The notes under the pieces: generated by a model | The model's database searches: none | Seen by the model: only the letters and a program-made list of their open reading frames with translations | Told to the model about the DNA's origin: nothing | Position numbers and translations under genes: made by a program | Assembly: GCA_947499505.1 (NCBI GenBank) | Contig: CANMOQ010000001.1 | Coordinates: 42,037-106,036 of the forward strand | Reading direction: 5' to 3' | DNA from: an uncultured Erythrobacter sp. | GTDB lineage: Bacteria > Pseudomonadota > Alphaproteobacteria > Sphingomonadales > Sphingomonadaceae | Length of the DNA stretch: 64,000 nt | In this document: piece by piece, positions 1 through 64,000 of the stretch | Numbering within the stretch: position 1 is the first letter of the stretch | Layout of the letters: every line of letters starts with the position of its first letter

Positions 1-13
1 TTACGGCTCGCCC

Positions 14-1024
14 GTGCAGGTGGGAATTGTGGGTGCCTATCTTTCCAGCCGTTGGCTTGGACCAGGGCGCGCTTTGGAGTTAGCAACCACCGTTGAGGAT
101 AATGCTGCCGGCCCCTTTGTCACCCGGCCCAGTGTCCACCGTTTCCATGGCGAGATGGGCCTGCCGATTGATCAGCTTTTTGCTCCGTGCAGGGGCTCTC
201 CGGTCTTGGCAGCCGCAGCCCAGACCGCCGATGGTGGATCAGTGCAGCTGCCGTTTTCCGCCTTTGGTGTGCAGCGCGGCGGGGTGGAGTTTCACCAATA
301 TTGGCTGCGCGCGAGCCGCCTGTCTGAGCAGGCCGATCTCACCGATTTTTCCCTGTCACTGGCGCTACAAAACGCCGCGCACAAACCGCCGCTGGCGCAA
401 TTGGCGCAGCTGCCGGTGGAGTTCGGAATTGCATTTGACCGCGCAGCCTATGGCAATGCGCTCTTGTCTTTTGCCAAGGCGGGCGGGGCGAGCGTGGTCG
501 AGGGCGTCAATGAACAAGAGCGGGATGCGGATCTGGCGATCCAATGCTCGCCCGATGCAAGCGCGCCCAAGTGGCAGGGACAAGAGCTTAGCATAGCGCC
601 GGAAAGCGATATTCCCGGGCTCGAATGGCACCATTTGAGCAGCGCGGCGCGGCGATTTGCAAATCTTGCAGCGCCCTTGTCCGACTGCGCGCCGGAGCAG
701 GCCGAATGGACCCGGCTTGCGGTGGCAGAGAATGAGCGGGTGGCGGATATGCGCGAGCTGCTGAGCATCGATGATCCGCTAAAGAGTTCACGGCCGGCTT
801 TGCAGCGCAAGGTGGAGGTTTTCGCCGCTTGCGGGCGGATCCCAACCGAGGATTATGAAGTTTTCACTCCGCCGGAATGGCTCGCCGCGCTTTGGGCGCG
901 CGGTGTTAGTCCGCGCCGGTCTGACCGGATGGCAGAGCGCCTGCCAGACGCTCAGCTGCTCGATTGGCTGGATCAATTGCGCGGGCAGATAGCCAGCCTA
1001 ACGCGGCAGGTGCAGGCGGCATGA
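14..1024 (+). CDS. Degenerate, shortened tryptophan-halogenase-family paralog (probable pseudo-enzyme)
   Basis: 336-aa ORF. N-terminus VGIVGAYLSSRW aligns with VVIAGGGTAGWM of the next gene, but the GxGxxG motif is destroyed. The GVEFHQYW block is shared verbatim with gene 1021-2553. The GVGEATIP, FKLGIEF and WxWxIP blocks are absent; the C-terminal third is still alignable. Stop overlaps the next start (ATGA at 1021-1024). The frame is open to position 2, so the start could lie just upstream of the window. Confidence 0.6.
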   Translation: MQVGIVGAYLSSRWLGPGRALELATTVEDNAAGPFVTRPSVHRFHGEMGLPIDQLFAPCRGSPVLAAAAQTADGGSVQLPFSAFGVQRGGVEFHQYWLRASRLSEQADLTDFSLSLALQNAAHKPPLAQLAQLPVEFGIAFDRAAYGNALLSFAKAGGASVVEGVNEQERDADLAIQCSPDASAPKWQGQELSIAPESDIPGLEWHHLSSAARRFANLAAPLSDCAPEQAEWTRLAVAENERVADMRELLSIDDPLKSSRPALQRKVEVFAACGRIPTEDYEVFTPPEWLAALWARGVSPRRSDRMAERLPDAQLLDWLDQLRGQIASLTRQVQAA

Positions 1025-2553
1025 CAGAGCGGCCAATCAAACGCGTCGTCATCGCGGGCGGGGGCACCGCTGGCTGGATGACGGCGGCGGCGCTCGCAAA
1101 AATGGTAATGCCCGCTGGTGTCTCCGTCACTCTGGTCGAATCCGAAGTGATCGGGACAGTCGGCGTTGGCGAAGCGACCATCCCGCCGATAACAAAGTTC
1201 AACACCCAGCTGGGCATTGATGAACACACCTTTGTGCGCGAGACGCAGGCGACCTTTAAACTCGGTATTGAGTTTGCCGATTGGGGCGGCTTGGGCGAAC
1301 GTTATTTCCACCCATTCGGCCGATACGGCTTCGATCTGGAGGGGGTCGAATTCCATCAATATTGGTCGCGGCTCAAAAGCCTGGGCGATACGCATGGCCT
1401 GGCTGACTATTCACTCAACACTTGCGCAGCCTATGCAGGCAAATTCCTGCGGCCAGAGCCTGACCATGGTGCCGTGATTGGCCAACTCGGCTACGCCTAT
1501 CACTTTGATGCCGGGCTATACGCAGCCTTCCTAAGGCGGTTTGCCGAAGGGCTCGGCGTCACCAGGATTGAGGGACGGATCGAAGAGGTTGAGCAAGACA
1601 GCGGCAGCGGCCTGATCACGGCTCTGTCCCTTGACCATGATCGCCGGATTGAGGGCGATCTGTTTATCGACAGCACCGGCTTTCGCGGGCTACTGATTGA
1701 TGGGACTATGGGCTCTGCGCACAAGGATTGGAGCCATTGGCTACCCTGCAACCGTGCTGTTGCTGTCGCTTGCGAGAAGCAAGGCGATCCGCTGCCTTAC
1801 ACCCGCTCAACCGCGCGCGAGGCCGGATGGCAATGGCGCATTCCGCTACAGCATCGCACCGGCAATGGCTATGTCTATTGCGACCAGCATCTAAGCGCTG
1901 AGCAGGCTGAGGAGACTTTACTGAGCAGCCTAGATGGTGCGCCGGTCTCTTCGCCCAATCATCTGCGGTTCCGCACCGGGCACCGCGAAGAATTCTGGGC
2001 TGGAAATTGCGTGGCGATTGGGCTGTCTTCCGGCTTTCTGGAGCCGTTGGAATCGACCAGCATTCACCTCATCCATATGGGTATAGCCAAGCTAGTCTCG
2101 CTGTTCCCCCGCAGCGCCGATGCTCCTGTCGAAAGGGCGGAATACAACCGGCTGATGACCGATGATTTCACCCATGTGCGCGACTTTCTGATCCTGCATT
2201 ACAAAGCGACCAAGCGCGATGATGCGCCGTTTTGGGATTACGTCCGGGAAATGGACATTCCAGAAAGTCTCGCGGGCAAGTTGGAGCTCCTGAAATCACA
2301 AGGGCGCTTCTTCAAATATGACGCCGAATTGTTCGACGTGACCAGCTGGCTCGCGGTGGCTGAGGGGCAGGGATGGGGGCCGCAAGGCTTCAACCCCATC
2401 GCCAGCGGATTGTCAGAAGCGAACCTCAAGGGCAGCCTTTCAAACATGCGCGCCAGCTATGCCAAAGCGGCTCAGGCAATGCCCACCCACCAAGCCTATA
2501 TTGACCGCTTTTGTAACGCGGCGCCCATCTCATTTGCGACGGAACCTGCATGA
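1021..2553 (+). CDS. Flavin-dependent tryptophan-halogenase-family protein (paralog A)
   Basis: ORF track gives 964-2553. I prefer ATG 1021 (MTERPIKRVVIAGGGTAGWM) because homology to the other paralogs begins there and it overlaps the upstream stop. Carries GxGxxG, GVGEATIP, FKLGIEF (PrnA Lys79-equivalent), GWQWRIPLQHRTGNGYVY (WxWxIP) and FLEPLESTS. Confidence 0.9.
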   Translation: MTERPIKRVVIAGGGTAGWMTAAALAKMVMPAGVSVTLVESEVIGTVGVGEATIPPITKFNTQLGIDEHTFVRETQATFKLGIEFADWGGLGERYFHPFGRYGFDLEGVEFHQYWSRLKSLGDTHGLADYSLNTCAAYAGKFLRPEPDHGAVIGQLGYAYHFDAGLYAAFLRRFAEGLGVTRIEGRIEEVEQDSGSGLITALSLDHDRRIEGDLFIDSTGFRGLLIDGTMGSAHKDWSHWLPCNRAVAVACEKQGDPLPYTRSTAREAGWQWRIPLQHRTGNGYVYCDQHLSAEQAEETLLSSLDGAPVSSPNHLRFRTGHREEFWAGNCVAIGLSSGFLEPLESTSIHLIHMGIAKLVSLFPRSADAPVERAEYNRLMTDDFTHVRDFLILHYKATKRDDAPFWDYVREMDIPESLAGKLELLKSQGRFFKYDAELFDVTSWLAVAEGQGWGPQGFNPIASGLSEANLKGSLSNMRASYAKAAQAMPTHQAYIDRFCNAAPISFATEPA

Positions 2554-4067
2554 ACCCTCATTTGCTCGACCGTGTTGTTATTGTTGGCGGCGGGACCGCC
2601 GGTTGGATGACAGCCGCAGCGCTCGGCCATCTGCTCGAAGGCTCGCCAACGAAAGTGACGCTGATCGAATCGGAGGCGATTGGAACGGTGGGCGTGGGCG
2701 AGGCGACCATTCCGCCAATTATCGCCTTCAACACCATGCTGGGCATTGATGAGAACGAGTTCGTTCGCGAGACCAACGCCACCTTCAAGCTCGGCATCGA
2801 GTTCGTCGATTGGTTCAAAAAGGGTGAGAGCTACATCCACCCGTTTGGCGATTTTGGACGGGATTTCGATGCCATCCCGTTTTACCAATATTGGCTGCAC
2901 CGCAACCTCGCCGGGTACAAGGACGATCTGTTTTCCTATTCGCTAATGGTCGAGGCTTGCCGGCGCGAGAAGTTCATGCGGGCCACGCCGGAGCGGCCGC
3001 AATCCGCCTTCGCCGGGATCAATTACGCGTTTCAGTTCGATGCCTCGCTTTATGCCGCGTTCCTGCGGCGCTTTGCGGAGGGCAAAGGTGTTGAACGGAT
3101 CGAAGGCCGGATCAGCAATGTCGTGCAAGACGGCGAGAGCGGCCATGTGCGCTCGCTCGAACTGGAATCCGGGCAATCCATTGATGGCGATTTCTTTATC
3201 GATTGCTCCGGCTTTCGCGGGCTGTTGATCGAGCAGACGCTGAAAACGGGCTATGAGGATTGGCGCAAGTGGCTGCCGTGTGACCGGGCGGTGGCGATCC
3301 CTTGCACCCGCGATGAATTTCCAATCCCCTATACTAGGGCCACGGCGCGCGAGGCTGGATGGCAATGGCGCATCCCGCTGCAACATCGCACCGGCAATGG
3401 CTATGTCTATTGCAGCGAGTTTCTGGACGATGACGCGGCCGAGCAGGCGCTGCTGAGCAATCTCGATGGCGAACCTTTGGCTGAACCCAATCGGCTGCGC
3501 TTTGTCACCGGGCACCGCAAGCAGTTCTGGAACGGCAATGTTCTGGCGCTTGGACTGGCGGCTGGCTTTATGGAGCCGCTGGAATCGACCAGCATTCACC
3601 TGGTCCAGACCAGCATCGCGCGGCTGCTGACGCATTTCCCGGACAAGCGCTTTAACCAACCGGATATCGATGCGTTCAACGCGCGCACTTTGAGGGAATA
3701 CATCCGGGTGCGCGATTTTCTACTGCTGCATTACACCGCGACCCAGCGCGATGACACGCCGTTCTGGCGGCATTGTCAGACGATCGAGCAGCCCGAAGAG
3801 CTGCGCCGCCGGATCGCGCAGTTCGAGCAAGGCGGGCGGATTTTTGAAGAGCCCAACGATATTTTCGGCACCGCCAGCTGGCTAGCAGTGATGTATGGCC
3901 AAGGGGTCGAGCCGCAGGCCAGCAACCCGTTAATTGCTAAGCTGCCGATGGAGCGAATTGATTCGATCCTGCACAAGGTCCGGGCAACAATTGATAACGC
4001 GGCCAACGATATGCCGACGCATCGTGCATTTATCGAAGAAAATTGCGCTTCAAATACAATACTTTAA
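2550..4067 (+). CDS. Flavin-dependent tryptophan-halogenase-family protein (paralog B)
   Basis: 505-aa ORF. ATGA overlap with the upstream stop at 2550-2553. Motifs VGGGTAGWM, GVGEATIPP, TFKLGIEF, GWQWRIPLQHRTGNGYVY and FMEPLESTS are all present. Confidence 0.9.
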   Translation: MNPHLLDRVVIVGGGTAGWMTAAALGHLLEGSPTKVTLIESEAIGTVGVGEATIPPIIAFNTMLGIDENEFVRETNATFKLGIEFVDWFKKGESYIHPFGDFGRDFDAIPFYQYWLHRNLAGYKDDLFSYSLMVEACRREKFMRATPERPQSAFAGINYAFQFDASLYAAFLRRFAEGKGVERIEGRISNVVQDGESGHVRSLELESGQSIDGDFFIDCSGFRGLLIEQTLKTGYEDWRKWLPCDRAVAIPCTRDEFPIPYTRATAREAGWQWRIPLQHRTGNGYVYCSEFLDDDAAEQALLSNLDGEPLAEPNRLRFVTGHRKQFWNGNVLALGLAAGFMEPLESTSIHLVQTSIARLLTHFPDKRFNQPDIDAFNARTLREYIRVRDFLLLHYTATQRDDTPFWRHCQTIEQPEELRRRIAQFEQGGRIFEEPNDIFGTASWLAVMYGQGVEPQASNPLIAKLPMERIDSILHKVRATIDNAANDMPTHRAFIEENCASNTIL

Positions 4068-4105
4068 ATTTCTGAGTGACGCGGAGGCCACGCCTTCCAC
4101 AAGAT

Positions 4106-4134
4106 TTGACAATCTCAGTTGACAAGGTTGTCAA
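4106..4134 (+). promoter_or_regulatory. TTGACAA direct repeat plus perfect palindrome TTGACAA-GG-TTGTCAA upstream of the TonB-dependent receptor gene
   Basis: TTGACAA at 4106-4112 and 4119-4125. Its reverse complement TTGTCAA is at 4128-4134, 2 nt after the second copy. Located 70-100 nt upstream of GTG 4205. TTGACA also equals the sigma70 -35 consensus. Confidence 0.35.
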
Positions 4135-4204
4135 TTTGGGATTGAATTAGGGGATAAGTTAGGGTGACCTCCGTATAGCGGGGGCTCTTAGGGGAGGAAA
4201 ATCA

Positions 4205-7200
4205 GTGAAACAGATTCGCGCTCGCGCCGTAGGTGGCGCCGTGTCCAAAACACTCATGGCGGGTGTTTCGTCCTTGGGATTGCTAGCCGCTGCGCCGGCA
4301 ATGGCTCAAGACGAGGCTGTGCAAGAGGGGGCTCCACAAGAAGGAGCTGAAGCGGCCAGTGAAGATGATGGCTTTATCATCGTTACCGGCATCCGCGCCT
4401 CGCTCGAAAGCGCACAAGGGATCAAGCGCAACGCGGATACCTTTGTTGATGTGATTACGTCCTCCGATATTGGCGCACTGCCAGATCGTTCTGTTTCAGA
4501 GGCGCTCCAACGGGTGCCGGGTGTTAGCGTCCTTCGTTTTGCTGGTCCTAACGATCCCGATCACTTTGCGGTTGAGGGTAGCGGCGTTGTTATCCGCGGT
4601 CTCCCGTTTGTGCGTTCGGAACTCAACGGCCGTGATGCGCTGGGTGCGAGCTCCAGCGGTGTGCTTGGCTTTGAAGACGTGTCGCCAGAGCTGCTGGGCA
4701 GCGTTGTTGTCTTCAAGAACTCATCTGCTGACCTGATTGAAGGCGGCGCAGCCGGTACCATCGACCTGCGTACGCGCCTCCCATTCGATAAGGGTGGTCA
4801 AGTGATTGCGCTGAGTGTTGAAGGTCAGCTGACCGACCTCGCTGATGAGGTGACGCCAGCGGCCTCGTTCCTGTATTCCAACACTTGGGATGTCGGTGGC
4901 GGCACTTTTGGTCTGCTTGGCAACATTTCGTACAGCCGCCTAAAGACACGCGGCGATGGTACTGGGCTTGCTGACTTTCGGGATAATGATCCAGGCGCGC
5001 TCTTAGGTGATCCGTCGGACGATTCAAACTTCATAACAGATGCCGCCGGCAATCCGCTTTACATTCCAGCAGGCGGCAGCGTCCGTACGCAGGAATTCGA
5101 CCGCGAGCGTCTTTCGATTGCAGCAGCGGCCCAATATGAGAGCGAAGATGGTCGTTGGGTTGCGACGGCTCAGTTCTTCCGATCGGATTCTGAGCTCGTT
5201 TGGGGTGAGAATGTCATTGAAACGGCCGCTGACGGTGCAGCGCGCAGCCGCCCCGGCCTTGATCGCTCCGATTTTACATTTGACGATGACGGCGTCTTCA
5301 CCAGCGGCACCATTACGGATAACTCGCAATGGCGTGGTCCAAATGGCGCAGCTTCGATTCTTTCGCCAACCGGTGGTCAACAGCTAAATCTGTTCCGCGA
5401 GCGATCAGAAGAAGACACGACCACCGATTATGGCTTCAATTTGAAATTTGCAGCGACGGATAATCTCCGCTTCAATTTCGATGCGCAATATGTCGACTCC
5501 ACGTCAGACGTGTTTGACGTAACCGTTCACAATAGCTTCTTCTCACCGGTCAGCATTGATCGAGATCGCGGTGGGGTCGCTTTTGTTGGCTTTGAGCCGT
5601 CGCAAAACTTCATTCGTTCGGCTATGGATCACACCACTCAAAATGACGCGGAAGCCTTGGCATTCCGCGGCGACGTTGAGTATGATTTCTCCGGTGACGG
5701 GTGGCTTCGATCGGTCCGTGCCGGTGCGCGTTATTCCGATGAGGAAATTCTGATTCGAGAGTCGACTTTCAACTGGGGCAATATCTCCGAGGTTTGGACC
5801 GGCGCATCGCCTCAAGGTGTTCCTGACACTCCGCTAATCCTGCCAAATGGCAACCAAAATCCAGCTCTCGAGGCTGTGGTCGCGCCTCTCTTTGGGACCT
5901 ATGCATTCCCGAACTATCAGCGCGGCATCGGTGTCGGTTTTTCAGGTACTGTGCCGAGCTATGTCGGTCCGGCGGCTGCTGATTTCCAGGGCTTTGCCGA
6001 TGCGTTTAATACCATTATCGACACCGCCTATGGTGTTGGAAATAACAGTCCGTCTGGCTGGCGACCACTTGGTTCACGTGCTGGAGTTATCGAAGGAACG
6101 CCGTTTCTTCCAAGTGAAATTGGGTCAGTTAAACGCGAAAACATAGCGGCTTATGTCCGTGCAGACTTCGGCTCTGATAACTTCCTCGGCGGCGAACTCA
6201 CCGGTAATATTGGTCTACGATATGTGCGTACCGATAGGTCCGTCGATACGACCACCACTGTTGATAGTTTTGCTAATCTGTTCCCGGATATTATTCCTGG
6301 TGATCCAACGACTGACCAATGCGATCCTGCTTTCCCTGGCGCGGCGGATCCAACCTTCTCCATTCCTGCAGCCTGTGCCAACCGCGATCAGTTAATTGCT
6401 CAATTTGGTGATGGGCAAATCATTCAAGAGCGGGTTGATGTAAGCTATGATGAGTGGCTTCCGAGCTTGAACTTGAAGCTGGAGTTTGACGGCGGTCACC
6501 TGTTCCGTTTCGCGGCCTCACGTACGCTAACACGTCCGGGTGTGACCCAACTGAACGAACGGGTTGAGGTGCAGGTCTTGCCGGATACTTCTGCAGGAGC
6601 AGGGCAGCCCAATTCCTTTGGCGGTTTTAGCTCGAACGCGACAGGTAATGCGTCTTTGACGCCGCAATTGTCGACTAATCTTGACCTTTCTTGGGAATGG
6701 TATTTCGGGCGGAGCAGCTCGCTGACGCTCACCGGTTTCTACAAGGAAATCGATGACTTCATCGCCTTTGCGCCTACTGAGATTAATGCTCAGATCGATG
6801 GTCTGACATTGCTTCGCAACACCGAAGTGAACACGGATGAGAATGCGTCTGTGAAGGGCGTTGAAATTGCCTATCAGCAATTCTTCGACTTCCTGCCTGG
6901 CGCGCTTAGCGGTCTCGGTTTGCAGGCGACCTACACCTACATCGATGCAGAGGGCGTAGCGAATACGCTGGATCCCGCCCTTGCTAGCACCAATCCGCCG
7001 ACAGCACGGTTTGCCATTGATGCTGATGTCTTCCCGCGGGTTTCGGAACACAACTTCAACATCATCGGCCTTTATGAAAAGGGTGGTGTACAGGCTCGTG
7101 TTGCTTACAACTGGCGCAGTGACTTCCAGTTGACACCGCGTGATGTGATCTTCCCATTTGCGTCGATCTATCAGCAATCAACGGGCCAACTTGATGCATC

Positions 7201-7369
7201 GCTCTTCTACGACATCAACGACAATCTGAAGATTGGTGTGCAAGGCGTGAACTTGCTCGATGACATCACCGTCACCGAGCAGACGATCAACGATGCCGGA
7301 CTGCGCGCACCGCGCAATTTCTTCCGCAACGACACCCGCTACAACTTCATTTTGCGGCTCAGTTACTGA
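4205..7369 (+). CDS. TonB-dependent receptor (outer-membrane transporter) 1
   Basis: 1054-aa ORF. GTG start preceded by GGAGG. Signal peptide ends AAAPAMAQD. Plug-domain block DTFVDVITSSDIGALPDRSVSEALQRVPGVSV. Long beta-barrel region with an aromatic C-terminus (...NFILRLSY). Confidence 0.92.
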   Translation: MKQIRARAVGGAVSKTLMAGVSSLGLLAAAPAMAQDEAVQEGAPQEGAEAASEDDGFIIVTGIRASLESAQGIKRNADTFVDVITSSDIGALPDRSVSEALQRVPGVSVLRFAGPNDPDHFAVEGSGVVIRGLPFVRSELNGRDALGASSSGVLGFEDVSPELLGSVVVFKNSSADLIEGGAAGTIDLRTRLPFDKGGQVIALSVEGQLTDLADEVTPAASFLYSNTWDVGGGTFGLLGNISYSRLKTRGDGTGLADFRDNDPGALLGDPSDDSNFITDAAGNPLYIPAGGSVRTQEFDRERLSIAAAAQYESEDGRWVATAQFFRSDSELVWGENVIETAADGAARSRPGLDRSDFTFDDDGVFTSGTITDNSQWRGPNGAASILSPTGGQQLNLFRERSEEDTTTDYGFNLKFAATDNLRFNFDAQYVDSTSDVFDVTVHNSFFSPVSIDRDRGGVAFVGFEPSQNFIRSAMDHTTQNDAEALAFRGDVEYDFSGDGWLRSVRAGARYSDEEILIRESTFNWGNISEVWTGASPQGVPDTPLILPNGNQNPALEAVVAPLFGTYAFPNYQRGIGVGFSGTVPSYVGPAAADFQGFADAFNTIIDTAYGVGNNSPSGWRPLGSRAGVIEGTPFLPSEIGSVKRENIAAYVRADFGSDNFLGGELTGNIGLRYVRTDRSVDTTTTVDSFANLFPDIIPGDPTTDQCDPAFPGAADPTFSIPAACANRDQLIAQFGDGQIIQERVDVSYDEWLPSLNLKLEFDGGHLFRFAASRTLTRPGVTQLNERVEVQVLPDTSAGAGQPNSFGGFSSNATGNASLTPQLSTNLDLSWEWYFGRSSSLTLTGFYKEIDDFIAFAPTEINAQIDGLTLLRNTEVNTDENASVKGVEIAYQQFFDFLPGALSGLGLQATYTYIDAEGVANTLDPALASTNPPTARFAIDADVFPRVSEHNFNIIGLYEKGGVQARVAYNWRSDFQLTPRDVIFPFASIYQQSTGQLDASLFYDINDNLKIGVQGVNLLDDITVTEQTINDAGLRAPRNFFRNDTRYNFILRLSY

Positions 7370-7401
7370 ACGGGGGCACAAGCTTCTTAGTAGGATCTCC
7401 C

Positions 7402-7443
7402 GAGACCCCCGGATGGCCATGCTGTCCGGGGGTCTTTGGGTTT
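7402..7443 (+). terminator. Rho-independent terminator after receptor gene 1
   Basis: GAGACCCCCGGA (7402-7413), an 11-nt loop, TCCGGGGGTCT (7425-7435), then TTGGGTTT. Confidence 0.7.
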
Positions 7444-7507
7444 AGGTAATGGATATGGTCCCAAAAACACGGCATGGACGGCCTGGGATCAATGGGGAGA
7501 GAATTTC

Positions 7508-9091
7508 GTGACGCTTGAGACGATCGATATCGTGATCATCGTAGGCTATGCTGTGGCATTGCTAGGCATTGCCTTGGCGGTGAGCCGCGAACCGAAGGGA
7601 CACGACAAGAACACCGAGGATTACTTTCTGGCCGGCCGCGCTTTGCCGTGGTGGGCGATTGGTGCCTCGCTGATTGCTTCGAACATTTCAGCGGAACAGA
7701 TCATCGGCCAGTCGGGCCAGGGCTTTGCCGTGGGCATCGCAATTGCTGCCTACGAATGGCAGGCGGCTCTCGTTCTGATCATCGTTGCGAAGTACTTCCT
7801 ACCGATTTTTTTGAAGCGGCGCATTTACACTATGCCGCAATTCCTGGAGCAGCGTTACGGCGAGGGCGTAAAGACGCTGATGAGCGTGTTCTGGGTCGCG
7901 CTGTACACCGCGGTCAACCTCACCACCGTGCTGTGGCTGGGCGGCCTTGCGGTGGAAAGCCTGACTGGCTGGGGCGTGCTGACGTCTATGGCGGCGCTGG
8001 CGGCGTTTGCGGCGCTCTACTCGCTCTATGGCGGTCTGAAGGCTGTTGCGCTTACGGATATCATCCAGGTTGTGATCCTGATCATTGGCGGCTTTGCGAT
8101 TACCTGGTTTGCGCTTGATGCGCTGCCAGCGGACGGCGCGCTGGGCGGGCTCGGCTACCTTATGGGAGAGATGCCGGGCCACTTTGAGATGATCCTTGAT
8201 AATGACCATCCGGCGTATAATGATTTGCCGGGCATCTGGACGCTGCTGGGCGGGCTGTGGGTGCTGCACTTCAGTTATTGGGGGTTCAACCAGTACATCA
8301 TCCAGCGCGCGCTTGGCGCAGAGAGCCTGGGCGAGGCGCAAAAGGGCCTGGCGTTCGCTGCGTTCCTCAAGCTGGTTGTGCCGTTTATTGTTGTGATCCC
8401 GGGCATTGCTGCGGTCATTCTAGCTCAGCAAGGCGCGCTTGATGGCGCAGCTCTGGCAGAGCGTTCAGACCGCACTTACGGCGAGTTGATGGGCTTTGCC
8501 CCTGCTGGCCTGCGCGGTCTGGTGTTTGCGGCTCTGATCGCAGCGGTGGTGAGTTCGCTCGCCTCGATGATGAACTCGATCTCGACCATCTTCACGATGG
8601 ATCTTTATCGCAGTGTGAAGCCCGATGAGACCGAGCGGCATTATGTGACAGTTGGCCGCGTGGCAGCCTTCACCGCAATGGCGCTGGCGCTGGTTCTGGC
8701 GCGGCCATTCCTCGGCGGCTTTGAAAGCGCGTTCCAGACGGTTCAGGAATACACCGGTTACATCGCGCCGGGTGTGGTGATCGTGTTCTTGCTCGGCTTC
8801 TTCGACAAGCGAGCGAATGCGGCCGGCGCCTTTACTGCGCTGATCGGATCGGTTGCGCTGAACATCATCGTCAACGCGGTTCTTCCTGATCTGCCGTTTG
8901 TGGTGCGGATCTGGATCGTGTTCCTGGTTGGCCTTGTTGCAGCTGCCATCGTCTCACGCATGACGGCGGCGCCTGATGAAGAGCAAACGGTAAAGCTGGG
9001 CGACATCGCCTTTGCCACCAGCGCGCTGTTCAACACGCTCGCCACCATCACCATCGCGATCCTCATCGGCCTCTACGCATACCTCTGGTAG
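7508..9091 (+). CDS. Sodium:solute symporter family (SLC5/SGLT-like) transporter
   Basis: The ORF track start 7436 lies inside the terminator hairpin. GTG 7508 has GGGGAGAG 6 nt upstream and opens directly into TM1 (VTLETIDIVIIVGYAVALLG). Many hydrophobic segments and SSF-like blocks (GRALPWWAIGASLIASNISAEQIIG; YGGLKAVALTDIIQ). Confidence 0.85.
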   Translation: MTLETIDIVIIVGYAVALLGIALAVSREPKGHDKNTEDYFLAGRALPWWAIGASLIASNISAEQIIGQSGQGFAVGIAIAAYEWQAALVLIIVAKYFLPIFLKRRIYTMPQFLEQRYGEGVKTLMSVFWVALYTAVNLTTVLWLGGLAVESLTGWGVLTSMAALAAFAALYSLYGGLKAVALTDIIQVVILIIGGFAITWFALDALPADGALGGLGYLMGEMPGHFEMILDNDHPAYNDLPGIWTLLGGLWVLHFSYWGFNQYIIQRALGAESLGEAQKGLAFAAFLKLVVPFIVVIPGIAAVILAQQGALDGAALAERSDRTYGELMGFAPAGLRGLVFAALIAAVVSSLASMMNSISTIFTMDLYRSVKPDETERHYVTVGRVAAFTAMALALVLARPFLGGFESAFQTVQEYTGYIAPGVVIVFLLGFFDKRANAAGAFTALIGSVALNIIVNAVLPDLPFVVRIWIVFLVGLVAAAIVSRMTAAPDEEQTVKLGDIAFATSALFNTLATITIAILIGLYAYLW

Positions 9092-9176
9092 AGTAGCTTA
9101 CATTCGGAGCTTGCGCTCTTCCGGGCAAAAATAAATCGCTCGGTTGCCGCAACGTCACCCCTTTTCAGTCCCTCGC

Positions 9177-9194
9177 AGTGATGCCACTATCACT
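9177..9194 (+). promoter_or_regulatory. Inverted repeat AGTGAT-N6-ATCACT upstream of the acyl-CoA dehydrogenase pair (candidate operator)
   Basis: Perfect 6-bp arms at 9177-9182 and 9189-9194, 30 nt upstream of ATG 9224. Confidence 0.3.
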
Positions 9195-9223
9195 TGCGTG
9201 GGACCGATCAGGAGTGAGAGAGC

Positions 9224-10420
9224 ATGAATCTGGAGTTTAGCCCCGAAGAGCTGGCATTTCGCGAAGAAGTGCGTGCCTTCATCGAAGAGAATTATCCCAA
9301 GCATGTTTCGCCGGATGGCCTGCGTGATGACCTTGATCCAGAGGACATGGTCGCTTGGCACAAAATCCTCGGTGAAAAGGGCTGGTCTGTTCCGGCTTGG
9401 CCAACTGAATATGGCGGCACCGGATGGACCCCAACGCAGCGTTATATCTGGTCGGAAGAGAACGCGCGGGTGAATGCGATCATGCCGCTGCCGTTTGGTG
9501 TTTCGATGGTTGGCCCCGTGATCTACTCCTTCGGCAATGACGAGCAAAAGGCACAGCACCTGCCCGGCATTCGCAGCGGCGATGTATGGTGGTGCCAAGG
9601 CTATTCAGAGCCGGGCGCTGGCTCGGACCTTGCCTCGCTCAAGACCACCGCAGTGCGCGATGGCGATCACTATGTGATCAATGGTCAGAAAACCTGGACG
9701 ACTCTGGCGCAGCACGCCGATTGGGGCTTCTTCCTGTGCCGCACGGATCCGGATGCGGCCAAACCGCAGCAAGGCATCAGCTTCATTCTGGTTGATATGA
9801 AATCGCCGGGCATTGAAGTGCGCCCGATCAAGCTGATCGACGGCGGTTATGAGGTCAATGAAACCTGGCTCACGGATGTCCGCGTGCCGGTCAAAAACCT
9901 TGTTGGGCAGGAGAATATGGGCTGGACCTATGCCAAATTCCTGCTCGCGCACGAGCGCAGCGGAATTGCCGGTGTGGCCCGCTCCAAACGCGGTGTTGAG
10001 CAGCTGCGGGATATTGCCAAGTCAGAGCAGATGGACGGCGCGCCGCTTATGAGCGATTTCGATTTCGCGCGCAAAGTCAGCCAGCTGGAGATCGACCTTT
10101 CCGCGCTGGAAATCACCGAGCTGCGCACGCTGGCCGGTGAGCAGGCGGGCAAGGGCCCTGGTCCAGAAAGCTCGATCCTCAAGATCAAGGGCACTGAGAT
10201 TCAGCAGCGCCTGACCGAACTCACTCTGGAGGCGGTCGGCCATTATGGCATGCCGTTCTATCCAAGCGTGTCCGATGCCGGATCGAACGAATATCCGGTT
10301 GGCCCCGCCTATGCGGAACATTCCGCTGCGAGCTATTTCAATATGCGCAAAACCTCGATCTATGGGGGATCGAATGAGATCCAGCGCAACATTATCACCA
10401 AGATGATCCTGGGCCTTTAA
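9224..10420 (+). CDS. Acyl-CoA dehydrogenase family protein
   Basis: 398-aa ORF with GGAG upstream. ACAD-like N-terminal, middle (WWCQGYSEPGAGSDL) and C-terminal (IYGGSNEIQRNII) blocks. Confidence 0.88.
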   Translation: MNLEFSPEELAFREEVRAFIEENYPKHVSPDGLRDDLDPEDMVAWHKILGEKGWSVPAWPTEYGGTGWTPTQRYIWSEENARVNAIMPLPFGVSMVGPVIYSFGNDEQKAQHLPGIRSGDVWWCQGYSEPGAGSDLASLKTTAVRDGDHYVINGQKTWTTLAQHADWGFFLCRTDPDAAKPQQGISFILVDMKSPGIEVRPIKLIDGGYEVNETWLTDVRVPVKNLVGQENMGWTYAKFLLAHERSGIAGVARSKRGVEQLRDIAKSEQMDGAPLMSDFDFARKVSQLEIDLSALEITELRTLAGEQAGKGPGPESSILKIKGTEIQQRLTELTLEAVGHYGMPFYPSVSDAGSNEYPVGPAYAEHSAASYFNMRKTSIYGGSNEIQRNIITKMILGL

Positions 10421-10447
10421 GGCTCTAGGACACGCGGGAGACATTAC

Positions 10448-11584
10448 GTGGACTTCAACTTCACTGAAGAACAAGACATGGTGCGTGACAGCCTGACCCG
10501 GCTGGTGCGCGAGAATTATGCGTGGGAAGCGCGCATGGAGGCGATCAACAGCGAGAGCGGTTGGCAGCCTGCCATCTGGGCGCAGCTGGCCGAGCTGGGC
10601 CTGCTGGGCATGCCATTTTCTGAGGCAGATGGCGGCTTTGGCGGCGGCGCGGTCGATGCCATGATCGTGATGGAAGAATTCGGTAAAGGCCTGGTGGTGG
10701 AGCCGTTTGTTCCAACCGTGGTGTGCGCGGGCGGGTTCCTCAAGCACGCTGGCACGAATGCGCAAAAGGAAGAGCATATTGGCGGTATCGTCGATGGCAG
10801 CCGCATCTTCGCCTTTGCCTATGCAGAACCGCGCGGTCGCTATGATTATGCGAACCTTGAGACAACCGCGAAGAAGGATGGCTCTGGCTATATCCTCAAC
10901 GGCCACAAGGCGGTTGTAATTGGCGCACCGTGGGCGACGCATCTGGTCGTCACTGCGCGCACCTCAGGCGAGCGGACCGACCGCGAGGGCGTGTCTGTCT
11001 TCGTGATCGACAAGAGCGCCGATGGCGTGGTCACGCGCGATTATGCCACGGTTGATGGCCGCCGGGCATCGGAGGTATTCTTTGAGAACGCCAGCGTTCC
11101 GGCGGAGGCTTTGATCGGCGAAAAGGGAAATGGCCTGCCGCTAATCGAACTCGTAACCGACGAGGCGATTGCTGCGCAGTCCGCAGAAATATACGGCGCG
11201 ATGAAAGTCGCGCACACCATGACCGTCGATTACTCGCGTGAGCGCAAGCAATTCGGCGTGCCAATCGGATCGTTCCAAGTGCTGCAACACCGCATGGTCG
11301 ACATGTACACAGAATATGAGCAAGCCGTCTCGATGACGTACCTCGCGACCCTTAATCTCGATGCCGATGAGCGTGAGCGCAAGCTCGCCGTATCAGCGGC
11401 CAAGGTGCGCATTGGCCAAGCGGCCCATCACATTGGCCAAGAAGCGATCCAGATCCACGGCGGCAACGGCATGACCGATGAATATGCGATTGGACATTAT
11501 TTCAAGCGTCTGACGATGTACGACAATGAGTTTGGCAATGTCGATCATCATATGAAGCGGCACATCGCGTTGGCGAACGCCTAA
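10448..11584 (+). CDS. Acyl-CoA dehydrogenase family protein (second, divergent subunit-like paralog)
   Basis: 378-aa ORF. GTG start after GGGAG, 27 nt downstream of the previous stop. ACAD-like C-terminal domain (QIHGGNGMTDEYAIGHYFKRL). Confidence 0.85.
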   Translation: MDFNFTEEQDMVRDSLTRLVRENYAWEARMEAINSESGWQPAIWAQLAELGLLGMPFSEADGGFGGGAVDAMIVMEEFGKGLVVEPFVPTVVCAGGFLKHAGTNAQKEEHIGGIVDGSRIFAFAYAEPRGRYDYANLETTAKKDGSGYILNGHKAVVIGAPWATHLVVTARTSGERTDREGVSVFVIDKSADGVVTRDYATVDGRRASEVFFENASVPAEALIGEKGNGLPLIELVTDEAIAAQSAEIYGAMKVAHTMTVDYSRERKQFGVPIGSFQVLQHRMVDMYTEYEQAVSMTYLATLNLDADERERKLAVSAAKVRIGQAAHHIGQEAIQIHGGNGMTDEYAIGHYFKRLTMYDNEFGNVDHHMKRHIALANA

Positions 11585-11607
11585 AGCGCGCTGCCTTAGC
11601 CGACAAA

Positions 11608-11650
11608 GAAAAGGGGCTCTACGCAGCAGTGCAGAGCCCCTTTTCCCGTT
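11608..11650. terminator. Bidirectional hairpin terminator between convergent genes
   Basis: AAAGGGGCTCT (11610-11620), a 12-nt loop, AGAGCCCCTTTT (11633-11644). A-run on one side and T-run on the other. Confidence 0.75.
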
Positions 11651-11665
11651 TGGTTTAGGTTTCTC

Positions 11666-13087
11666 TTAGCCCATAAAGCCGAGGTCAGGCTGAGCAAACC
11701 GGCCAATGTTCGGCGCGATTGACGGCAGCTCTGAATTGTCGACGCCAAACCAGCGCGCCAGGGTTGAGGAATATTCGTCAACCGAGACGGTCGGCAGCAG
11801 GCGGCCTTGACCGACCTGATCATCGCTTTCGACAGATACTTGAGGTGCAGTGCCGTAGAAGCGTCCGCCATTGACCCCGCCACCAACGATAAAGTGGTGG
11901 CTGCCCCAACCATGATCTGACCCATCGCCATTAGAGGCGAGCGTTCGGCCAAAGTCGGATGCGGTGAAAGTCGTCACTTGGTCCTGAATGCCGAGATCGA
12001 CTGTTGCTTGGTAGAATGCATCAAGCGCGAAATCGACTTGACTGAGCAAACCTTCATGATTGCCGATGAGGCCATCGTGATTGTCAAATCCGCCCATACC
12101 GACCATGAACACCTGACGCGTCACGCCCAGCCCGTTGCGCGCAGCGATCAGCCGGGCCACGACGGACAATTGCGATGCGAGACGGTTGTTTTCGCCAAAA
12201 TCGGTTGTCGCATTAGTGTTTTCCAATGCCTCGGCGATAAAGCCGCCATATTCAATCGAGCGCGCGTTCACCATGGAATAGTCCGCTTCAAGGACATTGC
12301 CATTGCTGCTCTTCAGTATGCTATCCAGAGCTGCCGATGCCGATTGCGAACGGTACACCCGGCCGCGCTCAAGCCCCCGGAACTGGGTCGCTCCGTTGAT
12401 TCCAATCTTATATGGCACGGCATCTTCGCCGGTCATAAACACGGCATTGCCGGTCGCATTGATCAGCGTGAACATGGAGTTGGTGTTGCTCGACTGAGCA
12501 AGGTCACCCATTTTCCCGCCCCAGCCAGAGGTCGACCCTTCAGGCTGAGAGCTTTGCCAGGTTGATTGCTGGTCATTGTGCGAGAACAGCTTGGCTGGAC
12601 GCGGAAATTGCGAACTGTTGCCTTCAAACTGCGCCTTAGTTAGAGGAACTACCAGCGGACCGACGTTGAGCAATGGCGCCATCGCGCCTTGATCAAAGCG
12701 GGTCTTTAGGCGCGGCATAGACGGCGCCAGCGCATATTGAATGTCGTCTGTCAGCGTTTGATTGTTAGCCGGGTTCAGGACTGTCTGAGCCAGGCTACCG
12801 CGCGCCAGAGCAATTCCGCCGCCTTCATCGCCTTGGCCGCCGCGAATGGCAGCATAACGATTGTAGTTCGCCTGATCGTATGGGATCAGCGTGTTGCCAT
12901 GATCGTTTCCGCCATAGAGGAACACGCACACCAGCGCCTTGTAGCCGCCAGCGGATGAGAACGCGGCGGCCTCACCAATTCCGGCAAGTCCAAGCGCATA
13001 AGATGATGCCACACCTGCGCCTGCAAGCTGGCCAGAGCGGCGCATGAAGGCGCGGCGTGAAAGTTCATTTCTTTTGCCAATATACAT
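11666..13087 (-). CDS. DUF1501 family protein (sulfatase-fold, Tat-exported)
   Basis: 473-aa ORF. Twin-arginine leader SRRAFMRRSGQLAGAG. Characteristic C-terminal block GSDHGWGSHHFIVGGGVNGGRFYG. Confidence 0.85.
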   Translation of the reverse strand: MYIGKRNELSRRAFMRRSGQLAGAGVASSYALGLAGIGEAAAFSSAGGYKALVCVFLYGGNDHGNTLIPYDQANYNRYAAIRGGQGDEGGGIALARGSLAQTVLNPANNQTLTDDIQYALAPSMPRLKTRFDQGAMAPLLNVGPLVVPLTKAQFEGNSSQFPRPAKLFSHNDQQSTWQSSQPEGSTSGWGGKMGDLAQSSNTNSMFTLINATGNAVFMTGEDAVPYKIGINGATQFRGLERGRVYRSQSASAALDSILKSSNGNVLEADYSMVNARSIEYGGFIAEALENTNATTDFGENNRLASQLSVVARLIAARNGLGVTRQVFMVGMGGFDNHDGLIGNHEGLLSQVDFALDAFYQATVDLGIQDQVTTFTASDFGRTLASNGDGSDHGWGSHHFIVGGGVNGGRFYGTAPQVSVESDDQVGQGRLLPTVSVDEYSSTLARWFGVDNSELPSIAPNIGRFAQPDLGFMG

Positions 13088-13097
13088 GATGCTGCCC

Positions 13098-14948
13098 TTA
13101 TTTCTGAATGAGGTAATCGTTCGACGCCATGATCAGCAGGACCGCGAGATGGATCCGGCTGAGCTTGGTTTCGTTATCGCTGGTCGCGGTAACGTCGATT
13201 TCGTCGAGGACGGGAAGGATCAAGGAGCGTGTGTTGTCGCTCAGCTGACCTGCGGTTAGCAACAGATCGAGTCGGTCGAGCAGCGCGTTGCTATCCTCCG
13301 CAATCGCCAGCTCATTTGTGTATTGCGGCTGGATATCGCGCGACCAAAATACTGAGCCGTCGATCACGCGCTCCATCTGATTGACATAACCAGCGACCGA
13401 GGTTTCGTTGACCAACTGAAATTCAGGTGCGAGCAAATTTCGTTCTGCCGCCTGCGATCCCGCTGGCACATAGCCGGGGCGGAAGAAGTTGAACACCGAT
13501 GGTGATCGCAGCGGCGATTGGCCGATCCGGTCCGATGTGTCGGATGTGTTGCCCAGTTCGTACCTGCCTGAGGCCGACTGCGCACCGAAAGTGCGTGCCC
13601 ACTGCGCGTAGCGCAACATCGGCTCGCGCAGCTTGCCGAAATTGGCATTAGTAACGTTGGCAGTGTTTAGCGCCTCGTCATCCAGCAAGATCGCTTTGAA
13701 CACTGCGCGAAGATCGCCGCGAGTGCCGCTGCCATTGTCGTTGAAGGCTGAGGCAACCCGGTCGACGTAGGCTGGCGACGGATTGCTGGTTACCAGGCGT
13801 TGGATCATCTGCTTGCCAAAGAATGGTCCGACATTGGGGTGATTGAACAAGGTATCGAGCGCGATGCGCAGCGACTCCACCGCCCCGGTATTCGCCGGTA
13901 TGGTTACGCCCAGGAAGGTCTTTTCAGCATCCGAATGAAAGGACTCGTTCTTTGGGAAGCGCCACTTCGATTGATCAGCCGTCATTGGCTGTCGAGTGTA
14001 ATCCGCGTCGGGAATATCAAAGTTCCCGCCGCGTGTATCGGGTGTGAAGCCGATGCCAGTATAATCGTAATCGTAACCAGTGAAGACCTTGGAGATGCCG
14101 GTCACATCTTCGTTGGTGTAGGTCTCAATTGGTTCGCCGCCGCTTGTGCGCACGGTGCCATCATTGTTAAGTTCAAACAGCCCAATCGTGAACAATTGCA
14201 TGATTTCACGACCGAAGTTTTCATCCGGTACGCGGCCAGATCTCGGGTCAGCTTTGCGATTGCCGAGCGTATTGAGGAAAATTCCCATCGCGGGGTTGAG
14301 CGTGATTTCTTCAAGCAGCTCACGGAAATTGCCAAACGCATTACGATTGAGAATGTCCCAATACTCTCCCATCGCGAGTGCTCGCCAAGTGTTGTTGATG
14401 CTGCTCAATGAGACGACAAAGAACTCTGACATGGCCAAAGCTGCGCGCTTGCGCACACCGCTGCCACCTTGCAGCAATTGGCTCCAGGCCATGTTGTCGC
14501 CGATGCTGGAATCAAAATAATACCGCTCGGTGGTGACCTGATCATAACCCTGACTGGTGAAGAATTGACGGGCCGTCTGGTCATTGTTGCGGTTCATCTG
14601 GCGGTCGAGCCACGGCTCGAAGCCATCGGAGCGTAGCGATGAGATCTCAGCGGTTGAGGCTGAAAGGGATGCCTGGAGGAGGAAGCGCGCGGCCTCCTCG
14701 TCTGTTTGCGGAGTGACCACTGCGACGGGCGGAGGCGCACCGCCGCCGGTTGGGGGAGTGCCGCCAGAGGACGAACCGCCGCTGCTGCCACCGCCGCCGC
14801 CACACGCGGCAGTCGCGATAGCAAGCGCTGATACCGCCGCACCTTTAGTGATTGCGGGGCTAAGGTTGGCCTCGCCCGCTTCCGGAGCCGGCGGACTGGC
14901 TGTCTCCACTTCAGGGCGCACTGGCGCCTCAAGCAGCTCATCACTCAT
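13098..14948 (-). CDS. DUF1800 family protein
   Basis: ORF track start is 14996. I prefer ATG 14948 (MSDELLEAP), which is preceded by GGGAGGGA. DUF1800-like block PDENFGREIMQLFTIGLFELNNDGT. N-terminal Gly/Ser/Pro-rich linker after a possible lipobox (ATAAC). Confidence 0.82.
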   Translation of the reverse strand: MSDELLEAPVRPEVETASPPAPEAGEANLSPAITKGAAVSALAIATAACGGGGGSSGGSSSGGTPPTGGGAPPPVAVVTPQTDEEAARFLLQASLSASTAEISSLRSDGFEPWLDRQMNRNNDQTARQFFTSQGYDQVTTERYYFDSSIGDNMAWSQLLQGGSGVRKRAALAMSEFFVVSLSSINNTWRALAMGEYWDILNRNAFGNFRELLEEITLNPAMGIFLNTLGNRKADPRSGRVPDENFGREIMQLFTIGLFELNNDGTVRTSGGEPIETYTNEDVTGISKVFTGYDYDYTGIGFTPDTRGGNFDIPDADYTRQPMTADQSKWRFPKNESFHSDAEKTFLGVTIPANTGAVESLRIALDTLFNHPNVGPFFGKQMIQRLVTSNPSPAYVDRVASAFNDNGSGTRGDLRAVFKAILLDDEALNTANVTNANFGKLREPMLRYAQWARTFGAQSASGRYELGNTSDTSDRIGQSPLRSPSVFNFFRPGYVPAGSQAAERNLLAPEFQLVNETSVAGYVNQMERVIDGSVFWSRDIQPQYTNELAIAEDSNALLDRLDLLLTAGQLSDNTRSLILPVLDEIDVTATSDNETKLSRIHLAVLLIMASNDYLIQK

Positions 14949-15237
14949 ACTGGAATCCCTCCCAAAAAACCGCCGCGATGGCGGGTAATATTGCAACCGA
15001 CCGCATCGCTAACATGAGCGATGGAACCAGTTCCTAATCATAAAGGCTAACGCGGGTTTCATGACTTCGGACGTGAAGCTTTACGCAAGATGTCCGAACA
15101 AACCGTAACTTGTCACTAGACCTAAAGTTCGCCTCATCGCGCTTGCGGCACCATATGACTGATCAGACGAGGTGTGTTGTAAGCGACTGGCAAAAAATAG
15201 GTTTTTTACGACCTTCGATGTTCTGCGAAGCGCATTA

Positions 15238-15254
15238 GCTAACTATCGACTAAC
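15238..15254 (+). promoter_or_regulatory. 17-nt motif GCTAACTATCGACTAAC (copy 1; two CTAAC half-sites 11 nt apart)
   Basis: Seen directly. Near-identical copy exactly 180 nt downstream. Lies in the 687-nt non-coding region upstream of the giant gene. Confidence 0.4.
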
Positions 15255-15417
15255 GTATTTTGGTGTGAGGCAAGCCAAGTTTTGCGGCCGATGGTTGGGA
15301 CTTTTCGCAGGGCGTGCGACCGCTGCCATAGGCTTCTCGTAAAGAGCGCGTTTTGGTGGCCCGGGGTTCGGTACAAGGTTGCAGGCTGCGCCTGGGGTGT
15401 TCGGCCTGGCATATGAT

Positions 15418-15434
15418 GCTAACTAAAGACTAAC
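15418..15434 (+). promoter_or_regulatory. 17-nt motif GCTAACTAAAGACTAAC (copy 2)
   Basis: 15 of 17 positions identical to copy 1. About 200 nt upstream of ATG 15636. Confidence 0.4.
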
Positions 15435-15635
15435 TGCTGGCGCTAGTGCTTGATTGCATTAAGACTTTTGTAATCAGAGATCCCCGGCTTAACGTAAATT
15501 TACAACTTCTCATCCCGAGAAGCTGGTGCCAAAGCTGTTTCACTATGATACTGTTTTGGTTATAAAGTAATAATTGCATCGCATCCCTTTGCTGCGAATG
15601 AGGGATGGAATTGCGAATATGGGGTCAGGTCGCGC

Positions 15636-18600
15636 ATGACAAAAAAACAGGCTGCAAGTCGTCACATTCTGGCGCTTGAACCACGGATGATGTTTGACGG
15701 CGCAGGGGTGGTCACCGCTATCACTGCAGACATTGGCCCGATGGCCGTTGCGCCCGGTGAATACACTTTCAACGAAGCGAGCGTTGCGCCTGTAAATCTC
15801 GATATACGCAGCGATATTTCATCAGGGATCGGCGATGATGTCGGCTCGGGGCTGTCCGCTCAGCCGGTTGGTTTTCTATTTGGCAATCGGTCTGAAGGCA
15901 GCGAGGCGCTGCATCCACAGTTCGAATTCCACGATGAGGTGCGCGAAGGCAGCACACCGCGCGCTATTATCGATGCTATGCGCGATTACCGGGCGACCGC
16001 CATGTATGGCGTAGAGCGCGCGCTGGCCGATGGATTCTTTGCAGAGCCTTCTGATGATGCGGTGGTTGCACAGTCTGGCGAAGTGCCGAACGACTTCATC
16101 TTCATCGACACTAGCGTCGACAATTATGAGCAATTGGCCGAGATCTGGGAGGGCCGCGGCACGATTGTGTTTGTAGACGCCAACAGTGACGGCGTTGACC
16201 AGGTTCTCACCGCCCTTGCTGGTGCAAGCGATGTTGGCGCAATCCATTTCGTCAGCCACGGCGAAGACGGCATGTTCTGGCTGGGTGATACCCGGATCGA
16301 CAGCGCAGCCCTGACCGGAGAGCTGGCTTCGGCCTTTGCGTCGATTGGCTCAAAGTTGTCGGCTGACGGCGACATTCTGATTTACGGCTGCGACGTCGGC
16401 AATGATGCCGAGGGTCAGGCCCTGCTCAACAATCTGGCCGCTATCACCGGTGCGGATATCGCCGCATCGATCGATGACACCGGTAGTATCGCTCGCGGAG
16501 GCGATTGGACGCTCGAAAACCGTCTGGGCGTGGTCGAATCTGCTTCACTTGTGGCGCGCGAATGGGGTGGCTTGCTTGCGCCGACGAATATTTCTGCACC
16601 TGCGGACTCGCTCACTGTTCGTGATGGCAGTGGCAATATCATTGCGACTGGCGGTACCGGCTTTGGTAATGCTGGCGGTCGAAGCGGCGATGTTGGTGTC
16701 GGTGGCACCGGCACTTGGGTTAATGTTGGCACAGTCAATGGCCAATCTATCAGCATCAGGGCTACGGTGGTTTCCATCAGTGCCGGCGACACCGTCAGGT
16801 TTGATCGCCCTACGTCAGGCGATGATGATCCGGGCTTCCTGCTGCGATCAAATGGCGGTCCTGTCGCGACAGCTGAGATACGGTGGGACATTTTCTTCAC
16901 GGCGACCGGAGCGCCTGTCGAGATCGATGTTTCTTACACGGTGGCTGACATCGATGGGGTTGGCGGCAACACAAACAGCCGCGAGTTTGTGGTCGTCGAC
17001 ACGGACACGCTCTCATCATTCCAGGCTGCAAATGGCTCGAACGTCGCGTTTGATACAAGTGTCCCCGGCCAGGTGACTGCGTCTGGAACCCAAAATGAAA
17101 GCAGCGGGGTTCCATCGGCTGCACGGTTTAACTGGCTCGATACCAGCAGCTTTACAATCACTTATAATATTGATCCTGCATCGGGTGTTCCGCAGGCTGG
17201 TTTTAGTCACGACGGTGATCTTGACTTCAATCTTGGCACTGGCGGTACGACGGTCTCCATTCCGCGGCTTGATCTCGATAACAATAACAGCACGGCCAGC
17301 GGCTCTGCTTATGAAGGAACCTTCGTCGAAAATGGTTCTGCTGTGGGTATTGTTGATCGCGATGTGCGTATTACCAATCCAAATGGCTCGGTTGAAGGCC
17401 TCACGGTTACTCTGACCAATGCGCAGACTGGTGATGAGCTGTTGGTCAATGGTTCAAACGCTGCGACCGGTACCTTGAATGGTGGGATCAGCTACACCCG
17501 GACGGCAACTGAGATCATATTGACCGGTGCTGCTAACTCGGCCCAGTACCAGAACGCGCTGCGGGCAATTACATTCCAGACTGCGGGCGAGCGTCCAGAT
17601 GAGACGCCGCGCACCATCGATATCAGTTTTGAAAACGCTGCGCTCAATTCCAACGTCGCAACTTCGACGATCAATGTCGTAGAGATCAATGACCCGCCAA
17701 CAGCGGTTAATGACGCGCAGATAACCACCGATGAGGATGTCCCGATCCTCAATATTGACGTACTCGGGAATGATTTTGACGGTGATGGCGATCCGCTGAC
17801 CGTGATCAGCGCCAATGCCAGCAATGGCACTGTCATCATCAATGGTGATGGTACCCTTGCCTATGTCCCGAACTCAAATTTTAGTGGCACTGATACGATT
17901 ACCTACACGATCAGTGATGGTCGGGGCGGCACCGATACAGCGACGGTTCCTATTGTTATCGGCCCGGTTAATGACAATCCGACCACCAATGGCAATCTGC
18001 CACCGCAAACCAATGTCGATGCGCAGCAGGGCATTTTTGTCAATGCCGCCAGCGGTTTCAGCGATGCGGAAGATCCTAACAACCTAACTTACAGTGCGAC
18101 CGGCCTGCCTCCCGGCCTGTCGATCGATCCAAACACCGGGTTTATCACAGGCAATATCGATAATTCTGCAAGCCAAGGCGGCTCTGGCGGTATTTACAAT
18201 GTTGTTGTGACCGCAACCGATTCCGGTGGCCTTACTGCGGAGCAAAACTTCAGCTGGACCGTGACCAATCCAGCACCTCAGGCCAACAATGACGGCGGCT
18301 CTACGCTTGAAGATACGCCAGTGACGTTTGACGTGCTGGCCAATGACCAAGATCCTGATGGTGACGATATTAGCGTCGTCTCGGCCAGCGCGCCGAACGG
18401 CAGTGTTGTCATTAATGCAGACGGCACGATCACATACACACCGAATGCCAATTTCAGTGGCCCTGAAACGATCACCTACACCATCAGCGATGGCGAAGGC
18501 GGAACAAGCACGGCTACCGTCAGTCTGTTTGTGACAGCGCAGAACGATGATCCAGTGGCTGTTGGCTCACTACCACCGCAAGTGAATGATGATGCTGACG

Positions 18601-21600
18601 CCGGGATCAGTGTGCAGACCGCGGGCGGTTTTGCCGACGTGGATAATGCAAACCTTGTTTATTCGGCAACGGGATTGCCTCCGGGTCTCAGTATTGATGC
18701 GAACACGGGTGAAATCACTGGAACGATTGACAACTCAGCCAGCCAAGGCGGCGTGGCAGGAGTTTACAATGTCACCATCACGGCGAACGATAATGTAGGC
18801 GGGGCCCCGGCCACGCAGACATTCAGTTGGACGGTCAGCAACCCTGCGCCGACGGCTGCCAATGACACCGCGACAACTGACGAAGACACGCCCGTCGATA
18901 TCCCGGTTTTGGCCAACGACAATGATCCCGATGGCGATGATCTGAGCATTGTTTCGGCAACCGCTCCCAACGGCACGGTTGTGGTCAACGCTGATGGCAC
19001 CATCACCTACACGCCAAATGCCGATTTCAACGGTACAGACACCATCACTTATACTATTAGTGATGGCGAAGGCGGCACTTCGCAGGCAACTGTTGCGGTA
19101 ACGGTGGGCGCGGTCAACGATCCGCCTGTTCCGGTTGGCGCTTTGCCAGCGCAGACCAATCTGGACGCAGATAGCGGGATTTCTCTGGCAACGGCCGGCG
19201 GTTTTGCGGACAGCGACGATACGAACCTCGTCTACAGCGCGGCTGGTCTGCCGCCGGGCCTATCTATTGATAGCGCCACGGGTGAGATTACTGGCACGAT
19301 TGACAATTCTGCGAGCACTGGTGGAACGGGCGGCGTTTACAATGTCACCGTTACCGCGACCGATCCATCGGGCGAAAGCGCGGATCAGGACTTCAGCTGG
19401 ACGGTTACCAACCCTGCGCCAATTGCAGTGGATGACACCGCCAGCACCACTGAAGACACGCCTGTTCTGATCGACGTCTTGCCGAATGACAGCGATCCTG
19501 ACGGCGACGTTCTGACGGTTATTTCCGCGTTCTCTTCCGTTGGTCAGGCCACGCTAGTCGGCAATCAGATCAACTTTGTCCCGCCTGCCAATTTCAACGG
19601 CACGGCAACCATCACGTACACCATCAGTGATGGCGAAGGCGGCACGTCTGAGGCGACTGTCACGGTTACAGTTGCGCCAGAAAATGACGATCCAGACTCG
19701 ACCCCGATCCCGCCGGTTGATGCGCTCGACGGTGATACAGTTTCTGTGCCGGTTGCGGATGCGTTCAGCGACGTTGACGGCGACACGCTCACCTTCAGCG
19801 CGACTGATCTGCCGCCGGGTCTGACGATTGACCCTGATACAGGCGTTATCTCCGGCACCATCACGCCGGATGCCAGCCAGACCAATGGCGGCGTCTACAC
19901 CGGGACCATCACTGTTGATGATGGCAATGGCGGCACGACAACCGAGACAATCACCTTCAATGTCGCGAACCCGCCGCCAGAGGCGGTGAACGATAACGCC
20001 TCTACCGATGAAGACGTAGCGGTCACCATCGATGTACTGGCCAATGACAGTGATCCGGACGTCGACCCGCTGACAGTGACATCGGCTGATGCGCAAAACG
20101 GCACCACGGTCATCAACGCTGATGGCACGGTCACCTACACGCCAAATCCGGGCTTTAACGGCACGGACACGATCACTTACGAGATTTCGGACGGCAATGG
20201 TGGTACGTCGATTGCGACCGTTACGGTCGTGGTCAATGACATCAATGATACGCCAGAGATCAGCGGCTCGATCGGTGATCAGACCAATCTTGATGCGCAG
20301 GAGATCAATCTGCCCGTCGCTGGCGCCTTCAGTGATCCGGACGGCGATGCGCTCAGCTTCACCGCCATTGGCCTGCCAGCGGGTCTGACGATTGACCCTG
20401 ACACGGGCGTGATCTCTGGCACGATTGATAACAGCGCGAGCCAGGTGAACGGCGGCAGCTACAGCATCACCGTGACAGCTGATGATGGACGCGGCGGGAC
20501 TATATCACAGGACTTTACCTGGACCGTTGCCAACCCGGCGCCGATTGCGGCGAATGATGCGGTGACAACCGACGAAGACACGCCAGTTAATGTCGACGTG
20601 CTCGCCAATGATGTCGATCCAGACGGCGATGATCTGACGGTGATCGAAGCCGAGGCGGGCAATGGCACGGTTACAATCAATGCCGATGGCACATTGGTCT
20701 ACACGCCAAACCCAGATTTCAACGGTACGGACACCATCGTCTACACCATTGATGATGGTGAAGGCGGGGTCTCATCGGCCAGCGTCGATGTAACCGTCAC
20801 ACCGGTCAATGACGGGCCGACGACTGTAGGGCTGCCGAATCAGAGCGGCGAAGACAGCCAGACCGTTTCCATCCCAACCGCCAGCGCGTTTAACGATGTT
20901 GACGGCGATGTTCTGACGTTCAGCGCAGAAGGCCTGCCGCCTGCGCTCTCGATTGATCCAGATACGGGCGTAATCTCTGGCACTTTGGCTTCGGATAGCT
21001 CGCAAAATGGACCGTTTGTGGTGACCGTGACCGCGACCGATCCGTCCGGTGAAGAGGTCAGTACGACCTTTATCTACTCGGTACAAAACGTGCCGCCGAT
21101 CGCGCAGAATGATACCGCGACCACGCCGGAAGATACGCCGGTTACCATAGCGGTTTTGGCCAATGACAGCGACCCTGATGGTGATGCGCTGACCATTACC
21201 AGCGCGAGCGCGGACAATGGCACAGTTGTCGTCAATGCAGATGGCACCGTTACCTTCACGCCTGACCCTGATTTTAATGGTGAGGCGAATGTCACCTACA
21301 CCGTCAGCGATGGTCAGGGCGGCGTTGCGACAGCGACGCTGACCGTCACCGTTACAGCTGAGAACGATGATCCTGCTGCGGTCGATATTCCTGATGTCAC
21401 CAATGAAGACAATCAGTCGGTTTCCATCGCAACGGAGAGCTTCTTTAGCGACGTTGACGGCGATGATTTGACAATAACGGCGGCTGGCCTGCCGCCGGGT
21501 CTCTCAATCGATCCGACGACTGGCATCATCTCCGGCACGCTCGACATTGATGCGAGCCAGGGCAGCCCATATACCGTCACGCTCACCGCTGATGATGGCA

Positions 21601-24600
21601 ATGGCGGCACAGTGTCGCAAGACTTCGTTTGGACCGTCACCAACCCGGCACCAACCGCCGTCAATGACAACGCGAGCGTCGATGAAGACAGCAGTGTCAA
21701 TGTCGATGTGCTCGGCAATGACAATGATCCTGATGGCGATCCGCTGACCGTCACCAGCGCAACCGCGCCAAATGGCACTGTGGTGATCGAGGCTGATGGC
21801 ACGCTGACTTACACGCCAAATCCTGATTTCAACGGCGAAGACACGATCACTTACACGATCGATGATGGCAATGGCGGCACCTCTACCGCCGCAGTTATCG
21901 TCACCGTCAATCCGATCAATGATGATCCGGTTGCGGTCGATGATGCGGTCACCACCGATGAAGACACGCCGGTTACCATCGGCGTGCTGGGCAATGACAG
22001 CGATGTTGATGGCGATGATCTGACCGTCACGACTGCAACCTCACCTGATGGCACGGTTACGATCAATCCAGATGGCACGTTGGAGTTTGTGCCTGATCCG
22101 AACTTCAACGGCACGACGACAATCTCTTACGAGATTTCGGACGGCAATGGCGGCACAGCGACTGCGACGGTCACCGTTACGGTCAACCCGATCAACGATC
22201 CGCCGGTTGCGAACCCTGATGCGGCGACCACTGATGAAGACACGCCGGTTAATGTACCTCTGATCGGTAATGACACCGATGCTGATGGTGACGCACTGAC
22301 CGTGACCGCTGCAACAGCGGTCAATGGCACTGTCGTAATTAACCCAGATGGTAGCGTTGACTACACGCCGAACCCGGACTTTAACGGCACAGATACAATC
22401 ACTTACACCATAAGTGATGGCAATGGCGGGTTCTCAACCTCGACCGCAACCATCACGGTGAACCCGGTTAACGATGATCCGGTGGCGGCCCCAATCGCGC
22501 CGCAAACCAATGATGATAGCACGCCTGTCACGCTCGATATCAGCGGCAATTTCTCTGACGTTGACGGCGATGATCTGACGTTCAGCGCCACCGGTCTGCC
22601 GCCCGGCCTCAGCATTGATGCCAATGGCAATATCACAGGCACACTTGATCCAGACGCCTCGCAAGGCGGCCCGGCGGGTGACGGGGTGTACGAAGTCACA
22701 GTGACAGCCGATGATGGCAATGGTGGCACGGTCGATACGACCTTCATTTGGACGGTGAACAACCCACCGCCAGAGGCCGTGGATGACACCGCGACGACCG
22801 ATGAAGACACGCCAGTCAACATTCCTGTGCTCGCCAATGATAGCGATCCGGATGGCGATCCGCTGACCGTGACGGCGGCTGATGCGGGCAATGGCACGGT
22901 TGTGATCGAGGCGGATGGCACGGTCACCTACACGCCGAATGAAGACTTCAACGGCACGGATACGATCACCTACACCATCAGCGATGGCAATGGTGGAACC
23001 TCCACCGCGACCGTGACTGTCACGGTTGATCCGGTGAACGATGATCCGGTTGTCACGCCGATTGCGCCGCAAGATAACGTCGACAGCGCGGACGTGTCGC
23101 TGCCAACAGCGGGCAATTTCAGCGATGTTGACGGCGATACGCTGACCTTTAGCGCTACCGGCCTGCCAGCGGGCCTCTCGATCGACCCCAACACGGGCGA
23201 GATCACCGGCACAATTGCTGCGGATGCAAGCCAAGGCGGTCCGGCGGGTGACGGTATCTACTCCGTCACCGTCACGGCGGACGATGGCAATGGCGGCACG
23301 GTCGATACGACCTTCACCTGGACCGTCACCAACCCGCCGCCAGAGGCGGTGGACGATGCGGCAACGACTGACGAAGACACGCCGGTCAATATTCCGGTGC
23401 TCGCCAATGATAATGACCCAGATGGCGATCCGCTGACGGTTACCTCGGCAACCGCGCCAAATGGAACGGTTGTGATCGAGGCGGATGGCACGGTCACCTA
23501 TACGCCGAATGAAGACTTTAACGGCACCGATACAATCACCTACACCATCAGTGATGGCAATGGCGGCACCTCGACGGCGACTGTCACCGTAACGGTTGAT
23601 CCGGTGAACGACGATCCGGTGGCTGACACGCCGCTGGCCAACCTTGCCAATATCGATAGCGCGACCGTCAATGTTCCGGTCGCCGGTAACTTCAGCGATG
23701 TCGATGGCGATGGCCTGACGTTTGGTGCGACAGGCCTGCCTCCAGGTCTCATTATTGATGCGGCTGGTAATATCACCGGCACCATCGATCCCGACGCCTC
23801 GCAAGGCGGGCCAGCGGGTGATGGCATTTACACCGTCAGCGTGACAGCGGATGATGGCAATGGCGGCACGGTAACCAGCAGTTTTGCCTGGACCGTCACC
23901 AACCCGCCGCCAGTGGCCACGGATGATACCGCAACCACGCCAGAGGACACGCCGGTCAATATCGATGTGCTGGCGAACGACAATGATCCCGATGGCGATG
24001 CGCTCACGGTGACATCGGCAATCGCGCCAAACGGTACGGTCGTAATCGAAGCCGATGGCACGGTTACCTACACGCCGAATGAAGACTTCAACGGCACGGA
24101 TACGATTACCTACACGATCAGCGATGGGGAGGGCGGCACCACCACGGCGACCGTCACTGTGACAGTTGATCCGGTCAATGACGACCCGGTCGCTGACCCG
24201 CAGCTGACCAATCAGACCGACGATGACGCCGATGTCATCTCGCTCGATGTGTCTGGCAATTTCAGCGATGTTGATGGTGATACGCTCACCTTCACGGCGA
24301 CCGGCCTGCCGGGCGGACTGTCGATTGACGCCAATGGTGTGATCACTGGCACGCTGGATGCGGATGCATCGCAGGGCGGGCCGAACAGCGATGGACTCTA
24401 CACCGTCACCGTCACGGCCGATGATGGCAACGGCGGCACGACCACATCAACCTTCGTGTGGACCGTGAACAACCCACCGCCGCTTGCTGCGCCTGATACG
24501 GCCAGCACGACGGAAGACATACCGGTCACTGTCGATGTGCTGGCCAATGACAATGATCCAGACGGCGATGCGCTGACTGTGACGGAGGCGAACGCCGCCA

Positions 24601-27600
24601 ATGGCAGCGTTTTGATCAATGCCGACGGCACGATCACTTACACGCCGGATGCAAACTTCAACGGCACGGATACGGTGATCTACACCATCAGCGATGGTGA
24701 GGGCGGTACCTCGACCTCGACCGTGACGATCACTGTTGGCGCGGTAAATGACGATCCAGAAACAATTGGTCTGCCAGATCTCACCGATGGCAATAACGAG
24801 TTGATCGGTGTTCCGCTCGCCCCGGCGTTTAGCGATGCAGAAGGCGACACGCTTACCTTCTCAGCGACAGGCCTACCGGATGGTCTGTCGATTGACCCGG
24901 CCACAGGCGAAGTTACTGGCACTACGACGGGCACAGCCTCAAGTGGAGGGCCGCTGAGCGATGGTGTCTACACCGTCACAGTCACTGCTGACGATGGCAA
25001 TGGCGGAAGCGTAAGCACGACCTTCACCTGGACGATTAACAACGAGCCGCCAACGGCGATCGACGATAACTTCGTCGGTACGGAAGACACGCCACAAGTG
25101 CTCGACGTGCTGGCGAACGATATTGATCCTGATGCCGATCCGATGACTCCAATCGTTATCATCGATGCGCAGGCGACCAATGGCACCGCTGTGGTCAATG
25201 CGGATGGCACGATCACTTTCACGCCGGACCCTGACTTTAACGGCACGGCGACTGTCACTTACACGATCGAAGATGCGAACGGCGATCCAGCGACAGCAAT
25301 CGCGACCATCGTTATCGCGCCAGAAAACGATGCTCCTGATGCGACACCGCTGCCCGACCGCGGCGATGAGGACGGCGATGCTGTTTCCATCGATGCCGGC
25401 GTATTGTTCTCTGACATCGAAGGCGACACGCTGACGTTCAGCGCGACTGATCTTCCAGCGGGCCTGACGATTGATCCTGGTACTGGCATTATCAGCGGGA
25501 CGATTGATCCCGATGCCAGCCAAGTGAACAATGGCGTCTATCAGACCACCATTACCGCTGATGATGGCAATGGCGGCACGACCGATGTGGCTTTTGTCTG
25601 GACGGTGACCAACCCTGGCCCGACGGCCGCGGATGACACGGCCTCGACTGCTGAAGACACGCCAATCCCGTCGATTGATGTACTCGGCAATGATAATGAC
25701 CCGGATGGCGATGCGCTGACCGTGGTGTCTGCCAGCGCACCAAACGGCACAGTTGTCATCAATGCTGACGGCACTTTGGCCTACACGCCGGATCCAGACT
25801 TTAACGGCACCGACACGATCACCTATCAGATCACTGATGGTCAGGGCGGCACGTCCACAGCCATAGTTACAGTGACGGTAGGCGCTGAAAATGACGATCC
25901 GACTGCGCCGCCGCTATCGGCCCTCATCAATGATGATGCCGATGTTGTTGCTTTGGATCTCGCGCCCGGCTTTGCCGATGTCGACGGTGATCCGCTAACG
26001 TTTACCGCGACTGGCCTACCGCCAGGCCTCACCATTGATGCCGCTGGCAATGTCACCGGAACTATCGATCCGGATGCTTCACAGGGCGGGCCGAACGGCG
26101 ATGGCATCTACGAAGTCACCGTCACCGCTGATGATGGCAATGGTGGTACGGTGGATGCGGTATTCACCTGGACCGTTGGCAACCCAGCGCCGCTCGCGGT
26201 GGATGACACGGCGATCACCGATGAGGACACGCCGGTCAATATCCCCGTTCTGGCCAATGACAATGATCCAGACGGCGATCCGCTGAGCGTAACTCAGGCG
26301 AGCGCTGGTAATGGCACCGTTGTGATCGAAGCTGATGGCACGGTCACTTACACGCCGGATGAAGACTTCAACGGCACCGATACGATCACTTACGAGATTT
26401 CGGATGGCAATGGCGGCACCTCGACAGCGACGGTGACCGTAACCGTCAATCCGATCAATGATGATCCGGATGTAACGCCGCTCGCCCCGCGCGAGAATGT
26501 CGATAGCGCAGTCGTGAACGTGCCGACCGCTGGCAATTTCAGCGATGTCGATGGCGACACTCTGACATTTGATGCCACGGGCCTGCCAACTGGCCTCACG
26601 ATTGATCCAGCCACGGGCGTGATCTCTGGCACGATTGATCCATCTGCCTCCATTGGTGGACCGAATGGTGATGGCACTTACGAAGTCACTGTGACGGCTG
26701 ACGACGGCAATGGCGGTACCGTGTCCACCACCTTTAGCTGGACAGTGACCAATCCAGTGCCAGTGGCGGTGAACGACACTGCAACCACCACAGAAGACAC
26801 AGCGACCAATATCGATGTGCTGGCCAATGACAGCGATCCTGATGGCGATCCGCTGACCGTGGTTACTGCCTCTGCGGCGAACGGCACGGTCACGATCCTG
26901 CCCGATGGCACGATTGATTACACGCCGAACCCGGATTTCAACGGGACGGATACGATCTCTTACACGATCAGCGACGGCAATGGCGGCACGGCTTCGGCGC
27001 TCGTCACGGTCACCGTTGATCCAGAGAATGATCCACCAGTGGCCGTTAATGATACGACCACGACCGACGAAGACACGTCGGTTACAATCCCGGTCCTCTC
27101 CAATGACAGCGATGTTGATGGCGATGATTTGACGGTAACCGATGCGACCGCGCCAAACGGCACGGTTACGATCAACCCAGATGGCACGGTGACCTACACG
27201 CCGGATCCCGATTTCAACGGGACCGACACGATCACCTACACCATTGATGATGGCAATGGCGGCACCGACACTGCGACGATCACTGTCGTGGTTGCGCCGG
27301 TCAATGATGCGCCGATTGCGGCGCCTGACACTGCAGACACGGATGAGGACACACCGGTCACCATCCCTGTTCTCGCCAATGACAGCGATGTTGACGGCGA
27401 TCCGCTGACGGTCACCGATGCGACCTCGCCTGATGGCACGGTCACTATCAATCCGGATGGTACGATCACGTTTGAGCCTGATCCGAACTTCAACGGACCG
27501 GCCACCATCACCTACACCATCGATGATGGCATGGGCGGCACCGCAACCTCGACTGTTACGGTCAATGTTGCGCCGGTTAACGATCCGCCTGTTGCGGAAG

Positions 27601-29741
27601 ATGACACGGCAACAACCGACGAAGACACGTCGGTTACTGTTCCGGTACTCGCCAATGACAGCGACGCTGATGGCGATCCGCTGACCATTACGGAGGCGAC
27701 CGCGCCCAACGGTACGGTTGTGATCAACCCAGATGGCACGGTCACCTACACGCCGGATGAGAACTTCAACGGCACCGATGTGATCACCTACACCATCTCT
27801 GATGGCAATGGCGGGTTTGATACGGCCACGCTGACGGTCACGGTTGATCCGGTGAACGACGTGCCGGTGGCTCAGGATGACGCCGCGACTGGAACGGAAG
27901 ATGAGCCGCTCACCATTCCTGTGCTCGCCAATGACGGCGATGCTGACGGTGATCCGCTGACAGTTACAACGGCGACTTCGCCAGATGGCACGGTTACGAT
28001 CAACCCGGATGGCACGATCACCTTTGTGCCGAACCCCGACTTCAACGGGCCAACCACCATCACCTACACGATCGATGATGGCATGGGCGGCACAGCGACG
28101 GCGACAGTCACGGTCGATATTGTCGCCGTGAACGATCCGCCTGTGGGTGAGCCGGATACGGCTGTCACGGATGAAGACACGCCTATCACCATTCCGGTGC
28201 TCGCGAATGACAATGACCCGGATGGCGATCCGCTGACTGTTGTCTCGGCCAATGCGCCGAATGGCACGGTTACGATCAACCCAGATGGCACGATCACTTA
28301 CACGCCGAACCCGGACTTCAACGGCACCGATACGATCACCTATCAGGTGAGCGACGGCATGGGCGGCTTTGACACGGTGACGGCAACCGTCACGGTCAAT
28401 CCGGTCAATGATCCGCCGGTTGCGGGCAATGACGTCACCAGCGTGAATGAGGACAGCGAAGTCACCATCCCAGTGCTGGTCAACGACACTGATGCCGATG
28501 GCGATCCGCTGACGGTGACAACCGCAACCGCCACCAACGGTACGGTTACGATCAACCCTGATGGCACGATCACCTATGTGCCGAACCCCGATTTCTTCGG
28601 TCAGGATACGATCACTTACACGATCAGTGATGGCAATGGCGGCACGTCAACAGCGACCGTCGCGGTTGAGGTTATCAACACCAACGAGCCGCCGGTTGAT
28701 GAGCCTGAAGCTCTCAACGTAATCAGCGGCACCGACACGATCATTAATGTGCTCGACAATGCGACCGATCCAGATGGTGACCCTCTGGAAGTGGTGATCG
28801 CACTCGTCGACATTGGCGAAGTGGTGATCAATCCTGATGGCACGCTTACTTATAGCGCGCCAGCAGACTTCTTCGGCGAAGTGACGATCCGCTACTTCAT
28901 CTCTGATGGTCAAGGCGGCTTTGTGGAGAGCTTTGCCACGATCACCGTGGTTGAGGCTGCGGCTGATATCGGCTTCCTGATCGGCGAGGAGCCTGATCCA
29001 GGCATTCCTAATGCCTATCCGGTTGATCGAGTGCTGGACCAGAGCGACGCCTTTATCAGCACGCCGCTGATCATCCTCGATACGGTCAATGATTTCCGCT
29101 CGCTTGGCGGCATGGGCACGCTCAACGTCGATCAGCCATTGCTGAACGCAGTGAACGGCCTGCGCTCCTTGAACGGCATTGGCGGATTTGACGCCAATGG
29201 CAGCCCGATTGACGATGTGGTTGGCTATATCGATCACATCCGCGACCTGCGCTTTGGTGTGGACCGTCTGTTCGATCCGCGCTTTGGCGACTTCCTGCCA
29301 GAGGCGCTGACCGGCTTCTCCGTGCGGCAACTCGATACCGGCAGCGACCAGGTCATGATCGAGAGTATTTCGCGCGACCGTGTGGTCTATGTCGAAATGC
29401 GCGATATTGGCGCGGACGATGCCCCTCGGATCACCGAATATCAGCTGGTTACGCGCGATGGTGCGCCGCTGCCTGATTGGATCCGGATGGATGCTCGCGG
29501 TCTGGCGATCATTGAACGTCCCGTTGATGCAGAGACGCTCAGACTGGTTGTTCGCGCAATCCGGGCTGATGGCGAAGTGATTGAGATCCCTGTTGTTATT
29601 CAGGGCGCAACCGGTGAAATACAGCTGGATGAGGCGATTGCAGAAGCAGTGGCCAGGGCTGAAACACTTGATACGATGATGGCACGCGCCAGTGGCGAAG
29701 CCGATGACGAAGCAAGCAAACTGCTTGCAGCTTTTAGTTGA
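15636..29741 (+). CDS. Giant (4701 aa) repetitive cadherin-like / Ig-like adhesin-type surface protein
   Basis: Single uninterrupted 14,106-nt ORF. N-terminus has ALEPRMMFDGAG and no hydrophobic Sec leader. Contains a DUF4347-like domain, then about 25 modules of ~92 aa (DEDTPV..VLANDxDPDGDxLTV..NGTV..DGT.TYTPN.DFNGTDTITYTISDG.GG) interleaved with about 15 He_PIG-like modules (LTFSATGLPPGLSIDPxTGxIxGTI). The ~260-aa non-repetitive C-terminal domain has no GGxGxD nonapeptides. Confidence 0.95.
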   Translation: MTKKQAASRHILALEPRMMFDGAGVVTAITADIGPMAVAPGEYTFNEASVAPVNLDIRSDISSGIGDDVGSGLSAQPVGFLFGNRSEGSEALHPQFEFHDEVREGSTPRAIIDAMRDYRATAMYGVERALADGFFAEPSDDAVVAQSGEVPNDFIFIDTSVDNYEQLAEIWEGRGTIVFVDANSDGVDQVLTALAGASDVGAIHFVSHGEDGMFWLGDTRIDSAALTGELASAFASIGSKLSADGDILIYGCDVGNDAEGQALLNNLAAITGADIAASIDDTGSIARGGDWTLENRLGVVESASLVAREWGGLLAPTNISAPADSLTVRDGSGNIIATGGTGFGNAGGRSGDVGVGGTGTWVNVGTVNGQSISIRATVVSISAGDTVRFDRPTSGDDDPGFLLRSNGGPVATAEIRWDIFFTATGAPVEIDVSYTVADIDGVGGNTNSREFVVVDTDTLSSFQAANGSNVAFDTSVPGQVTASGTQNESSGVPSAARFNWLDTSSFTITYNIDPASGVPQAGFSHDGDLDFNLGTGGTTVSIPRLDLDNNNSTASGSAYEGTFVENGSAVGIVDRDVRITNPNGSVEGLTVTLTNAQTGDELLVNGSNAATGTLNGGISYTRTATEIILTGAANSAQYQNALRAITFQTAGERPDETPRTIDISFENAALNSNVATSTINVVEINDPPTAVNDAQITTDEDVPILNIDVLGNDFDGDGDPLTVISANASNGTVIINGDGTLAYVPNSNFSGTDTITYTISDGRGGTDTATVPIVIGPVNDNPTTNGNLPPQTNVDAQQGIFVNAASGFSDAEDPNNLTYSATGLPPGLSIDPNTGFITGNIDNSASQGGSGGIYNVVVTATDSGGLTAEQNFSWTVTNPAPQANNDGGSTLEDTPVTFDVLANDQDPDGDDISVVSASAPNGSVVINADGTITYTPNANFSGPETITYTISDGEGGTSTATVSLFVTAQNDDPVAVGSLPPQVNDDADAGISVQTAGGFADVDNANLVYSATGLPPGLSIDANTGEITGTIDNSASQGGVAGVYNVTITANDNVGGAPATQTFSWTVSNPAPTAANDTATTDEDTPVDIPVLANDNDPDGDDLSIVSATAPNGTVVVNADGTITYTPNADFNGTDTITYTISDGEGGTSQATVAVTVGAVNDPPVPVGALPAQTNLDADSGISLATAGGFADSDDTNLVYSAAGLPPGLSIDSATGEITGTIDNSASTGGTGGVYNVTVTATDPSGESADQDFSWTVTNPAPIAVDDTASTTEDTPVLIDVLPNDSDPDGDVLTVISAFSSVGQATLVGNQINFVPPANFNGTATITYTISDGEGGTSEATVTVTVAPENDDPDSTPIPPVDALDGDTVSVPVADAFSDVDGDTLTFSATDLPPGLTIDPDTGVISGTITPDASQTNGGVYTGTITVDDGNGGTTTETITFNVANPPPEAVNDNASTDEDVAVTIDVLANDSDPDVDPLTVTSADAQNGTTVINADGTVTYTPNPGFNGTDTITYEISDGNGGTSIATVTVVVNDINDTPEISGSIGDQTNLDAQEINLPVAGAFSDPDGDALSFTAIGLPAGLTIDPDTGVISGTIDNSASQVNGGSYSITVTADDGRGGTISQDFTWTVANPAPIAANDAVTTDEDTPVNVDVLANDVDPDGDDLTVIEAEAGNGTVTINADGTLVYTPNPDFNGTDTIVYTIDDGEGGVSSASVDVTVTPVNDGPTTVGLPNQSGEDSQTVSIPTASAFNDVDGDVLTFSAEGLPPALSIDPDTGVISGTLASDSSQNGPFVVTVTATDPSGEEVSTTFIYSVQNVPPIAQNDTATTPEDTPVTIAVLANDSDPDGDALTITSASADNGTVVVNADGTVTFTPDPDFNGEANVTYTVSDGQGGVATATLTVTVTAENDDPAAVDIPDVTNEDNQSVSIATESFFSDVDGDDLTITAAGLPPGLSIDPTTGIISGTLDIDASQGSPYTVTLTADDGNGGTVSQDFVWTVTNPAPTAVNDNASVDEDSSVNVDVLGNDNDPDGDPLTVTSATAPNGTVVIEADGTLTYTPNPDFNGEDTITYTIDDGNGGTSTAAVIVTVNPINDDPVAVDDAVTTDEDTPVTIGVLGNDSDVDGDDLTVTTATSPDGTVTINPDGTLEFVPDPNFNGTTTISYEISDGNGGTATATVTVTVNPINDPPVANPDAATTDEDTPVNVPLIGNDTDADGDALTVTAATAVNGTVVINPDGSVDYTPNPDFNGTDTITYTISDGNGGFSTSTATITVNPVNDDPVAAPIAPQTNDDSTPVTLDISGNFSDVDGDDLTFSATGLPPGLSIDANGNITGTLDPDASQGGPAGDGVYEVTVTADDGNGGTVDTTFIWTVNNPPPEAVDDTATTDEDTPVNIPVLANDSDPDGDPLTVTAADAGNGTVVIEADGTVTYTPNEDFNGTDTITYTISDGNGGTSTATVTVTVDPVNDDPVVTPIAPQDNVDSADVSLPTAGNFSDVDGDTLTFSATGLPAGLSIDPNTGEITGTIAADASQGGPAGDGIYSVTVTADDGNGGTVDTTFTWTVTNPPPEAVDDAATTDEDTPVNIPVLANDNDPDGDPLTVTSATAPNGTVVIEADGTVTYTPNEDFNGTDTITYTISDGNGGTSTATVTVTVDPVNDDPVADTPLANLANIDSATVNVPVAGNFSDVDGDGLTFGATGLPPGLIIDAAGNITGTIDPDASQGGPAGDGIYTVSVTADDGNGGTVTSSFAWTVTNPPPVATDDTATTPEDTPVNIDVLANDNDPDGDALTVTSAIAPNGTVVIEADGTVTYTPNEDFNGTDTITYTISDGEGGTTTATVTVTVDPVNDDPVADPQLTNQTDDDADVISLDVSGNFSDVDGDTLTFTATGLPGGLSIDANGVITGTLDADASQGGPNSDGLYTVTVTADDGNGGTTTSTFVWTVNNPPPLAAPDTASTTEDIPVTVDVLANDNDPDGDALTVTEANAANGSVLINADGTITYTPDANFNGTDTVIYTISDGEGGTSTSTVTITVGAVNDDPETIGLPDLTDGNNELIGVPLAPAFSDAEGDTLTFSATGLPDGLSIDPATGEVTGTTTGTASSGGPLSDGVYTVTVTADDGNGGSVSTTFTWTINNEPPTAIDDNFVGTEDTPQVLDVLANDIDPDADPMTPIVIIDAQATNGTAVVNADGTITFTPDPDFNGTATVTYTIEDANGDPATAIATIVIAPENDAPDATPLPDRGDEDGDAVSIDAGVLFSDIEGDTLTFSATDLPAGLTIDPGTGIISGTIDPDASQVNNGVYQTTITADDGNGGTTDVAFVWTVTNPGPTAADDTASTAEDTPIPSIDVLGNDNDPDGDALTVVSASAPNGTVVINADGTLAYTPDPDFNGTDTITYQITDGQGGTSTAIVTVTVGAENDDPTAPPLSALINDDADVVALDLAPGFADVDGDPLTFTATGLPPGLTIDAAGNVTGTIDPDASQGGPNGDGIYEVTVTADDGNGGTVDAVFTWTVGNPAPLAVDDTAITDEDTPVNIPVLANDNDPDGDPLSVTQASAGNGTVVIEADGTVTYTPDEDFNGTDTITYEISDGNGGTSTATVTVTVNPINDDPDVTPLAPRENVDSAVVNVPTAGNFSDVDGDTLTFDATGLPTGLTIDPATGVISGTIDPSASIGGPNGDGTYEVTVTADDGNGGTVSTTFSWTVTNPVPVAVNDTATTTEDTATNIDVLANDSDPDGDPLTVVTASAANGTVTILPDGTIDYTPNPDFNGTDTISYTISDGNGGTASALVTVTVDPENDPPVAVNDTTTTDEDTSVTIPVLSNDSDVDGDDLTVTDATAPNGTVTINPDGTVTYTPDPDFNGTDTITYTIDDGNGGTDTATITVVVAPVNDAPIAAPDTADTDEDTPVTIPVLANDSDVDGDPLTVTDATSPDGTVTINPDGTITFEPDPNFNGPATITYTIDDGMGGTATSTVTVNVAPVNDPPVAEDDTATTDEDTSVTVPVLANDSDADGDPLTITEATAPNGTVVINPDGTVTYTPDENFNGTDVITYTISDGNGGFDTATLTVTVDPVNDVPVAQDDAATGTEDEPLTIPVLANDGDADGDPLTVTTATSPDGTVTINPDGTITFVPNPDFNGPTTITYTIDDGMGGTATATVTVDIVAVNDPPVGEPDTAVTDEDTPITIPVLANDNDPDGDPLTVVSANAPNGTVTINPDGTITYTPNPDFNGTDTITYQVSDGMGGFDTVTATVTVNPVNDPPVAGNDVTSVNEDSEVTIPVLVNDTDADGDPLTVTTATATNGTVTINPDGTITYVPNPDFFGQDTITYTISDGNGGTSTATVAVEVINTNEPPVDEPEALNVISGTDTIINVLDNATDPDGDPLEVVIALVDIGEVVINPDGTLTYSAPADFFGEVTIRYFISDGQGGFVESFATITVVEAAADIGFLIGEEPDPGIPNAYPVDRVLDQSDAFISTPLIILDTVNDFRSLGGMGTLNVDQPLLNAVNGLRSLNGIGGFDANGSPIDDVVGYIDHIRDLRFGVDRLFDPRFGDFLPEALTGFSVRQLDTGSDQVMIESISRDRVVYVEMRDIGADDAPRITEYQLVTRDGAPLPDWIRMDARGLAIIERPVDAETLRLVVRAIRADGEVIEIPVVIQGATGEIQLDEAIAEAVARAETLDTMMARASGEADDEASKLLAAFS
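16090..16520 (+). other. DUF4347-like N-terminal domain of the giant protein
   Basis: FIFIDTSVDNYEQLAE...VFVDANSDGVDQVLTALAG...IHFVSHGEDGMFWLGDT...ILIYGCDVGNDAEGQALLNNLAAITGADIAASIDDTG. Recognised from memory of this family, not searched. Confidence 0.55.
17700..28960 (+). repeat. Coding tandem-module array: (C-H)x7, C, C, (C-H)x8, Cx8. C is a cadherin-like ~92-aa module; H is a He_PIG-like ~97-aa module
   Basis: Counted by reading the translation. Each C module has an acidic DxDxDGD putative Ca-binding motif. Modules are delimited by (V/I)ND(D/P)P or NP(A/P)P junctions. Confidence 0.8.
22772..24481 (+). repeat. Three consecutive 570-nt C+H units with the highest mutual similarity
   Basis: Unit starts at 22772, 23342 and 23912 (next at 24482), exactly 570 nt apart. 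The protein is nearly identical across the C modules, but the DNA differs at many synonymous third positions (for example acctacacg/acctatacg, gacttcaac/gactttaac). Confidence 0.8.
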
Positions 29742-29766
29742 AAATAGAACGGATGAAGGTGAGCCA

Positions 29767-31263
29767 ATGAATAAGGGACTTGCACTGGTAAGCGTATCGA
29801 CACTCTTCCTGGGTGCCTGCGCAACTGTACCCGAGCCGTTCACGGCGGCAGAATTGAACGAGACGGCAGCCAGCAATTTTGAGCGGGTTGATGTGGATCA
29901 GGAGCCGGTTACGGCGCCGATTGACCTTTACGAGGCGATGGCCCGCTCGCTGAAATACAATCTCGACTACAAGGTTGAGCTCATGGAGATTGCGCTGCGC
30001 GACCGCGAGCTTGATCTTCAGCGTTACGATATGCTGCCGCAATTGGTTGCCAGCGCTGGCTATGCCGGACGCAACAACTTCTCTGGCGCGAGCTCGCTCT
30101 CGTTGATCACCCGGCGGCAATCGCTGGAGCCATCAACCTCGCAGGAACGCGACCTGTTTACCGCAGATCTCGCACTCAGCTGGGACGTGCTTGATTTCGG
30201 CCTGTCTTATGTCCGGGCCAAGCAAGGCGCGGATGAAGTTCTGATCGCGCAGGAGCGCCGCCGCAAGGTTGCCAACCGCGTGATTGAAGATGTGCGGTCC
30301 TCCTATTGGCGTGCGGTCAGCGCCGAACGCCTGCTGACCAAGCTGCAAGAGCTGGAAGATTCGGTCACCACAACGCTGCAAAGTTCAGAGCGTTTGGCCG
30401 AGCGGCGTCTGTCTGCTCCGCTTACCGCGCTGACTTATCAGCGTGAACTGCTGGAAATTCAGGCGCAAATTCGCAAGCTTCAGCGCGAGCTGGTGGTTGC
30501 AAAGGCGCAATTGGCCGCGCTCATGAACCTGCGCCCTGGCACTGAGTTCTCGCTCGCTTTGCCAGATCGCACCAACACTTTGCCTGCGGTCAATTACCAA
30601 GGCGAAGACATGATGATGACGGCGCTGCTCAATCGTCCAGAGCTGCGCGAGGTTAGCTATCGCCAACGGATCAATTCGCGCGAATTGGATGCGGCATTGC
30701 TTTCAGCTCTGCCGAGCTTCCGCGGTGTCCTTGGCGTCAACGTCGATTCCAATGACTTCCTGTTTAACAATGACTGGATGAACTACGGCGCCCGCGCCAG
30801 TTGGAACGTCCTCAACCTGTTCCGTTTGCCAGCGCATAAGAAGGCCGTGCGCGCACAGGAAGATCTGCTGGAGCAGCGCGAATTGGCGCTGACCATGGCG
30901 GTGATGACACAGGTTCATGTCTCGCGTGCACGCTTTAGCCATCTGAGCGAAGAACTCGATACGGCATCACGCCAGATGAAGGTGCAGGACAAGATCCTCG
31001 ATCAAATCCGTTCCGGCCATAAGGCTGGCGCAATGAGCCGCCAAACGCTGCTGCGTGAAGAGATGAACACGCTCGCCGCAGAGGTGAAATATGACATCGC
31101 CTATGCAGAGGCGCAAAACGCCTATGCTGGTCTGTTTGCCTCCATGGGCATCGACGAGTTTAGTCCAAACGTGACCGGACGCGAAGATGTCGCTACTCTG
31201 CGCGCATCACTGGAGCAAATGTGGCAGGACCGCGAAGCTGCGGTAAAGCTGTCTGGAAGTTAA
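29767..31263 (+). CDS. TolC-family outer-membrane efflux lipoprotein
   Basis: ORF track start is 29692. I prefer ATG 29767 (MNKGLALVSVSTLFLGAC, with lipobox), preceded by GAAGGTGAG, 25 nt after the giant gene stop. Two OEP-like coiled-coil halves are recognisable. Confidence 0.85.
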   Translation: MNKGLALVSVSTLFLGACATVPEPFTAAELNETAASNFERVDVDQEPVTAPIDLYEAMARSLKYNLDYKVELMEIALRDRELDLQRYDMLPQLVASAGYAGRNNFSGASSLSLITRRQSLEPSTSQERDLFTADLALSWDVLDFGLSYVRAKQGADEVLIAQERRRKVANRVIEDVRSSYWRAVSAERLLTKLQELEDSVTTTLQSSERLAERRLSAPLTALTYQRELLEIQAQIRKLQRELVVAKAQLAALMNLRPGTEFSLALPDRTNTLPAVNYQGEDMMMTALLNRPELREVSYRQRINSRELDAALLSALPSFRGVLGVNVDSNDFLFNNDWMNYGARASWNVLNLFRLPAHKKAVRAQEDLLEQRELALTMAVMTQVHVSRARFSHLSEELDTASRQMKVQDKILDQIRSGHKAGAMSRQTLLREEMNTLAAEVKYDIAYAEAQNAYAGLFASMGIDEFSPNVTGREDVATLRASLEQMWQDREAAVKLSGS

Positions 31264-31266
31264 AAC

Positions 31267-32262
31267 ATGAGTGACATTGAGCAGGTGGACGAGGGATCAC
31301 CGCCCGCAGAAGATGGAAACCGCAAGCTGTTGATCGGCGGCGGCGTGCTTGCTGTGGCTGCAGCCATTGCAGGGGTCGTCTACGCGGGCAGCGGCGACAC
31401 GCAGTGGTCGGATAATGCGACCGTGGCCTCGGCAGAGCAGGCGGAACTGGCAGCGGGCGAGGGCAGCGATGCCGCCCCGGAACCTGAGCCAGAACCGGTG
31501 CTAGAGGCGCGCGGCGTGATCGCGGCAAAGAACGAGAGCACAGTGGCCTCGCGCATGACCGCGCGGATCACCTCTATGCCGTACCGCGAGGGGCGCAGCT
31601 TTGGCAAAGGCGCTTTGCTTGCACGGTTTGATTGCTCCACCATTCAGGCTGAATTGAACGCGGCCCGCGCCGCAACCGCCGCCTATCAAAAGACCTATGA
31701 GACCAACGTTGAACTCGACAGTTATGAGGCTGTTGGCAAAAATGAAGTGGCGGTCTCGCGCGCCAATCTTGGCCGGGCGCAGGCAGAGGCCAATGCGGTC
31801 TCGGCCCAGCTGCGCGACTGCGCGGTCTATGCGCCATTCGCTGGCACTGTGGTGGAAGAGATCGCGAGTCGCGGCGAAGTGGCCGCCAGTGGTCAGCCGC
31901 TGCTGCGCATTCAAAGCGGCGGCGATCTGGAAGCCGATCTGATCGTTCCCAGCAATTGGCTGACCTGGCTTGAGCCAGGGGCGAAGTTTGACTTCGTGAT
32001 TGACGAGACAGGCGCTAGCATTACCGGCGTCGTCACCCGGTTGGGCGCATCGGTTGACCCGGTCAGTAAGACGATCCGCATCGGAGCCAATATTGATCGC
32101 GGCGATGCTTTGGTCCTGCCCGGGATGAGCGGCACGGCGACGTTCGAAAAGCCAAGCGAGGCACCTGCGGAGACAGAAGAAGCGGGCGAAGGCGCGGCTG
32201 AAGGCGAAGCGAGCGGAGCGGCCACGGAAGGGGCTGAAGCCGATGGCAGCCAGCCAACCTGA
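31267..32262 (+). CDS. Membrane-fusion protein (HlyD/RND-adaptor type) 1
   Basis: Starts 3 nt after the upstream stop. N-terminal TM anchor LLIGGGVLAVAAAIAGVVY. Lipoyl-like halves (GVIAAKNESTVASRMTARITSM; VYAPFAGTVVEEIASRGEVAASGQPLLRI) flank a short coiled coil. Acidic Glu/Ala/Gly C-terminal tail. Confidence 0.8.
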   Translation: MSDIEQVDEGSPPAEDGNRKLLIGGGVLAVAAAIAGVVYAGSGDTQWSDNATVASAEQAELAAGEGSDAAPEPEPEPVLEARGVIAAKNESTVASRMTARITSMPYREGRSFGKGALLARFDCSTIQAELNAARAATAAYQKTYETNVELDSYEAVGKNEVAVSRANLGRAQAEANAVSAQLRDCAVYAPFAGTVVEEIASRGEVAASGQPLLRIQSGGDLEADLIVPSNWLTWLEPGAKFDFVIDETGASITGVVTRLGASVDPVSKTIRIGANIDRGDALVLPGMSGTATFEKPSEAPAETEEAGEGAAEGEASGAATEGAEADGSQPT

Positions 32263-33634
32263 TCCGATTGAGGCCGCTGCGCCCAAAGTCAGCTCTCTGG
32301 CCCCCAAAAGCGCGGCGCCTGATGCGGCAAAGCTCGCCGCGCTTCTGCAATTCGAGGCGGATATCCGCCGCCTAGAAACCGTCGAAGAGCTGCAATATTT
32401 TGTCGCCAATGAGGCGCGTCAGGTTTTGCCTTACGGCCAGATGTTTGTGCTGCGCCAGGCGCGGATCGGGCAGGGGTTTGAGGTGCAATGCGCCTCGTCC
32501 CTGGCGACCGTTGACCGCAATGCGCCGCTGATCCACGCGCTGGAAAAGGCGATTGAGCGCCTCGCTCAGGATCACGGGCTAGAACAGCCCAACGCTTTTG
32601 ACGCGGCTAGCCTGCGCGCGGATGAGGCCTTTGACCAATATCCCTATTCTCAGCTGCATTGGCAGCCTCTGCTCGGCAAGGCCGGCGAAGTTTTCGGCGC
32701 AATGCTGTTTGCCCGCGATGAGCCATTGCGCGAGGGCGAGAAGTACCGCGCGGCCCGCATTGCCGAGACGGCGGCGCATTCCTGGCTGGCGCTGAGCGGC
32801 GGCAAGCCTGTTCGCCGCCTGCCCGTGATCGACAGCAAGAAGAAGAAATGGATCGCGGTCGCTATCGCCGTCATCCTGCTGTTCCCAGTGCGCCTGACCG
32901 CTTTGGCTCCGGCTGAGATCGTTGCTGAGCGGCCCTACATTGTAGCTGCGCCATTTTCGGGCCGGATTGCCTCGATCGAAGTCCCTCCGAATGCTCCGGT
33001 GAAGGCTGGTCAAGTGCTGCTGCGCTTTGACGACGTGCGGCTCGATAATGAGCTGGAGCTGGCCGAGGAAAGGCTGGCTGTTGCTCGCTCGCGGCTCGAA
33101 CGCTCCACCAGCTCTGCCTTTAGTGACGAGGACGAGACCTCCGATATTGCGATCATGCGGGCCGAGGTTGAGGTCGCGCAGGCCGAATATGATTATGCGA
33201 AAGAGCTCGCCGGACAATCCGCGATCACCGCTCAGCGCGACGGCATGGCTCTGTTCAGCGATCGCCGCGATTGGGAAGGGCGCGCGGTCAATGTTGGCGA
33301 TCCCATCATGCAGGTCGTCAATCCAGACGAGGTGATGATCCGCATCGATTTGCCCGCGGCAGAGCAGATGTCGCTGGAAAAGGGCGCCAAGATCAAGATG
33401 TGGCTCGATTCCCAGCCATTGTGGGCCATCGACGGCCTACTGGAGACGGCGAGCTATCAGGCCCGCCAGACGCCCGATGGAACGCTGGCCTTTGCGCTCA
33501 CCGCGCGTCTGGATGGCGATAACCCTCGGATTGGATCGCGCGGCACGGCTCAGGTCTATGGCCGCTGGGTGCCGTTTGCTTACTCGCTGCTGCGCCGTCC
33601 AATCGCGGCCCTGCGCCAATTTGTCGGACTATGA
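32243..33634 (+). CDS. Membrane-fusion protein 2 with an N-terminal cytoplasmic GAF-like domain
   Basis: 20-nt overlap with the upstream gene. About 190 cytoplasmic residues (LETVEELQYFVANEARQVLPYGQMFVLR...VFGAMLFARDEPL; GAF assignment is low confidence). TM segment KKKWIAVAIAVILLFPV. Then a HlyD-like lipoyl/coiled-coil/barrel region (IVAAPFSGRIASIEVPPNAPVKAGQVLLRFD). Confidence 0.75.
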   Translation: MAASQPDPIEAAAPKVSSLAPKSAAPDAAKLAALLQFEADIRRLETVEELQYFVANEARQVLPYGQMFVLRQARIGQGFEVQCASSLATVDRNAPLIHALEKAIERLAQDHGLEQPNAFDAASLRADEAFDQYPYSQLHWQPLLGKAGEVFGAMLFARDEPLREGEKYRAARIAETAAHSWLALSGGKPVRRLPVIDSKKKKWIAVAIAVILLFPVRLTALAPAEIVAERPYIVAAPFSGRIASIEVPPNAPVKAGQVLLRFDDVRLDNELELAEERLAVARSRLERSTSSAFSDEDETSDIAIMRAEVEVAQAEYDYAKELAGQSAITAQRDGMALFSDRRDWEGRAVNVGDPIMQVVNPDEVMIRIDLPAAEQMSLEKGAKIKMWLDSQPLWAIDGLLETASYQARQTPDGTLAFALTARLDGDNPRIGSRGTAQVYGRWVPFAYSLLRRPIAALRQFVGL

Positions 33635-35790
33635 GCTCAGCGGCGATCCCCATTGATTTGCCGGAGATACCAAAGCCGCCTCCGCTGCCCGCCTTGAGGC
33701 AGGAATTGCGGATCGAACCGGGCGCGCCGCTGGTCAATGGAGCGCCCAGTTGGAACCTGTTTGACCCGGTCCGCCACGCGTTCTTTCAGCTGGGTCAGAT
33801 CGAGTTTGTGATCTTCTCGCATTGGGCGAGCGGCAATCTGGCGAGGATTGGTGATGATCTGGAACAGCGCGGCCTCACCAGCGACGAATCCAATGATGCG
33901 TTCAATGCCGTCGTAGAATTCGCCGCGACCAATGGCCTTACGGTTGGCCCAGTGGGGCGGGACAGTGTCTCTGCCTTTATGGAGCAGCGCGCCAGCAACA
34001 AAAAAGCGGCGTGGAAGTGGTTGCTCGACAATTATCTCTTTATTCGCATTCCCTTGGTGAAGCCTGCGCGCTTTCTGGAGCGCACGATTGAGCACGTCCG
34101 TCCGCTGTGGTCGCTTTACAGCTTGGTGTTCTTCGCTGCGCTCGCGCTCACCAGCCTGTTTCTGGTTTCGCGCCAGTGGGATGCCTTCATGGCGGCGTTT
34201 CTCTATTTCTTCAGCTGGCAGGGCCTGATCGCTTACGGCGCAGGCTTGTTTTTTGTGAAGATCCTGCACGAACTCGGGCACGCCTACACCGCCACCCGCT
34301 ATGGCTGCCGCGTGCCGACCATGGGGGTCAGCTTTCTGGTTATGATGCCGGTGCTCTACACCGATACGACTGCGGCCTGGCGGCTGACATCGCGCAAGAA
34401 ACGCCTGGCGATTGACTGCGCGGGCGTGGCGGCGGAGCTGATGGTCGCCAGCATTGCGACGATGCTGTGGGTGATCCTGCCCGATGGCACCGCGCGCAGC
34501 GTCGCCTTTATCCTGGCGACGACCAGCTGGATCATGAGCCTCGCGATCAATCTCAATCCGTTCATGCGCTTCGATGGCTATTACGTGCTGTCGGACTTTC
34601 TCAACGTGCCCAATTTACAGCCGCGCGCCTTTGCTCTGGGCAAGTGGAAGATGCGCGAAATCCTGTTCGGGCTGGGTGTCGATGCCCCGGAAGAAGTGCC
34701 GCGCAAGCTGCGGCGCGGGATGATCATCTATGCCTATGCGACCTGGATTTACCGCCTGTTCCTGTTCACCGGGATTGCGATCCTGGTCTATAATCTGTTT
34801 TTCCAACCGCTCGGCCTGATCCTGGCGATTGTGGAGCTGGCGGTGTTTATCGGCCGTCCGGTTTTTGCCGAAATGCGCGAGTGGGCTGGTCTGCGCAAAT
34901 CGATCACGAGCACCCGCCGGGGCAAGGCGTGGTTTTGGATATTGGGAGGGTTGCTGCTGGCTGCGTTCCTGCCGCTCGACCGGCATGTGACCGGCTATGC
35001 CGTCCTGACGCCGGTTGGCGCTGCGCCGATTGTCTCTGGAGAGCCCGCGCGCGTGGTCAAAGTGATTGCGCAGAATGGCCAGACGGTCACCGCAGGTGAT
35101 CCGATCATAGAGCTCGATGCGCCGGAACTGGCAGCCGACGCCGCCTCTACCAAAGTGCGGATCGCTCAGCTTGAGCTCCAAATGGGCCGCTCTATGGCCG
35201 ACAGCCGGGACCGCTCCAACCGCGCTGTTCTGGAGCGAGAGCTGGCGCGGGAGCGCGGCAAGCTGGCTGGACTGGAACGACGCGCTGACAAGCTGATCCT
35301 GCGCGCGCCGGGGCCGGGCACGGTCTCCGGCCTGATGCCCGATATGCATCCCGGACGCTGGATAGGCGGCGAAGAAGTGATCGCCCATGTTGTCACGCCG
35401 AGCGATTATGACGTTCAGGCCTATGTGCCAGAGGACGAGATTTGGCGCCTCAGCGATGGCGCGCTGGGCACATTTGTCGCTGCCGACGCGGGCGGGCCGT
35501 CCCGCTCTGCCAAGCTGGTGGAGATGTCGTCCAGCGCGATTGCGAGGCTAGAGCAGCCCATCCTCGCCTCCACCAATGGTGGGCCCATTGCTGTCGATAA
35601 AGACGGTGAGGAGCTGGCCCCGCGAGAGGCGCTGTACCGCATTCGGATGATCGCCGAAAAAGGCGCGCTCAGCGGCGCAGATTATCAGATCCAGCTGGTG
35701 CCGGGATCAGTTCAAATCCGCACCGAAGGGCGCTCTTTTGCGGAGTGGGCGGCGACCGAGCTGGCGCGCATGTTCCGCCGCATTTTCTGA
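33631..35790 (+). CDS. Site-2-protease (peptidase M50) membrane metalloprotease fused to a C-terminal HlyD-type membrane-fusion domain
   Basis: ATGA overlap with the upstream gene. HELGH at 34267-34281 within a TM region. Second S2P motif NLNPFMRFDG at 34549-34578. C-terminal lipoyl/coiled-coil region (PIVSGEPARVVKVIAQNGQTVTAGDPIIELDAPEL...IAQLELQM...). About 170 N-terminal residues of unknown fold. Confidence 0.8.
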   Translation: MSSAAIPIDLPEIPKPPPLPALRQELRIEPGAPLVNGAPSWNLFDPVRHAFFQLGQIEFVIFSHWASGNLARIGDDLEQRGLTSDESNDAFNAVVEFAATNGLTVGPVGRDSVSAFMEQRASNKKAAWKWLLDNYLFIRIPLVKPARFLERTIEHVRPLWSLYSLVFFAALALTSLFLVSRQWDAFMAAFLYFFSWQGLIAYGAGLFFVKILHELGHAYTATRYGCRVPTMGVSFLVMMPVLYTDTTAAWRLTSRKKRLAIDCAGVAAELMVASIATMLWVILPDGTARSVAFILATTSWIMSLAINLNPFMRFDGYYVLSDFLNVPNLQPRAFALGKWKMREILFGLGVDAPEEVPRKLRRGMIIYAYATWIYRLFLFTGIAILVYNLFFQPLGLILAIVELAVFIGRPVFAEMREWAGLRKSITSTRRGKAWFWILGGLLLAAFLPLDRHVTGYAVLTPVGAAPIVSGEPARVVKVIAQNGQTVTAGDPIIELDAPELAADAASTKVRIAQLELQMGRSMADSRDRSNRAVLERELARERGKLAGLERRADKLILRAPGPGTVSGLMPDMHPGRWIGGEEVIAHVVTPSDYDVQAYVPEDEIWRLSDGALGTFVAADAGGPSRSAKLVEMSSSAIARLEQPILASTNGGPIAVDKDGEELAPREALYRIRMIAEKGALSGADYQIQLVPGSVQIRTEGRSFAEWAATELARMFRRIF

Positions 35791-35874
35791 ACCTAGGCCG
35801 CGAGTTGGTCTGCACCCGCGGCTTTGCTGGTGAGTTCGAGCGCCTTTGCGGCCAATTCTTCGACACCGAGATAA

Positions 35875-36797
<923 letters not shown>

Positions 36798-36818
36798 TTG
36801 GTTGGAAAGGAGCCGGCC

Positions 36819-37190
36819 ATGAGCCGAAACATTCGCATACTTACAGTAGATGACAGCCCCAGCATGCGCGCCTTGCTGCGCCATTCTCTGACCGAACAGG
36901 GGGTTGAGGTGGAACAGGCCGAAGATGGCGAGATTGCACTGTCGTGGCTGGCCTCGAACGAGGTCGATTTGGTGATCACTGATATCAACATGCCGAACCT
37001 CGATGGATTTGGCCTGATTGAGGAGTTGCGCGCCAGCGCCCGCCATGCGGAGCGGCCCATTCTGGTGCTCAGCACTGAAAGCTCAGCGGAAAAGAAGCAG
37101 CGGGCCCGCAATGCCGGGGCGACCGGTTGGATCGTAAAACCATTCGACGCGGAAAAGCTGGCTGTTGCCGTGCGCCGCGTGATCCATTGA
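36819..37190 (+). CDS. cheY: CheY-like single-domain response regulator
   Basis: ATG 36819 after GGAAAGGAG. Receiver residues in LTVDDS, DLVITDINMPNLDG, LSTES and VKPF. Confidence 0.88.
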   Translation: MSRNIRILTVDDSPSMRALLRHSLTEQGVEVEQAEDGEIALSWLASNEVDLVITDINMPNLDGFGLIEELRASARHAERPILVLSTESSAEKKQRARNAGATGWIVKPFDAEKLAVAVRRVIH

Positions 37191-37211
37191 GCGAAGGGAA
37201 AGAGAGAAACG

Positions 37212-37652
37212 ATGCAACGCGAACTCATTACACTTGAAGTCGCAGGCCAATTGTTTGGTCTCGACATTATGGCGATCCTGGAAATCCGCGCGTGGTCGCC
37301 GGTTACTCTGCTGCCGCAGGTGCCGGACTATGTATCAGGCGTGGTGAATCTGCGCGGGACGGTGGTGCCGGTGCTGGACCTGTCCGTGCGGCTAGGCTGG
37401 GAGGCGACCGAGGCAACCTCTCGCAATCCGATCATCGTCAGCGATTGGGACGGGCAAGCGCGCGGCCTGATCGTCGACAGCGTGAATGACATCGTCTCAT
37501 TCGATGCCGACAGCCTGCAAAAGCCGGATGCGATCGCCAATGACAAGGTCGCTGGCTTTATCGAGGGGCTCGCGCCGATTGGCGACAATATGGTGATGAT
37601 CCTCAATCTTGCGAAACTGATGAACGATGAAGAGCTCTCGCTGGCGGCATGA
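37212..37652 (+). CDS. cheW: Chemotaxis coupling protein CheW
   Basis: 146 aa. CheW-like blocks LFGLDIMAILEIRAW and PDYVSGVVNLRGTVVPVLDLSVRLG. Confidence 0.85.
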   Translation: MQRELITLEVAGQLFGLDIMAILEIRAWSPVTLLPQVPDYVSGVVNLRGTVVPVLDLSVRLGWEATEATSRNPIIVSDWDGQARGLIVDSVNDIVSFDADSLQKPDAIANDKVAGFIEGLAPIGDNMVMILNLAKLMNDEELSLAA

Positions 37653-37927
37653 CAAAACAAGTTATCCCCTCAGAGCTGCTCGGAAATATCTCGGGCGAGC
37701 TCATTCAGCTGGCCGAGATTGTCGAAGGCCTCGGCGAGGCATTGTGCGGTGATGAGCAGGTGCTCTCCAAGCATCTATCGCAATTGCAATCGGTCGATCT
37801 GGTGTCGCAGTCGCTGCGCTGTCAGGCGGGCCTGCTGGCGTCGGATAATGCCATTGCCGATATCGAAAAGGTCAGCCTGCAGGATTTGCAGGACCGTTTA
37901 TCCAAAGGACTTGAGTGCCTGAGATAG
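37649..37927 (+). CDS. Hypothetical 92-aa protein translationally coupled to cheW
   Basis: ATGA overlap with the cheW stop. GC3-rich codon usage like its neighbours. I recognise no family. Confidence 0.55.
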   Translation: MTKQVIPSELLGNISGELIQLAEIVEGLGEALCGDEQVLSKHLSQLQSVDLVSQSLRCQAGLLASDNAIADIEKVSLQDLQDRLSKGLECLR

Positions 37928-37972
37928 CGCGCATTCTTTGACATCGGCGGGCGGGCGCGCAAATGGGCAGGG

Positions 37973-39133
37973 ATGACTGCGCGCGCGCCTTTTGAGATTC
38001 TGCTGATCGGCGGTGGACATGCGCATCTTGCGGTGCTGGCGGACTGGATCCGTAACGGCTTGCCAGCGGGGCGCGCGGCGGTGCTCACTCCCTCGCGGTT
38101 CTTGCGATATTCCGGCACCGTGCCCGGCTGGATCGCTGGCGAATATGCGCCAGAGGATGGGCTGGTCGATGTCGAGGCTTTGGCAAAGCGGGCAGGCGCT
38201 GAATTCATAACTGACCGCTGCATAGCAATCGATCCAGCGGTGCGCTCCGTAATGACGCAGAACAGCGGGCTGATCGCCTTTGAGATATGCTCAATCGATA
38301 CCGGCGGGGTTGGCAGGGCCGCGCGCGTCCTTGGCGATGATCCGCGCATTGCCGATGTCCGACCGATCGATGCCTTTGCTGAGCGGGTGCGCGAATGGAG
38401 CCAAACGAGTGAGGCTCGGCGCGTCGCCGTAATCGGCGGCGGTGCTGGCGGGACCGAGCTTGCCTTTGGCCTGTGCAATAGGCGCGGTGGCAACTCGAAA
38501 CCCGAAGTCACATTGTTCACCGGTTCAGACGGACTGCTGCCGGGCTTCGGCGCGAGAGCGCGTAGCCTCGTTCAAGCCGAGCTCACCGCACAAGGGATCG
38601 ATGTCGCGACGGACAATGCCCGCATCGAAAACGGCCAATTGCTAGCCGGTTCGCATTCACTAGAGCCCGTGGATCTCATCATCGCCGCCATTGGCAGCGG
38701 TGCACCTGATTGGCCAGCAGCAGACGGATTAGCGACTGACACGCAAGGCTTCATCGCGGTCGATGCGCAGCAACGCAGCCTCTCCCACCCACACATCTTT
38801 GCCGCCGGAGACATCGCCAGCCGTCAAGACCGCCATGTCCCGCGATCCGGCGTCCATGCGGTCCACACCGGCCCCGTGCTCGCGGCCAACATTCGCGCTG
38901 CTGCAAACGGCCAGATGCCAAGTCGCACCTATCATCCGCGCCCGGCCAGCCTTTATTTGATCTCCACCGGCAATGGTTCGGCCATCGCCGCCTATGGAGG
39001 GCTCGCGGCGAAGGGCCGCTGGGCGGCAAAACTTAAACGCTGGATCGACAAACGCTGGCTCGCCTCCTACGCGAGGCTTTCGGATACAACTGAAGAGATT
39101 GGGCAACCATTTGGCCCATCCGCACGAAGATGA
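37973..39133 (+). CDS. FAD-dependent pyridine nucleotide-disulfide oxidoreductase family protein
   Basis: 386 aa. N-terminal ILLIGGGHAHL dinucleotide fold, second fold VAVIGGGAGGTELA, and IFAAGDIAS. Resembles the NDH-2/SQR-like group that is sometimes fused to SelD (from memory). Confidence 0.75.
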   Translation: MTARAPFEILLIGGGHAHLAVLADWIRNGLPAGRAAVLTPSRFLRYSGTVPGWIAGEYAPEDGLVDVEALAKRAGAEFITDRCIAIDPAVRSVMTQNSGLIAFEICSIDTGGVGRAARVLGDDPRIADVRPIDAFAERVREWSQTSEARRVAVIGGGAGGTELAFGLCNRRGGNSKPEVTLFTGSDGLLPGFGARARSLVQAELTAQGIDVATDNARIENGQLLAGSHSLEPVDLIIAAIGSGAPDWPAADGLATDTQGFIAVDAQQRSLSHPHIFAAGDIASRQDRHVPRSGVHAVHTGPVLAANIRAAANGQMPSRTYHPRPASLYLISTGNGSAIAAYGGLAAKGRWAAKLKRWIDKRWLASYARLSDTTEEIGQPFGPSARR

Positions 39134-39152
39134 GGTCAGGACAGATAATCGT

Positions 39153-41294
39153 ATGAAAAAGATCGTCATCATTGCCGCGCTTGCCGCTGTCGTTGCGGCA
39201 TACTTCTATTTTGATCTCGGCAGCTATCTCTCAATCGATGGGATTAAACAGGTCGCTGCCGATGCGGCTGAGATTTACGCGGAAAATCAATTCCTAGTCC
39301 TGGCGGTGTTCTTTCTAGCCTATGTCGCGGTTACAGCCGCGTCGCTGCCCGGCGCAGCGATCATGACGCTGGCGGCGGGTTTTCTGTTCGGGCTCGTCAC
39401 CGGCACAATCCTTGTCTCTTTCGCATCGACCATTGGCGCAACGCTGGCCTTCCTCGCCTCGCGCTATGTTCTGCGCGACAGCATAGAGAGCCGTTTTGGT
39501 GACCGGCTAAAAAGCATCAATGAAGGGCTGGAGCGCGACGGCGCGTTCTATCTCTTCACCATGCGGATGATCCCGGCGATCCCGTTTTTCGTAATCAATC
39601 TCGTGATGGGACTGACCCGGATAAAAACATGGACGTTTGCATGGGTCAGCCAGATCGGCATGCTGCTCGGCACGATAGTCTATGTAAATGCCGGCACCCA
39701 ATTGGCTCAGCTCGAAAGCGCTAGCGGAATCCTCTCGCCGCCCATTCTCGGTTCACTCGTCTTGCTCGCAATTGTCCCTTGGATTGCCAAGGGTGTCATC
39801 GGCGTGATCAAACGGCGCAAGGTCTATGCCGGTTTCACAAAGCCCAAATCCTTCGACCGCAATATGGTGGTGATTGGCGCGGGTTCAGCCGGGTTGGTCT
39901 CCGCGCTCATCGCCTCCACGGTGAAGGCCAAGGTGACCCTGGTGGAAGCAAACAAGATGGGCGGCGATTGCCTCAACACAGGCTGCGTGCCGTCAAAGGC
40001 GCTGATCAAGAGCGGTAAGGTCGCCGCGATGATCCGCAATGCCGACAAATATGGTCTTGCCGCTGCCGAACCGGTGGTGCCGTTTAAACAGACTATCGCC
40101 CGCGTCATGGGCGCGGTAAAAGCGATTGAGCCGCACGACAGTGTGGAGCGCTACACCGGCCTCGGCGTCGATGTGATCGAAGGCTATGCGAAGGTCATTG
40201 ATCCGTGGACGGTCGAGATCTCGCGCAATGATGGCGGCAAAGATCGCCTGATCACGCGCAGCATCGTGATCGCAGCGGGTGCAGAGCCGTTCGTCCCGCC
40301 ACTCGATGGACTGGAAGACAGCGGCTACCTCACCTCGGACACAATGTGGGATGCCTTTGCCGAAATGGATAAAGCGCCCGCGCGCGTCGCGGTGCTCGGT
40401 GGCGGACCGATTGGTTGCGAGATCAGCCAAGCCCTTGCGCGTCTCGGCTCGAGCGTCACCCAGATCGAGATGGCAGACCGGGTGCTGGGCCGCGAGGATG
40501 AAGAGGTCTCTGCACTGGCGCAGCAGTCGTTGGAGGAAGCGGGCGTTACTGTTTTGACCGATCATAAGGCGGTGCGCGCGGAAGGCGGCGCGATTGTCGT
40601 CGAGCATGAAGGCGCAGAGAAATCGATTCCCTATGACGCGCTAATCATTGCCGTCGGGCGCAAGGCGCGCCTGACCGGATATGGTCTGGAGGATATCGGC
40701 GTCGACACCAGCCGCACGGTTGTGACCGACGAATTTCTCGCCACCAAATTCCCGAACATATACGCAGCGGGTGATGTTGCTGGCCCCTATCAATTCACCC
40801 ACACCGCCAGCCATCAGGCCTGGTTCGCCAGCGTCAATGCGCTGTTCGGCCAGTTCAAGCGGTTCAAGGCGGATTACCGCGTTATCCCGGCGGTGACTTT
40901 CCTCGATCCAGAGGTGGCCCGCGTTGGCCTCAACGAGATTGAGGCGAAAGAGCAGGGCGTCGCCTATGAGGTCACCCGCTATGATCTCGATGATCTCGAC
41001 CGTGCAATTGCCGAAAGCGAGACCAAGGGCTTCGTCAAAGTGCTGACGCCGCCGGGCGGCAAGGACACCATTCTGGGCGCGACCATTGTCGGCGCGCATG
41101 CGGGCGAATTGCTGGCCGAATATACTTTGGCGATGAAGCACAAGCTGGGCCTCAACAAGATCCTGGGCACGGTGCATCCCTATCCAACTATGGCTGAAGC
41201 GAACAAATTTGCCGCCGGCAATTGGAAGAAGACGCATAAGCCGGAAAAACTGCTCGCCTTTGTTGAGAAATATCACACCTGGCGGCGCGGTTGA
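39153..41294 (+). CDS. Fusion of a TVP38/DedA-type membrane domain and an FAD-dependent disulfide reductase (mercuric reductase / dihydrolipoamide dehydrogenase-like)
   Basis: The ORF track start 38973 would overlap the upstream gene. ATG 39153 (MKKIVIIAALAAVVAAYFYF) begins the hydrophobic DedA-like half. The second half has VVIGAGSAGL, the redox-active GGDCLNTGCVPSK and the dimerisation block HPYPTMAE. Confidence 0.85.
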   Translation: MKKIVIIAALAAVVAAYFYFDLGSYLSIDGIKQVAADAAEIYAENQFLVLAVFFLAYVAVTAASLPGAAIMTLAAGFLFGLVTGTILVSFASTIGATLAFLASRYVLRDSIESRFGDRLKSINEGLERDGAFYLFTMRMIPAIPFFVINLVMGLTRIKTWTFAWVSQIGMLLGTIVYVNAGTQLAQLESASGILSPPILGSLVLLAIVPWIAKGVIGVIKRRKVYAGFTKPKSFDRNMVVIGAGSAGLVSALIASTVKAKVTLVEANKMGGDCLNTGCVPSKALIKSGKVAAMIRNADKYGLAAAEPVVPFKQTIARVMGAVKAIEPHDSVERYTGLGVDVIEGYAKVIDPWTVEISRNDGGKDRLITRSIVIAAGAEPFVPPLDGLEDSGYLTSDTMWDAFAEMDKAPARVAVLGGGPIGCEISQALARLGSSVTQIEMADRVLGREDEEVSALAQQSLEEAGVTVLTDHKAVRAEGGAIVVEHEGAEKSIPYDALIIAVGRKARLTGYGLEDIGVDTSRTVVTDEFLATKFPNIYAAGDVAGPYQFTHTASHQAWFASVNALFGQFKRFKADYRVIPAVTFLDPEVARVGLNEIEAKEQGVAYEVTRYDLDDLDRAIAESETKGFVKVLTPPGGKDTILGATIVGAHAGELLAEYTLAMKHKLGLNKILGTVHPYPTMAEANKFAAGNWKKTHKPEKLLAFVEKYHTWRRG

Positions 41295-42592
41295 GCGGTT
41301 TGGAACTCTTCGATCAGTTTCGCGGGATCATCGGCCTTGGGCTGCTAGTGCTGATCGCATGGGGACTGTCTGAAAATCGCGGCGGTCGGCCCAGTTGGGC
41401 ATGGATCGCAGGGGCGCTGGTGATGCAGGGCGCGCTCGCGCTGATTATCGTGCGCGTGCCATTTGTCTGGTCGGTGATGGAATATGCCAATGCCGGGGTG
41501 GCCGCGATTGAGCGGGCGACGCTTGATGGCTCATCCTACATGTTCGGCTATCTCGGCGGTGCGCCGCTCCCCTTTGAGCTGAAAGAGGGCGTGAATGCGC
41601 CACTGATTGTGGCATTTCAAATCTTGCCGCTGGTGATTGTGCTGTCGGCCATTGCCGCCTTGCTGTGGCATTGGGGCGTGCTGCGCTGGCTGGTTGTCGG
41701 CCTGTCCTACATGCTGCGCCGTACGCTGAAGGTCAGCGGTGTCGTCGGGCTGGCGGGCGGCTCCAACATGTTCTTAGGCGTCGTGGAAAGCCCGCTCGTG
41801 ATCCGCGCCTATTTTGCGAAAATGAGCCGGGCAGAGCTGTTTCAGGTGATGGTGCTCGCCATGTCGACCATCAGCGGCGCGGTGCTGGTGCTGTACGCCA
41901 CCACCTTGTCATACACGGTGCCCAATGCAGTGGGCCATATGATTTCCGCCTCGCTGGTCTCGCTGCCTGCGGCCTTGCTGATCGCGAAATTGATGGTGCC
42001 GAGCACAGCGGATGCAGAAGGCGGCGAAGAGATCGCGACCGAGGTCGACCGCGAAGATCCGGGCCTCAAATACGAAGGCAGCATTGATGCCATTGTCAAA
42101 GGCACGATGGATGGGATGCAGCTGTTCCTGGCCGTGGTAGCGGTGATCATTGTCGTCTTTGCGCTGGTTTCTCTGACCGATCAGGCCCTTTCATTGTTGC
42201 CCTTGGTCGGCGGGGAGGCGCTCACACTGGGGCGCATTTTCGGCTGGCTGTTCTCTCCTCTGATGTGGGTGATCGGCGTGCCGTGGGATCAGGCACAGGA
42301 TGCGGGCGGATTGATGGGGACCAAGGCGATCCTCAACGAATATGTCGCCTTTCTGGAGCTGTCAGCCCTGCCAGAGGGCACATTTGATCCGCGCAGCCTG
42401 CTGATCGTGACCTATGCTCTGTGTGGTTTTGCGAACCTTGCCAGCATTGGCCTCTTGGTGTCGACCATTGGCACTCTGTGTCCGGAACGCCGGGCGGAGG
42501 CAGCGGGGCTGGGCATCAAGAGCTGGATCGCGGGCAATATCGCCACCGCTATGACGGGCGCGTGGATTGGCCTCGTGACGTTTGGGACGTAA
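41291..42592 (+). CDS. NupC/CNT-family nucleoside transporter
   Basis: 433 aa. TTG start overlapping the upstream stop (TTGA). N-terminus FRGIIGLGLLVLIAWGLSENR is typical of NupC-like proteins. Multi-pass membrane protein. Confidence 0.78.
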   Translation: MSGLELFDQFRGIIGLGLLVLIAWGLSENRGGRPSWAWIAGALVMQGALALIIVRVPFVWSVMEYANAGVAAIERATLDGSSYMFGYLGGAPLPFELKEGVNAPLIVAFQILPLVIVLSAIAALLWHWGVLRWLVVGLSYMLRRTLKVSGVVGLAGGSNMFLGVVESPLVIRAYFAKMSRAELFQVMVLAMSTISGAVLVLYATTLSYTVPNAVGHMISASLVSLPAALLIAKLMVPSTADAEGGEEIATEVDREDPGLKYEGSIDAIVKGTMDGMQLFLAVVAVIIVVFALVSLTDQALSLLPLVGGEALTLGRIFGWLFSPLMWVIGVPWDQAQDAGGLMGTKAILNEYVAFLELSALPEGTFDPRSLLIVTYALCGFANLASIGLLVSTIGTLCPERRAEAAGLGIKSWIAGNIATAMTGAWIGLVTFGT

Positions 42593-42604
42593 AGCCCAGA
42601 CACA

Positions 42605-43210
42605 ATGCTCGACGCTAAACTCCGCCCTCTAATTGATCCGCCGCTCAACCGCATGGGGGTCGCACTGGCGCGCCTTGGGGTGAGCGCGAATATGCTGACC
42701 TTTGGCGGCTTGGCCTTGGGATTGGCCGGGGCGGCGGCGATTGCCTTGGGCGAATTATGGTTGGGCCTCGCGCTGATCATCGCCAACCGCTTGGCTGACG
42801 GATTGGACGGGGCGGTGGCGCGCGCGACGCAGCCGAGCGATCTGGGCGGCTATTTCGATATTGTTGCCGATTTTGCCTTTTACGTCTCGATACCGCTCGG
42901 CTTTGGCGTGCTTGATCCGGCGAACACTTTGCCCGCTTTGGTGCTGGTCGCCGCGTTCGTTTTAACCGGCACCAGTTTCCTTGCCTTTGCGGTGATTGCA
43001 AGCGCGCGCGGCGAACAGACCGATGCTCACGGGAAAAAGAGCTTCTTTTACTCCACGGGCCTCGCTGAAGGCACTGAAACCATTGCAGTTTTTATCGCGA
43101 TGTGCGTGTTTCCGACATGGTTCGCCTTCATCGCATACGCGTATGCAGGTCTGTGCGTCCTAACCGTTGTTCAGCGCAGCGCTCTGGCCGCAATTCAGTT
43201 CAAGGATTGA
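42605..43210 (+). CDS. CDP-alcohol phosphatidyltransferase family protein
   Basis: 201 aa. Signature ADGLDGAVARATQPSDLGGYFDIVADF. Several TM segments. Confidence 0.8.
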   Translation: MLDAKLRPLIDPPLNRMGVALARLGVSANMLTFGGLALGLAGAAAIALGELWLGLALIIANRLADGLDGAVARATQPSDLGGYFDIVADFAFYVSIPLGFGVLDPANTLPALVLVAAFVLTGTSFLAFAVIASARGEQTDAHGKKSFFYSTGLAEGTETIAVFIAMCVFPTWFAFIAYAYAGLCVLTVVQRSALAAIQFKD

Positions 43211-43997
43211 GCCGCTTTTCGACGTTCGCGCGCAGCTCTTCTATCCGCGCGGCATTGGCACCCAGATCGCTCACTCCGACCCGGCTGATCGAACGGAAAT
43301 CAATCTGATTTTCCGCGACGCGAGCGGTCACGTCATCCTTGAAGCCAAACCAAAACGTCTCGGCCAGGCCGTCAACTCTGCCAGCTTCGGTATCGGCCAC
43401 GACATTGTCAAAACCCATGTCTTCCATCGCCGCAGCAACCGCGGCCACTGCGTCCGCCTGGCTGGTGCTGCCTAGCGGCAAAGGCGCGAGATCCGCATAG
43501 GCTGATGTGATCAGCTGTGCGTGGGATTTGCCGGCGATCTCAGGATCGCTTTCCTTCCACATGTCGATCTCGCCCAGCGGGGTCTGATAATCATTGATCG
43601 GGTTCGCGTCGCTTGCATCGCGCGCGGCCAGCGTTGCGGCAGAAAGGCCGGGAGGGTTCGCGGTGTCGGTCGCAATATCGTGGATCGGCGGGATCGCGCC
43701 TGCCTGAGCGCGGACCATCGCTAGCGCGCCGAATGCGGTCGCTGGGATTACAATCGCGAGCAATGCCAAGAGCCAGCCCTTGCGCGGTTTTCTAAACACG
43801 CAGACCACAAAGGATGCCAAGGCCGCCAGCGCTACGCCGCCGAGCAGCAGTGGACCAACCTTGGCAATCAAAGTGCCAAGACCAGTCTGCCAGCTCCACA
43901 ATCCAAACTTGGTGCCAAGCGCTGAACCGGCGAAATAGACCGGCAAAAGCAAGGCGAGGACGAATACGAAGCGGCTGTGCCAAGGTGTTGTTTGCAT
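43200..43997 (-). CDS. Membrane-anchored DUF1499 family protein
   Basis: ORF track start is 44207. I prefer ATG 43997 (MQTTPWHSRFVFVLALLLP), which opens into TM segments. DUF1499-like C-terminus (DFRSISRVGVSDLGANAARIEELR). Confidence 0.65.
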   Translation of the reverse strand: MQTTPWHSRFVFVLALLLPVYFAGSALGTKFGLWSWQTGLGTLIAKVGPLLLGGVALAALASFVVCVFRKPRKGWLLALLAIVIPATAFGALAMVRAQAGAIPPIHDIATDTANPPGLSAATLAARDASDANPINDYQTPLGEIDMWKESDPEIAGKSHAQLITSAYADLAPLPLGSTSQADAVAAVAAAMEDMGFDNVVADTEAGRVDGLAETFWFGFKDDVTARVAENQIDFRSISRVGVSDLGANAARIEELRANVEKRLNP

Positions 43998-44144
43998 GTC
44001 TGCACCTCTAGCGAGGCAGCCCAAAGCTGCAAAGCCCCAACATGGCCCATGCGACAGCGGGTGTTGATAGAATTCGCTGAGCCCGCGATAGGGGGCGCTC
44101 CAGACGCCGCCTGGCGGCGCAAGTAGATAGGCGCACAGGTTTCC

Positions 44145-45326
44145 ATGAAAGCGATCATTGTCGGCGGCGGAATTGGCGGTCTCTGCGCGGCGCTGTGTCT
44201 TGATCACTTTGGCTGGCAGGTCGAGGTTTTGGAGCAGGCCGAAACACTGAGCGAAGTCGGCGCCGGCATTCAGGTCAGTCCCAACGGCGTAAAGGTGCTG
44301 CGCGCACTTGGTGTGGAGACGGCCTTACAGGACCGCGCCTTCGCCCCGGAAGAAGCGCAGTTTCGCATCGGCACTTCGGGCAGGCTCATTGGGCGCACCT
44401 GCTGGGGCGCGGCTATGGAGCGGCGCCACGGCGCGCCATACTGGCATGTGCACCGCGCGGACCTGGCCGAAGTGCTTGCAGACGCATTGGAAGCATGCAG
44501 TCCCGGCGCCTTGCGCACTGGCTCGACGGTAACCGGCTATGGTCAAGATGAAGGATCCGCCTGGGCAAATCTCGCCGATGGATCGCGCGCGCAAGGCGAC
44601 ATTGTGATCGGCGGAGATGGCATCAAATCGGTTATTCGTCAGCAGATGCTCGGCCCCTCCAAACCGCGCTTTATCGGCAATGTCGCATGGCGTGCGGTAG
44701 TGCCCATGGACCAACTGGGCGAGCACGCCCCGCCGCCCGCCGCCTGTATCTGGATGGGCGAGGGTAAACATGCCGTCACTTACCGGCTGCGCGGAGGAAC
44801 ACTGGCCAATTTTGTAGGCGTGGTGGAACGCGATGATTGGCAGGTCGAAAGCTGGAGCGAGCGCGGCACCAAAGAACAGGCCTTGGCAGATTTTGCAGGT
44901 TGGCACCCGGTGATCACTCGCATGATCAAGCAGGCCGATGCGCATTATCGCTGGGCCTTGTTTGATCGCGCACCCATTGACCAATGGAGCGACGGGCGTG
45001 TCACTCTGCTCGGCGATGCCTGCCACCCGATGCTGCCATTTATGGCGCAGGGGGCGGTGATGGCGATTGAAGATGGCGGGGTGCTTGCCCGTGAATTGTC
45101 CGAGGCCGCCAATGCGCCAGACGCACTTGCTCGCTATGAGGCGCAGCGTCAGCCGCGCACTGCGCGGGTTCAGCGCCGCGCCACCGGCAATATGAGCATA
45201 TTCCACCGCCGCAGTGCGCCTGCGAAGCTTGCGACCTATGGACCGATCTGGCTCGCAAGCCGCCTCGTCCCCGGAGTATTGGATGCGCAATTCGACTGGA
45301 TCTATGGCCATGACGTGACCGCATAA
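44145..45326 (+). CDS. FAD-dependent aromatic-ring monooxygenase (salicylate / 3-hydroxybenzoate hydroxylase-like)
   Basis: 393 aa. MKAIIVGGGIGGLCAALCL, GGDGIKSVIR, GDACHPMLPFMAQGAVMAIEDG. Confidence 0.85.
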   Translation: MKAIIVGGGIGGLCAALCLDHFGWQVEVLEQAETLSEVGAGIQVSPNGVKVLRALGVETALQDRAFAPEEAQFRIGTSGRLIGRTCWGAAMERRHGAPYWHVHRADLAEVLADALEACSPGALRTGSTVTGYGQDEGSAWANLADGSRAQGDIVIGGDGIKSVIRQQMLGPSKPRFIGNVAWRAVVPMDQLGEHAPPPAACIWMGEGKHAVTYRLRGGTLANFVGVVERDDWQVESWSERGTKEQALADFAGWHPVITRMIKQADAHYRWALFDRAPIDQWSDGRVTLLGDACHPMLPFMAQGAVMAIEDGGVLARELSEAANAPDALARYEAQRQPRTARVQRRATGNMSIFHRRSAPAKLATYGPIWLASRLVPGVLDAQFDWIYGHDVTA

Positions 45327-45344
45327 CCTGGCTAAATCACGGTG

Positions 45345-45384
45345 CGCTGCGCATACGTTTGCTCCATTGCTGCGCAGCGTTTTC
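45345..45384 (+). terminator. Hairpin followed by a T-run after the monooxygenase gene
   Basis: CGCTGCGCA (45345-45353), a 17-nt loop, TGCGCAGCG (45371-45379), then TTTTC. Confidence 0.5.
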
Positions 45385-45474
45385 ACTGGTGCATAAGGCG
45401 CATTAAGGGTTAGAGACGGGCTTCTTACAAAGGCGCCCGGCAAGCGGCGCGATGGGGCACGGAGGCATACCCAC

Positions 45475-46107
45475 ATGACCAGCGATCTTTCATCCCGGCT
45501 CAGCGCAGCGCCCGTGGTCCCTCTGATCGGCGAGAATGACGCCGCACTCGCGGTGAAGACCGCCAATGCGCTCAATGCTGGCGGGCTGTCGGTCATCGAA
45601 GTTGTGATGCGCAGCGATGCGGCTCAGGCTGGGATGGAGGCGATCATCGCCGAAACCGAGGGGCTGATCGTTGGCGCGGGCACCGTCCTGACACTCGACC
45701 AAGCCAAATCTGTCCGCGCGAGCGGCGCGGAATTTATCGTGTCCCCCGGCCTGGTTGACGAGATTGCCGTCTATTGCCTCGACGAAGGTATTCCATTCTT
45801 TCCCGGCACCATGACCGCTGGCGAAGTTCAGCGCGCCTATGCATTGGGCCTGCGCGATGTGAAGTTTTTCCCCGCCAGCCTCGCGGGCGGCGTGCCGATG
45901 CTCAAGGCATTGGGCTCCGTGTTTCGCGAGATGCGCTTTATGCCCACAGGCGGCGTTTCCGCCAGTAATTTGGCAGAGTTCCTTGCGCTTGATCATGTGC
46001 TCGCCTGTGGCGGTAGCTGGCTGACCCCGCGCGATGCGGTGGAAAGCGGCGATTTTGCGCGTGTCACTCAGCTGGCGAGCGAAGCTGTGGCGATTGCCAA
46101 GGGCTAG
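45475..46107 (+). CDS. eda: KDPG / 4-hydroxy-2-oxoglutarate aldolase
   Basis: 210 aa. VIEVVMRS, GAGTVL, FIVSPG, VKFFPA (Schiff-base Lys), PTGGVS. Confidence 0.88.
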   Translation: MTSDLSSRLSAAPVVPLIGENDAALAVKTANALNAGGLSVIEVVMRSDAAQAGMEAIIAETEGLIVGAGTVLTLDQAKSVRASGAEFIVSPGLVDEIAVYCLDEGIPFFPGTMTAGEVQRAYALGLRDVKFFPASLAGGVPMLKALGSVFREMRFMPTGGVSASNLAEFLALDHVLACGGSWLTPRDAVESGDFARVTQLASEAVAIAKG

Positions 46108-46177
46108 CTTGCCATCGCTGCCCGGCTCGACCACAGCTTAGATTGTGATGAGCTCTTTGGGTGCGTGTTGAGGCGAG

Positions 46178-49100
46178 ATGGACGGGGACACCGGTTGGCA
46201 GTTTTGGATTGATCGCGGCGGCACCTTTACCGATATCGTCGCCCGCGATCCCGCTGGCGCGCTGACCACCCATAAATTCCTATCGGAAAATCCTGAGCAT
46301 TATGAGGATGCCGCGCTGCACGGCATTCGCCTGATCCTGAGTCTGGACGGTGATGCGCCGATCCCGCTGGATCAGATATCCGCGATCAAAATGGGCACGA
46401 CGATCGCCACCAATGCTCTGCTGGAGCGGGAGGGCGAGGACACTTTGTTCCTGACCACGCGCGGGCTCGGGGATGTGATCGAAATCGGCTATCAATCGCG
46501 GCCAGACACCTTTGCGCTTAACATTGAGAAAGCGCATTTGCTCTACCGCGACGTGGCCGAAATTGATGAGCGTGTGCTGGCGGACGGCACGGTCGAGTTG
46601 CCGCTGGATCAGGCGCAGGTACGCGGTGTTTTGCAAGCGGCCTATGATGCGGGCATTCGCTGCCTCGCTGCGGCCTTGATGCATGCTTACAAATTTCCGA
46701 AATACGAGCGGCAAGTGGCGGCAATCGCGAGTGAAATCGGCTTTACGCAAATCTCGGTCAGCCATGATGTCAGCCCGCTCAGCAAGATTGTGCCGCGCGG
46801 TGAGACGACGATTGTCGATGCCTATTTGACGCCCATTCTGAGGCGCTATGTCGACCGGGTGGCAAGCGCCTTTGGCGAGGTGCATGAGTCGGGGCAGCTG
46901 CTGTTTATGCAAAGCTCTGGCGGACTGGTGGATGCAGCGCAATTTCGCGGGCGCGATGCGATCCTCTCCGGTCCGGCGGGTGGGATTGTCGGCTGCGTCC
47001 ACACCGCAAGGCTGGCCGGGTTCGATCGCGTGATCGGCTTCGACATGGGCGGGACATCGACCGATGTGTCGCATTACGCTGGCGAGTTTGAGAAGGTCTA
47101 TGAGACCAAGGTCGCGGGCGTGCAGATGCGCGTGCCGATGCTCAACATTCACACCGTGGCCGCCGGGGGCGGATCGGTGCTGCGTTATGAGGACGGACGG
47201 CTGAGGGTTGGCCCCGGGTCGGCGGGCGCAGACCCCGGCCCGGCGAGTTACCGGCGCGGCGGCCCCCTTACGGTCACGGATATCAATGTGGTGCTGGGCA
47301 AATTGCAGCCGGAGCATTTTCCGAAGATTTTTGGTGCCGGTCAAAATGAGCCGCTGGGCGTGGAGGAGGCGCGCGCGGGTTTTGAAGCGGTCGCGAGCGA
47401 GATTGCCGACGGGCGCAGCGCGGAACAAGTGGCGGAGGGTTTCCTCGAGATCGCGGTCGAGCACATGGCCCAAGCGATCAAGAAAATCTCGATTGCCCGC
47501 GGCTATGATGTGCAGAATTACGCGCTCAATTGCTTTGGCGGAGCGGGGGGACAGCATGCCTGCCTGGTCGCGGAACGATTGGGTGTTCGCTCGATATTGC
47601 TGCATCCCTTTGCCGGGGTTCTATCCGCCTATGGCATGGGGTTGGCCGCGATAGAGACTGAGCGGCAGCGCGTCGTGGACCAAGAACTCAGTGGAGCAGT
47701 ACTGGCGCAGGTTGATGCCGTGATCGCTGAACTTGAGACGGAGAATGCCCGCGAAATGGCAACGCAGGGCGCAGCAGAGCATGCCCTAGAACATCGCGCC
47801 TCCGCTCTGCTGCGTTATCGCGGGACGGACACGGTGATCCGCGTCGCCATCGGCAGCGCAGCGGACATGCGCGCGGCGTTTGAAGCGGATCATGCGCGGC
47901 AATTCGGTTTTCTCGCGCCGGGCAAGGCGGTGTTGCTGGACACTCTGGTTGTCGAAACCCGCTCAGTGGGCAAGACGCCAGTTGAAGCGGTGTTGGAAGG
48001 GCGCGGCGCTGCGGAGCCAGCCTCCATCGACGAGGTCGGCATATTCACCAAAGGCGCGCATCACCAGGCGCCTATCTATGACATCGCCTCGCTGGTGCCC
48101 GGAGCGGCCATCCACGGCCCGGCCATCATCACTGAGCCGACCGGCACGATCATTGTTGAGCCGGGCTGGAGCGCTGACGTCAATGCCTATGGGCACTTGA
48201 TACTGACAGCACGCGAGGTCGAAGTGTCTGCCGCAGAGGCCACGCAAGCGGCCGAGCAAAGCGATCCGGTCACGCTGGAGATATTCAACAATCTCTTCAT
48301 GTCGATCGCCGAGCAAATGGGCATCGTCCTGCGCAACACCTCGCAATCGGTAAATGTGAAAGAGCGGCTCGATTTTTCCTGCGCTATTTTCGATGCGGAC
48401 GGCAATCTGGTCGCCAATGCGCCGCATGTGCCGGTGCATCTCGGATCAATGGATGCCAGCGTAAAGACCATCATCGAGAGCGGTCAGTCGATCCAGCCCG
48501 GCGATGCTTTCGTGCATAACAATCCGCATAAGGGCGGCTCGCACCTCCCTGACATCACTGTAGTTACCCCGGTGTTTGACGAGACGGACGGCGCGCTGAT
48601 GTTCTTCACCGCATCGCGCGCGCATCACGAGGATATTGGCGGCATCGCGCCCGGATCCATGTCGCCGCTGGGTCGCACGATTCATGAGGAAGGCGTGCTG
48701 CTCGACAATATCAAGCTGGTCGAGAGCGGTGAATTTCAAACCGCACCATTGGAAAGTGTCCTCAGCAGCGGGCCTTACCCGGCGCGCAATCCGGCTCAGA
48801 ATATCGCTGACCTGATGGCGCAGGTCGCGGCCAATAAAGCAGGCGCGAATGAGCTGGCCAAGCTGGTGCGCAGCTATGGGCTGGGGCAAGTGCGCGCCTA
48901 TATGGGCTTTATCCAGGACAGCGCGGAGGCGGCGGTCAAGCGCGCGATCCAGACGCTCGAAGATGGCGCGTTTGCGCTTGAGCTGGACAGCGGAGCGGTG
49001 ATCAAAGTCGCCATCCGAGCCGACAAACAAGCGGGCCGCGCGGTCGCCGATTTCACTGGCACGTCTGCCCAAATGGACAACGCTTTCAACGCCCCGCGCG

Positions 49101-49816
49101 CGATCACCCATGCTGCGATCCTCTATGTCTTCCGCTGCCTCGTCGGCGATGACATTCCGCTCAACGCGGGCTGTATGAAGCCGCTCGACGTGATCATCCC
49201 AGAAGGCTGCTTGCTCAATCCCGCATTTCCAGCGGCAGTGGTCGCGGGCAATGTCGAGACCAGCCAAGCGGTCACCGATGCTCTGTTCGCGGCGCTCGGG
49301 CGGCTCGGCACGGGGCAGGGGACCATGAACAACCTCACATTTGGCAATGCCCGCGTCCAATATTACGAGACGATCTGCTCTGGGGCGCCCGCTGGCCCTG
49401 GCTTTGACGGAGCCTCCGGCGTCCACACGCATATGACCAACACCCGCATGACTGATCCCGAAGTGCTGGAGCAGCGTTATCCCGTCGTGCTCGACGAGTT
49501 TCGCATAGAGCGCGGATCGGGCGGCAAGGGCCGATGGAATGCGGGCGACGGGGTGCGCCGAGTGATCCGGTTTCGAGAGGATATGGAATGCTCGATCCTG
49601 TCAGAGCGACGGCGCGTGCCAGCCCCCGGCATCATGGGCGGCGAGAATGGCCACGTGGGCCGCAATCTGGCTGAGCGCGCGGGCGGCACGAGCGACAACC
49701 TTGGCGGATGCGCGCAAACCCACATGGCTACGGGCGATCGGGTCGTGATTGAAACACCGACCGGCGGCGGCTTTGGCCCACTTGCCGAAAGGGAAGCAGA
49801 AAGCAACGACACATGA
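46178..49816 (+). CDS. Fused hydantoinase A/B family protein (5-oxoprolinase, ATP-hydrolysing type)
   Basis: 1212 aa. N-terminus [16 protein letters not shown] HyuA-like half followed by a HyuB-like half ([20 protein letters not shown]). Confidence 0.88.
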
Positions 49817-51042
49817 TCAGACGCATTCGCAATATCGGCCCCGGCGCGCTGGTGACCGCCGCGTTCATCGGGCCGGGAACCGTCACCGCCTGCACCATCG
49901 CTGGCGCGAGCTTTGGCTTTGCGCTGCTGTGGGCACTGGTGTTTGCAACGCTGGCCACGATCATCTTGCAGGAAATGTCGGCGCGGCTGGGCGTGGTGAC
50001 ACAGCGCGGGCTGGGCGAGACTTTGGCGGACCTGCTGCAAAGCTCGGTGTTCAAATGGCCGCTCATCCTGCTCGTGGGCCTCGCGCTCTATCTTGGTAAC
50101 GCTGCCTATGAGGCGGGCAATCTATCCGGCGCGGCGCTGGGAATTGCGGCAATTGCGGGGGAAGGGGATGCGGCCTTCAAGTTCGCGGTGCTGGCGATAG
50201 CGGTGCTTGCCGCCGCGCTGCTGCTCGCCGGATCGTACAAGCAGATTGAGCGCGTTCTGCTCGGCTTGGTGGCGATTATGGCGCTCGCCTTTGCTGCGAC
50301 ATTCGCCATCGTTCGCCCTGATTTCGGCGCGATGTTTGCCGGCATGTTCGTGCCCAGCATCCCGCCCGAAGCGCTGCTGACCGTCATCGCTCTGATCGGC
50401 ACCACGGTGGTTCCCTACAATCTGTTTTTGCACGCCTCGGCGGCCAAGGCGCGTTGGAGCAACACCGAGAATACCGACGCCAATTTGAGCGAGGCGCGCG
50501 CCGACACCAGCATTGCTATCGGCATTGGCGGACTGATCGCGATCCTGATCGCATCAACCGCTGCGGCCAGCCTTTTTGCCGCGGGGATCAATGTCACCAG
50601 CGCCGCAGAAATGGCGAGCCAGTTCGAGCCCTTGTTTGGTTCGAACTCTAAATATCTGCTTGGTATCGGTTTGTTTGCTGCTGGCTTGACCAGCTCGATT
50701 ACCGCGCCGCTTGCCACCGCCTTTGCGATGACGGAGGTTCTGCGGCTTAAGGGTGGCCAAAAATCGCTCGCCTTTAAGGGGATCGCGCTCAGCGTGATTG
50801 TGATTGGCGCGAGTATTTCGCTCGCGGGCATCCGGCCAATTGAAGTGATCGTCACTGCGCAATTTGCCAATGGTTTGCTGTTGCCGATCGTCGCCGCATT
50901 CCTGCTTTATGTGATGAACCAAAAGGCGGTGCTGGGGCGCTATGCCAATGGGCCGCTCGCCAATGTGCTGGGCTTTGGAGTTGTTTTGATTGCGGCAGGG
51001 CTGGGCCTGAGGCTGGTGCTGCGCGCAGCGGGCCTGATGTAG
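49813..51042 (+). CDS. NRAMP-family divalent metal transporter
   Basis: 409 aa. ATGA overlap with the oxoprolinase stop. GPGALVTAAFIGPGTVTACT block and about 11 hydrophobic segments. Confidence 0.8.
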   Translation: MIRRIRNIGPGALVTAAFIGPGTVTACTIAGASFGFALLWALVFATLATIILQEMSARLGVVTQRGLGETLADLLQSSVFKWPLILLVGLALYLGNAAYEAGNLSGAALGIAAIAGEGDAAFKFAVLAIAVLAAALLLAGSYKQIERVLLGLVAIMALAFAATFAIVRPDFGAMFAGMFVPSIPPEALLTVIALIGTTVVPYNLFLHASAAKARWSNTENTDANLSEARADTSIAIGIGGLIAILIASTAAASLFAAGINVTSAAEMASQFEPLFGSNSKYLLGIGLFAAGLTSSITAPLATAFAMTEVLRLKGGQKSLAFKGIALSVIVIGASISLAGIRPIEVIVTAQFANGLLLPIVAAFLLYVMNQKAVLGRYANGPLANVLGFGVVLIAAGLGLRLVLRAAGLM

Positions 51043-51049
51043 GCTAGGG

Positions 51050-51640
51050 CTAGCGCGTCAGCCGCTTGAGATCGTCCAAAGTGTCTATGTCCGTAAGTTG
51101 GTCGGGCCGGCAGGAAATGATCTTTGCCTCAGATAACAAAGCGCCAGCGCCGCGGTGCCCCGTAACCTGCATTAGGGTGGCGAAGTGCTCTTTGCCAAAG
51201 ACCGCAGGCGGAGTGCGGGCCGTGCCATTGTGCGAGGCGGCGATGGTGCTGGCGGTGGCTTGCGCTGCCAGCGCGCGGAAATGCTCCAGCGGCACAAAGG
51301 GCATGTCAGCCAGCGCGATAAGCAGCGTCTCTGCCTGTGCTTCAACGGCAAGTTTTGCGGCGAGCGCGACCGATGTGCCCATGCCTTGATCGGCATCTGG
51401 ATTGAGAGCGATTTCAAAACCCCTTGCGCGCCAGCCACCCGCGCACGCATGCTCTTCGTTTGATGCAATGACAATGCGCTGATCAGCGGGCAGGGCGGCT
51501 AGTGTCTCGCTTGCGTGGAGGCCCAGCATTGTGCCGTTCAAGTCTGCAGAAAGCTTGTCTGCCGTGCCAAAGCGCTGAGACTGTCCTGCCGCGAGCAGCG
51601 CGATCATAAGTCCGTTCTGCCTAAGCGTCATGGCCCGCAA
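51050..51640 (-). CDS. MobA/MocA-like nucleotidyltransferase (molybdenum cofactor cytidylyl/guanylyl-transferase family)
   Basis: 196 aa. LLAAGQSQRFGTADKL signature. Overlaps the XdhC stop (alternative start at 51631). Confidence 0.75.
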   Translation of the reverse strand: MRAMTLRQNGLMIALLAAGQSQRFGTADKLSADLNGTMLGLHASETLAALPADQRIVIASNEEHACAGGWRARGFEIALNPDADQGMGTSVALAAKLAVEAQAETLLIALADMPFVPLEHFRALAAQATASTIAASHNGTARTPPAVFGKEHFATLMQVTGHRGAGALLSEAKIISCRPDQLTDIDTLDDLKRLTR

Positions 51641-52565
51641 AATCCGCCGATTGGTAGGCGCGTACGATTTCGCTCAAGGCGGATAGCGCCAGCGTTTCTG
51701 GATCGCGCGAGGAGTGAAACAGGCCAAGCGGGGCGTTGATCGAGGCGACCGCATCAGCGGGCACGCCGCTGGCCAGCAACGCTTCGCTGCGCGCGCTATG
51801 CGCTTTGCGGCTGCCCATTGCCCCGCAATAGAAATGCGGCAGTTCCAATGCGCGGGCGAGCAGTTTCACTTCCCAATCATGGTCGTGGAATAGGAAGACG
51901 AAGGCCGTCCAGGGATCGCTGCTGAGCAGATGGGTGTCGCTGGTGCGGGTGAGCAGCTGTGCCGGGGGTCCGAGGGTAGTGAGGCGCTCGCAAATATCTG
52001 CATCGGGCGACAAAACACCGCTTCCAATTTCCATCGCGCCTGCGAGCTTGGCCAGTGCCTCAACGCTTGCTCCATGCCCGATGATGCAGAGGCGCGGCTG
52101 TGGCCAATGGCCAAACGTACCGATGCCTGATGCGACATCGGCCTTGAGTTCTTGCCAGCCATCAAGGTAAGCGACCTCGCCGCCGCCGATTTGCACGGTG
52201 AAGGGCTTTCGCGCGGCGATTGCGGTGTTGCACTGCTCGGCGAATTCTTGGCTCGCCAATGGCTGGAAATGCACATCAATGCCGCCGCCGCAGGGCAGGG
52301 TGATATCGATGTAGCGGGAGCCTGCGCCAAAGCGGACGACGCGCGGCTTTCCCTCCCGCAGGGCCTCTTGCGCTTCTGTTACAACGGCGTTTTCGATGCA
52401 CCCGCCTGACAGCGATCCGGCGAAATCGCCGTCTTCACACACGGCCATATGCGTGCCGGGATTGCGGATCGAGGAACCCTCCACCGCCATGACCGTCACC
52501 AGCGCGCAGGCGCGGCCCTCGCGCTGCCGATCGCTCAGAAAGGCAAAAACCCGATCGCGGTCCAT
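51621..52565 (-). CDS. XdhC/CoxI-family molybdoenzyme maturation protein
   Basis: 314 aa. CALVTVMAVEGSSIRNPGTHMAV...GSLSGGCIENAV and a second Rossmann-like half (LCIIGHGASVEALAKLA). Confidence 0.82.
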   Translation of the reverse strand: MDRDRVFAFLSDRQREGRACALVTVMAVEGSSIRNPGTHMAVCEDGDFAGSLSGGCIENAVVTEAQEALREGKPRVVRFGAGSRYIDITLPCGGGIDVHFQPLASQEFAEQCNTAIAARKPFTVQIGGGEVAYLDGWQELKADVASGIGTFGHWPQPRLCIIGHGASVEALAKLAGAMEIGSGVLSPDADICERLTTLGPPAQLLTRTSDTHLLSSDPWTAFVFLFHDHDWEVKLLARALELPHFYCGAMGSRKAHSARSEALLASGVPADAVASINAPLGLFHSSRDPETLALSALSEIVRAYQSADFAGHDA

Positions 52566-52574
52566 TCAGCGTTT

Positions 52575-52751
52575 CTATTCAGCAGGCTGTTCGGGTTCGG
52601 CAGGTACCGCTTGTTCAGGTGCCGCCGCGCTGGCCGCTTCGCCCGGCTTAGCGACGACAATTTGCTCGACCGGTTCTTGCACCTCTGACCCGCCGCATGC
52701 GGCTAGCGAGAGCGTGCCGAGAGCGGCCATGCTTGCAGTGAATTTGCGCAT
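52575..52751 (-). CDS. Small (58 aa) lipoprotein, not in the supplied ORF track (below its length cut-off)
   Basis: Minus-strand ATG at 52751 preceded by GAAGGAGG. Translation MRKFTASMAALGTLSLAACGGSEVQEPVEQIVVAKPGEAASAAAPEQAVPAEPEQPAE has a signal peptide plus lipobox LAAC. Sits between the molybdopterin subunit and xdhC genes. Confidence 0.6.
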   Translation of the reverse strand: MRKFTASMAALGTLSLAACGGSEVQEPVEQIVVAKPGEAASAAAPEQAVPAEPEQPAE

Positions 52752-52773
52752 AGTGTGCCTCCTTCAACCGCGC

Positions 52774-55062
52774 TTACGCAAATTGCTTTGCGAACGGCAT
52801 GTCGCGTAGGCGCTTGCCGCTCGCCGCAAAGATCGCATTAGCCAAGGCCGGCGCTGCGGGCGGTGTCCCCGGCTCTCCCGCGCCGCCAACGGGCACGGTG
52901 CCGCTGTTGATGATCGCTACCTCGATCGCCGGTGTCTCATCCATCCGCAGCATTTGATAATCGTGGAAATTGCTCTGCTTGACGGCACCATCCTCCAGCT
53001 CAATTTCGCCGTACATCGCCGCGGTCAGGCCGAACACGATCCCGCCCTCGATCTGGTTGCGGAAGCCGTCCGGGTTCATGACATAGCCCGCGTCCATCGC
53101 GGCCCAGATGTTGAGCATTTTGGGGCGGCCTGAGTTCATATCAACCTCGATCACCTCTGCGCCGACCGTGCCGAAGCTCTCGACGATGGCGACGCCTAGG
53201 CCAATGCCTTCGCCTCGCTGAGCGCTCCAATTGCTCATCTCAGCGACTTTCTCGAGCACGCCTTTGTGCCGCGCGGTGTTCGCGCCGAGCATGTTGAGGC
53301 GGTATTCCAGCGGATCTGCGCCAGCGGCAATAGCGGCCTCATCAATGAAGCTCTCAATGAAGAAGCCCTGCTGTGAGTGGTCGACCGAGCGCCATGCGGA
53401 AAATGGCAGGTGCAACGGTGCCTCTGCGACGCGCACGGATGTGTTCGCAATGTCGTAAATGCCCGGAACGCTGGCTTCTGCCGGGTCGTGTCTCTGGGTG
53501 AAGATGTTGTTGTAAGAGACCAGCTTTCCGCCCGCATCAAGACCGCCTTTAAAGCGGCTCACATCGGCCGGGCGGTAGAGCGCCTTTTGCGTGTCTTCCT
53601 CGCGCGACCAGATCATCTTGATCGGATAGCCGGTGGCCTTCGCCACGCGCACGGCCATTGTCACATAATCGTTTTCTAGCCGCCGCCCGAATGCGCCGCC
53701 CAGGAACGGGTGGTGGACGGTGATGTCCTCATCATCCATGCCGAGCGCGCCTGCGGCTGCGCTGCGCGCCATCAGCGGCACCTGTGTGCTCGTCCAGATA
53801 TCGCACTTCGCCCCATCATCGGTGTCGCGCACCCATGCGGTGCAATTGACCGGCTCCATCGGAGCATGGGCGAGATACGGAGCGCTGTATTCCGTCTCCA
53901 GCTTGGTCGCCGCATCGGCAAAGGCGCTTGCCGCATCGCCTCTGGAGGCGGCTTGCTCCCCGCCATCATCGCCCGCTGCATCAATTGCGTCTCTAAACGC
54001 TGCAAACTGATCGGCGGTTGTCTTGATCGGGCTTTCCGAGGCGCTGTATTCAGCGGTGATGGTGTTGAGCGCCTGCTGCGCGTTCCAATAGCCATCGGCC
54101 ACCACTGCGATGAAGCTGCCCATGTTGAGGATCTGCTGCACGCCCGGCATGGCTTTCGCCGCCTCCGCGTCCATGCTCGTTACCTCAGTGCCGGGCACCG
54201 GAGGTCGGCGCACCGCTGCATAAGACAAATCGGCAAGCTCAACGCCGGGAATATTGGCGTCGATCCCAAAATCCGCCTTGCCCATCACCTTGGCGGGAAT
54301 GTCAGTCCGGCGCTTGCTCTTGCCCATCAGGCGGTAATCTTTGGGTTCTTTCAGCGCAGGCGAGCTGTCCATTGGTTGCTCAGCCGCTGCCGCTGCAAAA
54401 TCAGAGTAAGGTGCAGAATTACCGCTGCCGCTGTGGATTAGCGTGCTGTCACGCGTCGTAATCTCGCTGGCTGGTACGCCCCATTCATCGGCTGCTGCAC
54501 CGATCAGCATCTTGCGCGCCGCCGCGCCTGCGATCCGCATCTGATATTGGCCAGTGGTGCGGATGGAGGAGCTGCCGCCAGTGATCATCGCATCGGCCAA
54601 ACGCCCAATTTGCGTGAACAGGCCGTCCCATGTTGGCTCAATCCAATCGGCCGCGTTCATGGTGAATGGCGCAACGAACATGCGCGCGGTGTCGCTGACG
54701 ATGTAGCTGCCGTCCGCTGGCGCTTGCATCACTTCGACCTTGGACCAATCGGCATCGAGCTCATCGGCTAGCATTTGCGCGAGCACGGAATGCGCGCCCT
54801 GGCCCATTTCGCAGTGCGGGATGATCGCGGTCACGATATTGTCCGCCCCGATTTTAACCCAGCTGTTGACCAGCTCTTCGCCAGCTCCGCCTGCAACTTT
54901 GGCTTTCAGCTTACCGACCGGATTGCCGGGCCGCACGCCAACCCCGATCAGCAACGCGCCGCCGGCAAGTACGCCAGCGCCTATAAATCCGCGGCGGCTC
55001 CATTTGGCCACTTTGCTGCGTTCTTTTTTCGCGGCTTGTGTGCCTGTGTCTTGCTCGCTCAT
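52774..55062 (-). CDS. Molybdopterin-binding oxidoreductase large subunit (IorB / aldehyde oxidase-xanthine dehydrogenase family), Tat-exported
   Basis: 762 aa. Twin-arginine leader [20 protein letters not shown]. Aldehyde-oxidase-type a/b hammerhead and Moco-binding regions recognised by eye. Confidence 0.85.
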
Positions 55063-55556
55063 GCTGCGCTCTCCTGCGCTTCGTCTTCGGATTGTGCGGT
55101 CTCAAGACCGGCGGCAACCTTGATGGCTTGGCGAATGCGTTTGTAGGTTCCGCAGCGGCAGATGTTGCCGCTCATCGCGGCGTCAATGTCGTCATCGCTC
55201 GGCGTAGGATTGTCACGCAGCAGCGCCGTCGCCGACATGATCTGGCCCGATTGGCAATATCCGCATTGCGGCACTTGTTCGCTGATCCAGGCTTGCTGAA
55301 CCGCGCTCAGCTCGCCGTCTTCACCCGAAACACCTTCAATCGTCGTGATGGCGCGGCCTTCAGCAGCGGACAGCGGAGTGGAGCAGCTGCGCACAGGTTC
55401 CCCATCGAGATGCACGGTGCAGGCCCCGCAAGCGGCAATCCCACAGCCAAACTTGGTCCCGGTCATGCCCAGCTTCTCACGCACGACCCACAGGATCGGC
55501 ATATTGGGATCGGCATCCAGGCTGGTGGCTTGGCCGTTGATGGTGAACTCGATCAT
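55059..55556 (-). CDS. (2Fe-2S)-binding small subunit of the molybdo-oxidoreductase (IorA-like)
   Basis: 165 aa. [21 protein letters not shown] and GNICRCGTY cysteine clusters. 4-nt overlap with the large subunit gene. Confidence 0.9.
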
Positions 55557-55683
55557 TCGTTTGGCTCCATTGGAGGCGGGGGTTTGCGTGCGCTACGTAG
55601 TACGTTTCAAAACACTACCAAATCTTGCGCGCCAGCGAAAGTCGCTCAGCACACGTGCTGATAGTGTTGAATTCTTCGCCGGA

Positions 55684-57201
55684 TTAAGACGCCATTTGCG
55701 ATGCGGCGCAATGTTTAGCGATGTAGTCTTGATGCGTCGAAAGCCCGCCGACCGAGCGTTCGATAATGGTCCTGAGATTGCCCAAAAACTCGCTCAGCTG
55801 AGTATCGCTGATCGCATCGGCCATCGGGTCGTGACCGTCCGGTATGATCCCCTGGCCCAGCATCACTTGGACCCAGCTTGCCTCGCGGAACAGATCATCG
55901 ACATCGCGGCCCAAGCGGCCACTAGACGCGAACAATTCGCGTTTGCGCGTGAGGCTGTCCGGCACCTTCATATTCTTGCAATAGCGCCAGAATTCGGAAT
56001 CCTCGCGTTCCGTCTGATGGTAATGCAGGATAAGAAAGTCCCTGATCTGTTCAAATTCTGCGGCGCAGCGGCGATTGTATTCCGCGCGCTCGGCATCTGC
56101 ATTCGCGCTTTGCGGAAATAGCTGGATCAGGCGGCTGACATGGGATTGGATCAGATGGATGCTGGTCGACTCCAATGGCTCCAAAAATCCGCTCGACAGG
56201 CCGATGGCTGCGCAATTGTGGGACCAGAACTCCTCGCGCCGCCCGGTGGTAAAGCGGATTGGGCGCGGATCCGCCAGGGCCTTTGTCTCCAGCCCCTCCA
56301 TCAGCACATCATGGGCGGCCTCGTCAGTGGTAAAGCCGCTGGAATAGACATGGCCATTGCCCGTGCGATGTTGCAGCGGGATGCGCCATTGCCATCCCGC
56401 GTCCTTGGCGGTCGCTCTAGTAAATGGCGGCAGGCTGTCCAGTCTCTCACTAGGCACCGCCTGCGCGCGGTCACACGGCAGCCATTTTGACCAGTCCTGA
56501 TAGCTAACGCCCAGCTCTTGGCCCATCAGCAGCGCGCGAAAGCCGGTGCAATCGATAAAGAAATCGCCGTGGATCTCCGCCCCGCCCTCCAGCGTGATCG
56601 AGGCAATATCGCCGCTTTCGCCGTCGCGCTGAACCGCGCTCACAATCCCCTCATGCCGGGTGACGCCGCGCGCCTCGGAATACTTGCGCAGATATTGGGC
56701 ATAAAGGCTGGCGTCGAAATGATAGGCATAGGCGAGGCCGGTCATGGCGGTATTGCCGACCCGGTCGAGCTTGGAAAAGCGCCCCTGTGCGGCTGCCAGC
56801 TGGTGCAAGGAATAATGCCACAGGTCTTTGGTATCAGCGCCGGTTTGGGATGCGCGGTGCCAATAATGGTGGAAGGGCACATTGGCGAGGTTCAGCCCTG
56901 CATCGCCAAAGGTGTGCAGATAACGATCGCCCTTCTTGCCCCAGTCGACAAACTCAATGCCGAGTTTGAAGGTGCCATAGGTTTGCTTCAGGAAATCGTT
57001 CTCATCAAAGCCGAGGATCGTGTTGAGGCGGATAATCTGCGGGATGGTCGCTTCGCCAACGCCAACGGTGCCAATCGCATCGGATTCCACCAGATGGATC
57101 GACAGACTCGGTCCGAGCAGGCGCGCGAACGCCGCCGCCGTTATCCAACCCGCGGTTCCGCCGCCGACGATCACTAACCTGCGCTGTGTCTGCTTACTCA
57201 T
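55684..57201 (-). CDS. Flavin-dependent tryptophan-halogenase-family protein (paralog C)
   Basis: 505 aa. VGGGTAGWI, GVGEATIPQ, TFKLGIEFVDW, GWQWRIPLQHRTGNGHVY, FLEPLESTS. Confidence 0.9.
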   Translation of the reverse strand: MSKQTQRRLVIVGGGTAGWITAAAFARLLGPSLSIHLVESDAIGTVGVGEATIPQIIRLNTILGFDENDFLKQTYGTFKLGIEFVDWGKKGDRYLHTFGDAGLNLANVPFHHYWHRASQTGADTKDLWHYSLHQLAAAQGRFSKLDRVGNTAMTGLAYAYHFDASLYAQYLRKYSEARGVTRHEGIVSAVQRDGESGDIASITLEGGAEIHGDFFIDCTGFRALLMGQELGVSYQDWSKWLPCDRAQAVPSERLDSLPPFTRATAKDAGWQWRIPLQHRTGNGHVYSSGFTTDEAAHDVLMEGLETKALADPRPIRFTTGRREEFWSHNCAAIGLSSGFLEPLESTSIHLIQSHVSRLIQLFPQSANADAERAEYNRRCAAEFEQIRDFLILHYHQTEREDSEFWRYCKNMKVPDSLTRKRELFASSGRLGRDVDDLFREASWVQVMLGQGIIPDGHDPMADAISDTQLSEFLGNLRTIIERSVGGLSTHQDYIAKHCAASQMAS

Positions 57202-57274
57202 GGCATTATACTCTTTGGCTGTGCGGCGCGGTTGGAGATAGGGGGTTGCTTTTGTGACAGGCTATAGAATGCAC

Positions 57275-58003
57275 TCATTCTTGGGGAGCCTCTCGGCGCA
57301 AAAAGGCATTGATAGTCAGTCGGCCGGTCTTGGGGTCCGCTGGCAGCGGGTCTGAATTGCTGATCACGCCGCTGTGCAGGATATTGCCGCGATAGAGGAC
57401 CGCTTGGTTGAATGTCCCGGGCGCGGCATGGGTGCGTTCAAAGTGTGGTTCTCCGCTCGTGGTGTAGGCCGCTGGCGGCAGGCCGCTGCGCTTCACATCT
57501 TGCTGCAAGGCGGCGGCATAGCGCGGGTAACTGTCCTGTGTGAGCGCCTCGAGCCCAGTGGACTTGTGGCGGAAAAATGCCGTGCCTCCATGCTGGGTGG
57601 TGTGCAGATAGAGCATCAGCGCGATTTGATCAGGATCTGTGCCATCGACATGGGGCAGGCGCTGGATTGGCTGCAATTGCTCTGGCGCTGTTGTGACGAT
57701 TGAATACCACCCTTGCATTGCCCAGCGCGCTTTGCCCGCATTTGGTGAGGTTGGCTGTGTGGGTGGGAAGGTTTCCTCAAGCACGGGTGAGAGCTGCTCC
57801 AGCCACGCCTCGCAGACTTCTTGAGGCAGCGGTGCCCTGACCCCTGGATATTGCGGAGTGACTTCTGCAAATTTTTGCAAAAAGGCATGAGCAATGACGG
57901 TCTGTGGTTGTTTCAAGAACTCATTGATCTCCACAAATATATGTTTTTGCGAAGAAAAATGCGATTTTTGCAAATTTGCAAGTGATATCGACCAGTTGTT
58001 CAT
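57275..58003 (-). CDS. Hypothetical protein with a 2OG/Fe(II)-oxygenase-like HxD...H pattern (DUF6445-like, from memory)
   Basis: 242 aa. LPHVDG followed about 95 residues later by GNILHSG. Co-directional with halogenase paralog C, 73 nt upstream of it. Confidence 0.55.
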   Translation of the reverse strand: MNNWSISLANLQKSHFSSQKHIFVEINEFLKQPQTVIAHAFLQKFAEVTPQYPGVRAPLPQEVCEAWLEQLSPVLEETFPPTQPTSPNAGKARWAMQGWYSIVTTAPEQLQPIQRLPHVDGTDPDQIALMLYLHTTQHGGTAFFRHKSTGLEALTQDSYPRYAAALQQDVKRSGLPPAAYTTSGEPHFERTHAAPGTFNQAVLYRGNILHSGVISNSDPLPADPKTGRLTINAFLRREAPQE

Positions 58004-58302
58004 CGCGGTTTGAGGCCTTGTTAATGATCGGAAAATTCTGAGTTGAGGCTAACAAATCGCGTGCAACGCGCCAATTGAAATAACCTAAAGCATTGAATAA
58101 ATTGATTTATAGAGAGTTTTCGGCATGAAGGTGTGCGACTCGAGTGATTTGCAAGAATCTGCTGTGTACCTCGGTGTCGTCGTGGGCCTGAGCAAGTGTG
58201 ACAGGCTTGCCACAGCCTGTTGAAACTTGTGGTAGTGTTACATTCAAAAATCATACTTTCATCTTCTAAATATCTTAAAAACAATGGTTTGTGAAATTTC
58301 AA

Positions 58303-58376
58303 AACGCAAAATGCGTTCCAAATTTTGGGCGTTTACGTCTCTCAAAACATTCGCTATGAAAAAAGATGCAAACGCC
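58303..58376 (+). promoter_or_regulatory. Cluster of palindromes upstream of receptor gene 2 (candidate LacI-type operators)
   Basis: AACGCA-AAA-TGCGTT at 58303-58317. GGCGTTT (58328-58334) pairs with AAACGCC (58370-58376). TGCAAACG (58367-58374) equals a LacI-family consensus half-site. Confidence 0.3.
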
Positions 58377-58410
58377 GGGGATCGAAAATCGGCGTTAGGG
58401 GAGAGAAATA

Positions 58411-61185
58411 ATGGTTTTTAAGCGTAACTCAGCAAACGCGCGCCTGCTTTGTGGTGCAGCGACCGGCCTCGCGATGATCGCGGCGGCTATGCCTGCGGCG
58501 GCTCAGGATGCCGAGCCAGAGACGGAAAGCGGCGTAGAGGGCGAGGGTATCGTCGTCACCGGGATCCGCAGCGCGATCGAAAGCTCGCTTGAGGCAAAGC
58601 GTGAAAGCACCAGCATCGTCGAAGTGATCTCGGCGGAAGATGTCGGTAAGCTGCCTGACCTTTCCATTGCTGATGCGCTTGCTCGGCTGCCCGGCGTCAC
58701 CGCTCAGCGTGTGCGCGGCCGCTCGCAGCAGATTTCGATCCGCGGTCTTGGCCCGGACTTCTCGTTGGCGCTTCTGAACGGCCGCGAGGTTGTCTCCGCC
58801 GGTAACAATCGCGGTATTGAGTTTGACCAATTCCCATCAGAGCTGATCGCGCAAGGCGTTGTCTATAAGACCGCTGAAGCCAGCCTTGCTGCAACCGGTA
58901 TTGCCGGCGCGGTTGATCTGCGCACGATCCGCCCGCTCGATTTCAAGGATACCAAGCTTAACGTATCCGCGCGTTATGTCGTTAATGATAGCGGCGAGCT
59001 CAACCCAGATTTCAGCAACCAGGGTTACCGCTTCTTTGGATCGTACATCGGTCAGAATGATTCCGGCACCGTTGGTTGGTCGATTGGTGTCACGCACCAG
59101 TCCAACCCGACGCAGTTTCTTTCACGCGAATTGAAGACCAACCAGAACCAGGTCTCTACCGACGCGAATGGCCTAATCTATCCGTCGGACAACCCGCGCC
59201 AAGGCGCTGTTTCACGCGATTTTGAGCGTACGTCGATTGCTGGCGCGTTGCAGTTCGAGCCATCCGACAATTTCTCGCTCGCGCTCGATGCGTTCTACAC
59301 AGACACACAAGATTCCGGTATTTTCCGCGGCACGGAAACTCCGATTGCGTCATGGAGCGGCGCAAGCTTTGACGGTGCGACTGGCAACGAACCTTTCGCC
59401 GATACCGCAACCTACTCAGCCGTTGTCCCAATCGTTCGCACAGACACTGAAGGCAACGAAGCTCAGATTTTCGCGGCAGGTGCAAACCTCGTTTGGGGCG
59501 TGACTGACAACCTCTCGCTTGAGCTCGATTACGGTTACTCGACGCTAGACCGGAACGACATCGATTACGAAAGCTACGCGGGCACTGGATTTGCTCGCGG
59601 CGGCCCGCAGGACACGATCACATTTACGTTCCCACAAAGCGGCCGTTACAGCGTCGACACTCAGCTTGATTACACCGATCCAGGCACCGTTCTGCTTACC
59701 GATCCAGGTGGCTGGGGCCAGGTTGGTTTTATCAAAGAGCCTGAGATCAATGACGAATTGCATCAGCTGCGTGCGGAGGCGGAATACGCTTTTGACGGGG
59801 GTTTCCTCGATAGCATCACGGTCGGCTGGATCTACACGGACCGCGAGAAAGACTTCGATTCAAATGAGGCTTTTCTGCGTCAATCGGCCGCCTTCACTGA
59901 TGGCGCCTTGGCAATTCCAGCGGGATCGATCCTGGGCAGCACGGACACTGGCGGCTTGAACTTTGATGTGATCGCTTATGATCCATCTAGCTTCCTCACC
60001 GACGGCACTTACGTTGTTGAGAAGGCGACCTTCGACACCGAGTGGGTCGTTTCCGAGGAGATTCATAACTTTTACGCTCAAGCAAACATCGACACGCTGC
60101 TTGGCTCGGTTCCGCTGCGCGGCAATATTGGCCTCAAATATGTCGATACCACACAGAGCTCGACCGGCACGATCGGCGGTGGCTTGGTCAACACTGTCAC
60201 CGAAAGCTATGATGACTGGCTTCCAAGCGCGAACCTCAGCTTCGAAGTCGCTGATGACTTCTTCATCAAGCTTGCCTTTGCGAAAACGATCACACGCGCC
60301 CGGCTCGATCAATTAGCGGCTAACCAAAGTATCTCGGTGAACCCGCTTAGTTGTACCGATACTGATGGCGACCAAGTGCCGGATACCGTGGTCGCATTTA
60401 ACCCACCGCAATTGGTTTGTTTCAATCTAAACGGCGGTAACCCGGCGCTCCAACCTTATTCATCAACGTCTTACGATATCTCGTTCGAGAAGTACTTCTC
60501 GCGCGGCACGGCCCTGGTGGTGGCTGTGTTCCACAAGGATCTGTCGGATTGGGTGATCGACTTCAATGATACGATCAATGTCGAACAGCAGATCATCAAC
60601 GCTGGTTTTGGATCAATCCTTACTAGCGCACCAGAGCTTGGCACTGGTGCATTCAGCGGTCCGGTCAATTTCGGCGATGGTTCGATCACCGGTATCGAGG
60701 GCACGTTGCGGGTTGATTTTGTCGATCTTGCAGAGAGCCTTGATGGCTTCGGCGGTAGCTTCAGCTTCACTTATGCTGACGCAGAAGTTGAAGACACCAC
60801 AATGACCGCACTCGACATACCCGGCTATTCCGAAACTGTCTGGTCCGGCGATATGTTCTATGAAAAGAATGGCTTCCAAGCCAAGCTCAGCGCTCGTCAC
60901 CGCAGCGGCTTCCTGTCAGAGGTCCAAAACTTCGACGGTAGCCTGAGCGGGGCGCAGGCCCGCAGCGAGACCATTCTTGATGGTCAAATCGGCTACACAT
61001 TCGAAGAAGCCGATGGTTTCCTCAACGGTCTCGGTTTCCAGTTTGAGGTGTTCAACATCACCAACGAGCCATTTGTTACCGAGAACGATCTGTTCGATGG
61101 TGCGGGTAATCAAATCGGCACCTTCCCAAGCCGTCACGAGCTCTATGGTCGGACCTACAACTTCACGATCAAGAAAGAGTTTTAA
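58411..61185 (+). CDS. TonB-dependent receptor 2
   Basis: 924 aa. GGGGAGAG upstream. Signal peptide AAAMPAAAQD. Plug block STSIVEVISAEDVGKLPDLSIADALARLPGVTA. C-terminus ...YNFTIKKEF. Confidence 0.92.
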   Translation: MVFKRNSANARLLCGAATGLAMIAAAMPAAAQDAEPETESGVEGEGIVVTGIRSAIESSLEAKRESTSIVEVISAEDVGKLPDLSIADALARLPGVTAQRVRGRSQQISIRGLGPDFSLALLNGREVVSAGNNRGIEFDQFPSELIAQGVVYKTAEASLAATGIAGAVDLRTIRPLDFKDTKLNVSARYVVNDSGELNPDFSNQGYRFFGSYIGQNDSGTVGWSIGVTHQSNPTQFLSRELKTNQNQVSTDANGLIYPSDNPRQGAVSRDFERTSIAGALQFEPSDNFSLALDAFYTDTQDSGIFRGTETPIASWSGASFDGATGNEPFADTATYSAVVPIVRTDTEGNEAQIFAAGANLVWGVTDNLSLELDYGYSTLDRNDIDYESYAGTGFARGGPQDTITFTFPQSGRYSVDTQLDYTDPGTVLLTDPGGWGQVGFIKEPEINDELHQLRAEAEYAFDGGFLDSITVGWIYTDREKDFDSNEAFLRQSAAFTDGALAIPAGSILGSTDTGGLNFDVIAYDPSSFLTDGTYVVEKATFDTEWVVSEEIHNFYAQANIDTLLGSVPLRGNIGLKYVDTTQSSTGTIGGGLVNTVTESYDDWLPSANLSFEVADDFFIKLAFAKTITRARLDQLAANQSISVNPLSCTDTDGDQVPDTVVAFNPPQLVCFNLNGGNPALQPYSSTSYDISFEKYFSRGTALVVAVFHKDLSDWVIDFNDTINVEQQIINAGFGSILTSAPELGTGAFSGPVNFGDGSITGIEGTLRVDFVDLAESLDGFGGSFSFTYADAEVEDTTMTALDIPGYSETVWSGDMFYEKNGFQAKLSARHRSGFLSEVQNFDGSLSGAQARSETILDGQIGYTFEEADGFLNGLGFQFEVFNITNEPFVTENDLFDGAGNQIGTFPSRHELYGRTYNFTIKKEF

Positions 61186-61222
61186 CTCTTGATTTAGTCC
61201 TCTCTTGAGGTCGCAAATGAAA

Positions 61223-61257
61223 GAGGGCTCGCCAGCAATGGCGGGCCCTTTTTTCTT
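61223..61257 (+). terminator. Rho-independent terminator after receptor gene 2
   Basis: GAGGGCTCGCC (61223-61233), a 6-nt loop, GGCGGGCCCTT (one mismatch), then a T-run to about 61256. Confidence 0.65.
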
Positions 61258-61307
61258 TGGCTATCGTGTGATTGAATGCGCGCGTGCGAAACCAGCGCTG
61301 CGAGCGT

Positions 61308-62828
61308 TTACGCGTGCGGGGAGGGGCAGTGCTGTGCGAGAAACTCTGAATGTCTCGGCATGGCCGCGACCGCGCTGTCCATTGCCGCCGAGATTGCGCT
61401 CATCCGGTTGGCCACTGGCACCGCGCCGCTGCGCATGGCCGCAAGGGCGGGCGCGCGCTTAGGCACGATGTCCTGCCCCAGATAAACTGCGATCCAGCTG
61501 GGGTTTTTGAACAGCTCTCGTTCGTCGGAGACCAGCAGTCCGTAATTGCGGAAGTGATCGATCTTATATTGCAGGCTGTCCGGGATCGCCATGCTGGAGC
61601 AATAGCGCCACAGCTCTGCATCATCGCGCGATGTCGCTTTGTAATGCAGGATCAAAAAGTCGCGTATCCGCTCATATTCGGCCGCCGTTTGGGCATTGTA
61701 TTCCTGAGCCAGCAGCGGCGACATTTCCTTATCCGGAAACAGCGCGAGCAAGCGTAAGATGCCATATTGGATGAGATGCAGGCTGGTCGACTCCAGCGGC
61801 TCCATAAATCCAGCAGACAGACCAATCGCAACGCAGTTTTTGTGCCAGAACTTGCGCCTGCGCCCGGTCACAAAGCGCAGCATTCGCGGCTCTGCCAGGG
61901 CCTCGCCTTCGAGCGAGCTCAATAGCGTTTCGGTCGCTTCATCCTCGCTCACAAATTCGCCGCAATGGACATAACCATTGCCGGTGCGATGCTGCAGCGG
62001 GATGCGCCATTGCCAGCCCGCCGCCTTGGCGGTGGAGCGGGTGTAGGGCGCGACGTCTGTTTGCTTCGGGCTGGGTGCAGCGACGGCGCGGTCGCAGGGC
62101 AGCCATTGCTGCCAATTGTCATAGCCTGCCTCCAGCGCGCCCTCGATCAGAAGCCCGCGAAAGCCACTGCAATCGACGAAGAACTCTGCCTTGAGGGTGC
62201 CACCATTTTCCAGCTGGACGCTCTCAATTGCGCCGTTTTCTGCATCGAGCGCAGCATCGACGACTTTGCCCTCGATGCGCGTGACCCCGCGCGCCTCGGC
62301 ATATTTGCGCAGGAACGCCGCATAGAGCACCGCATCGAAGTGATAAGCGTAGTCATAGGTCGACTGGATTTGCCGCCGGTCTGGCAGGGGATGCGCGAAC
62401 TTGCCTGCTTTCGCCATGGCCCAGCCCATGGAGAAGTCGTCGATTGGTCCGTTGACCCGGCCAGCGAGGCTTTCTTGCATCCAGAAATGGTAGAACGGCA
62501 CGCTGTCAAATTCGGCGCCATGTTGGCCGAACGGGTGGAAATAGCTGTGGCCAAGCCGCGCCCAATCGACGAACTCGATCCCGAGTTTGTAAGAGCCTCC
62601 GGTTTCCTTGACGAAGGTCGCCTCGTCGATCCCCAGCCTCTGATTGAAATGGCGGATCGGCGGAATGGTCGCTTCACCAACGCCGACCGTGCCAATCGCT
62701 TCGGATTCGACTACCGTGATCTGGCAGCTCTCACCCAGCGTGTTCGCGAGCGCCGCCGCCGTCATCCACCCAGCGCTGCCGCCACCGACAATGATGATAC
62801 TTTCTAAAGGGGAGAACGCGCCGGCCAT
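61308..62828 (-). CDS. Flavin-dependent tryptophan-halogenase-family protein (paralog D)
   Basis: 506 aa. VGGGSAGWM, GVGEATIPP, SYKLGIEFVDW, GWQWRIPLQHRTGNGYVH, FMEPLESTS. Confidence 0.9.
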   Translation of the reverse strand: MAGAFSPLESIIIVGGGSAGWMTAAALANTLGESCQITVVESEAIGTVGVGEATIPPIRHFNQRLGIDEATFVKETGGSYKLGIEFVDWARLGHSYFHPFGQHGAEFDSVPFYHFWMQESLAGRVNGPIDDFSMGWAMAKAGKFAHPLPDRRQIQSTYDYAYHFDAVLYAAFLRKYAEARGVTRIEGKVVDAALDAENGAIESVQLENGGTLKAEFFVDCSGFRGLLIEGALEAGYDNWQQWLPCDRAVAAPSPKQTDVAPYTRSTAKAAGWQWRIPLQHRTGNGYVHCGEFVSEDEATETLLSSLEGEALAEPRMLRFVTGRRRKFWHKNCVAIGLSAGFMEPLESTSLHLIQYGILRLLALFPDKEMSPLLAQEYNAQTAAEYERIRDFLILHYKATSRDDAELWRYCSSMAIPDSLQYKIDHFRNYGLLVSDERELFKNPSWIAVYLGQDIVPKRAPALAAMRSGAVPVANRMSAISAAMDSAVAAMPRHSEFLAQHCPSPHA

Positions 62829-62831
62829 TGT

Positions 62832-63863
62832 CTATCCGCCGCAGCTGTCTCTGATGGTCAGGCTGGTTTCGAGCCGGTCAGACGTGGCGCGCCCGCCCTT
62901 GGTATCGATCAATTTGGAAACGAGCATACGCCCGGCCAGATTGGCGTCTTGATCAATCGTGGTCAGGCGCGGTGTGACGAGGCGCGCGGCCGGGATGTTG
63001 TCATAGCCGACCACCGACACATCCTCTGGGATGCTGCGCCCCGCGCGGGTCAGCGCCCGCATTGCGCCGATGGCGATCAGGTCACTGGCGGCGAACACGC
63101 CGTCGAACTGGATGCCTTGATCGATCGCAGAGCGGGTCACAGCCTCGCCAGAATGGACGTCGAAATGGGCGGGCATCAGCAGCTCATCACGCACATCAAT
63201 CCCTGCGCTTTCGAGCGCCTGGCGATAGCCGCGATAGCGCTGCTCTGCTTCCGGCGCCTCGGTATCACCGAGGAACAGGATGCGTTTGCGGCCCAAGCGC
63301 GTGAGGTGGGAGGTCGCGCGCCTGCCGCCCGCCATATTGTCGGAACCCACCGAGCAATAGGCGGCGTCCGCAAATTCGGCGCCCCAGACGACAAACCGGC
63401 TGTCGCGCTGTGACAGATCGTTGAAGGCGGCATGCAGCGAGCTTTGCCCGATAAATATCACGCCGGTCGCTCTGCTGGTGTTCATTGCGAACTCAAGGTC
63501 TTCAGCTGAGCTTGGGCTTAGATGGCTGATGACCAGGTCAGCGTTGCGCACTCTGGCAGCTTCAGCAACGCCGGCGAGCAATTCAAGGAAGAACGGGTCG
63601 GCAACGCGGCTTTCGCGTGCTTGCGGGGCGGGGACGACAACCGCAATTGTCGCCTCTGCACCGATAGGCGCATTGGGCATGGTGCTGCGAAAGTCATAGT
63701 CATGCGCGCGGGCAATCTTCCAGATCGCCTGCTTGGTGCGACGCTTGACTGCTGGGTTATCATTGAGCGCGCGCGATACGGTGGAGATCGACACCCCAGC
63801 CTCGCGGGCAATGTCTTCGAGCCGGGCCGATTTCGCGTTCTTCTGGTCCTGCTCTTCACTCAT
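62832..63863 (-). CDS. LacI-family transcriptional regulator
   Basis: ORF track start is 63908; ATG 63863 (MSEEQDQKNAKSARLEDIAREAGVSISTVSRALN) is equally possible. HTH plus a periplasmic-binding-protein-like sugar-binding core. Stop is 3 nt upstream of the halogenase paralog D start. Confidence 0.88.
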   Translation of the reverse strand: MSEEQDQKNAKSARLEDIAREAGVSISTVSRALNDNPAVKRRTKQAIWKIARAHDYDFRSTMPNAPIGAEATIAVVVPAPQARESRVADPFFLELLAGVAEAARVRNADLVISHLSPSSAEDLEFAMNTSRATGVIFIGQSSLHAAFNDLSQRDSRFVVWGAEFADAAYCSVGSDNMAGGRRATSHLTRLGRKRILFLGDTEAPEAEQRYRGYRQALESAGIDVRDELLMPAHFDVHSGEAVTRSAIDQGIQFDGVFAASDLIAIGAMRALTRAGRSIPEDVSVVGYDNIPAARLVTPRLTTIDQDANLAGRMLVSKLIDTKGGRATSDRLETSLTIRDSCGG

Positions 63864-64000
63864 CCCGTACGCCCGTGTGCCCCCTATTGCCCGGTCGTCA
63901 TGGCCCAATAGCCCGACCAGCCTTCCATAGTGGCATTGATGGGGTCAGGTGAACCCACTTGTCGTTGGTTAGCAACCGTTTTCGCGTGTGCGAATTCTGC

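Follow-up and report, generated by a model that had tools for sequence, protein, structure and literature searches.

The locus described here raises the question of how a giant bacterial fibre protein leaves the cell when it carries neither a Sec-type leader nor RTX repeats. We analyzed a stretch of 64,000 nucleotides of DNA from an uncultured Erythrobacter sp. (here, the window), in which the fibre gene is the first of a tightly packed set of five genes (Table 1). A sequence-only reading had proposed that its product is a giant adhesin with an export signal and a route that are not the textbook ones.

Table 1. Coordinates of the giant gene, its domains and the four genes that follow it in the window
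Feature	Position (nt)	Strand	Description and basis
Giant fibre gene	15636..29741	+	4,701 aa; ATG start; translation, Pfam, NCBIfam
LEPR-XLL motif, N-terminal	15663..15725	+	aa 10-30; L14-E15-P16-R17-MMFDGAG; NF012209
DUF4347 (PF14252)	16098..16553	+	aa 155-306; 150.5 bits versus gathering threshold 24.6, E 4.6e-44 (Pfam)
Beta-rich region	16593..17735	+	aa 320-700; no family assignment (Pfam, NCBIfam)
Module array (C-H)x7, C, C, (C-H)x8, Cx8	17688..28985	+	Anchor motifs, Pfam, NCBIfam
C-terminal domain	28998..29738	+	Last ~246 aa, from ~aa 4456; AF2 model
TolC-family outer-membrane factor	29767..31263	+	OEP E 1e-37 (Pfam); lipoprotein lipobox MNKGLALVSVSTLFLGAC
Adaptor 1	31267..32262	+	331 aa; TM aa 21-39; periplasmic RND_mfp-type adaptor
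Adaptor 2	32243..33634	+	463 aa; TM aa 204-222; periplasmic HlyD_3
M50/site-2-protease-type metalloprotease fused to HlyD-type adaptor	33631..35790	+	Adaptor part aa ~436-719

Translation of the giant gene yields one open reading frame with zero internal stops, as the sequence-only reading had stated. The product is highly acidic, with 608 Asp, 150 Glu, 4 Lys, 56 Arg and a single Cys, a net charge of about -698 and 34 DxDGD motifs. Its N-terminus, MTKKQAASRHILALEPRMMFDGAG, lacks a hydrophobic leader: the best 19-residue Kyte-Doolittle window in the first 80 residues does not exceed 1.22, which agrees with the earlier description of the protein as signal-peptide-less as far as a Sec-type leader is concerned. 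Hydropathy likewise reveals no TM-like segment across the whole protein. Anchor motifs reproduce exactly the module order that had been read from the sequence. The 25 C modules are of the tandem-95/cadherin-like type with NDxDxDGD (24 such anchors and one degenerate final copy, NATDPDGD), and the 15 H modules are He_PIG modules, each with a GLPxGLxID anchor. Anchor spacing is 185 to 191 aa in C-H units and 92 aa in C-only units. The scan that had been suggested as a check recovered the DUF4347 domain, the cadherin-like modules and all 15 He_PIG modules; Pfam returned Big_9/Cadherin_5/Cadherin_4 matches and He_PIG at 610.5 bits in 15 stretches, and the NCBIfam tandem-95 repeat model NF012211 scored 1887.8 bits over 25 stretches, above its cut-off. 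The giant is a real fibre protein, extreme in its acidity and built of 40 Ig-like modules. Its motifs and composition indicate that the modules probably bind calcium, and the same features suggest a Ca-stiffened fibre at the cell surface.

Two further family assignments were considered. The BapA/Bap/LapF model NF045619 reaches 285.6 bits (cut-off 180), a score summed over 22 repeat stretches and restricted to profile positions ~154 to 229, with the C-terminal part of the model unmatched. The hits to this model and to NF038112 come from summed repeat matches, and we did not count them as membership. The module ends NDDP/NDPP suggested the DDxP-protein family, which was set aside because its repeats are 136 to 304 aa long and T1SS/RTX-linked (PMC7730722).

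The N-terminal region combines several elements that recur in other giants. A short basic stretch (K3, K4, R9 and H10) precedes the LEPR-XLL motif, which matches NF012209 (cut-off 17) at 19.6 bits when the first 60 residues are searched in isolation and marginally, at 13.9 bits, in the full-length protein. The loci retrieved contain 89 DUF4347 N-termini that share the segment L-E-P-R-M-M-F-D-G-A, placed ahead of the domain, so the recurrence of an LEPR..FDGA motif in DUF4347 giants, noted in the sequence-only reading, is now documented. Because the giant bears the NF012209 and NF012211 signatures, annotation pipelines would name it accordingly; both labels are defined by sequence, and no function has been described for either. 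The beta-rich region gave nothing significant in a PDB sequence search, and homologous regions stand after DUF4347 in other giants. The C-terminal domain also recurs, as the extreme C-terminus of the giant that adjoins the downstream genes in 32 loci. Neither this domain nor the ~400-aa N-terminal beta-rich region is therefore unique, contrary to the earlier claim.

The DUF4347 domain stands near the N-terminus, where it had been proposed. Its AF2 model has a pLDDT above 95 over aa 150 to 300, dipping to ~79 at aa 281 to 290, and the top Foldseek matches are Tce1 (9qpe_G), legumain and caspases. The match to Tce1 has an E-value of 3.7e-5 and a TM of 0.64 on the target, at ~17% sequence identity. 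Legumain and caspase-3/6/7 match at 4e-4 to 7e-3 with probabilities of 0.8 to 1.0; the TM values of these matches are low (0.2 to 0.37) on a 330-aa query that holds ~150 disordered residues. A putative dyad is formed by His208 (nt 16257-16259) and Cys252 (nt 16389-16391), the latter being the sole cysteine of the giant, and each residue follows a hydrophobic strand (IHFVSH208G and ILIYGC252D). Among 33 homologs, G209 and C252 occupy near-invariant columns, SHG is kept in the consensus, and YGC is near-invariant. His208 and Cys252 align to the THG and YGC of Tce1, whose His186 and Cys240 have been compared with the dyad of the TcdB protease domain; even Tce1 has no more than putative protease status (PMC13323088). 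As modeled, the DUF4347 domain of the giant has a caspase-like (clan CD) fold, the same fold class as the C80 CPDs of MARTX and TcdA/TcdB and the T6SS effector Tce1/PA0256 (PDB 9QPE). MARTX likewise has a clan-CD domain built into a giant exported protein. In MARTX and TcdA/TcdB, however, the domain lies inside a toxin, whereas here it is placed at the N-terminus of an adhesin-like fibre and its proteolytic activity is putative.

Searches for a recognizable secretion signal returned none. A pattern search of the 4,701 residues found zero GGxGxD or related nonapeptides, and Pfam found no HemolysinCabind, in line with the sequence-only reading. That reading had also raised cryptic RTX or T1SS signal families; NCBIfam contains no T1SS C-terminal target or retention-module model that matches the full protein or its isolated termini at E-values up to 10. 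The last ~246 residues match nothing in Pfam or NCBIfam, their profile yields nothing significant in the PDB, and Foldseek with their model gives only generic Ig-like matches, none with an E-value below 1e-3. The AF2 model is of low confidence over aa 4455 to 4560, followed by a beta-sandwich (aa ~4560 to 4665) and a terminal helix (aa 4678 to 4700) that ends DDEASKLLAAFS; the protein ends ...EADDEASKLLAAFS. A motif defined post hoc, [GLT][FL][STAR]xQ[LIVMF], occurs in 12 of the 18 proteins outside Sphingomonadales that are linked to homologous downstream genes, mostly 24 to 34 residues before the end and followed by an acidic-x-x-L-hydrophobic-x-A-[LF] stretch. This weakly conserved helix motif may represent a cryptic C-terminal signal.

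The four genes downstream of the giant (here, the cassette) encode a duct and adaptors of the kind typical of trans-envelope conduits, together with a membrane metalloprotease, but no transporter ATPase. The giant stop codon and the TolC-like gene are 26 nt apart (the ORF call for the latter begins at GTG 29692, with a likely start at ATG 29767), and 4 nt separate this gene from adaptor 1. The two adaptor genes overlap by 20 nt, and the stop of adaptor 2 overlaps the start of the M50 gene by 4 nt. HlyD_3 is found by Pfam in three proteins downstream of the giant. Adaptor 1 passes TIGR01730 (101.7 bits versus a cut-off of 94.9), and adaptor 2 carries a cytoplasmic N-domain of ~200 aa without a recognized fold, for which a PDB sequence search found nothing significant. 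The cassette proteins fall far below the NCBIfam cut-offs for type_I_hlyD and type_I_sec_TolC, with a best score for TIGR01843 (type_I_hlyD) of 42.8 bits versus 208.65. The M50-adaptor fusion has ~5 to 7 hydrophobic segments, matches PF02163 at 30.3 bits versus 27.2, and retains intact catalytic motifs, HELGH (213 to 217) and NPFMRFDG (309 to 316), which are essentially invariant in the alignment (F314 in at least 90%); HExxH is present in 79 of 79 homologs and NxxPxxxxDG in 78. The best named relatives of its M50 domain are RiPP leader peptidases (NCBIfam), namely, daptide_HExxH (E 1.2e-44) and YydH/LiaK (8e-9). It is related to these families but not a member of them, as the equivalog level is unmet (NF041824, 153 bits versus 300; NF058609, 35.5 versus 225). 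No ABC domain was detected in the major ORFs of the window, no ORF combines a Walker A motif with LSGGQ, and no cassette protein contains a P-loop. Rfam searches upstream of the giant (14900-15750, E ≤ 1) and over the whole window at the gathering threshold identified no riboswitch or other RNA, and promoter and terminator scans gave counts not above those of shuffles.

To assess how widely the five genes travel together, we used the M50-adaptor family, which comprises 4,475 representatives at E ≤ 1e-30, and inspected its best 80 genomic loci. Wherever DNA is present, the cassette is colinear across these genomes, which represent two phyla, Pseudomonadota and Nitrospirota. ORF clustering revealed just five conserved genes across the 80 loci: the M50-adaptor (80), adaptor 2 (77), adaptor 1 (73), the TolC-like factor (67) and a repeat protein (60). 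An LEPR/DUF4347 N-terminus or the C-terminal domain of the giant stands beside the cassette in 61 loci. Of the others, 12 lack flanking DNA, 4 have another large ORF upstream, and 3 with ample DNA (L049, L069 and L074) show no giant. Sampling from the DUF4347 side recovered cassette parts in ~22 of 80 loci. An ABC-like ORF lies within 10 kb in only 6 of the 80 M50-adaptor loci, at inconsistent positions. Family breadth was judged from DNA loci; word-index protein searches with the termini of the giant returned short fragments only (33 and 23).

The module ranges across Alpha-, Beta- and Gammaproteobacteria and Nitrospirota, and it is mobile. The linkage holds at 37 to 45% protein identity, in three gene orders and in IS-bounded islands; in three loci (L100, L140 and L147) the substrate gene lies inside the cassette, in the order TolC-adaptor1-[giant]-adaptor2-M50. 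Exactly these five genes occur between IS elements in Escherichia coli, in three replicon contexts including plasmids, and the module is present in 24 of 5,426 complete E. coli genomes; one IS-bounded copy spans NZ_CP081687 44829-64580. Complete genomes that carry the module include those of Ca. Nitrospira defluvii and E. coli KMi029. Variovorax encodes a giant of 16,239 aa with the same N-terminus and cassette, and a T2SS cluster lies directly downstream. On pMSR-1 of Magnetospirillum gryphiswaldense, the cassette adjoins a 492-aa protein without LEPR or DUF4347. Among the cassette-linked giants, the 17 complete ones contain 0 or 1 GGxGxD and those of E. coli contain none. The searchable literature offers no description of the cassette, of its link to giants or of such a system, and no paper tying the NF012209 and NF012211 labels to the M50-adaptor cassette.

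The gene neighborhood suggests that the giant is the dedicated cargo of an ABC-less, T1SS-like apparatus made by the four downstream genes, a reading to which we assign a probability of roughly 0.55. The TolC-like lipoprotein, the two anchored adaptors and the M50-adaptor fusion would form an envelope-spanning duct that exports and processes the fibre without a cognate ABC transporter. The strictly conserved N-terminal basic stretch and LEPR-XLL motif would be recognized, and possibly cleaved, either by the M50 domain or by the adaptor domains on the cytoplasmic side, as modeled on the related RiPP leader peptidases. The folded DUF4347 domain could serve as an N-terminal plug, a self-processing protease that governs retention versus release, or both. 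Extracellular Ca2+-driven folding of the modules might provide directionality, and the chain could exit N-first, guided by the leader, or lead with its conserved C-terminal helix (C-first), as T1SS substrates do. To our knowledge, there is no earlier example of a chain of 4,701 to 16,239 residues being moved without an ATPase.

The proposed apparatus resembles several known systems in part. LapA of Pseudomonas, SiiE and BapA of Salmonella and MpIBP of Marinomonas are likewise acidic fibres of several thousand residues with tandem Ig-/cadherin-like Ca-binding modules, lack a Sec leader, have special N- and C-terminal regions and are encoded beside a TolC-family duct and an HlyD-family adaptor. 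Unlike these T1SS adhesins, the giant has no RTX repeats, no match to T1SS C-terminal or retention models and no adjacent ABC gene; three adaptor-domain proteins replace a single one, and one of the three is an M50 metalloprotease fusion. Where those adhesins have a retention module cleaved by LapG, the N-terminus of the giant carries LEPR-XLL and a clan-CD protease-like domain. AcrAB-TolC, MacAB-TolC, EmrAB-TolC and HlyBD-TolC also co-encode an outer-membrane factor and periplasmic adaptors, and adaptor 1 passes the RND_mfp model. In contrast to such tripartite pumps and T1SS, no RND, MFS or ABC energizer is present here, and the M50 domain is the only polytopic inner-membrane protein. That domain shares HExxH, NxxPxxxxDG and a polytopic membrane domain with site-2 proteases (M50) and RiPP leader peptidases, but the latter act with a small peptide and an ABC exporter, whereas here the domain is fused to an HlyD-type adaptor and accompanied by a TolC duct and a giant protein.

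The strongest competing explanation is a conventional T1SS with a non-RTX cargo, which we consider unlikely though it deserves serious weight. The C-terminal beta-sandwich and helix would be read by an HlyB-type ABC transporter from an unlinked gene, the neighboring TolC and adaptors would provide the duct, LEPR-XLL and DUF4347 would act as a LapA-like retention module, and the M50 protein would take a LapG-like release role. All TolC-dependent protein exporters that have been characterized by experiment depend on an ABC transporter and on a signal at the C-terminus of the cargo (review PMC8277102), and the modeled terminal helix and the post hoc C-terminal motif fit this expectation. An RTX-rich DUF4347 protein with 46 nonapeptides exists (L097), and a Vibrio giant combines LEPR-XLL with C-terminal RTX and serralysin domains (PMC10868602), so the motif is not confined to ABC-less export and may have a role in retention instead of targeting. 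However, an ABC gene is absent from the window and not conserved near 74 of the 80 cassettes, and the IS-bounded unit of E. coli moves without one. No T1SS C-terminal target model matches, and no cassette protein approaches a type_I_hlyD-level score. The N-terminus is constant while C-termini differ between lineages (a hydrophobic anchor in Nitrospira), and an ABC dimer at the inner membrane would leave three different adaptors and a fused membrane domain unexplained.

Less probable still is that the cassette serves processing, anchoring or quality control at the inner membrane, where the M50-adaptor and its partners would cut the LEPR leader or hold it in place, with translocation by another route. 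The M50 relatives are leader peptidases rather than transporters, the catalytic motifs of the M50-adaptor family are invariant, and in Variovorax a T2SS cluster adjoins the cassette. Yet a TolC-family duct and three adaptors typify trans-envelope conduits, a two-step route would need a Sec or Tat leader that the giant lacks, and the 80 loci contain no other conserved secretion genes nearby. A chance neighborhood, in which the cassette would serve efflux or peptide export and have nothing to do with the giant, is improbable: adaptor 1 is annotated as RND_mfp-type and the 80 loci inspected are the best of a large family, but the linkage persists across diverged proteins, both phyla, all three gene orders and the mobile islands, and no RND, MFS or ABC pump gene is available to pair with the adaptors. 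Finally, despite the highly repetitive gene, an assembly artefact of collapsed or expanded repeats, raised by the sequence-only reading, is very improbable as far as the DNA itself can tell, because the copies are only 64 to 74% identical (DNA self-HSPs) and no exact direct repeat exceeds 41 nt. Over the 3' 6.1 kb, two independent Erythrobacter assemblies (L015 and L005) show the same order and length at 88 to 90% identity, and intact orthologs of 3,668 to 16,239 aa occur in complete genomes.

Dedicated export by the cassette remains our preferred reading, and the conserved cassette without an ABC transporter, together with the lack of a leader, RTX repeats and T1SS models, strengthens the earlier proposal of a non-textbook signal and route. 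Since the route would be based on TolC and adaptors, the system suggests a modified form of type I secretion and not an unrelated mechanism, and we found no description of such a form in the searchable literature. A wider interpretation, which is possible but which we hold only tentatively, is that the five genes constitute a new and widespread secretion pathway. A basic/LEPR-XLL leader would guide giants of up to ~16,000 residues into a three-adaptor, ABC-less TolC-type duct, where the fused M50 protease would recognize and remove or tether the leader, the clan-CD domain would govern maturation or release, and a Ca2+ folding ratchet would drive export. If the module is not self-sufficient, it would still add a new level of accessory functions to giant T1SS adhesins, acting in leader recognition and in proteolytic control of retention or release. 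If it is self-sufficient, it would provide a new way for some of the largest bacterial proteins to cross two membranes, with the E. coli module as a tractable test system, and would give a function to the LEPR-XLL motif, to DUF4347 in giants and to thousands of proteins labeled "HlyD family / site-2 protease."

The giant protein is encoded by one uninterrupted ORF with no internal stop codons, as the sequence-only reading had claimed. Its proposed module order was reproduced exactly, as (C-H)x7, C, C, (C-H)x8, Cx8, by simple anchor motifs for the cadherin-like/tandem-95 module (C; NDxDxDGD, 24 copies plus a degenerate last copy, NATDPDGD) and the He_PIG module (H; GLPxGLxID, 15 copies), spaced at 185 to 191 aa and 92 aa. 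Pfam detects DUF4347 at aa 155-306 (E = 4.6e-44), He_PIG in 15 stretches and mutually overlapping Big_9, Cadherin_5 and Cadherin_4 matches, and the NCBIfam tandem-95 model matches 25 stretches. A repeat-assembly artefact was rejected because the module copies are only 64 to 74% identical in DNA, exact repeats reach no more than 41 nt, and the last 6.1 kb of the gene is colinear in two other Erythrobacter assemblies. The reported lack of RTX nonapeptides and of a hydrophobic leader also stands: GGxGxD has no match across the whole protein, the 19-residue Kyte-Doolittle maximum of the first 80 aa is 1.22, and a search of the giant found no hydrophobic segment. The composition is strongly acidic (608 Asp, 150 Glu, 56 Arg, 4 Lys; net charge about -698).

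The N-terminus consists of a short basic stretch followed by L-A-L-E-P-R-M-M-F-D-G-A, which scores 19.6 bits against the LEPR-XLL model NF012209 (NCBIfam; cut-off, 17) in isolation and 13.9 bits within the full protein. Across 87 unique LEPR-DUF4347 N-termini, positions outside those fixed by the search pattern are also conserved (Pro after Glu, 69%; Ala at +9, 87%; Thr at +13, 68%). In some Nitrosomonadaceae and others (proteins P0132, P0137, P0139 and P0141), the basic stretch and LEPR come after an ESPR-like segment (MNKxFKSLWNExxGTYVAAxE; precomputed match to Pfam PF13018), so that LEPR takes the place that the signal-peptide hydrophobic core has in type V secretion proteins. An AF2 model from a 33-sequence alignment is disordered at aa 35-103 and reaches a pLDDT above 95 at aa 150-300, with a dip to about 79 at aa 281-290. 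The first Foldseek match of the DUF4347 model in the PDB is the DUF4347 protein Tce1/PA0256 (9qpe_G), followed by legumain, caspases-3/6/7 and a GPI transamidase subunit, all clan CD peptidases. The SHG and YGC motifs are near-invariant in the family, and His208 and Cys252 of the giant align to THG and YGC of Tce1, whose His186 and Cys240 have been equated with the TcdB protease dyad in an enzyme called putative (PMC13323088). Cys252 is the sole cysteine in the 4,701 residues.

Directly 3' of the giant, on the same strand, lie four cassette genes, with junctions of a 26-nt gap, a 4-nt gap, a 20-nt overlap and a 4-nt overlap from the giant onward. The M50 domain carries HELGH and NPFMRFDG, and among named families it comes closest to the RiPP leader peptidases (daptide HExxH protease, E = 1.2e-44; YydH/LiaK), all below cut-offs; the fusion is thus an M50-family protein related to these peptidases without being a member. 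No cassette protein has a specific NCBIfam model or a P-loop, and no ABC transporter occurs among the major ORFs of the 64-kb window. Around the operon, we found no Rfam family and no promoter or terminator signal above chance.

Features of the window and carriers of the C-terminal motif (L numbers denote related loci in other genomes and metagenomes)
Feature	Position	Strand	Description
Giant ORF	15636..29741	+	ATG start, 4,701 aa
TolC-family outer-membrane factor	likely start 29767	+	lipoprotein signal
Adaptor 1, 331 aa	second cassette gene	+	N-terminal TM anchor; RND_mfp model above cut-off
Adaptor 2, 463 aa		+	~200-aa cytoplasmic N-domain, one TM, periplasmic HlyD_3 domain
M50-adaptor fusion, 719 aa		+	N-terminal two-thirds polytopic M50/site-2-protease-type; C-terminal third HlyD-type adaptor
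Bipartite C-terminal motif carriers	window 29600-29738; L051, L055, L064, L072, L078, L090, L091, L100, L147, L163, others		
DUF1501/DUF1800 gene pair	11666-14996	-	divergent from giant, 640-nt intergenic region
Halogenase/TonB clusters	14-4067, 55684-57201, 61308-62828 with 4205-7369 and 58411-61185		

The nearest relatives of the window's proteins are from Erythrobacter spp. (Sphingomonadales), with 99% identity for one gene in locus L015. This closest genome has a 93 to 99% identical cassette and about 7.3 kb of extra DNA (L015 12157-19491) between the M50-adaptor gene and its homologue of ORF 35970-37046. That homologue shares only 67% identity, which makes the module's right border (window 35790-35970) a variable region. 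Neither the DUF1800/DUF1501 pair upstream nor the genes beyond 35,970 are conserved with the five-gene module of giant and cassette in other loci. Both window ends hold clusters of tryptophan-halogenase-family genes (five, one a partial match) with two TonB-dependent receptor genes. Within 37973-41294, the gene of a SelD-associated pyridine nucleotide-disulfide oxidoreductase (TIGR03169-like) runs 160 nt past the mechanical start of a 773-aa ORF. The C-terminal ~480 aa of this ORF form an FAD-dependent disulfide reductase, and its gene probably has its true start downstream of the mechanical one.

At E<=1e-30 the M50-adaptor family comprises 4,475 representatives (50% clusters); among the top 150, nearly every one is full length. 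One genome per species was scanned with a degenerate pattern, which recovered 583 relatives, and we kept the best 80 loci. These come from Sphingomonadales, Hyphomicrobiales, Azospirillum, Gammaproteobacteria, a MAG labelled Nitrosospira and many Nitrospira/Nitrospirales, including Ca. N. defluvii. The order TolC-adaptor1-adaptor2-M50 is colinear in these 80 loci wherever DNA exists. Unsupervised clustering of all their ORFs revealed only five conserved genes, the cassette genes in 80, 77, 73 and 67 loci and the gene of a large repeat protein in 60, with no further conserved partner. The cassette neighbors a recognizable relative of the window giant in 61/80 loci. The giant's ~230-aa C-terminal domain lies at the extreme C-terminus just before TolC in 32 (all Sphingomonadales plus Hyphomicrobiales, Aestuariivirgaceae and Gammaproteobacteria), and a DUF4347 N-terminus begins right after, or divergently before, the cassette in 30; L036 unites both ends in one 2,062-aa protein beside the cassette. 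The remaining 19 loci are cut by contig ends (12), have a different large ORF upstream (4) or have none (3). An ABC-like ORF lies within 10 kb in only 6/80, at inconsistent places. Two LEPR/DUF4347 paralogues often flank one cassette in Nitrospirales (L033, L038-L042 and L050; also L037, L053, L057 and L066).

Viewed from the DUF4347 side, a LEPR variant precedes nearly every N-terminal DUF4347 in 80 metagenome loci. Cassette parts are visible in about 22 of them, including a third gene order, TolC-adaptor1-[giant]-adaptor2-M50. The metagenome locus L097 encodes a 1,972-aa DUF4347 protein that lacks the LEPR leader, contains 46 RTX nonapeptides and ends in a typical RTX C-terminus, and no cassette is in view; this single case hints that RTX and the M50 cassette are possible alternative partners of DUF4347 proteins. 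Variovorax paradoxus VAI-C (L163/L166, CP063167 19413-68132) encodes a 16,239-aa tandem-95 repeat protein with the same N-terminus as the window giant (MALEARYMFDAAA leader and DUF4347), followed by a window-type cassette; immediately 3' of this cassette is an entire gsp cluster for type II secretion. On Magnetospirillum gryphiswaldense pMSR-1 (L162 14490-22076), the gene of a 492-aa protein with ELWxxDGT repeats comes before the cassette. This protein lacks LEPR and DUF4347 but contains a He_PIG-like domain and a terminal helix rich in Q/A; it may be a substrate without a leader or what is left after truncation at the 5' end.

In the AF2 model of the giant's C-terminus, a stretch of low confidence is followed by a beta-sandwich (pLDDT 76-91) and then by a terminal helix; no specific structural neighbor of this model was found. 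The extreme C-terminus varies across lineages. A post hoc pattern, [GLT][FL][STAR]xQ[LIVMF], occurs in 12/18 non-Sphingomonadales cassette-linked proteins, mostly 24 to 34 residues from the end, and is followed by an acidic-x-x-L-hydrophobic-x-A-[LF] stretch; the window counterpart is TLDTMM...DDEASKLLAAFS. Roughly 0.01 chance matches per sequence are estimated versus 12/26 observed, for a pattern set after seeing the data. Nitrospira/Nitrospirales C-termini lack the window's domain; they have a hydrophobic segment that is conserved (GYVxWLLRSGVLLTALLSxVPAWQFxNPL), together with a basic cluster and a motif of the DDSLExMFE type, and the whole resembles a sorting signal or membrane anchor at the C-terminus.

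Across two phyla and on mobile islands, an RTX-less, leaderless giant is tightly linked genetically to a TolC duct, to three proteins with adaptor domains and to an intramembrane metalloprotease that is intact, with no ATPase present. We infer that the cassette would be the export and processing machine of the fibre, in which the M50 membrane domain is the sole candidate for an inner-membrane component. This machine would recognize the giant by its invariant N-terminal leader, because the leader is conserved far more than the C-terminus and the M50 domain is related to leader peptidases. A flexible linker of ~120 aa lies between the leader and the folded DUF4347, which could block the duct in the manner of a LapA-type retention module and could also cut the fibre free with its His/Cys pair. 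An extracellular Ca2+-folding ratchet might supply the energy, the sole such element with support in the sequence (34 DxDGD motifs). Export could possibly proceed N-terminus first, as the universal leader and the Nitrospira C-terminal anchors suggest, or C-terminus first, a possible direction to which the terminal helix motif, the pMSR-1 case and a reported Vibrio giant in which LEPR-XLL occurs together with RTX at the C-terminus (PMC10868602) point.

We consider the giant and its cassette a type I-like secretion system; that they make up a distinct pathway in their own right seems doubtful, at a probability of roughly 0.3. The system works like the LapA/SiiE-type T1SS adhesin systems, but we do not file it among them because it lacks three of their defining features: RTX repeats, a C-terminus that matches the signal model and an ABC transporter gene in linkage. 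The giant itself belongs to three families that are catalogued without a described function, LEPR-XLL, DUF4347 and tandem-95, and DUF4347 was published in 2026 as a putative cysteine protease in a T6SS effector (PMC13323088). Full-text searches of a limited library returned nothing on a conserved coupling between LEPR/DUF4347 giants and an ABC-less TolC/triple-adaptor/M50 cassette, nor on that cassette itself.

The five-gene module also occurs, bracketed by IS elements and at least 99% identical, in 24 of 5,426 complete Escherichia coli genomes. Its sites include a 69-kb IncF plasmid, a 259-kb plasmid and one chromosome, in a tally of 21 plasmid and 4 chromosomal places. Remnants of IS1, IS5 and Tn3 flank the module (L161 2310-22061, NZ_CP081687; L164, NZ_CP147109 chromosome; L165, pKL53-L). 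The E. coli giants vary in length (3,668, 4,459 and 4,473 aa) and likewise have one Cys, at the same YGC motif. These IS-bracketed copies support joint movement of all five genes, and the E. coli module offers a tractable model.

Follow-up and report, generated by a model that had tools for sequence, protein, structure and literature searches.

A giant adhesin-like gene and its neighbouring TolC, adaptor and site-2-protease cassette: a candidate export and processing module in Proteobacteria

How might a giant adhesin leave the cell when the genes directly behind it encode a TolC-family channel, adaptors and a protease, and no pump? Giant repeat adhesins influence how bacteria form biofilms, colonise surfaces and interact with hosts, and to our knowledge ABC-driven T1SS and the two-partner and autotransporter routes are so far the only explanations of their export. 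In the 64-kb stretch of DNA analysed here (the window), a four-gene cassette at 29767–35790 lies tightly packed directly 3′ of a giant ORF. Its products are a TolC-family protein (OMF), a plain MFP, a second MFP that bears a cytoplasmic GAF domain, and a fusion of an RRE domain, a site-2 protease (S2P) and a third MFP. The junctions are, in order, gaps of 25 and 3 nt and overlaps of 20 and 4 nt, and the gene coordinates and junctions of the initial annotation match exactly. The tight junctions are translational coupling and were counted for the reading of these genes as one module. The giant gene is preceded by a 640-nt non-coding leader or promoter region without a long ORF (14997–15635, + strand), which contains a single sigma-70-like site (15545–15574) and a direct repeat, GCTAACTAxxGACTAAC, at 15238 and 15418. 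A search of this region against Rfam gave no match.

The presumed substrate is an adhesin-like protein of 4,701 aa (15636–29741, + strand), with 25 tandem-95 repeats in the NCBIfam scan and matches to Cadherin_4/5 and Big_9 in Pfam. A DUF4347 domain (PF14252, E = 2.7e-45) occupies aa 155–306 (16098–16553, + strand). The protein is rich in acidic residues (D+E 16.1%, K+R 1.3%) and contains a single cysteine, a composition typical of proteins secreted unfolded. Neither RTX nonapeptides (by NCBIfam scan and sequence inspection) nor a Sec-type hydrophobic region or Sec signal was found in it. DUF4347 proteins of Phaeobacter occur without the cassette, and the link between DUF4347 and the cassette runs one way.

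Near the N-terminus of the giant protein, aa 10–30 form a LEPR-like leader (HILALEPRMMFDGAG; 15663–15725, + strand). The giant protein scores 17.0 bits against NF012209 (LEPR-8K), exactly the 17-bit cut-off of that model (E = 0.0034), and when an HMM was made from the leaders of E. coli, Variovorax and L019, the window leader was its best held-out match (E = 0.0034). The N-terminal ‘ALEPRxMFDGA’ (LEPR-like) leader is common to the DUF4347-type giants checked, from four loci, and is found in alpha-, beta- and gamma-proteobacterial giants alike. It is absent from the Magnetospirillum substrate and from one Azospirillum-type substrate (L020), and since both of these loci keep the RRE domain, a pairing of leader and RRE cannot be universal. 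The C-terminal tails of the giant proteins are conserved within clades only, and a C-terminal signal motif spotted by eye failed held-out HMM tests across clades.

The first cassette gene (29767–31263, + strand) encodes the TolC-family OMF, which matches Pfam OEP in two stretches (8.4e-38) and is a probable lipoprotein (MNKGLALVSVSTLFLGAC), with a lipobox-like LGAC read directly in the sequence. Against TIGR01844 it reaches only 19 bits, far below the cut-off. MFP1 (31267–32262, + strand) is a plain adaptor of the periplasm, anchored by a single N-terminal TM segment (aa 21–39); it scores 101.7 bits against TIGR01730 (RND_mfp; cut-off 94.9) and matches HlyD_3 and HlyD_D23 in Pfam. MFP2 (32243–33634, + strand) comprises a cytoplasmic GAF domain (aa ~25–185; nt 32315–32797), a TM helix at aa 204–222 and a periplasmic MFP that matches HlyD_3 (1.8e-12) and Biotin_lipoyl_2. 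No match to the GAF domain emerged at the sequence level (hhalign E = 0.25). The AF2 model of aa 1–200 has a pLDDT of 85.5, and its top 50 Foldseek matches in the PDB are all GAF domains (E ~5e-7, probability 1.0), so that what had been a guess at a ‘GAF-like’ domain proved correct by structure despite the silence of the sequence search. HlyD_3 is above its Pfam cut-off in all three MFP modules, and the Pfam scan likewise upholds the earlier OEP and HlyD assignments.

The last gene encodes the RRE-S2P-MFP fusion protein of 719 aa (33631–35790, + strand), which exceeds the Pfam cut-offs for both Peptidase_M50 (30.3 bits, cut-off 27.2) and HlyD_3 (32 bits, cut-off 22.2). Its cytoplasmic N-terminal domain (aa ~20–105; 33688–33945, + strand) was assessed as a PqqD-like RRE, defined by a winged-helix-like fold of three beta-strands and three helices together with PqqD homology. 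The AF2 model has this arrangement (strands 27–31, 40–45 and 50–54; helices 56–67, 71–79 and 84–100). The top matches of a profile search against the PDB were PqqD (3g2b, E = 0.009) and the lasso-peptide RRE TfuB1 (6jx3, E = 0.010), and Foldseek matched TbiB1 with bound leader (probability 0.99) and CteB (0.96). Sequence profile and model agree on a PqqD-like RRE, for which peptide recognition is predicted. The membrane domain that follows (34066–34965, + strand) has ~7 TM helices, and its top Foldseek match is MjS2P (3b4r, E = 1.2e-3, probability 1.0). HELGH (aa 213–217, nt 34267–34281) and NLNPFMRFDG (aa 307–316, nt 34549–34578) are intact; across 12 diverse homologues H213, E214, H217, N307, P310 and D315, among other residues, never vary, and the HExxH and NxxPxxxFDG motifs are invariant in both subtypes of the module described below. 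In S2P enzymes, HExxH lies in one TM helix and NxxPxxxxDG in another. The protease is predicted from these motifs to be catalytically intact, and the M50 (S2P) assignment of the initial annotation stands on motifs, Pfam score and core fold. The C-terminal periplasmic MFP domain is HlyD-type (aa ~450–719; 34978–35787, + strand; HlyD_3 2.2e-7), with a match to TIGR01843 (type_I_hlyD, 3.2e-11) below the cut-off. Such fusion proteins form ~3,500 clusters at 50% identity. They are automatically annotated as ‘putative peptide zinc metalloprotease’, as the initial annotation had stated, and literature searches found no published description of the cassette or of the fusion family, in keeping with the earlier remark that experimental characterisation was not known.

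No protein of the window supplies a conventional inner-membrane pump. ABC_tran, ACR_tran and MFS were absent from the Pfam scans of the long ORFs of the window outside the giant gene, which also gave no match to MacB_PCD or FtsX, and no ORF of at least 150 aa in the window combines a Walker A motif with an ABC signature. The original observation that the window lacks an ABC, RND or MFS pump is thereby confirmed. A T1SS-type ABC gene is likewise missing within ±10 kb at 14/14 loci of the main form of the module (subtype 1). Of the parts by which a T1SS is recognised, the cassette has an HlyD-type MFP, in three modules, and a TolC-family OMF. The dedicated ABC transporter of a T1SS (ABC_membrane and ABC_tran, with or without C39/CLD) was not found in the window, within ±10 kb at the 14 loci or on two whole plasmids, and no inner-membrane transporter family of an RND-, MFS- or MacB-type tripartite pump was found in the window. 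The S2P-domain model had no transporter-like fold among its Foldseek matches and is a plain S2P plus RRE; we know of no S2P enzyme that translocates polypeptides.

The association of the cassette with large proteins is conserved. In all 14 independent subtype-1 loci (the window, L001, L002, L003, L007, L009, L010, L011, L012, L018, L019, L020, L026 and L027), which span alpha-, beta- and gamma-proteobacteria, it lies directly 3′ of a large same-strand repeat protein of 492 to >16,000 aa, in the order large repeat protein, (OMF), MFP, GAF-type MFP, RRE-S2P-MFP. Recurrence of this order at so many independent loci puts the arrangement far outside what chance would give. The upstream proteins vary: cadherin/tandem-95 giants, a 492-aa ELWxxDGT protein and Big_13 proteins are among them. 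What the cassette is linked to is thus a large secreted-type protein and not one family. The downstream flanks are different and unrelated at all 14 loci. The cassette is also found on the 36-kb Magnetospirillum plasmid pMSR-1, where all 39 features were inspected, and on a 69-kb IncF plasmid of E. coli, neither of which carries an ABC exporter. The E. coli version of the module, of ~20 kb, is flanked by IS1, and on plasmids the module travels as one piece.

A sister form (subtype 2) was found at four loci, where genes for a GAF-MFP and an RRE-S2P-MFP lie behind the gene of an LEPR-XLL giant or an RTX protein. The large protein is again on the same strand and directly upstream at 4/4 loci, and the substrate at locus L013 has RTX repeats. 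The counterpart of MFP2 matches GAF in Pfam (1.6e-14), and the fusion protein matches Pfam PqqD. A truncated SecA paralogue accompanies three of the four loci and a DUF3467 protein two of them. The RRE domain, the LEPR-like leader and this sister subtype with its SecA paralogue are additions to the first reading of the locus.

On balance, we favour the view that the giant gene and the four genes behind it belong together as a conserved five-gene module and encode a dedicated, T1SS-like apparatus spanning the envelope, which would export and process the adjacent adhesin. The module is probably an undescribed system, and the mechanism outlined here is inferred. The three MFP modules, with hairpins of similar length (~65–70 aa), could assemble into one mixed ring that docks onto the TolC-like channel. 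The RRE may bind a terminal signal of the adhesin, most plausibly the LEPR-like leader if the recognition of RiPP leaders is taken as a guide, and the S2P would cut this signal in a processing or release step, comparable to that of the C39 peptidase in peptidase-containing ABC exporters or of LapG acting on LapA. The GAF domain might gate the system on a cytoplasmic ligand. The module encodes nothing that transduces energy, and the motor would come from outside it. The preferred candidate is a SecA-type ATPase, in this case the housekeeping enzyme, because a truncated SecA paralogue, in some loci together with a DUF3467 protein, is part of the sister subtype. The alternatives are an unlinked ABC transporter, or proton-motive force together with folding of the cadherin-like repeats outside the cell, driven by Ca2+.

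A bolder version, which we put forward only tentatively, is a self-sufficient and previously unrecognised Gram-negative secretion system. The TolC protein and a mixed ring of three adaptor modules would be linked to an RRE-bearing intramembrane protease in place of the ABC transporter, an N-terminal LEPR-type leader would be recognised, and power would come from SecA or a dedicated SecA paralogue, or from proton-motive force with a folding ratchet. Such a system would be widespread and plasmid-mobile, including on E. coli IncF plasmids.

We think it rather unlikely that the cassette is an accessory device for retention, release or quality control of an adhesin exported by a canonical T1SS (ABC, MFP and TolC) encoded elsewhere. 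The cassette would then be a functional counterpart of LapD/LapG and only process or release the adhesin: its S2P would cut the N-terminal LEPR anchor, and its GAF domain would serve as the signal sensor. Three features would suit this role: the module lacks a motor, the S2P domain has a plain protease fold, and GAF domains are typical sensor modules. LEPR-XLL giants with C-terminal RTX/T1SS-type domains are known (PMC10868602), and the RTX repeats at L013 point the same way. A release device, however, would need neither a TolC homologue of its own nor three MFP modules, and plasmids that lack an ABC exporter carry the module into hosts that include E. coli. The 14 neighbourhoods devoid of an ABC exporter and the lack of RTX repeats in the window giant also argue against it.

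Much less credible is an independent RiPP-like system for peptide processing and efflux, in which the RRE binds and the M50 domain cuts a small leader-containing peptide while the adhesin is a mere neighbour. This option, also raised in the initial annotation, draws on the closest curated M50 relatives, which are RiPP leader peptidases (daptide_HExxH, 1.2e-44; YydH/LiaK, 8e-9), on the RRE at the N-terminus of the protease, and on the export of RiPPs by HlyD-type proteins. Yet the fusion protein reaches only 153 of the 300 bits required by the daptide_HExxH equivalog model and 35.5 of the 225 bits required by the YydH/LiaK model. The tightly coupled operon leaves no space for a precursor gene, and there are no modifying enzymes nearby. 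Identification as a daptide or epipeptide leader peptidase (NF041824, NF058609) was rejected on these scores and on the lack of a precursor or modification gene in the operon. A large protein lies upstream at 14/14 and 4/4 loci while every other neighbour varies, which makes an unrelated efflux system very unlikely and bears out the suggested linkage between cassette and giant. Signalling by regulated intramembrane proteolysis, in which the S2P cleaves a membrane regulator according to adhesin or envelope state and the MFPs and TolC protein expel an unrelated small molecule, is highly improbable too: S2P enzymes such as RseP and SpoIVFB have classical signalling roles and a GAF sensor is present, but the module has no conserved gene for an anti-sigma factor, sigma factor or transcription factor and no pump protein, and the protease is covalently fused to MFP and RRE in ~3,500 clusters, which favours a role at the conduit itself.

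The five-gene module would imply either a new way of energising and gating TolC-dependent export, or a new layer of processing and release by intramembrane proteolysis. Either outcome would provide a first function for the very large ‘putative peptide zinc metalloprotease’ family, with its thousands of clusters, and for the LEPR-XLL leader of giant proteins, and would give RRE domains a new context beyond RiPP biosynthesis. A genetically tractable and directly testable model is at hand in the module of the E. coli plasmid.

Among known systems, the T1SS of giant adhesins (HlyBD-TolC; LapBCE/LapA; SiiCDF/SiiE) resemble the module in that a TolC-family OMF and HlyD-type adaptors adjoin the gene of a giant, acidic, Cys-poor, repeat-rich adhesin without a signal peptide, in a tightly coupled, operon-like arrangement. 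T1SS substrates have an uncleaved C-terminal secretion signal, usually after RTX GGxGxD repeats, whereas the window substrate lacks RTX repeats and its conserved terminal feature is N-terminal (LEPR-like) rather than a demonstrable C-terminal signal. Unlike a T1SS, the cassette has no ABC transporter, three MFP modules instead of one, and a site-2 protease with an RRE domain as its polytopic inner-membrane part. Peptidase-containing ABC transporters (PCAT; CvaAB-TolC for colicin V) also join a leader-recognising protease to a conduit, as predicted for the cassette, and couple processing to export with MFP and TolC partners, as proposed for it. Their protease is a cytoplasmic C39 cysteine peptidase and not an intramembrane zinc S2P, and their cargo is a peptide, as opposed to a protein of thousands of residues moved without ABC domains. 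In sequence, the M50 domain is closest to the intramembrane leader peptidases of RiPP pathways (daptide MpaP; YydH/LiaK epipeptide proteases), and the leader-binding domains of lasso peptides and sactipeptides share the RRE fold of the fusion protein. The cassette differs in scoring far below the family cut-offs, in the fusion of protease to MFP, in lacking a precursor peptide or modification enzyme, and in its link to giants and TolC. LapD/LapG offers a possible functional analogy, with a protease removing an N-terminal adhesin element under a cytoplasmic sensor domain; there is no homology, LapG being a periplasmic C93 cysteine protease and LapD a HAMP-GGDEF-EAL c-di-GMP receptor. TriABC-OpmH, finally, pairs an RND pump with two MFPs where the cassette has three MFP modules and no pump, but in both, several distinct MFPs presumably form a single ring beneath a TolC-type channel.

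Four genes lie directly downstream of a giant ORF of 4,701 aa (window positions 15636-29741) and share its strand; the ORF map reproduced exactly the coordinates given in the initial annotation. Protein 1, an outer-membrane factor (OMF), is encoded at 29767-31263 after a 25-nt gap, and protein 2, a periplasmic adaptor (MFP), at 31267-32262 after a further gap of 3 nt. The gene for protein 3, a second MFP, shares 20 nt with the preceding gene (32243-33634), and that for protein 4 overlaps its predecessor by 4 nt (ATGA; 33631-35790). Terminator-like sites show no excess here, as 8 were counted where shuffled sequence gave an expectation of 7.4, so that an internal terminator is neither supported nor excluded. 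The giant gene is preceded by a non-coding leader of 640 nt (14997-15635), within which a 17-nt direct repeat, GCTAACTAxxGACTAAC, occurs at 15238 and 15418 with a spacing of 180 nt and could be a regulator binding site. A riboswitch in this leader, for example one for c-di-GMP, was rejected after Rfam gave no match even at E<=1.

Protein 1 belongs to the TolC family (Pfam OEP, 8.4e-38), and its N-terminus (...LFLGAC) resembles that of a lipoprotein. Protein 2 is a plain adaptor with a single, N-terminal TM segment (TIGR01730 RND_mfp, 101.7 bits against a cut-off of 94.9). In protein 3, about 200 N-terminal residues precede a TM segment (aa 204-222) and a HlyD_3 domain. These residues had no match in Pfam or in a PDB profile search, and hhalign gave no support for similarity to the GAF region of the sister type of cassette, subtype 2 (E=0.25). 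When aa 1-200 were modelled with AF2 (pLDDT 85.5), the top 50 PDB entries matched by Foldseek were all GAF domains (E about 5e-7, probability 1.0); the earlier description of this region as GAF-like is therefore correct at the level of the predicted fold. The coiled-coil hairpins of the three MFP modules of the cassette are similar in length, at about 65-70 aa.

The third MFP module resides in protein 4, where Pfam matches both Peptidase_M50 and HlyD_3, in agreement with the fusion of a site-2 protease (S2P) and an adaptor that the initial annotation had described. The M50 part is nearest to RiPP leader peptidases (daptide_HExxH, 1.2e-44; YydH/LiaK, 8e-9) and scores far below the cut-offs for both families. 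Protein 4 truly belongs to the M50/S2P family, and lies outside the curated RiPP peptidase families. Its first ~105 residues, which had gone unnoticed, constitute a RiPP recognition element (RRE) of the PqqD type. In a profile search of PDB with this region, the two highest-ranking sequences were those of PqqD (3g2b) and of TfuB1, a lasso-peptide RRE (E about 0.009-0.010), and subtype-2 homologues match Pfam PqqD and carry the NCBI name 'PqqD family'. In an AF2 model of aa 1-445 (pLDDT 76.8), the N-terminus adopts the three-strand, three-helix layout of an RRE and matches TbiB1 with bound leader (Foldseek probability 0.99), while the top match of the membrane part is the S2P of M. jannaschii (E=1.2e-3, probability 1.0). 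No transporter-like fold was recognised in the membrane domain, all Foldseek matches besides this S2P and RRE proteins having probabilities <0.2. About seven predicted TM helices would give the RRE a cytoplasmic and the MFP domain a periplasmic location. HELGH and NLNPFMRFDG do not vary among 12 homologues covering both subtypes, so that the protease is under selection as an enzyme.

Relatives of protein 4 number at least 4,400 at 90% clustering. At 50% identity there are 3,478 clusters (E<=1e-30), and each of the best 150 is a full-length fusion of about 700 aa. Their database names include 'HlyD family efflux transporter periplasmic adaptor subunit', 'site-2 protease family protein' and, as the initial annotation had stated, 'putative peptide zinc metalloprotease'. 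Among 5,426 complete E. coli genomes, 24 encode the protein, which is mostly plasmid-borne. Full-text literature searches found no description of the cassette, and the accessible part of a major 2021 review of tripartite systems makes no mention of an M50 component.

Since a search of genome contigs with a single-sequence query retrieved only three near-identical Erythrobacter loci, diversity was taken from plasmid records and metagenome contigs (compared loci are designated L001-L029). The synteny sample comprised 14 independent loci with a full-length protein 4 homologue: sphingomonads (the window, L007, L009, L010), Comamonadaceae (L001, L018, L019, L027), Azospirillum-type loci (L002, L020, L026), the Magnetospirillum plasmid pMSR-1 (L003), the Cupriavidus CH34 megaplasmid (L012) and an E. 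coli IncF plasmid (L011). All 14 loci have a large protein encoded upstream on the same strand, followed by the OMF, an MFP, an N-terminally extended MFP and the RRE-S2P-MFP fusion; the OMF gene is missing only in L027. Between 492 aa and >16,000 aa in length, these upstream proteins represent several repeat families, including tandem-95/cadherin giants with DUF4347, an ELWxxDGT/He_PIG protein, Big_13 proteins and a 4,457-aa 'Ig-like' protein of E. coli. The 3' neighbours are unlike in every locus (integrase, WS/DGAT, T2SS, IS elements, phage genes, che genes). The link between the cassette and giant proteins is real.

The five-gene module with the 4,457-aa giant, which carries DUF4347, occurs on E. 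coli and Citrobacter plasmids. IS1 copies lie close downstream of it in E. coli pABWA45_1 (L011), and IS5/IS1 copies lie on both sides of it in a 69-kb E. coli IncFIA/FIB plasmid (L029, NZ_CP081687.1). The latter plasmid also carries a diguanylate cyclase gene (8006-9388) and no ABC exporter. On the Comamonadaceae contig L027 (1-10566), the giant is followed directly by two MFPs and the RRE-S2P-MFP fusion, and the module adjoins phage-like genes (tape-measure, terminase).

In the window, the cassette is directly followed (35878-37927) by the 3' half only of cheB (Pfam CheB_methylest 94-174 of 174) and then by cheD, a cheY-like receiver, cheW and a 92-aa ORF. Close relatives, at 89-99% identity, assign the window to Erythrobacter. 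The ~1.7-kb che fragment is missing from the corresponding position in two related Erythrobacter genomes (L004, L005), where the homologue of window ~37650/37997 onward lies within about 100-200 nt of the cassette; the fragment is therefore a local, genome-specific insertion outside the module. At L006, the corresponding downstream stretch is about 7 kb further away. Elsewhere, a 773-aa protein (38973-41294) consists of a membrane domain of the VTT (DedA) type and an entire pyridine-nucleotide-disulphide oxidoreductase, dimerisation domain included, in one fusion. Flavoprotein genes resembling tryptophan halogenases form two clusters (14-7369 and 55684-63908; five copies in total) that each adjoin a TonB-dependent receptor, one of them also with a DUF6445 gene and a LacI-type regulator.

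The association between DUF4347 and the cassette runs one way. Phaeobacter inhibens plasmid pPGA1_262 (L028) encodes a 1,725-aa DUF4347 protein (19983-25160) with no TolC/MFP/S2P cassette nearby, and genes of this kind are found on forty Phaeobacter plasmids. Because of this solitary protein, and because several cassette substrates have no DUF4347, the domain was rejected as the determinant of linkage. The Phaeobacter protein opens directly with DUF4347 and has no LEPR leader. The giant protein of the window has a LEPR-like N-terminal leader (...HILALEPRMMFDGAG). This leader resembles those of the E. coli (RFALESRQLFDGAA), Variovorax (AMALEARYMFDAAA) and L019 (VLALESRYMFDAAA) giants, as well as the LEPRxLLS motif of subtype-2 giants. 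NF012209 'LEPR-8K' scored 17.0 bits against the giant protein, exactly at the cut-off, and an HMM built from the E. coli, Variovorax and L019 leaders retrieved the held-out window leader as its best match among 3,978 ORFs (E=0.0034). No such leader is present in the substrate from Magnetospirillum or in one of Azospirillum type (L020). A C-terminal motif seen by eye (...F-x-x-Q-[IV]...LLAA[FL]) was rejected as a demonstrated signal, because HMMs trained on a single clade in no case picked up tails from outside it; its conservation is at clade level only. Acidic residues make up 16.1% and basic residues 1.3% of the giant protein, which contains one Cys and has neither RTX nonapeptides nor a Sec-type hydrophobic core. 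An acidic, Cys-poor, signal-less composition is typical of T1SS substrates, which are secreted unfolded in one step.

That the 64-kb window contains no pump was borne out: Pfam detected no ABC, RND or MFS exporter in its long ORFs outside the giant gene, and a Walker A motif and an ABC signature do not occur together in any ORF of >=150 aa. A T1SS-type ABC gene was likewise absent from all 14 subtype-1 (window-type) neighbourhoods and from the two plasmids inspected in whole, pMSR-1 and the 69-kb E. coli plasmid. The missing motor could be accounted for if the cassette were an accessory that only releases an adhesin exported by an unlinked T1SS. We regard this as unlikely, as it leaves unexplained why the cassette has its own TolC and three MFPs, and why the module moves alone on plasmids. 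An unrelated RiPP or efflux system is highly improbable, being contradicted by the synteny and by the absence of any precursor gene, and the same low standing is given to a signalling device for regulated proteolysis, for which no conserved regulator partner is present.

Subtype 2 offers a hint at a motor. Its homologues (22-29% identity), on Rhodobacterales and Thalassospira plasmids, lie downstream of an RTX protein or of LEPR-XLL giants, which reach about 12,900 aa, and retain a GAF-MFP (Pfam GAF, 1.6e-14), an RRE-S2P-MFP and a short MFP, with TolC encoded once among four loci. Three of the four encode a truncated SecA paralogue (L013 11754-13712; L014 12687-14711; L015 11818-13803, all on Rhodobacterales plasmids) adjoining the giant LEPR-XLL or RTX protein. 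These paralogues of 650-675 aa have SecA_DEAD, PPXD and P-loop domains and reach 540-585 bits against SecA models, under the cut-offs; NBD1, PPXD and NBD2 are present and the C-terminal part is missing. Their genes are publicly mis-annotated as 'prepilin peptidase' or 'DEAD/DEAH box helicase', and elsewhere named 'SecA'. Two loci also carry a gene for DUF3467 (L015 7542-7823; L017 7510-7806), which we take to be a member of the SecB-like superfamily, and one carries SapC (L014 11873-12694). The association with SecA and DUF3467 suggests, tentatively, that such a machine can be powered by an ATPase of the SecA type.

The adjacent giant protein is probably what the cassette acts on; that the cassette is a dedicated conduit which both recognises and processes this adhesin is the reading we favour by a modest degree. 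In such a TolC/MFP conduit, the three MFP modules would assemble into a single mixed ring. The RRE-S2P-MFP fusion would serve as the subunit for recognition and processing, with the LEPR leader bound by its RRE and cleaved by its S2P, and the GAF domain may supply regulation. Candidate energy sources are, in order, SecA, as suggested by subtype 2; the PMF together with extracellular folding of Ca2+-binding cadherin-like repeats; and an unlinked ABC transporter.

Conservatively, the module may be classed with TolC/MFP-based trans-envelope machines, and it is less likely than not to be a categorically new secretion system. It is alike in outline to a T1SS or PCAT-MFP-TolC exporter, but the ABC transporter that defines a T1SS is absent, as are the defining features of RND, MFS and MacB pumps. 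In concept, the proposed recognition and cutting of the leader by the RRE-S2P-MFP fusion would correspond to what the C39 domain does in ABC exporters that contain a peptidase, or LapG in adhesin release.

Follow-up and report, generated by a model that had tools for sequence, protein, structure and literature searches.

Gene organization of the locus

The window, that is, the whole 64,000-nucleotide stretch of uncultured Erythrobacter sp. DNA that was analysed, carries on its forward (+) strand a module of five genes in the order giant adhesin, TolC-like lipoprotein, short membrane-fusion protein (MFPs), long membrane-fusion protein (MFPL) and, last, a fusion of a RiPP recognition element, an M50/S2P metalloprotease and a membrane-fusion protein (RRE-M50-MFP). 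All features described below lie on this strand. At the head of the operon is a giant repeat adhesin of 4701 aa (15636..29741), our candidate substrate, which contains 34 Big_9, 27 Cadherin_5 and 15 He_PIG stretches as well as tandem-95 repeats, and in which the domain search gave no HemolysinCabind/RTX match. It is followed by a TolC-family outer-membrane factor (29692..31263; Pfam OEP in two stretches, E 1e-37) whose true start is likely M26 (nt 29767), giving a lipoprotein signal, MNKGLALVSVSTLFLGAC, with the lipobox read off the translation. MFPs (31267..32262, 331 aa) matches HlyD_3 with E 5.4e-15 and, at 101.7 bits, is over the cut-off of TIGR01730 (RND_mfp). MFPL (32243..33634, 463 aa; HlyD_3 E 1.8e-12) is laid out as a cytoplasmic domain of ∼190 aa, one transmembrane (TM) helix and an MFP part; its N-terminal domain is weakly GAF-like (hhalign probability 38%, E 3.4e-4). 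Neighbouring genes of the module overlap or abut, and the MFPL stop overlaps the start (ATGA) of the RRE-M50-MFP gene (33631..35790, 719 aa), which is the finding reported here.

An M50 protease in one chain with an RRE and an MFP

The 719-aa protein carries the zinc-binding and catalytic motif HELGH (34267..34281, aa 213-217) and the motif NLNPFMRFDG (34549..34578, aa 307-316) with the third zinc ligand, D315. In its AlphaFold2 model (pLDDT 92.9, pTM 0.82) HELGH lies within helix 196-223, N307 is the end of helix 287-307 and D315 the start of the next helix; Kyte-Doolittle hydropathy also marks aa 258-310 as hydrophobic. Peptidase_M50 (Pfam PF02163) is matched over aa 205-314 with 30.3 bits, narrowly over the gathering threshold of 27.2, and of the 221 profile positions only 5-106 are covered. 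When the query is aligned with 150 homologues, each representing a cluster at 50% identity (151 sequences in all), H213, E214 and H217 of HExxH are conserved in 150/151 sequences, N307 and D315 in all 151 and P310 in 150, so a chance match to the M50 motifs is ruled out.

The initial annotation, made from the letters of the DNA, had placed both motifs at these coordinates within 33631-35790 and in hydrophobic segments. The positions held exactly, the membrane location held as well, and both peptide strings that it quoted were found where it had put them. It had also called the protease active, a claim that would have fallen if orthologues commonly lacked the catalytic His, Glu or Asp. Such a loss was looked for in the 151 sequences and is not what they show. 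The near-invariance of these residues supports zinc-dependent proteolysis, which in the absence of biochemical data remains an inference.

Profile comparison with known S2P structures reached the HExxH helix only (MjS2P 3b4r at aa 193-223, E 2.5e-4; RseP 7w6x, E 7e-3). The Foldseek list for the full-length protein was dominated by MFP matches. Among named families, that of the daptide protease MpaP (NF041824) is matched over aa 111-422 with 153 bits, not reaching the equivalog cut-off of 300, and a YydH/LiaK family match was also obtained below the family cut-off. NCBIfam release 20 contains no model dedicated to the RRE-M50-MFP fusion. At the same time ∼3478 50%-identity clusters match the protein at E<=1e-30, the best 150 of them all at full length. 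Many database entries have this architecture under generic names, and it must be called uncharacterised rather than unseen.

The N-terminus is a PqqD-like RRE (33688..33945, aa ∼20-105). Its model (pLDDT 85.5) shows three strands (27-30, 41-45, 50-54) and then three helices (56-65, 70-79, 84-100). The top nine Foldseek hits for this domain are all RREs (TM 0.72-0.73 on the target, probability 0.96-1.0), including TbiB1 with leader (5v1u/5v1v), lasso B1 (6jx3) and CteB (5wgg). Pfam PqqD (PF05402) finds nothing in aa 1-170, even at E<=10; paralogues with collinear architecture do pass its threshold (28.7 bits), and hhalign links the N-terminus to these PqqD-bearing paralogues with a probability of 80% (E 1.4e-5). 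What is shown is the identity of the domain; with no binding data, its binding of a leader is inferred.

The membrane domain that holds the M50 active site (34066..34968, aa 146-446 in the structure model) has seven TM helices (146-181, 196-223, 255-282, 287-307, 358-389, 392-420 and 429-446) and a beta-hairpin at 231-244. K/R residues number 0 in the short outside loops versus 2, 5 and 2 in the inside loops. Because of the seven helices and these loop counts, the N-terminus is placed in the cytoplasm and the adaptor in the periplasm, as predicted by both the model and the positive-inside count. From this topology we infer that the active site, like the RRE, is on the cytoplasmic side.

The C-terminal ∼270 aa (34978..35787, aa 450-719) are by sequence and fold a genuine HlyD/MacA-like periplasmic adaptor with lipoyl half-domains, an alpha-hairpin (498-553) and a beta-barrel. 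HlyD_3 is matched over aa 557-636 (E 2.2e-7), profile matches comprise HlyD 8dck (E 1.7e-14), MacA, ZneB and EmrA, and Foldseek returns MacA, MexA, EmrA and ZneB at E ∼1e-10. Classical MFPs dock to TolC through the RLS motif (Rx3Lx6S) at the hairpin tip. R510, L514 and S521 fit this motif in the window protein, but their conservation in the family is 40%, 53% and <20%; the nearby R520 is 80% conserved. Docking to TolC remains an inference.

An RRE, a seven-TM M50 protease and an MFP are therefore all found in one chain. The initial annotation had recognised the MFP-like region, which held by Pfam, profile and Foldseek searches, and had assigned the N-terminal ∼170 aa to no family while proposing an RRE among the possibilities; that proposal held. 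Its further claim, that the adaptor tethers the protease to an outer-membrane channel, is supported by the fold and by the TolC-family gene in the operon, with docking still inferred.

Conservation of the module and the missing motor

The five-gene module is found in Alpha-, Beta- and Gammaproteobacteria, E. coli plasmids included. The gene set is shared by Sphingopyxis, a metagenome contig, an E. coli IncF plasmid and Variovorax, and also occurs in Azospirillum, Burkholderia and Eleftheria. Synteny was counted in 80 metagenome loci (35-63% identity), with the loci scored for each gene as denominators: MFPL immediately precedes the M50-MFP gene in 66/69, and MFPs lies upstream of it in 50/58. 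TolC is present in 35 of the 44 related loci with enough upstream sequence, and the giant gene adjoins the module in 52+5 loci. The module moves as a unit, its own TolC included, on IS-flanked plasmids. Apart from the query, all-vs-all clustering recovered no more than three conserved families: the short MFP (MFPs), the giant repeat protein and TolC. A scan of the large ORFs in the 64-kb window turned up no ABC, RND or MFS transporter, and none is present in the operon or in the conserved families of ∼90 related loci. Three variant modules (L011, L099 and L100) among the ∼90 loci contain genes for SecA-like ATPases (SecA_DEAD, PP_bind, P-loop_SecA).

An N-terminal tag on the giant adhesin

The adhesin begins with a basic stretch, MTKKQAASRH, followed by the leader motif LEPRMMFDGA (15675..15704, aa 14-23). 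NCBIfam NF012209 (LEPR-8K / LEPR-XLL) covers aa 10-30 with 17.6 bits, just over the cut-off of 17. A basic stretch and then LE[PSAQT]RxxFD[AG]A (NCBIfam LEPR-XLL) is found in 26/26 substrate N-termini; those of E. coli and Variovorax are more divergent and miss the NF012209 HMM, yet have the motif. Among 3.1 M six-frame residues it matched 32 times, every time at the head of a long ORF. Behind the motif the sequence is rich in Ala (FDAAAAATAA). No Sec-type signal peptide was found on the 4701-aa adhesin; in substrate N-termini, charged E, R and D residues sit in the middle of what would be the hydrophobic core, and an AxA site is absent. Adhesin C-termini are unconserved save for a weak xLLAAF-like tail, and no T1SS signal is recognisable in the window adhesin.

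The leader is followed by a DUF4347 domain (16098..16553, aa 155-306; Pfam PF14252, E 4.6e-44) with a conserved SHG...YGC (His in 23/26, Gly in 26/26 and Cys in 25/26 sequences) and a weak Peptidase_C80 match (E 0.088). In the reverse test all three informative DUF4347 proteins had an M50(-MFP) gene within 10 kb. As a negative control, DUF4347 proteins without the module lack the LEPR tag: they begin directly with DUF4347 or bear a Sec signal and a TPS-like motif. Some other DUF4347 proteins, taken without regard to their gene context, bear ESPR instead of LEPR. Judged by these controls, the N-terminal tag tracks the export route, and since DUF4347 also occurs with other secretion routes, we regard it as cargo and not as a route-specific plug. 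The synteny of the five genes is conserved and the module is paired exclusively with LEPR-tagged giants, with one exception, a Magnetospirillum plasmid on which the module adjoins a 492-aa protein without the tag. It should be noted that RTX domains have been reported at the C-terminus of a Vibrio LEPR-XLL giant (PMC10868602). A classical T1SS may therefore export some LEPR proteins, in which the tag would serve another purpose.

Comparison with known systems

Like the adhesin T1SSs (LapA/LapEBC, SiiE/SiiCDF, BapA/BapBCD), the module unites in one operon a giant repeat adhesin, a TolC-family channel and HlyD-family adaptors, its substrate has no Sec signal, and a trans-envelope duct is implied. 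In contrast to them it has no ABC transporter, it has three different MFPs instead of one, its inner-membrane partner is an RRE-M50 protease, and the signal is N-terminal (LEPR) and not C-terminal with RTX repeats. With PCATs (CvaB/CvaA/TolC for colicin V, ComA, PCAT1) it shares an N-terminal leader, the coupling of a leader-recognising protease to an exporter and, in Gram-negative bacteria, HlyD and TolC partners. Here, however, an RRE and an intramembrane zinc protease stand in place of the C39 cysteine peptidase, the ABC domain, i.e. the motor, is absent, and the cargo counts thousands of residues rather than being a peptide.

RRE-dependent leader peptidases of RiPP systems (lasso B1 RRE with B2, MpaP of NF041824, YydH/LiaK) have the same PqqD-like fold and a leader protease, and it is to their M50-like membrane domain that the present protein matches best in sequence (the 153 bits noted above). 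The module differs from them in its sub-cut-off score, the MFP fusion, the TolC gene and the lack of nearby modifying enzymes, and its presumed leader heads a giant adhesin. RseP, SpoIVFB and MjS2P likewise have HExxH and NxxPxxxxDG in membrane helices and a beta-hairpin beside the active site, whereas the present protein is without PDZ or CBS domains, has extra helices and the RRE and MFP fusions, and has no regulatory substrate in view. LapG/LapD resembles the module in that a giant adhesin is cut close to its N-terminus in an Ala-rich stretch, a step which here is inferred, and in a possible cytoplasmic sensor, the GAF-like domain of MFPL; LapG is, however, a soluble periplasmic cysteine protease, and the enzyme here an integral-membrane metalloenzyme facing the cytoplasm.

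Proposed mechanism and alternatives

We propose that the RRE captures the LEPR leader, that M50 cleaves it and that the three MFPs with TolC form an export duct. This is an inference, which in our view has slightly more for it than against it. The 719-aa protein would be a three-part inner-membrane machine (cytoplasmic RRE, seven-TM M50, periplasmic MFP) that makes up, with two further MFPs and the TolC-like lipoprotein, a dedicated apparatus for the giant adhesin of the operon. RREs bind RiPP leaders by strand addition, and this one would bind the adhesin N-terminal leader, a basic stretch and then LALEPRMMFDGA, probably in the same way. The bound leader would be handed to the neighbouring M50 site and cleaved, and the polypeptide would enter the envelope-spanning MFP/TolC duct N-terminus first. 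The energy may come from housekeeping SecA, from the proton-motive force or from a ratchet created by folding outside the cell. Some variants of the module encode a SecA-like ATPase of their own. Leader binding, cleavage, direction of export and duct function are all inferred. The initial annotation had suggested adhesin fragments as substrates for cleavage, and the tagged N-terminus is indeed the likely substrate of the protease, its cleavage being inferred too.

It is more difficult to explain how export is powered. The module encodes no energy-transducing component, and to our knowledge no protein of 4701 aa is exported over the inner membrane without a motor. Experimental data are absent, the Pfam M50 score is marginal and the S2P fold was matched at the HExxH helix only.

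The alternative that survives best, and which we consider possible, is retention and release of the LapG/LapD kind. LEPR and DUF4347 would be an RRE-held anchor or plug, and M50 would cut the tether to regulate adhesin release without being obligatory for export, the adhesin itself leaving via the MFP/TolC duct or another route. Giant T1SS adhesins are held by an N-terminal retention module and freed by proteolysis near Ala-Ala (LapA/LapG). The Ala-rich segment after the motif, the folded DUF4347 that follows the leader, a possibly GAF-like sensor domain of MFPL that could gate release and the RTX-bearing Vibrio giant all fit this view. Against it, the window adhesin shows neither RTX nor anything recognisable as a T1SS signal, and an ABC exporter gene is lacking; RRE and active site are cytoplasmic, and therefore the tether must re-cross the inner membrane; and the presence of DUF4347 on other secretion routes argues for cargo, not plug.

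Less probable is a two-step, Sec-coupled route, in which the basic and LEPR/Ala-rich N-terminus is an atypical signal for SecA (here the housekeeping one, in some variants a SecA-like ATPase dedicated to the module), M50 acts as signal peptidase or signal-peptide peptidase, and MFP/TolC carries the protein from periplasm to outside. The SecA-like genes of the three variant modules speak for it. S2P enzymes such as RseP degrade signal peptides, and Gram-positive bacteria export giant adhesins through accessory SecA2 systems. Such genes are, however, limited to 3 of ∼90 loci, charges interrupt the would-be hydrophobic core, the AxA site is absent, and a Sec signal needs no RRE.

We find it very unlikely that the protease-MFP acts on a small RiPP-like peptide or a bacteriocin, maturing and exporting it in the way of YydH or daptide MpaP with an exporter, the giant adhesin being a mere neighbour. 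The closest named families are indeed RiPP leader peptidases and the N-terminus is an RRE, but scores stay under the family cut-offs, overlapping or abutting genes leave no room for a precursor gene, short ORFs in the upstream intergenic region are unremarkable, the clustered loci have neither a modifying enzyme nor a conserved extra family, and the giant gene with its tag is conserved with the module across classes. Equally improbable is regulated intramembrane proteolysis, the classical role of S2P/RseP, in which an anti-sigma-type membrane regulator would be cut upon duct engagement: no sigma, anti-sigma or other regulator gene is conserved in the module, and the RRE and the conserved tag would be left unexplained.

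Implications

The literature searched contains no description of an RRE-M50-MFP/LEPR system which, together with NCBIfam release 20, agrees with the earlier claim that this architecture had not been functionally described. The system is possibly a new variant of TolC/MFP export and perhaps a new secretion pathway. In the bolder reading, the TolC-like lipoprotein, two MFPs and RRE-M50-MFP would constitute an unrecognised, ABC-independent Gram-negative secretion pathway addressed by a cleavable, RRE-read LEPR leader, with the leader-recognition principle of RiPPs borrowed for exporting giants of 2,000 to 16,000 residues; as a joint claim we rate this a little short of an even chance. That giant surface proteins are processed and exported in an undescribed way, of which the module is the mark, is an inference towards which the evidence tilts, if not by much.

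If this is true, giant adhesins that leave the cell with no ABC motor would add a new chapter to secretion biology, and an RRE acting on a full-size protein instead of a RiPP precursor would widen the role of this domain. Two orphan annotations, the LEPR-XLL tag and 715-aa proteins named 'HlyD family / site-2 protease family', thereby receive a hypothesis about their function. Used together, leader and module might serve to display very large proteins on the cell surface. The family is large (∼3,500 50%-identity clusters at E<=1e-30) and extends over soil, marine and enteric Proteobacteria, and plasmids in clinical and wastewater isolates of E. coli and Citrobacter carry it. With these plasmids and this wide spread, the system lends itself to experiment and may be relevant to biofilm formation and colonisation.

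Domain architecture of the fusion protein

The 719-aa protein encoded at 33631..35790 (+), here termed RRE-M50-MFP, had initially been read as an M50 protease fused to a membrane-fusion protein (MFP) domain. Both proposed zinc-site motifs, HELGH (aa 213-217, nt 34267-34281, + strand) and NLNPFMRFDG (aa 307-316, nt 34549-34578, + strand), are confirmed and their coordinates are exact. In Pfam, Peptidase_M50 passes its cut-off of 27.2 with 30.3 bits (aa 205-314), and HlyD_3 matches aa 557-636. NCBIfam ranks NF041824, the intramembrane metalloprotease of daptide RiPPs, highest; with 153 bits (aa 111-422) the protein stays below the cut-off of 300. YydH/LiaK follows more weakly. Of 1.84 billion cluster representatives, 12,434 are related to the query at E<=1e-3 and 3,478 at E<=1e-30. 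Database entries bear generic names: 'site-2 protease family protein', 'putative peptide zinc metalloprotease protein' and 'HlyD family efflux transporter periplasmic adaptor subunit'. The best 150 match end to end and almost all are 690-750 aa long. In the alignment of these with the query, 150/151 sequences retain H213, E214, H217 and P310 (each counted separately), and 151/151 retain N307, D315 and Y317. Orthologues commonly lacking the catalytic residues would have refuted the initial annotation; with the residues kept in 150-151 of 151 sequences, this is not the case.

The AlphaFold2 model of the whole protein (100-sequence alignment; pLDDT 92.9, pTM 0.82) begins with a domain of strands (27-30, 41-45, 50-54) and helices (56-63, 70-79, 84-100), followed by a conserved strand, YLFIRIPL (135-142), and seven long helices (146-181, 196-223, 255-282, 287-307, 358-389, 392-420, 429-446), with a hairpin at 231-244. 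HELGH lies within helix 196-223, and N307 terminates helix 287-307. The short loops taken as outside contain no K/R and the inside ones 2, 5 and 2, which puts the N-terminal domain and active site on the cytoplasmic side and the MFP domain in the periplasm. The latter occupies aa 450-719 and includes an alpha-hairpin (498-553), and its MFP-like character, also claimed initially, held: profiles match HlyD 8dck (E 1.7e-14), MacA, ZneB and EmrA, and Foldseek matches MacA, MexA, EmrA and ZneB at about 1e-10. The RLS hairpin-tip motif is not conserved across the RRE-M50-MFP family. Profiles matched solved S2P structures only at the HExxH helix (3b4r, E 2.5e-4; RseP, 7e-3), and the full-length Foldseek list was swamped by MFPs and so uninformative on the S2P core.

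The N-terminal 170 aa had been assigned to no recognised family, with a PqqD/RRE-like check proposed, and Pfam and NCBIfam scans and a PDB sequence profile all gave no match; a PqqD-like RiPP recognition element (RRE) was detected solely through profile-profile and fold comparison. A plasmid tblastn found paralogues of the same length and order, annotated 'PqqD family protein'. They are 28% identical to the query across aa 134-665 (E 8e-48), and in their N-termini Pfam PqqD passes its threshold with 28.7 bits (aa 37-101). Profile alignment of these N-termini with the first 130 residues of the query family gave a probability of 80% (E 1.4e-5, 107 columns). When a separate model of aa 1-140 (pLDDT 85.5) was searched against the PDB, the best nine fold matches were all RREs (TbiB1 with leader, 5v1u and 5v1v; lasso-peptide B1 with leader, 6jx3; CteB, 5wgg and 5why), with probabilities of 0.96-1.0 against <=0.14 for the next matches and target TM-scores of 0.72-0.73 for stand-alone B1 RREs. 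From the fold matches and the paralogue alignment we therefore conclude that RRE, M50 and MFP are joined in one chain. The N-terminal fold is RRE-like; that it binds a leader is an inference.

A conserved five-gene module

Five + strand genes abut or overlap in the window: a giant adhesin (15636..29741, 4701 aa, with Big_9, Cadherin, He_PIG and tandem-95 repeats and a DUF4347 match at aa 155-306, window 16098-16553), a TolC-family gene (29692..31263, OEP E 1e-37), a short MFP (331 aa), a long MFP (MFPL, 463 aa) with a cytoplasmic N-terminal domain of ~190 aa, and RRE-M50-MFP. The TolC ORF as called mechanically begins at a GTG overlapping the adhesin stop (29692-29767); its real start is probably M26 (nt 29767), followed by the lipoprotein signal ...LFLGAC / MNKGLALVSVSTLFLGAC. 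Because this internal Met yields a typical lipoprotein signal, the outer-membrane factor is likely lipidated like the NodT/OprM type, which is inferred from sequence alone. The large ORFs scanned across the 64-kb window include no ABC, RND or MFS transporter, a search for a small precursor-peptide gene upstream of the adhesin gave only random short ORFs, and scanning both ends of the operon for promoters and terminators gave no more than chance level.

Several features of the window should be mentioned separately. The conserved cytoplasmic domain of MFPL (aa 1-195, window 32243-32830) aligns weakly to the GAF domain of a variant GAF-MFP (hhalign probability 38%, E 3.4e-4) and might serve as a sensor or substrate-docking domain. 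Right after the module (35878-36231) a CheB methylesterase is represented by its C-terminal half alone (positions 94-174 of a Pfam profile of 174), preceded by stop codons and followed by cheD, cheY and cheW; possibly the ~20-kb adhesin module was inserted into a che cluster, or cheB decayed. Long antisense ORFs overlapping real genes (28647-29876, 33637-34281, 34615-35388 and 35970-37046, all on the - strand) were rejected as shadow ORFs of GC-rich coding sequence. Four tryptophan-halogenase-family paralogues (964-4067, 55684-57201, 61308-62828) stand beside TonB-dependent receptors (4205-7369, 58411-61185). Such pairing is typical of polysaccharide or substrate uptake loci of Sphingomonadales, and these genes are unrelated to RRE-M50-MFP.

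The window belongs to an uncultured Erythrobacter, locus L003 being 99% identical; a contig search with RRE-M50-MFP alone recovered only three near-identical Erythrobacter loci, informative on origin and not on diversity. The five-gene module is also present in Sphingopyxis YR583 and one metagenome contig, in Variovorax paradoxus (adhesin of 16,239 aa), in Azospirillum and Burkholderia anthina, in permuted order in Eleftheria, and between IS5 and IS1 copies on the E. coli IncF plasmid NZ_CP081743 (loci L007 and L009; adhesin of 4,459 aa). The E. coli version occurs in 24/5,426 complete genomes, mostly plasmid-borne, and the module is found on Citrobacter, Hafnia and Kosakonia plasmids as well. 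A metagenome scan added 80 loci at 35-63% identity, counted only where flanks suffice. The long MFP is directly upstream of RRE-M50-MFP in 66/69 loci (61 strictly, 5 with overlaps of a few bases), the short MFP is upstream in 50 of 58 metagenome loci, TolC lies within the locus in 35 of 44, and nearly all loci of >=15 kb have an ORF of >=1,000 aa. When ~830 ORFs from ~90 loci were clustered, only three families proved conserved (the MFP paralogues, the giant repeat protein and TolC); the next-ranked clusters (8-9 loci) were antisense shadow ORFs, and no hidden ABC, RND or MFS partner was present among the ORFs clustered. Conservation and co-occurrence, like the architecture and the topology, are shown.

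A SecA-like ATPase appeared in just 3 of the ~90 loci. It has 620-680 aa (SecA_DEAD, PP_bind, P-loop_SecA) and lies at 9835-11751 in the Methylosinus locus L011, where it is annotated 'prepilin peptidase', at 12387-14258 in L099 and at 6262-8316 in L100; a DUF3467 protein accompanies it in L011, and a GAF-MFP in L011 and L100.

The LEPR tag and its relation to export

The giant proteins vary in repeat type and length and have their first ~20-60 residues in common. These comprise a K/R-rich stretch, two hydrophobic residues and LE[PSAQT]R-x-x-[FYL]-D-[AG]-[AS], the LEPR tag, as in the adhesins of the window (...RHILALEPRMMFDGAG), E. coli (...HRFALESRQLFDGAA) and Variovorax (...AMALEARYMFDAAA); those of Azospirillum, Burkholderia and Eleftheria are similar. 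All of the N-termini examined (26/26) carry the tag, and the window adhesin meets the cut-off of NCBIfam LEPR-XLL (NF012209). When all loci were translated in six frames (3.1 million residues) and scanned with a regex, there were 32 matches, all <=121 residues from an upstream stop and heading long ORFs, and none elsewhere. No support emerged for a conserved T1SS-like signal at the C-terminus; some adhesins share only a weak xLLAAF-like tail. Such C-termini (window 29640-29741 and loci L004, L006, L008 and L013) finish with a loosely similar acidic stretch, then xLLAAF/LAAAL (EASKLLAAFS, ETEQLAAAL, AADLLAALAS), and are not found in all taxa. Magnetospirillum pMSR-1 (L014, 6490-7968) is an exception: what precedes the module there is an untagged ELWxxDGT-repeat protein of 492 aa. 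An upstream tag-bearing extension was rejected, there being stop codons just upstream; this protein could be a truncated remnant.

DUF4347 was considered as a signal for the partner proteins and rejected, as it is also found in a putative T6SS effector and in proteins whose N-termini are of the Sec/TPS or ESPR type. Where contigs are long, an M50(-MFP) gene lies within 10 kb of 3/4 DUF4347 proteins; the fourth contig ends too soon, and its protein is tagged. One protein from a Phaeobacter plasmid, without the module in its vicinity, begins at DUF4347 itself and is untagged; an Acaryochloris protein, encoded near an inverse-autotransporter gene, combines a classical signal peptide with a TPS-like motif; others carry ESPR; and P. 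aeruginosa PA0256 is the putative, Hcp-dependent T6SS effector. Hence the N-terminal tag varies with the export route, and LEPR accompanies the M50-MFP/TolC module. In the literature searched, the function of neither LEPR-XLL nor DUF4347 is described, and the tag is mentioned merely as a label in annotations.

DUF4347 itself (in the window adhesin, L009, L010, L017-L019 and 20 metagenome loci) has ...SHG... and ...YGC... ~45 residues apart, with His kept in 23/26, Gly in 26/26 and Cys in 25/26. Weak matches to Peptidase_C80 (E 0.088) and the caspase large subunit (E 1) leave it possible that this is a clan-CD-like, maybe self-processing cysteine protease domain. The PDB includes a DUF4347 protein as chain G of 9qpe.

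Proposed mechanism and alternatives

In the mechanism that we propose as the most economical one, the cytoplasmic RRE would bind the LEPR leader, which would then be removed by the M50 site next to the RRE, also facing the cytoplasm, and the periplasmic MFP, the other two MFPs and the TolC-like lipoprotein would form a conduit outward. Leader binding, cleavage, the direction of transport and the duct function are all inferred. A SecA-type motor may be able to take part, as is hinted at by the rare variant modules with a SecA-like ATPase gene of their own. Leader cleavage coupled to export is likewise known from PCAT, and the lasso-peptide pair B1 (RRE) and B2 (protease) follows a parallel logic of recognition and cleavage. 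RiPP leader peptidases share the RRE-plus-M50 logic, but the protein scores below their cut-offs and modifying enzymes are absent. TolC and MFP are common to T1SS and tripartite pumps, whereas the ABC (or RND/MFS) component is missing here and the substrate, in contrast to that of T1SS, has neither RTX repeats nor a recognisable C-terminal signal.

Two alternatives, a LapG-like release switch and a Sec-coupled two-step route with M50 as the signal peptidase, seem unlikely to us. Export of a small RiPP by the module, or RIP signalling, can be all but dismissed, both fitting the conserved gene content poorly.

We return to export of the tagged adhesin. No description of the fusion or the module was found in the literature searched; earlier work may exist, since many subscription papers were outside the search. 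We are inclined to doubt, without excluding it, that the module is a distinct secretion pathway, and class the finding as a variant of TolC/MFP-based export.
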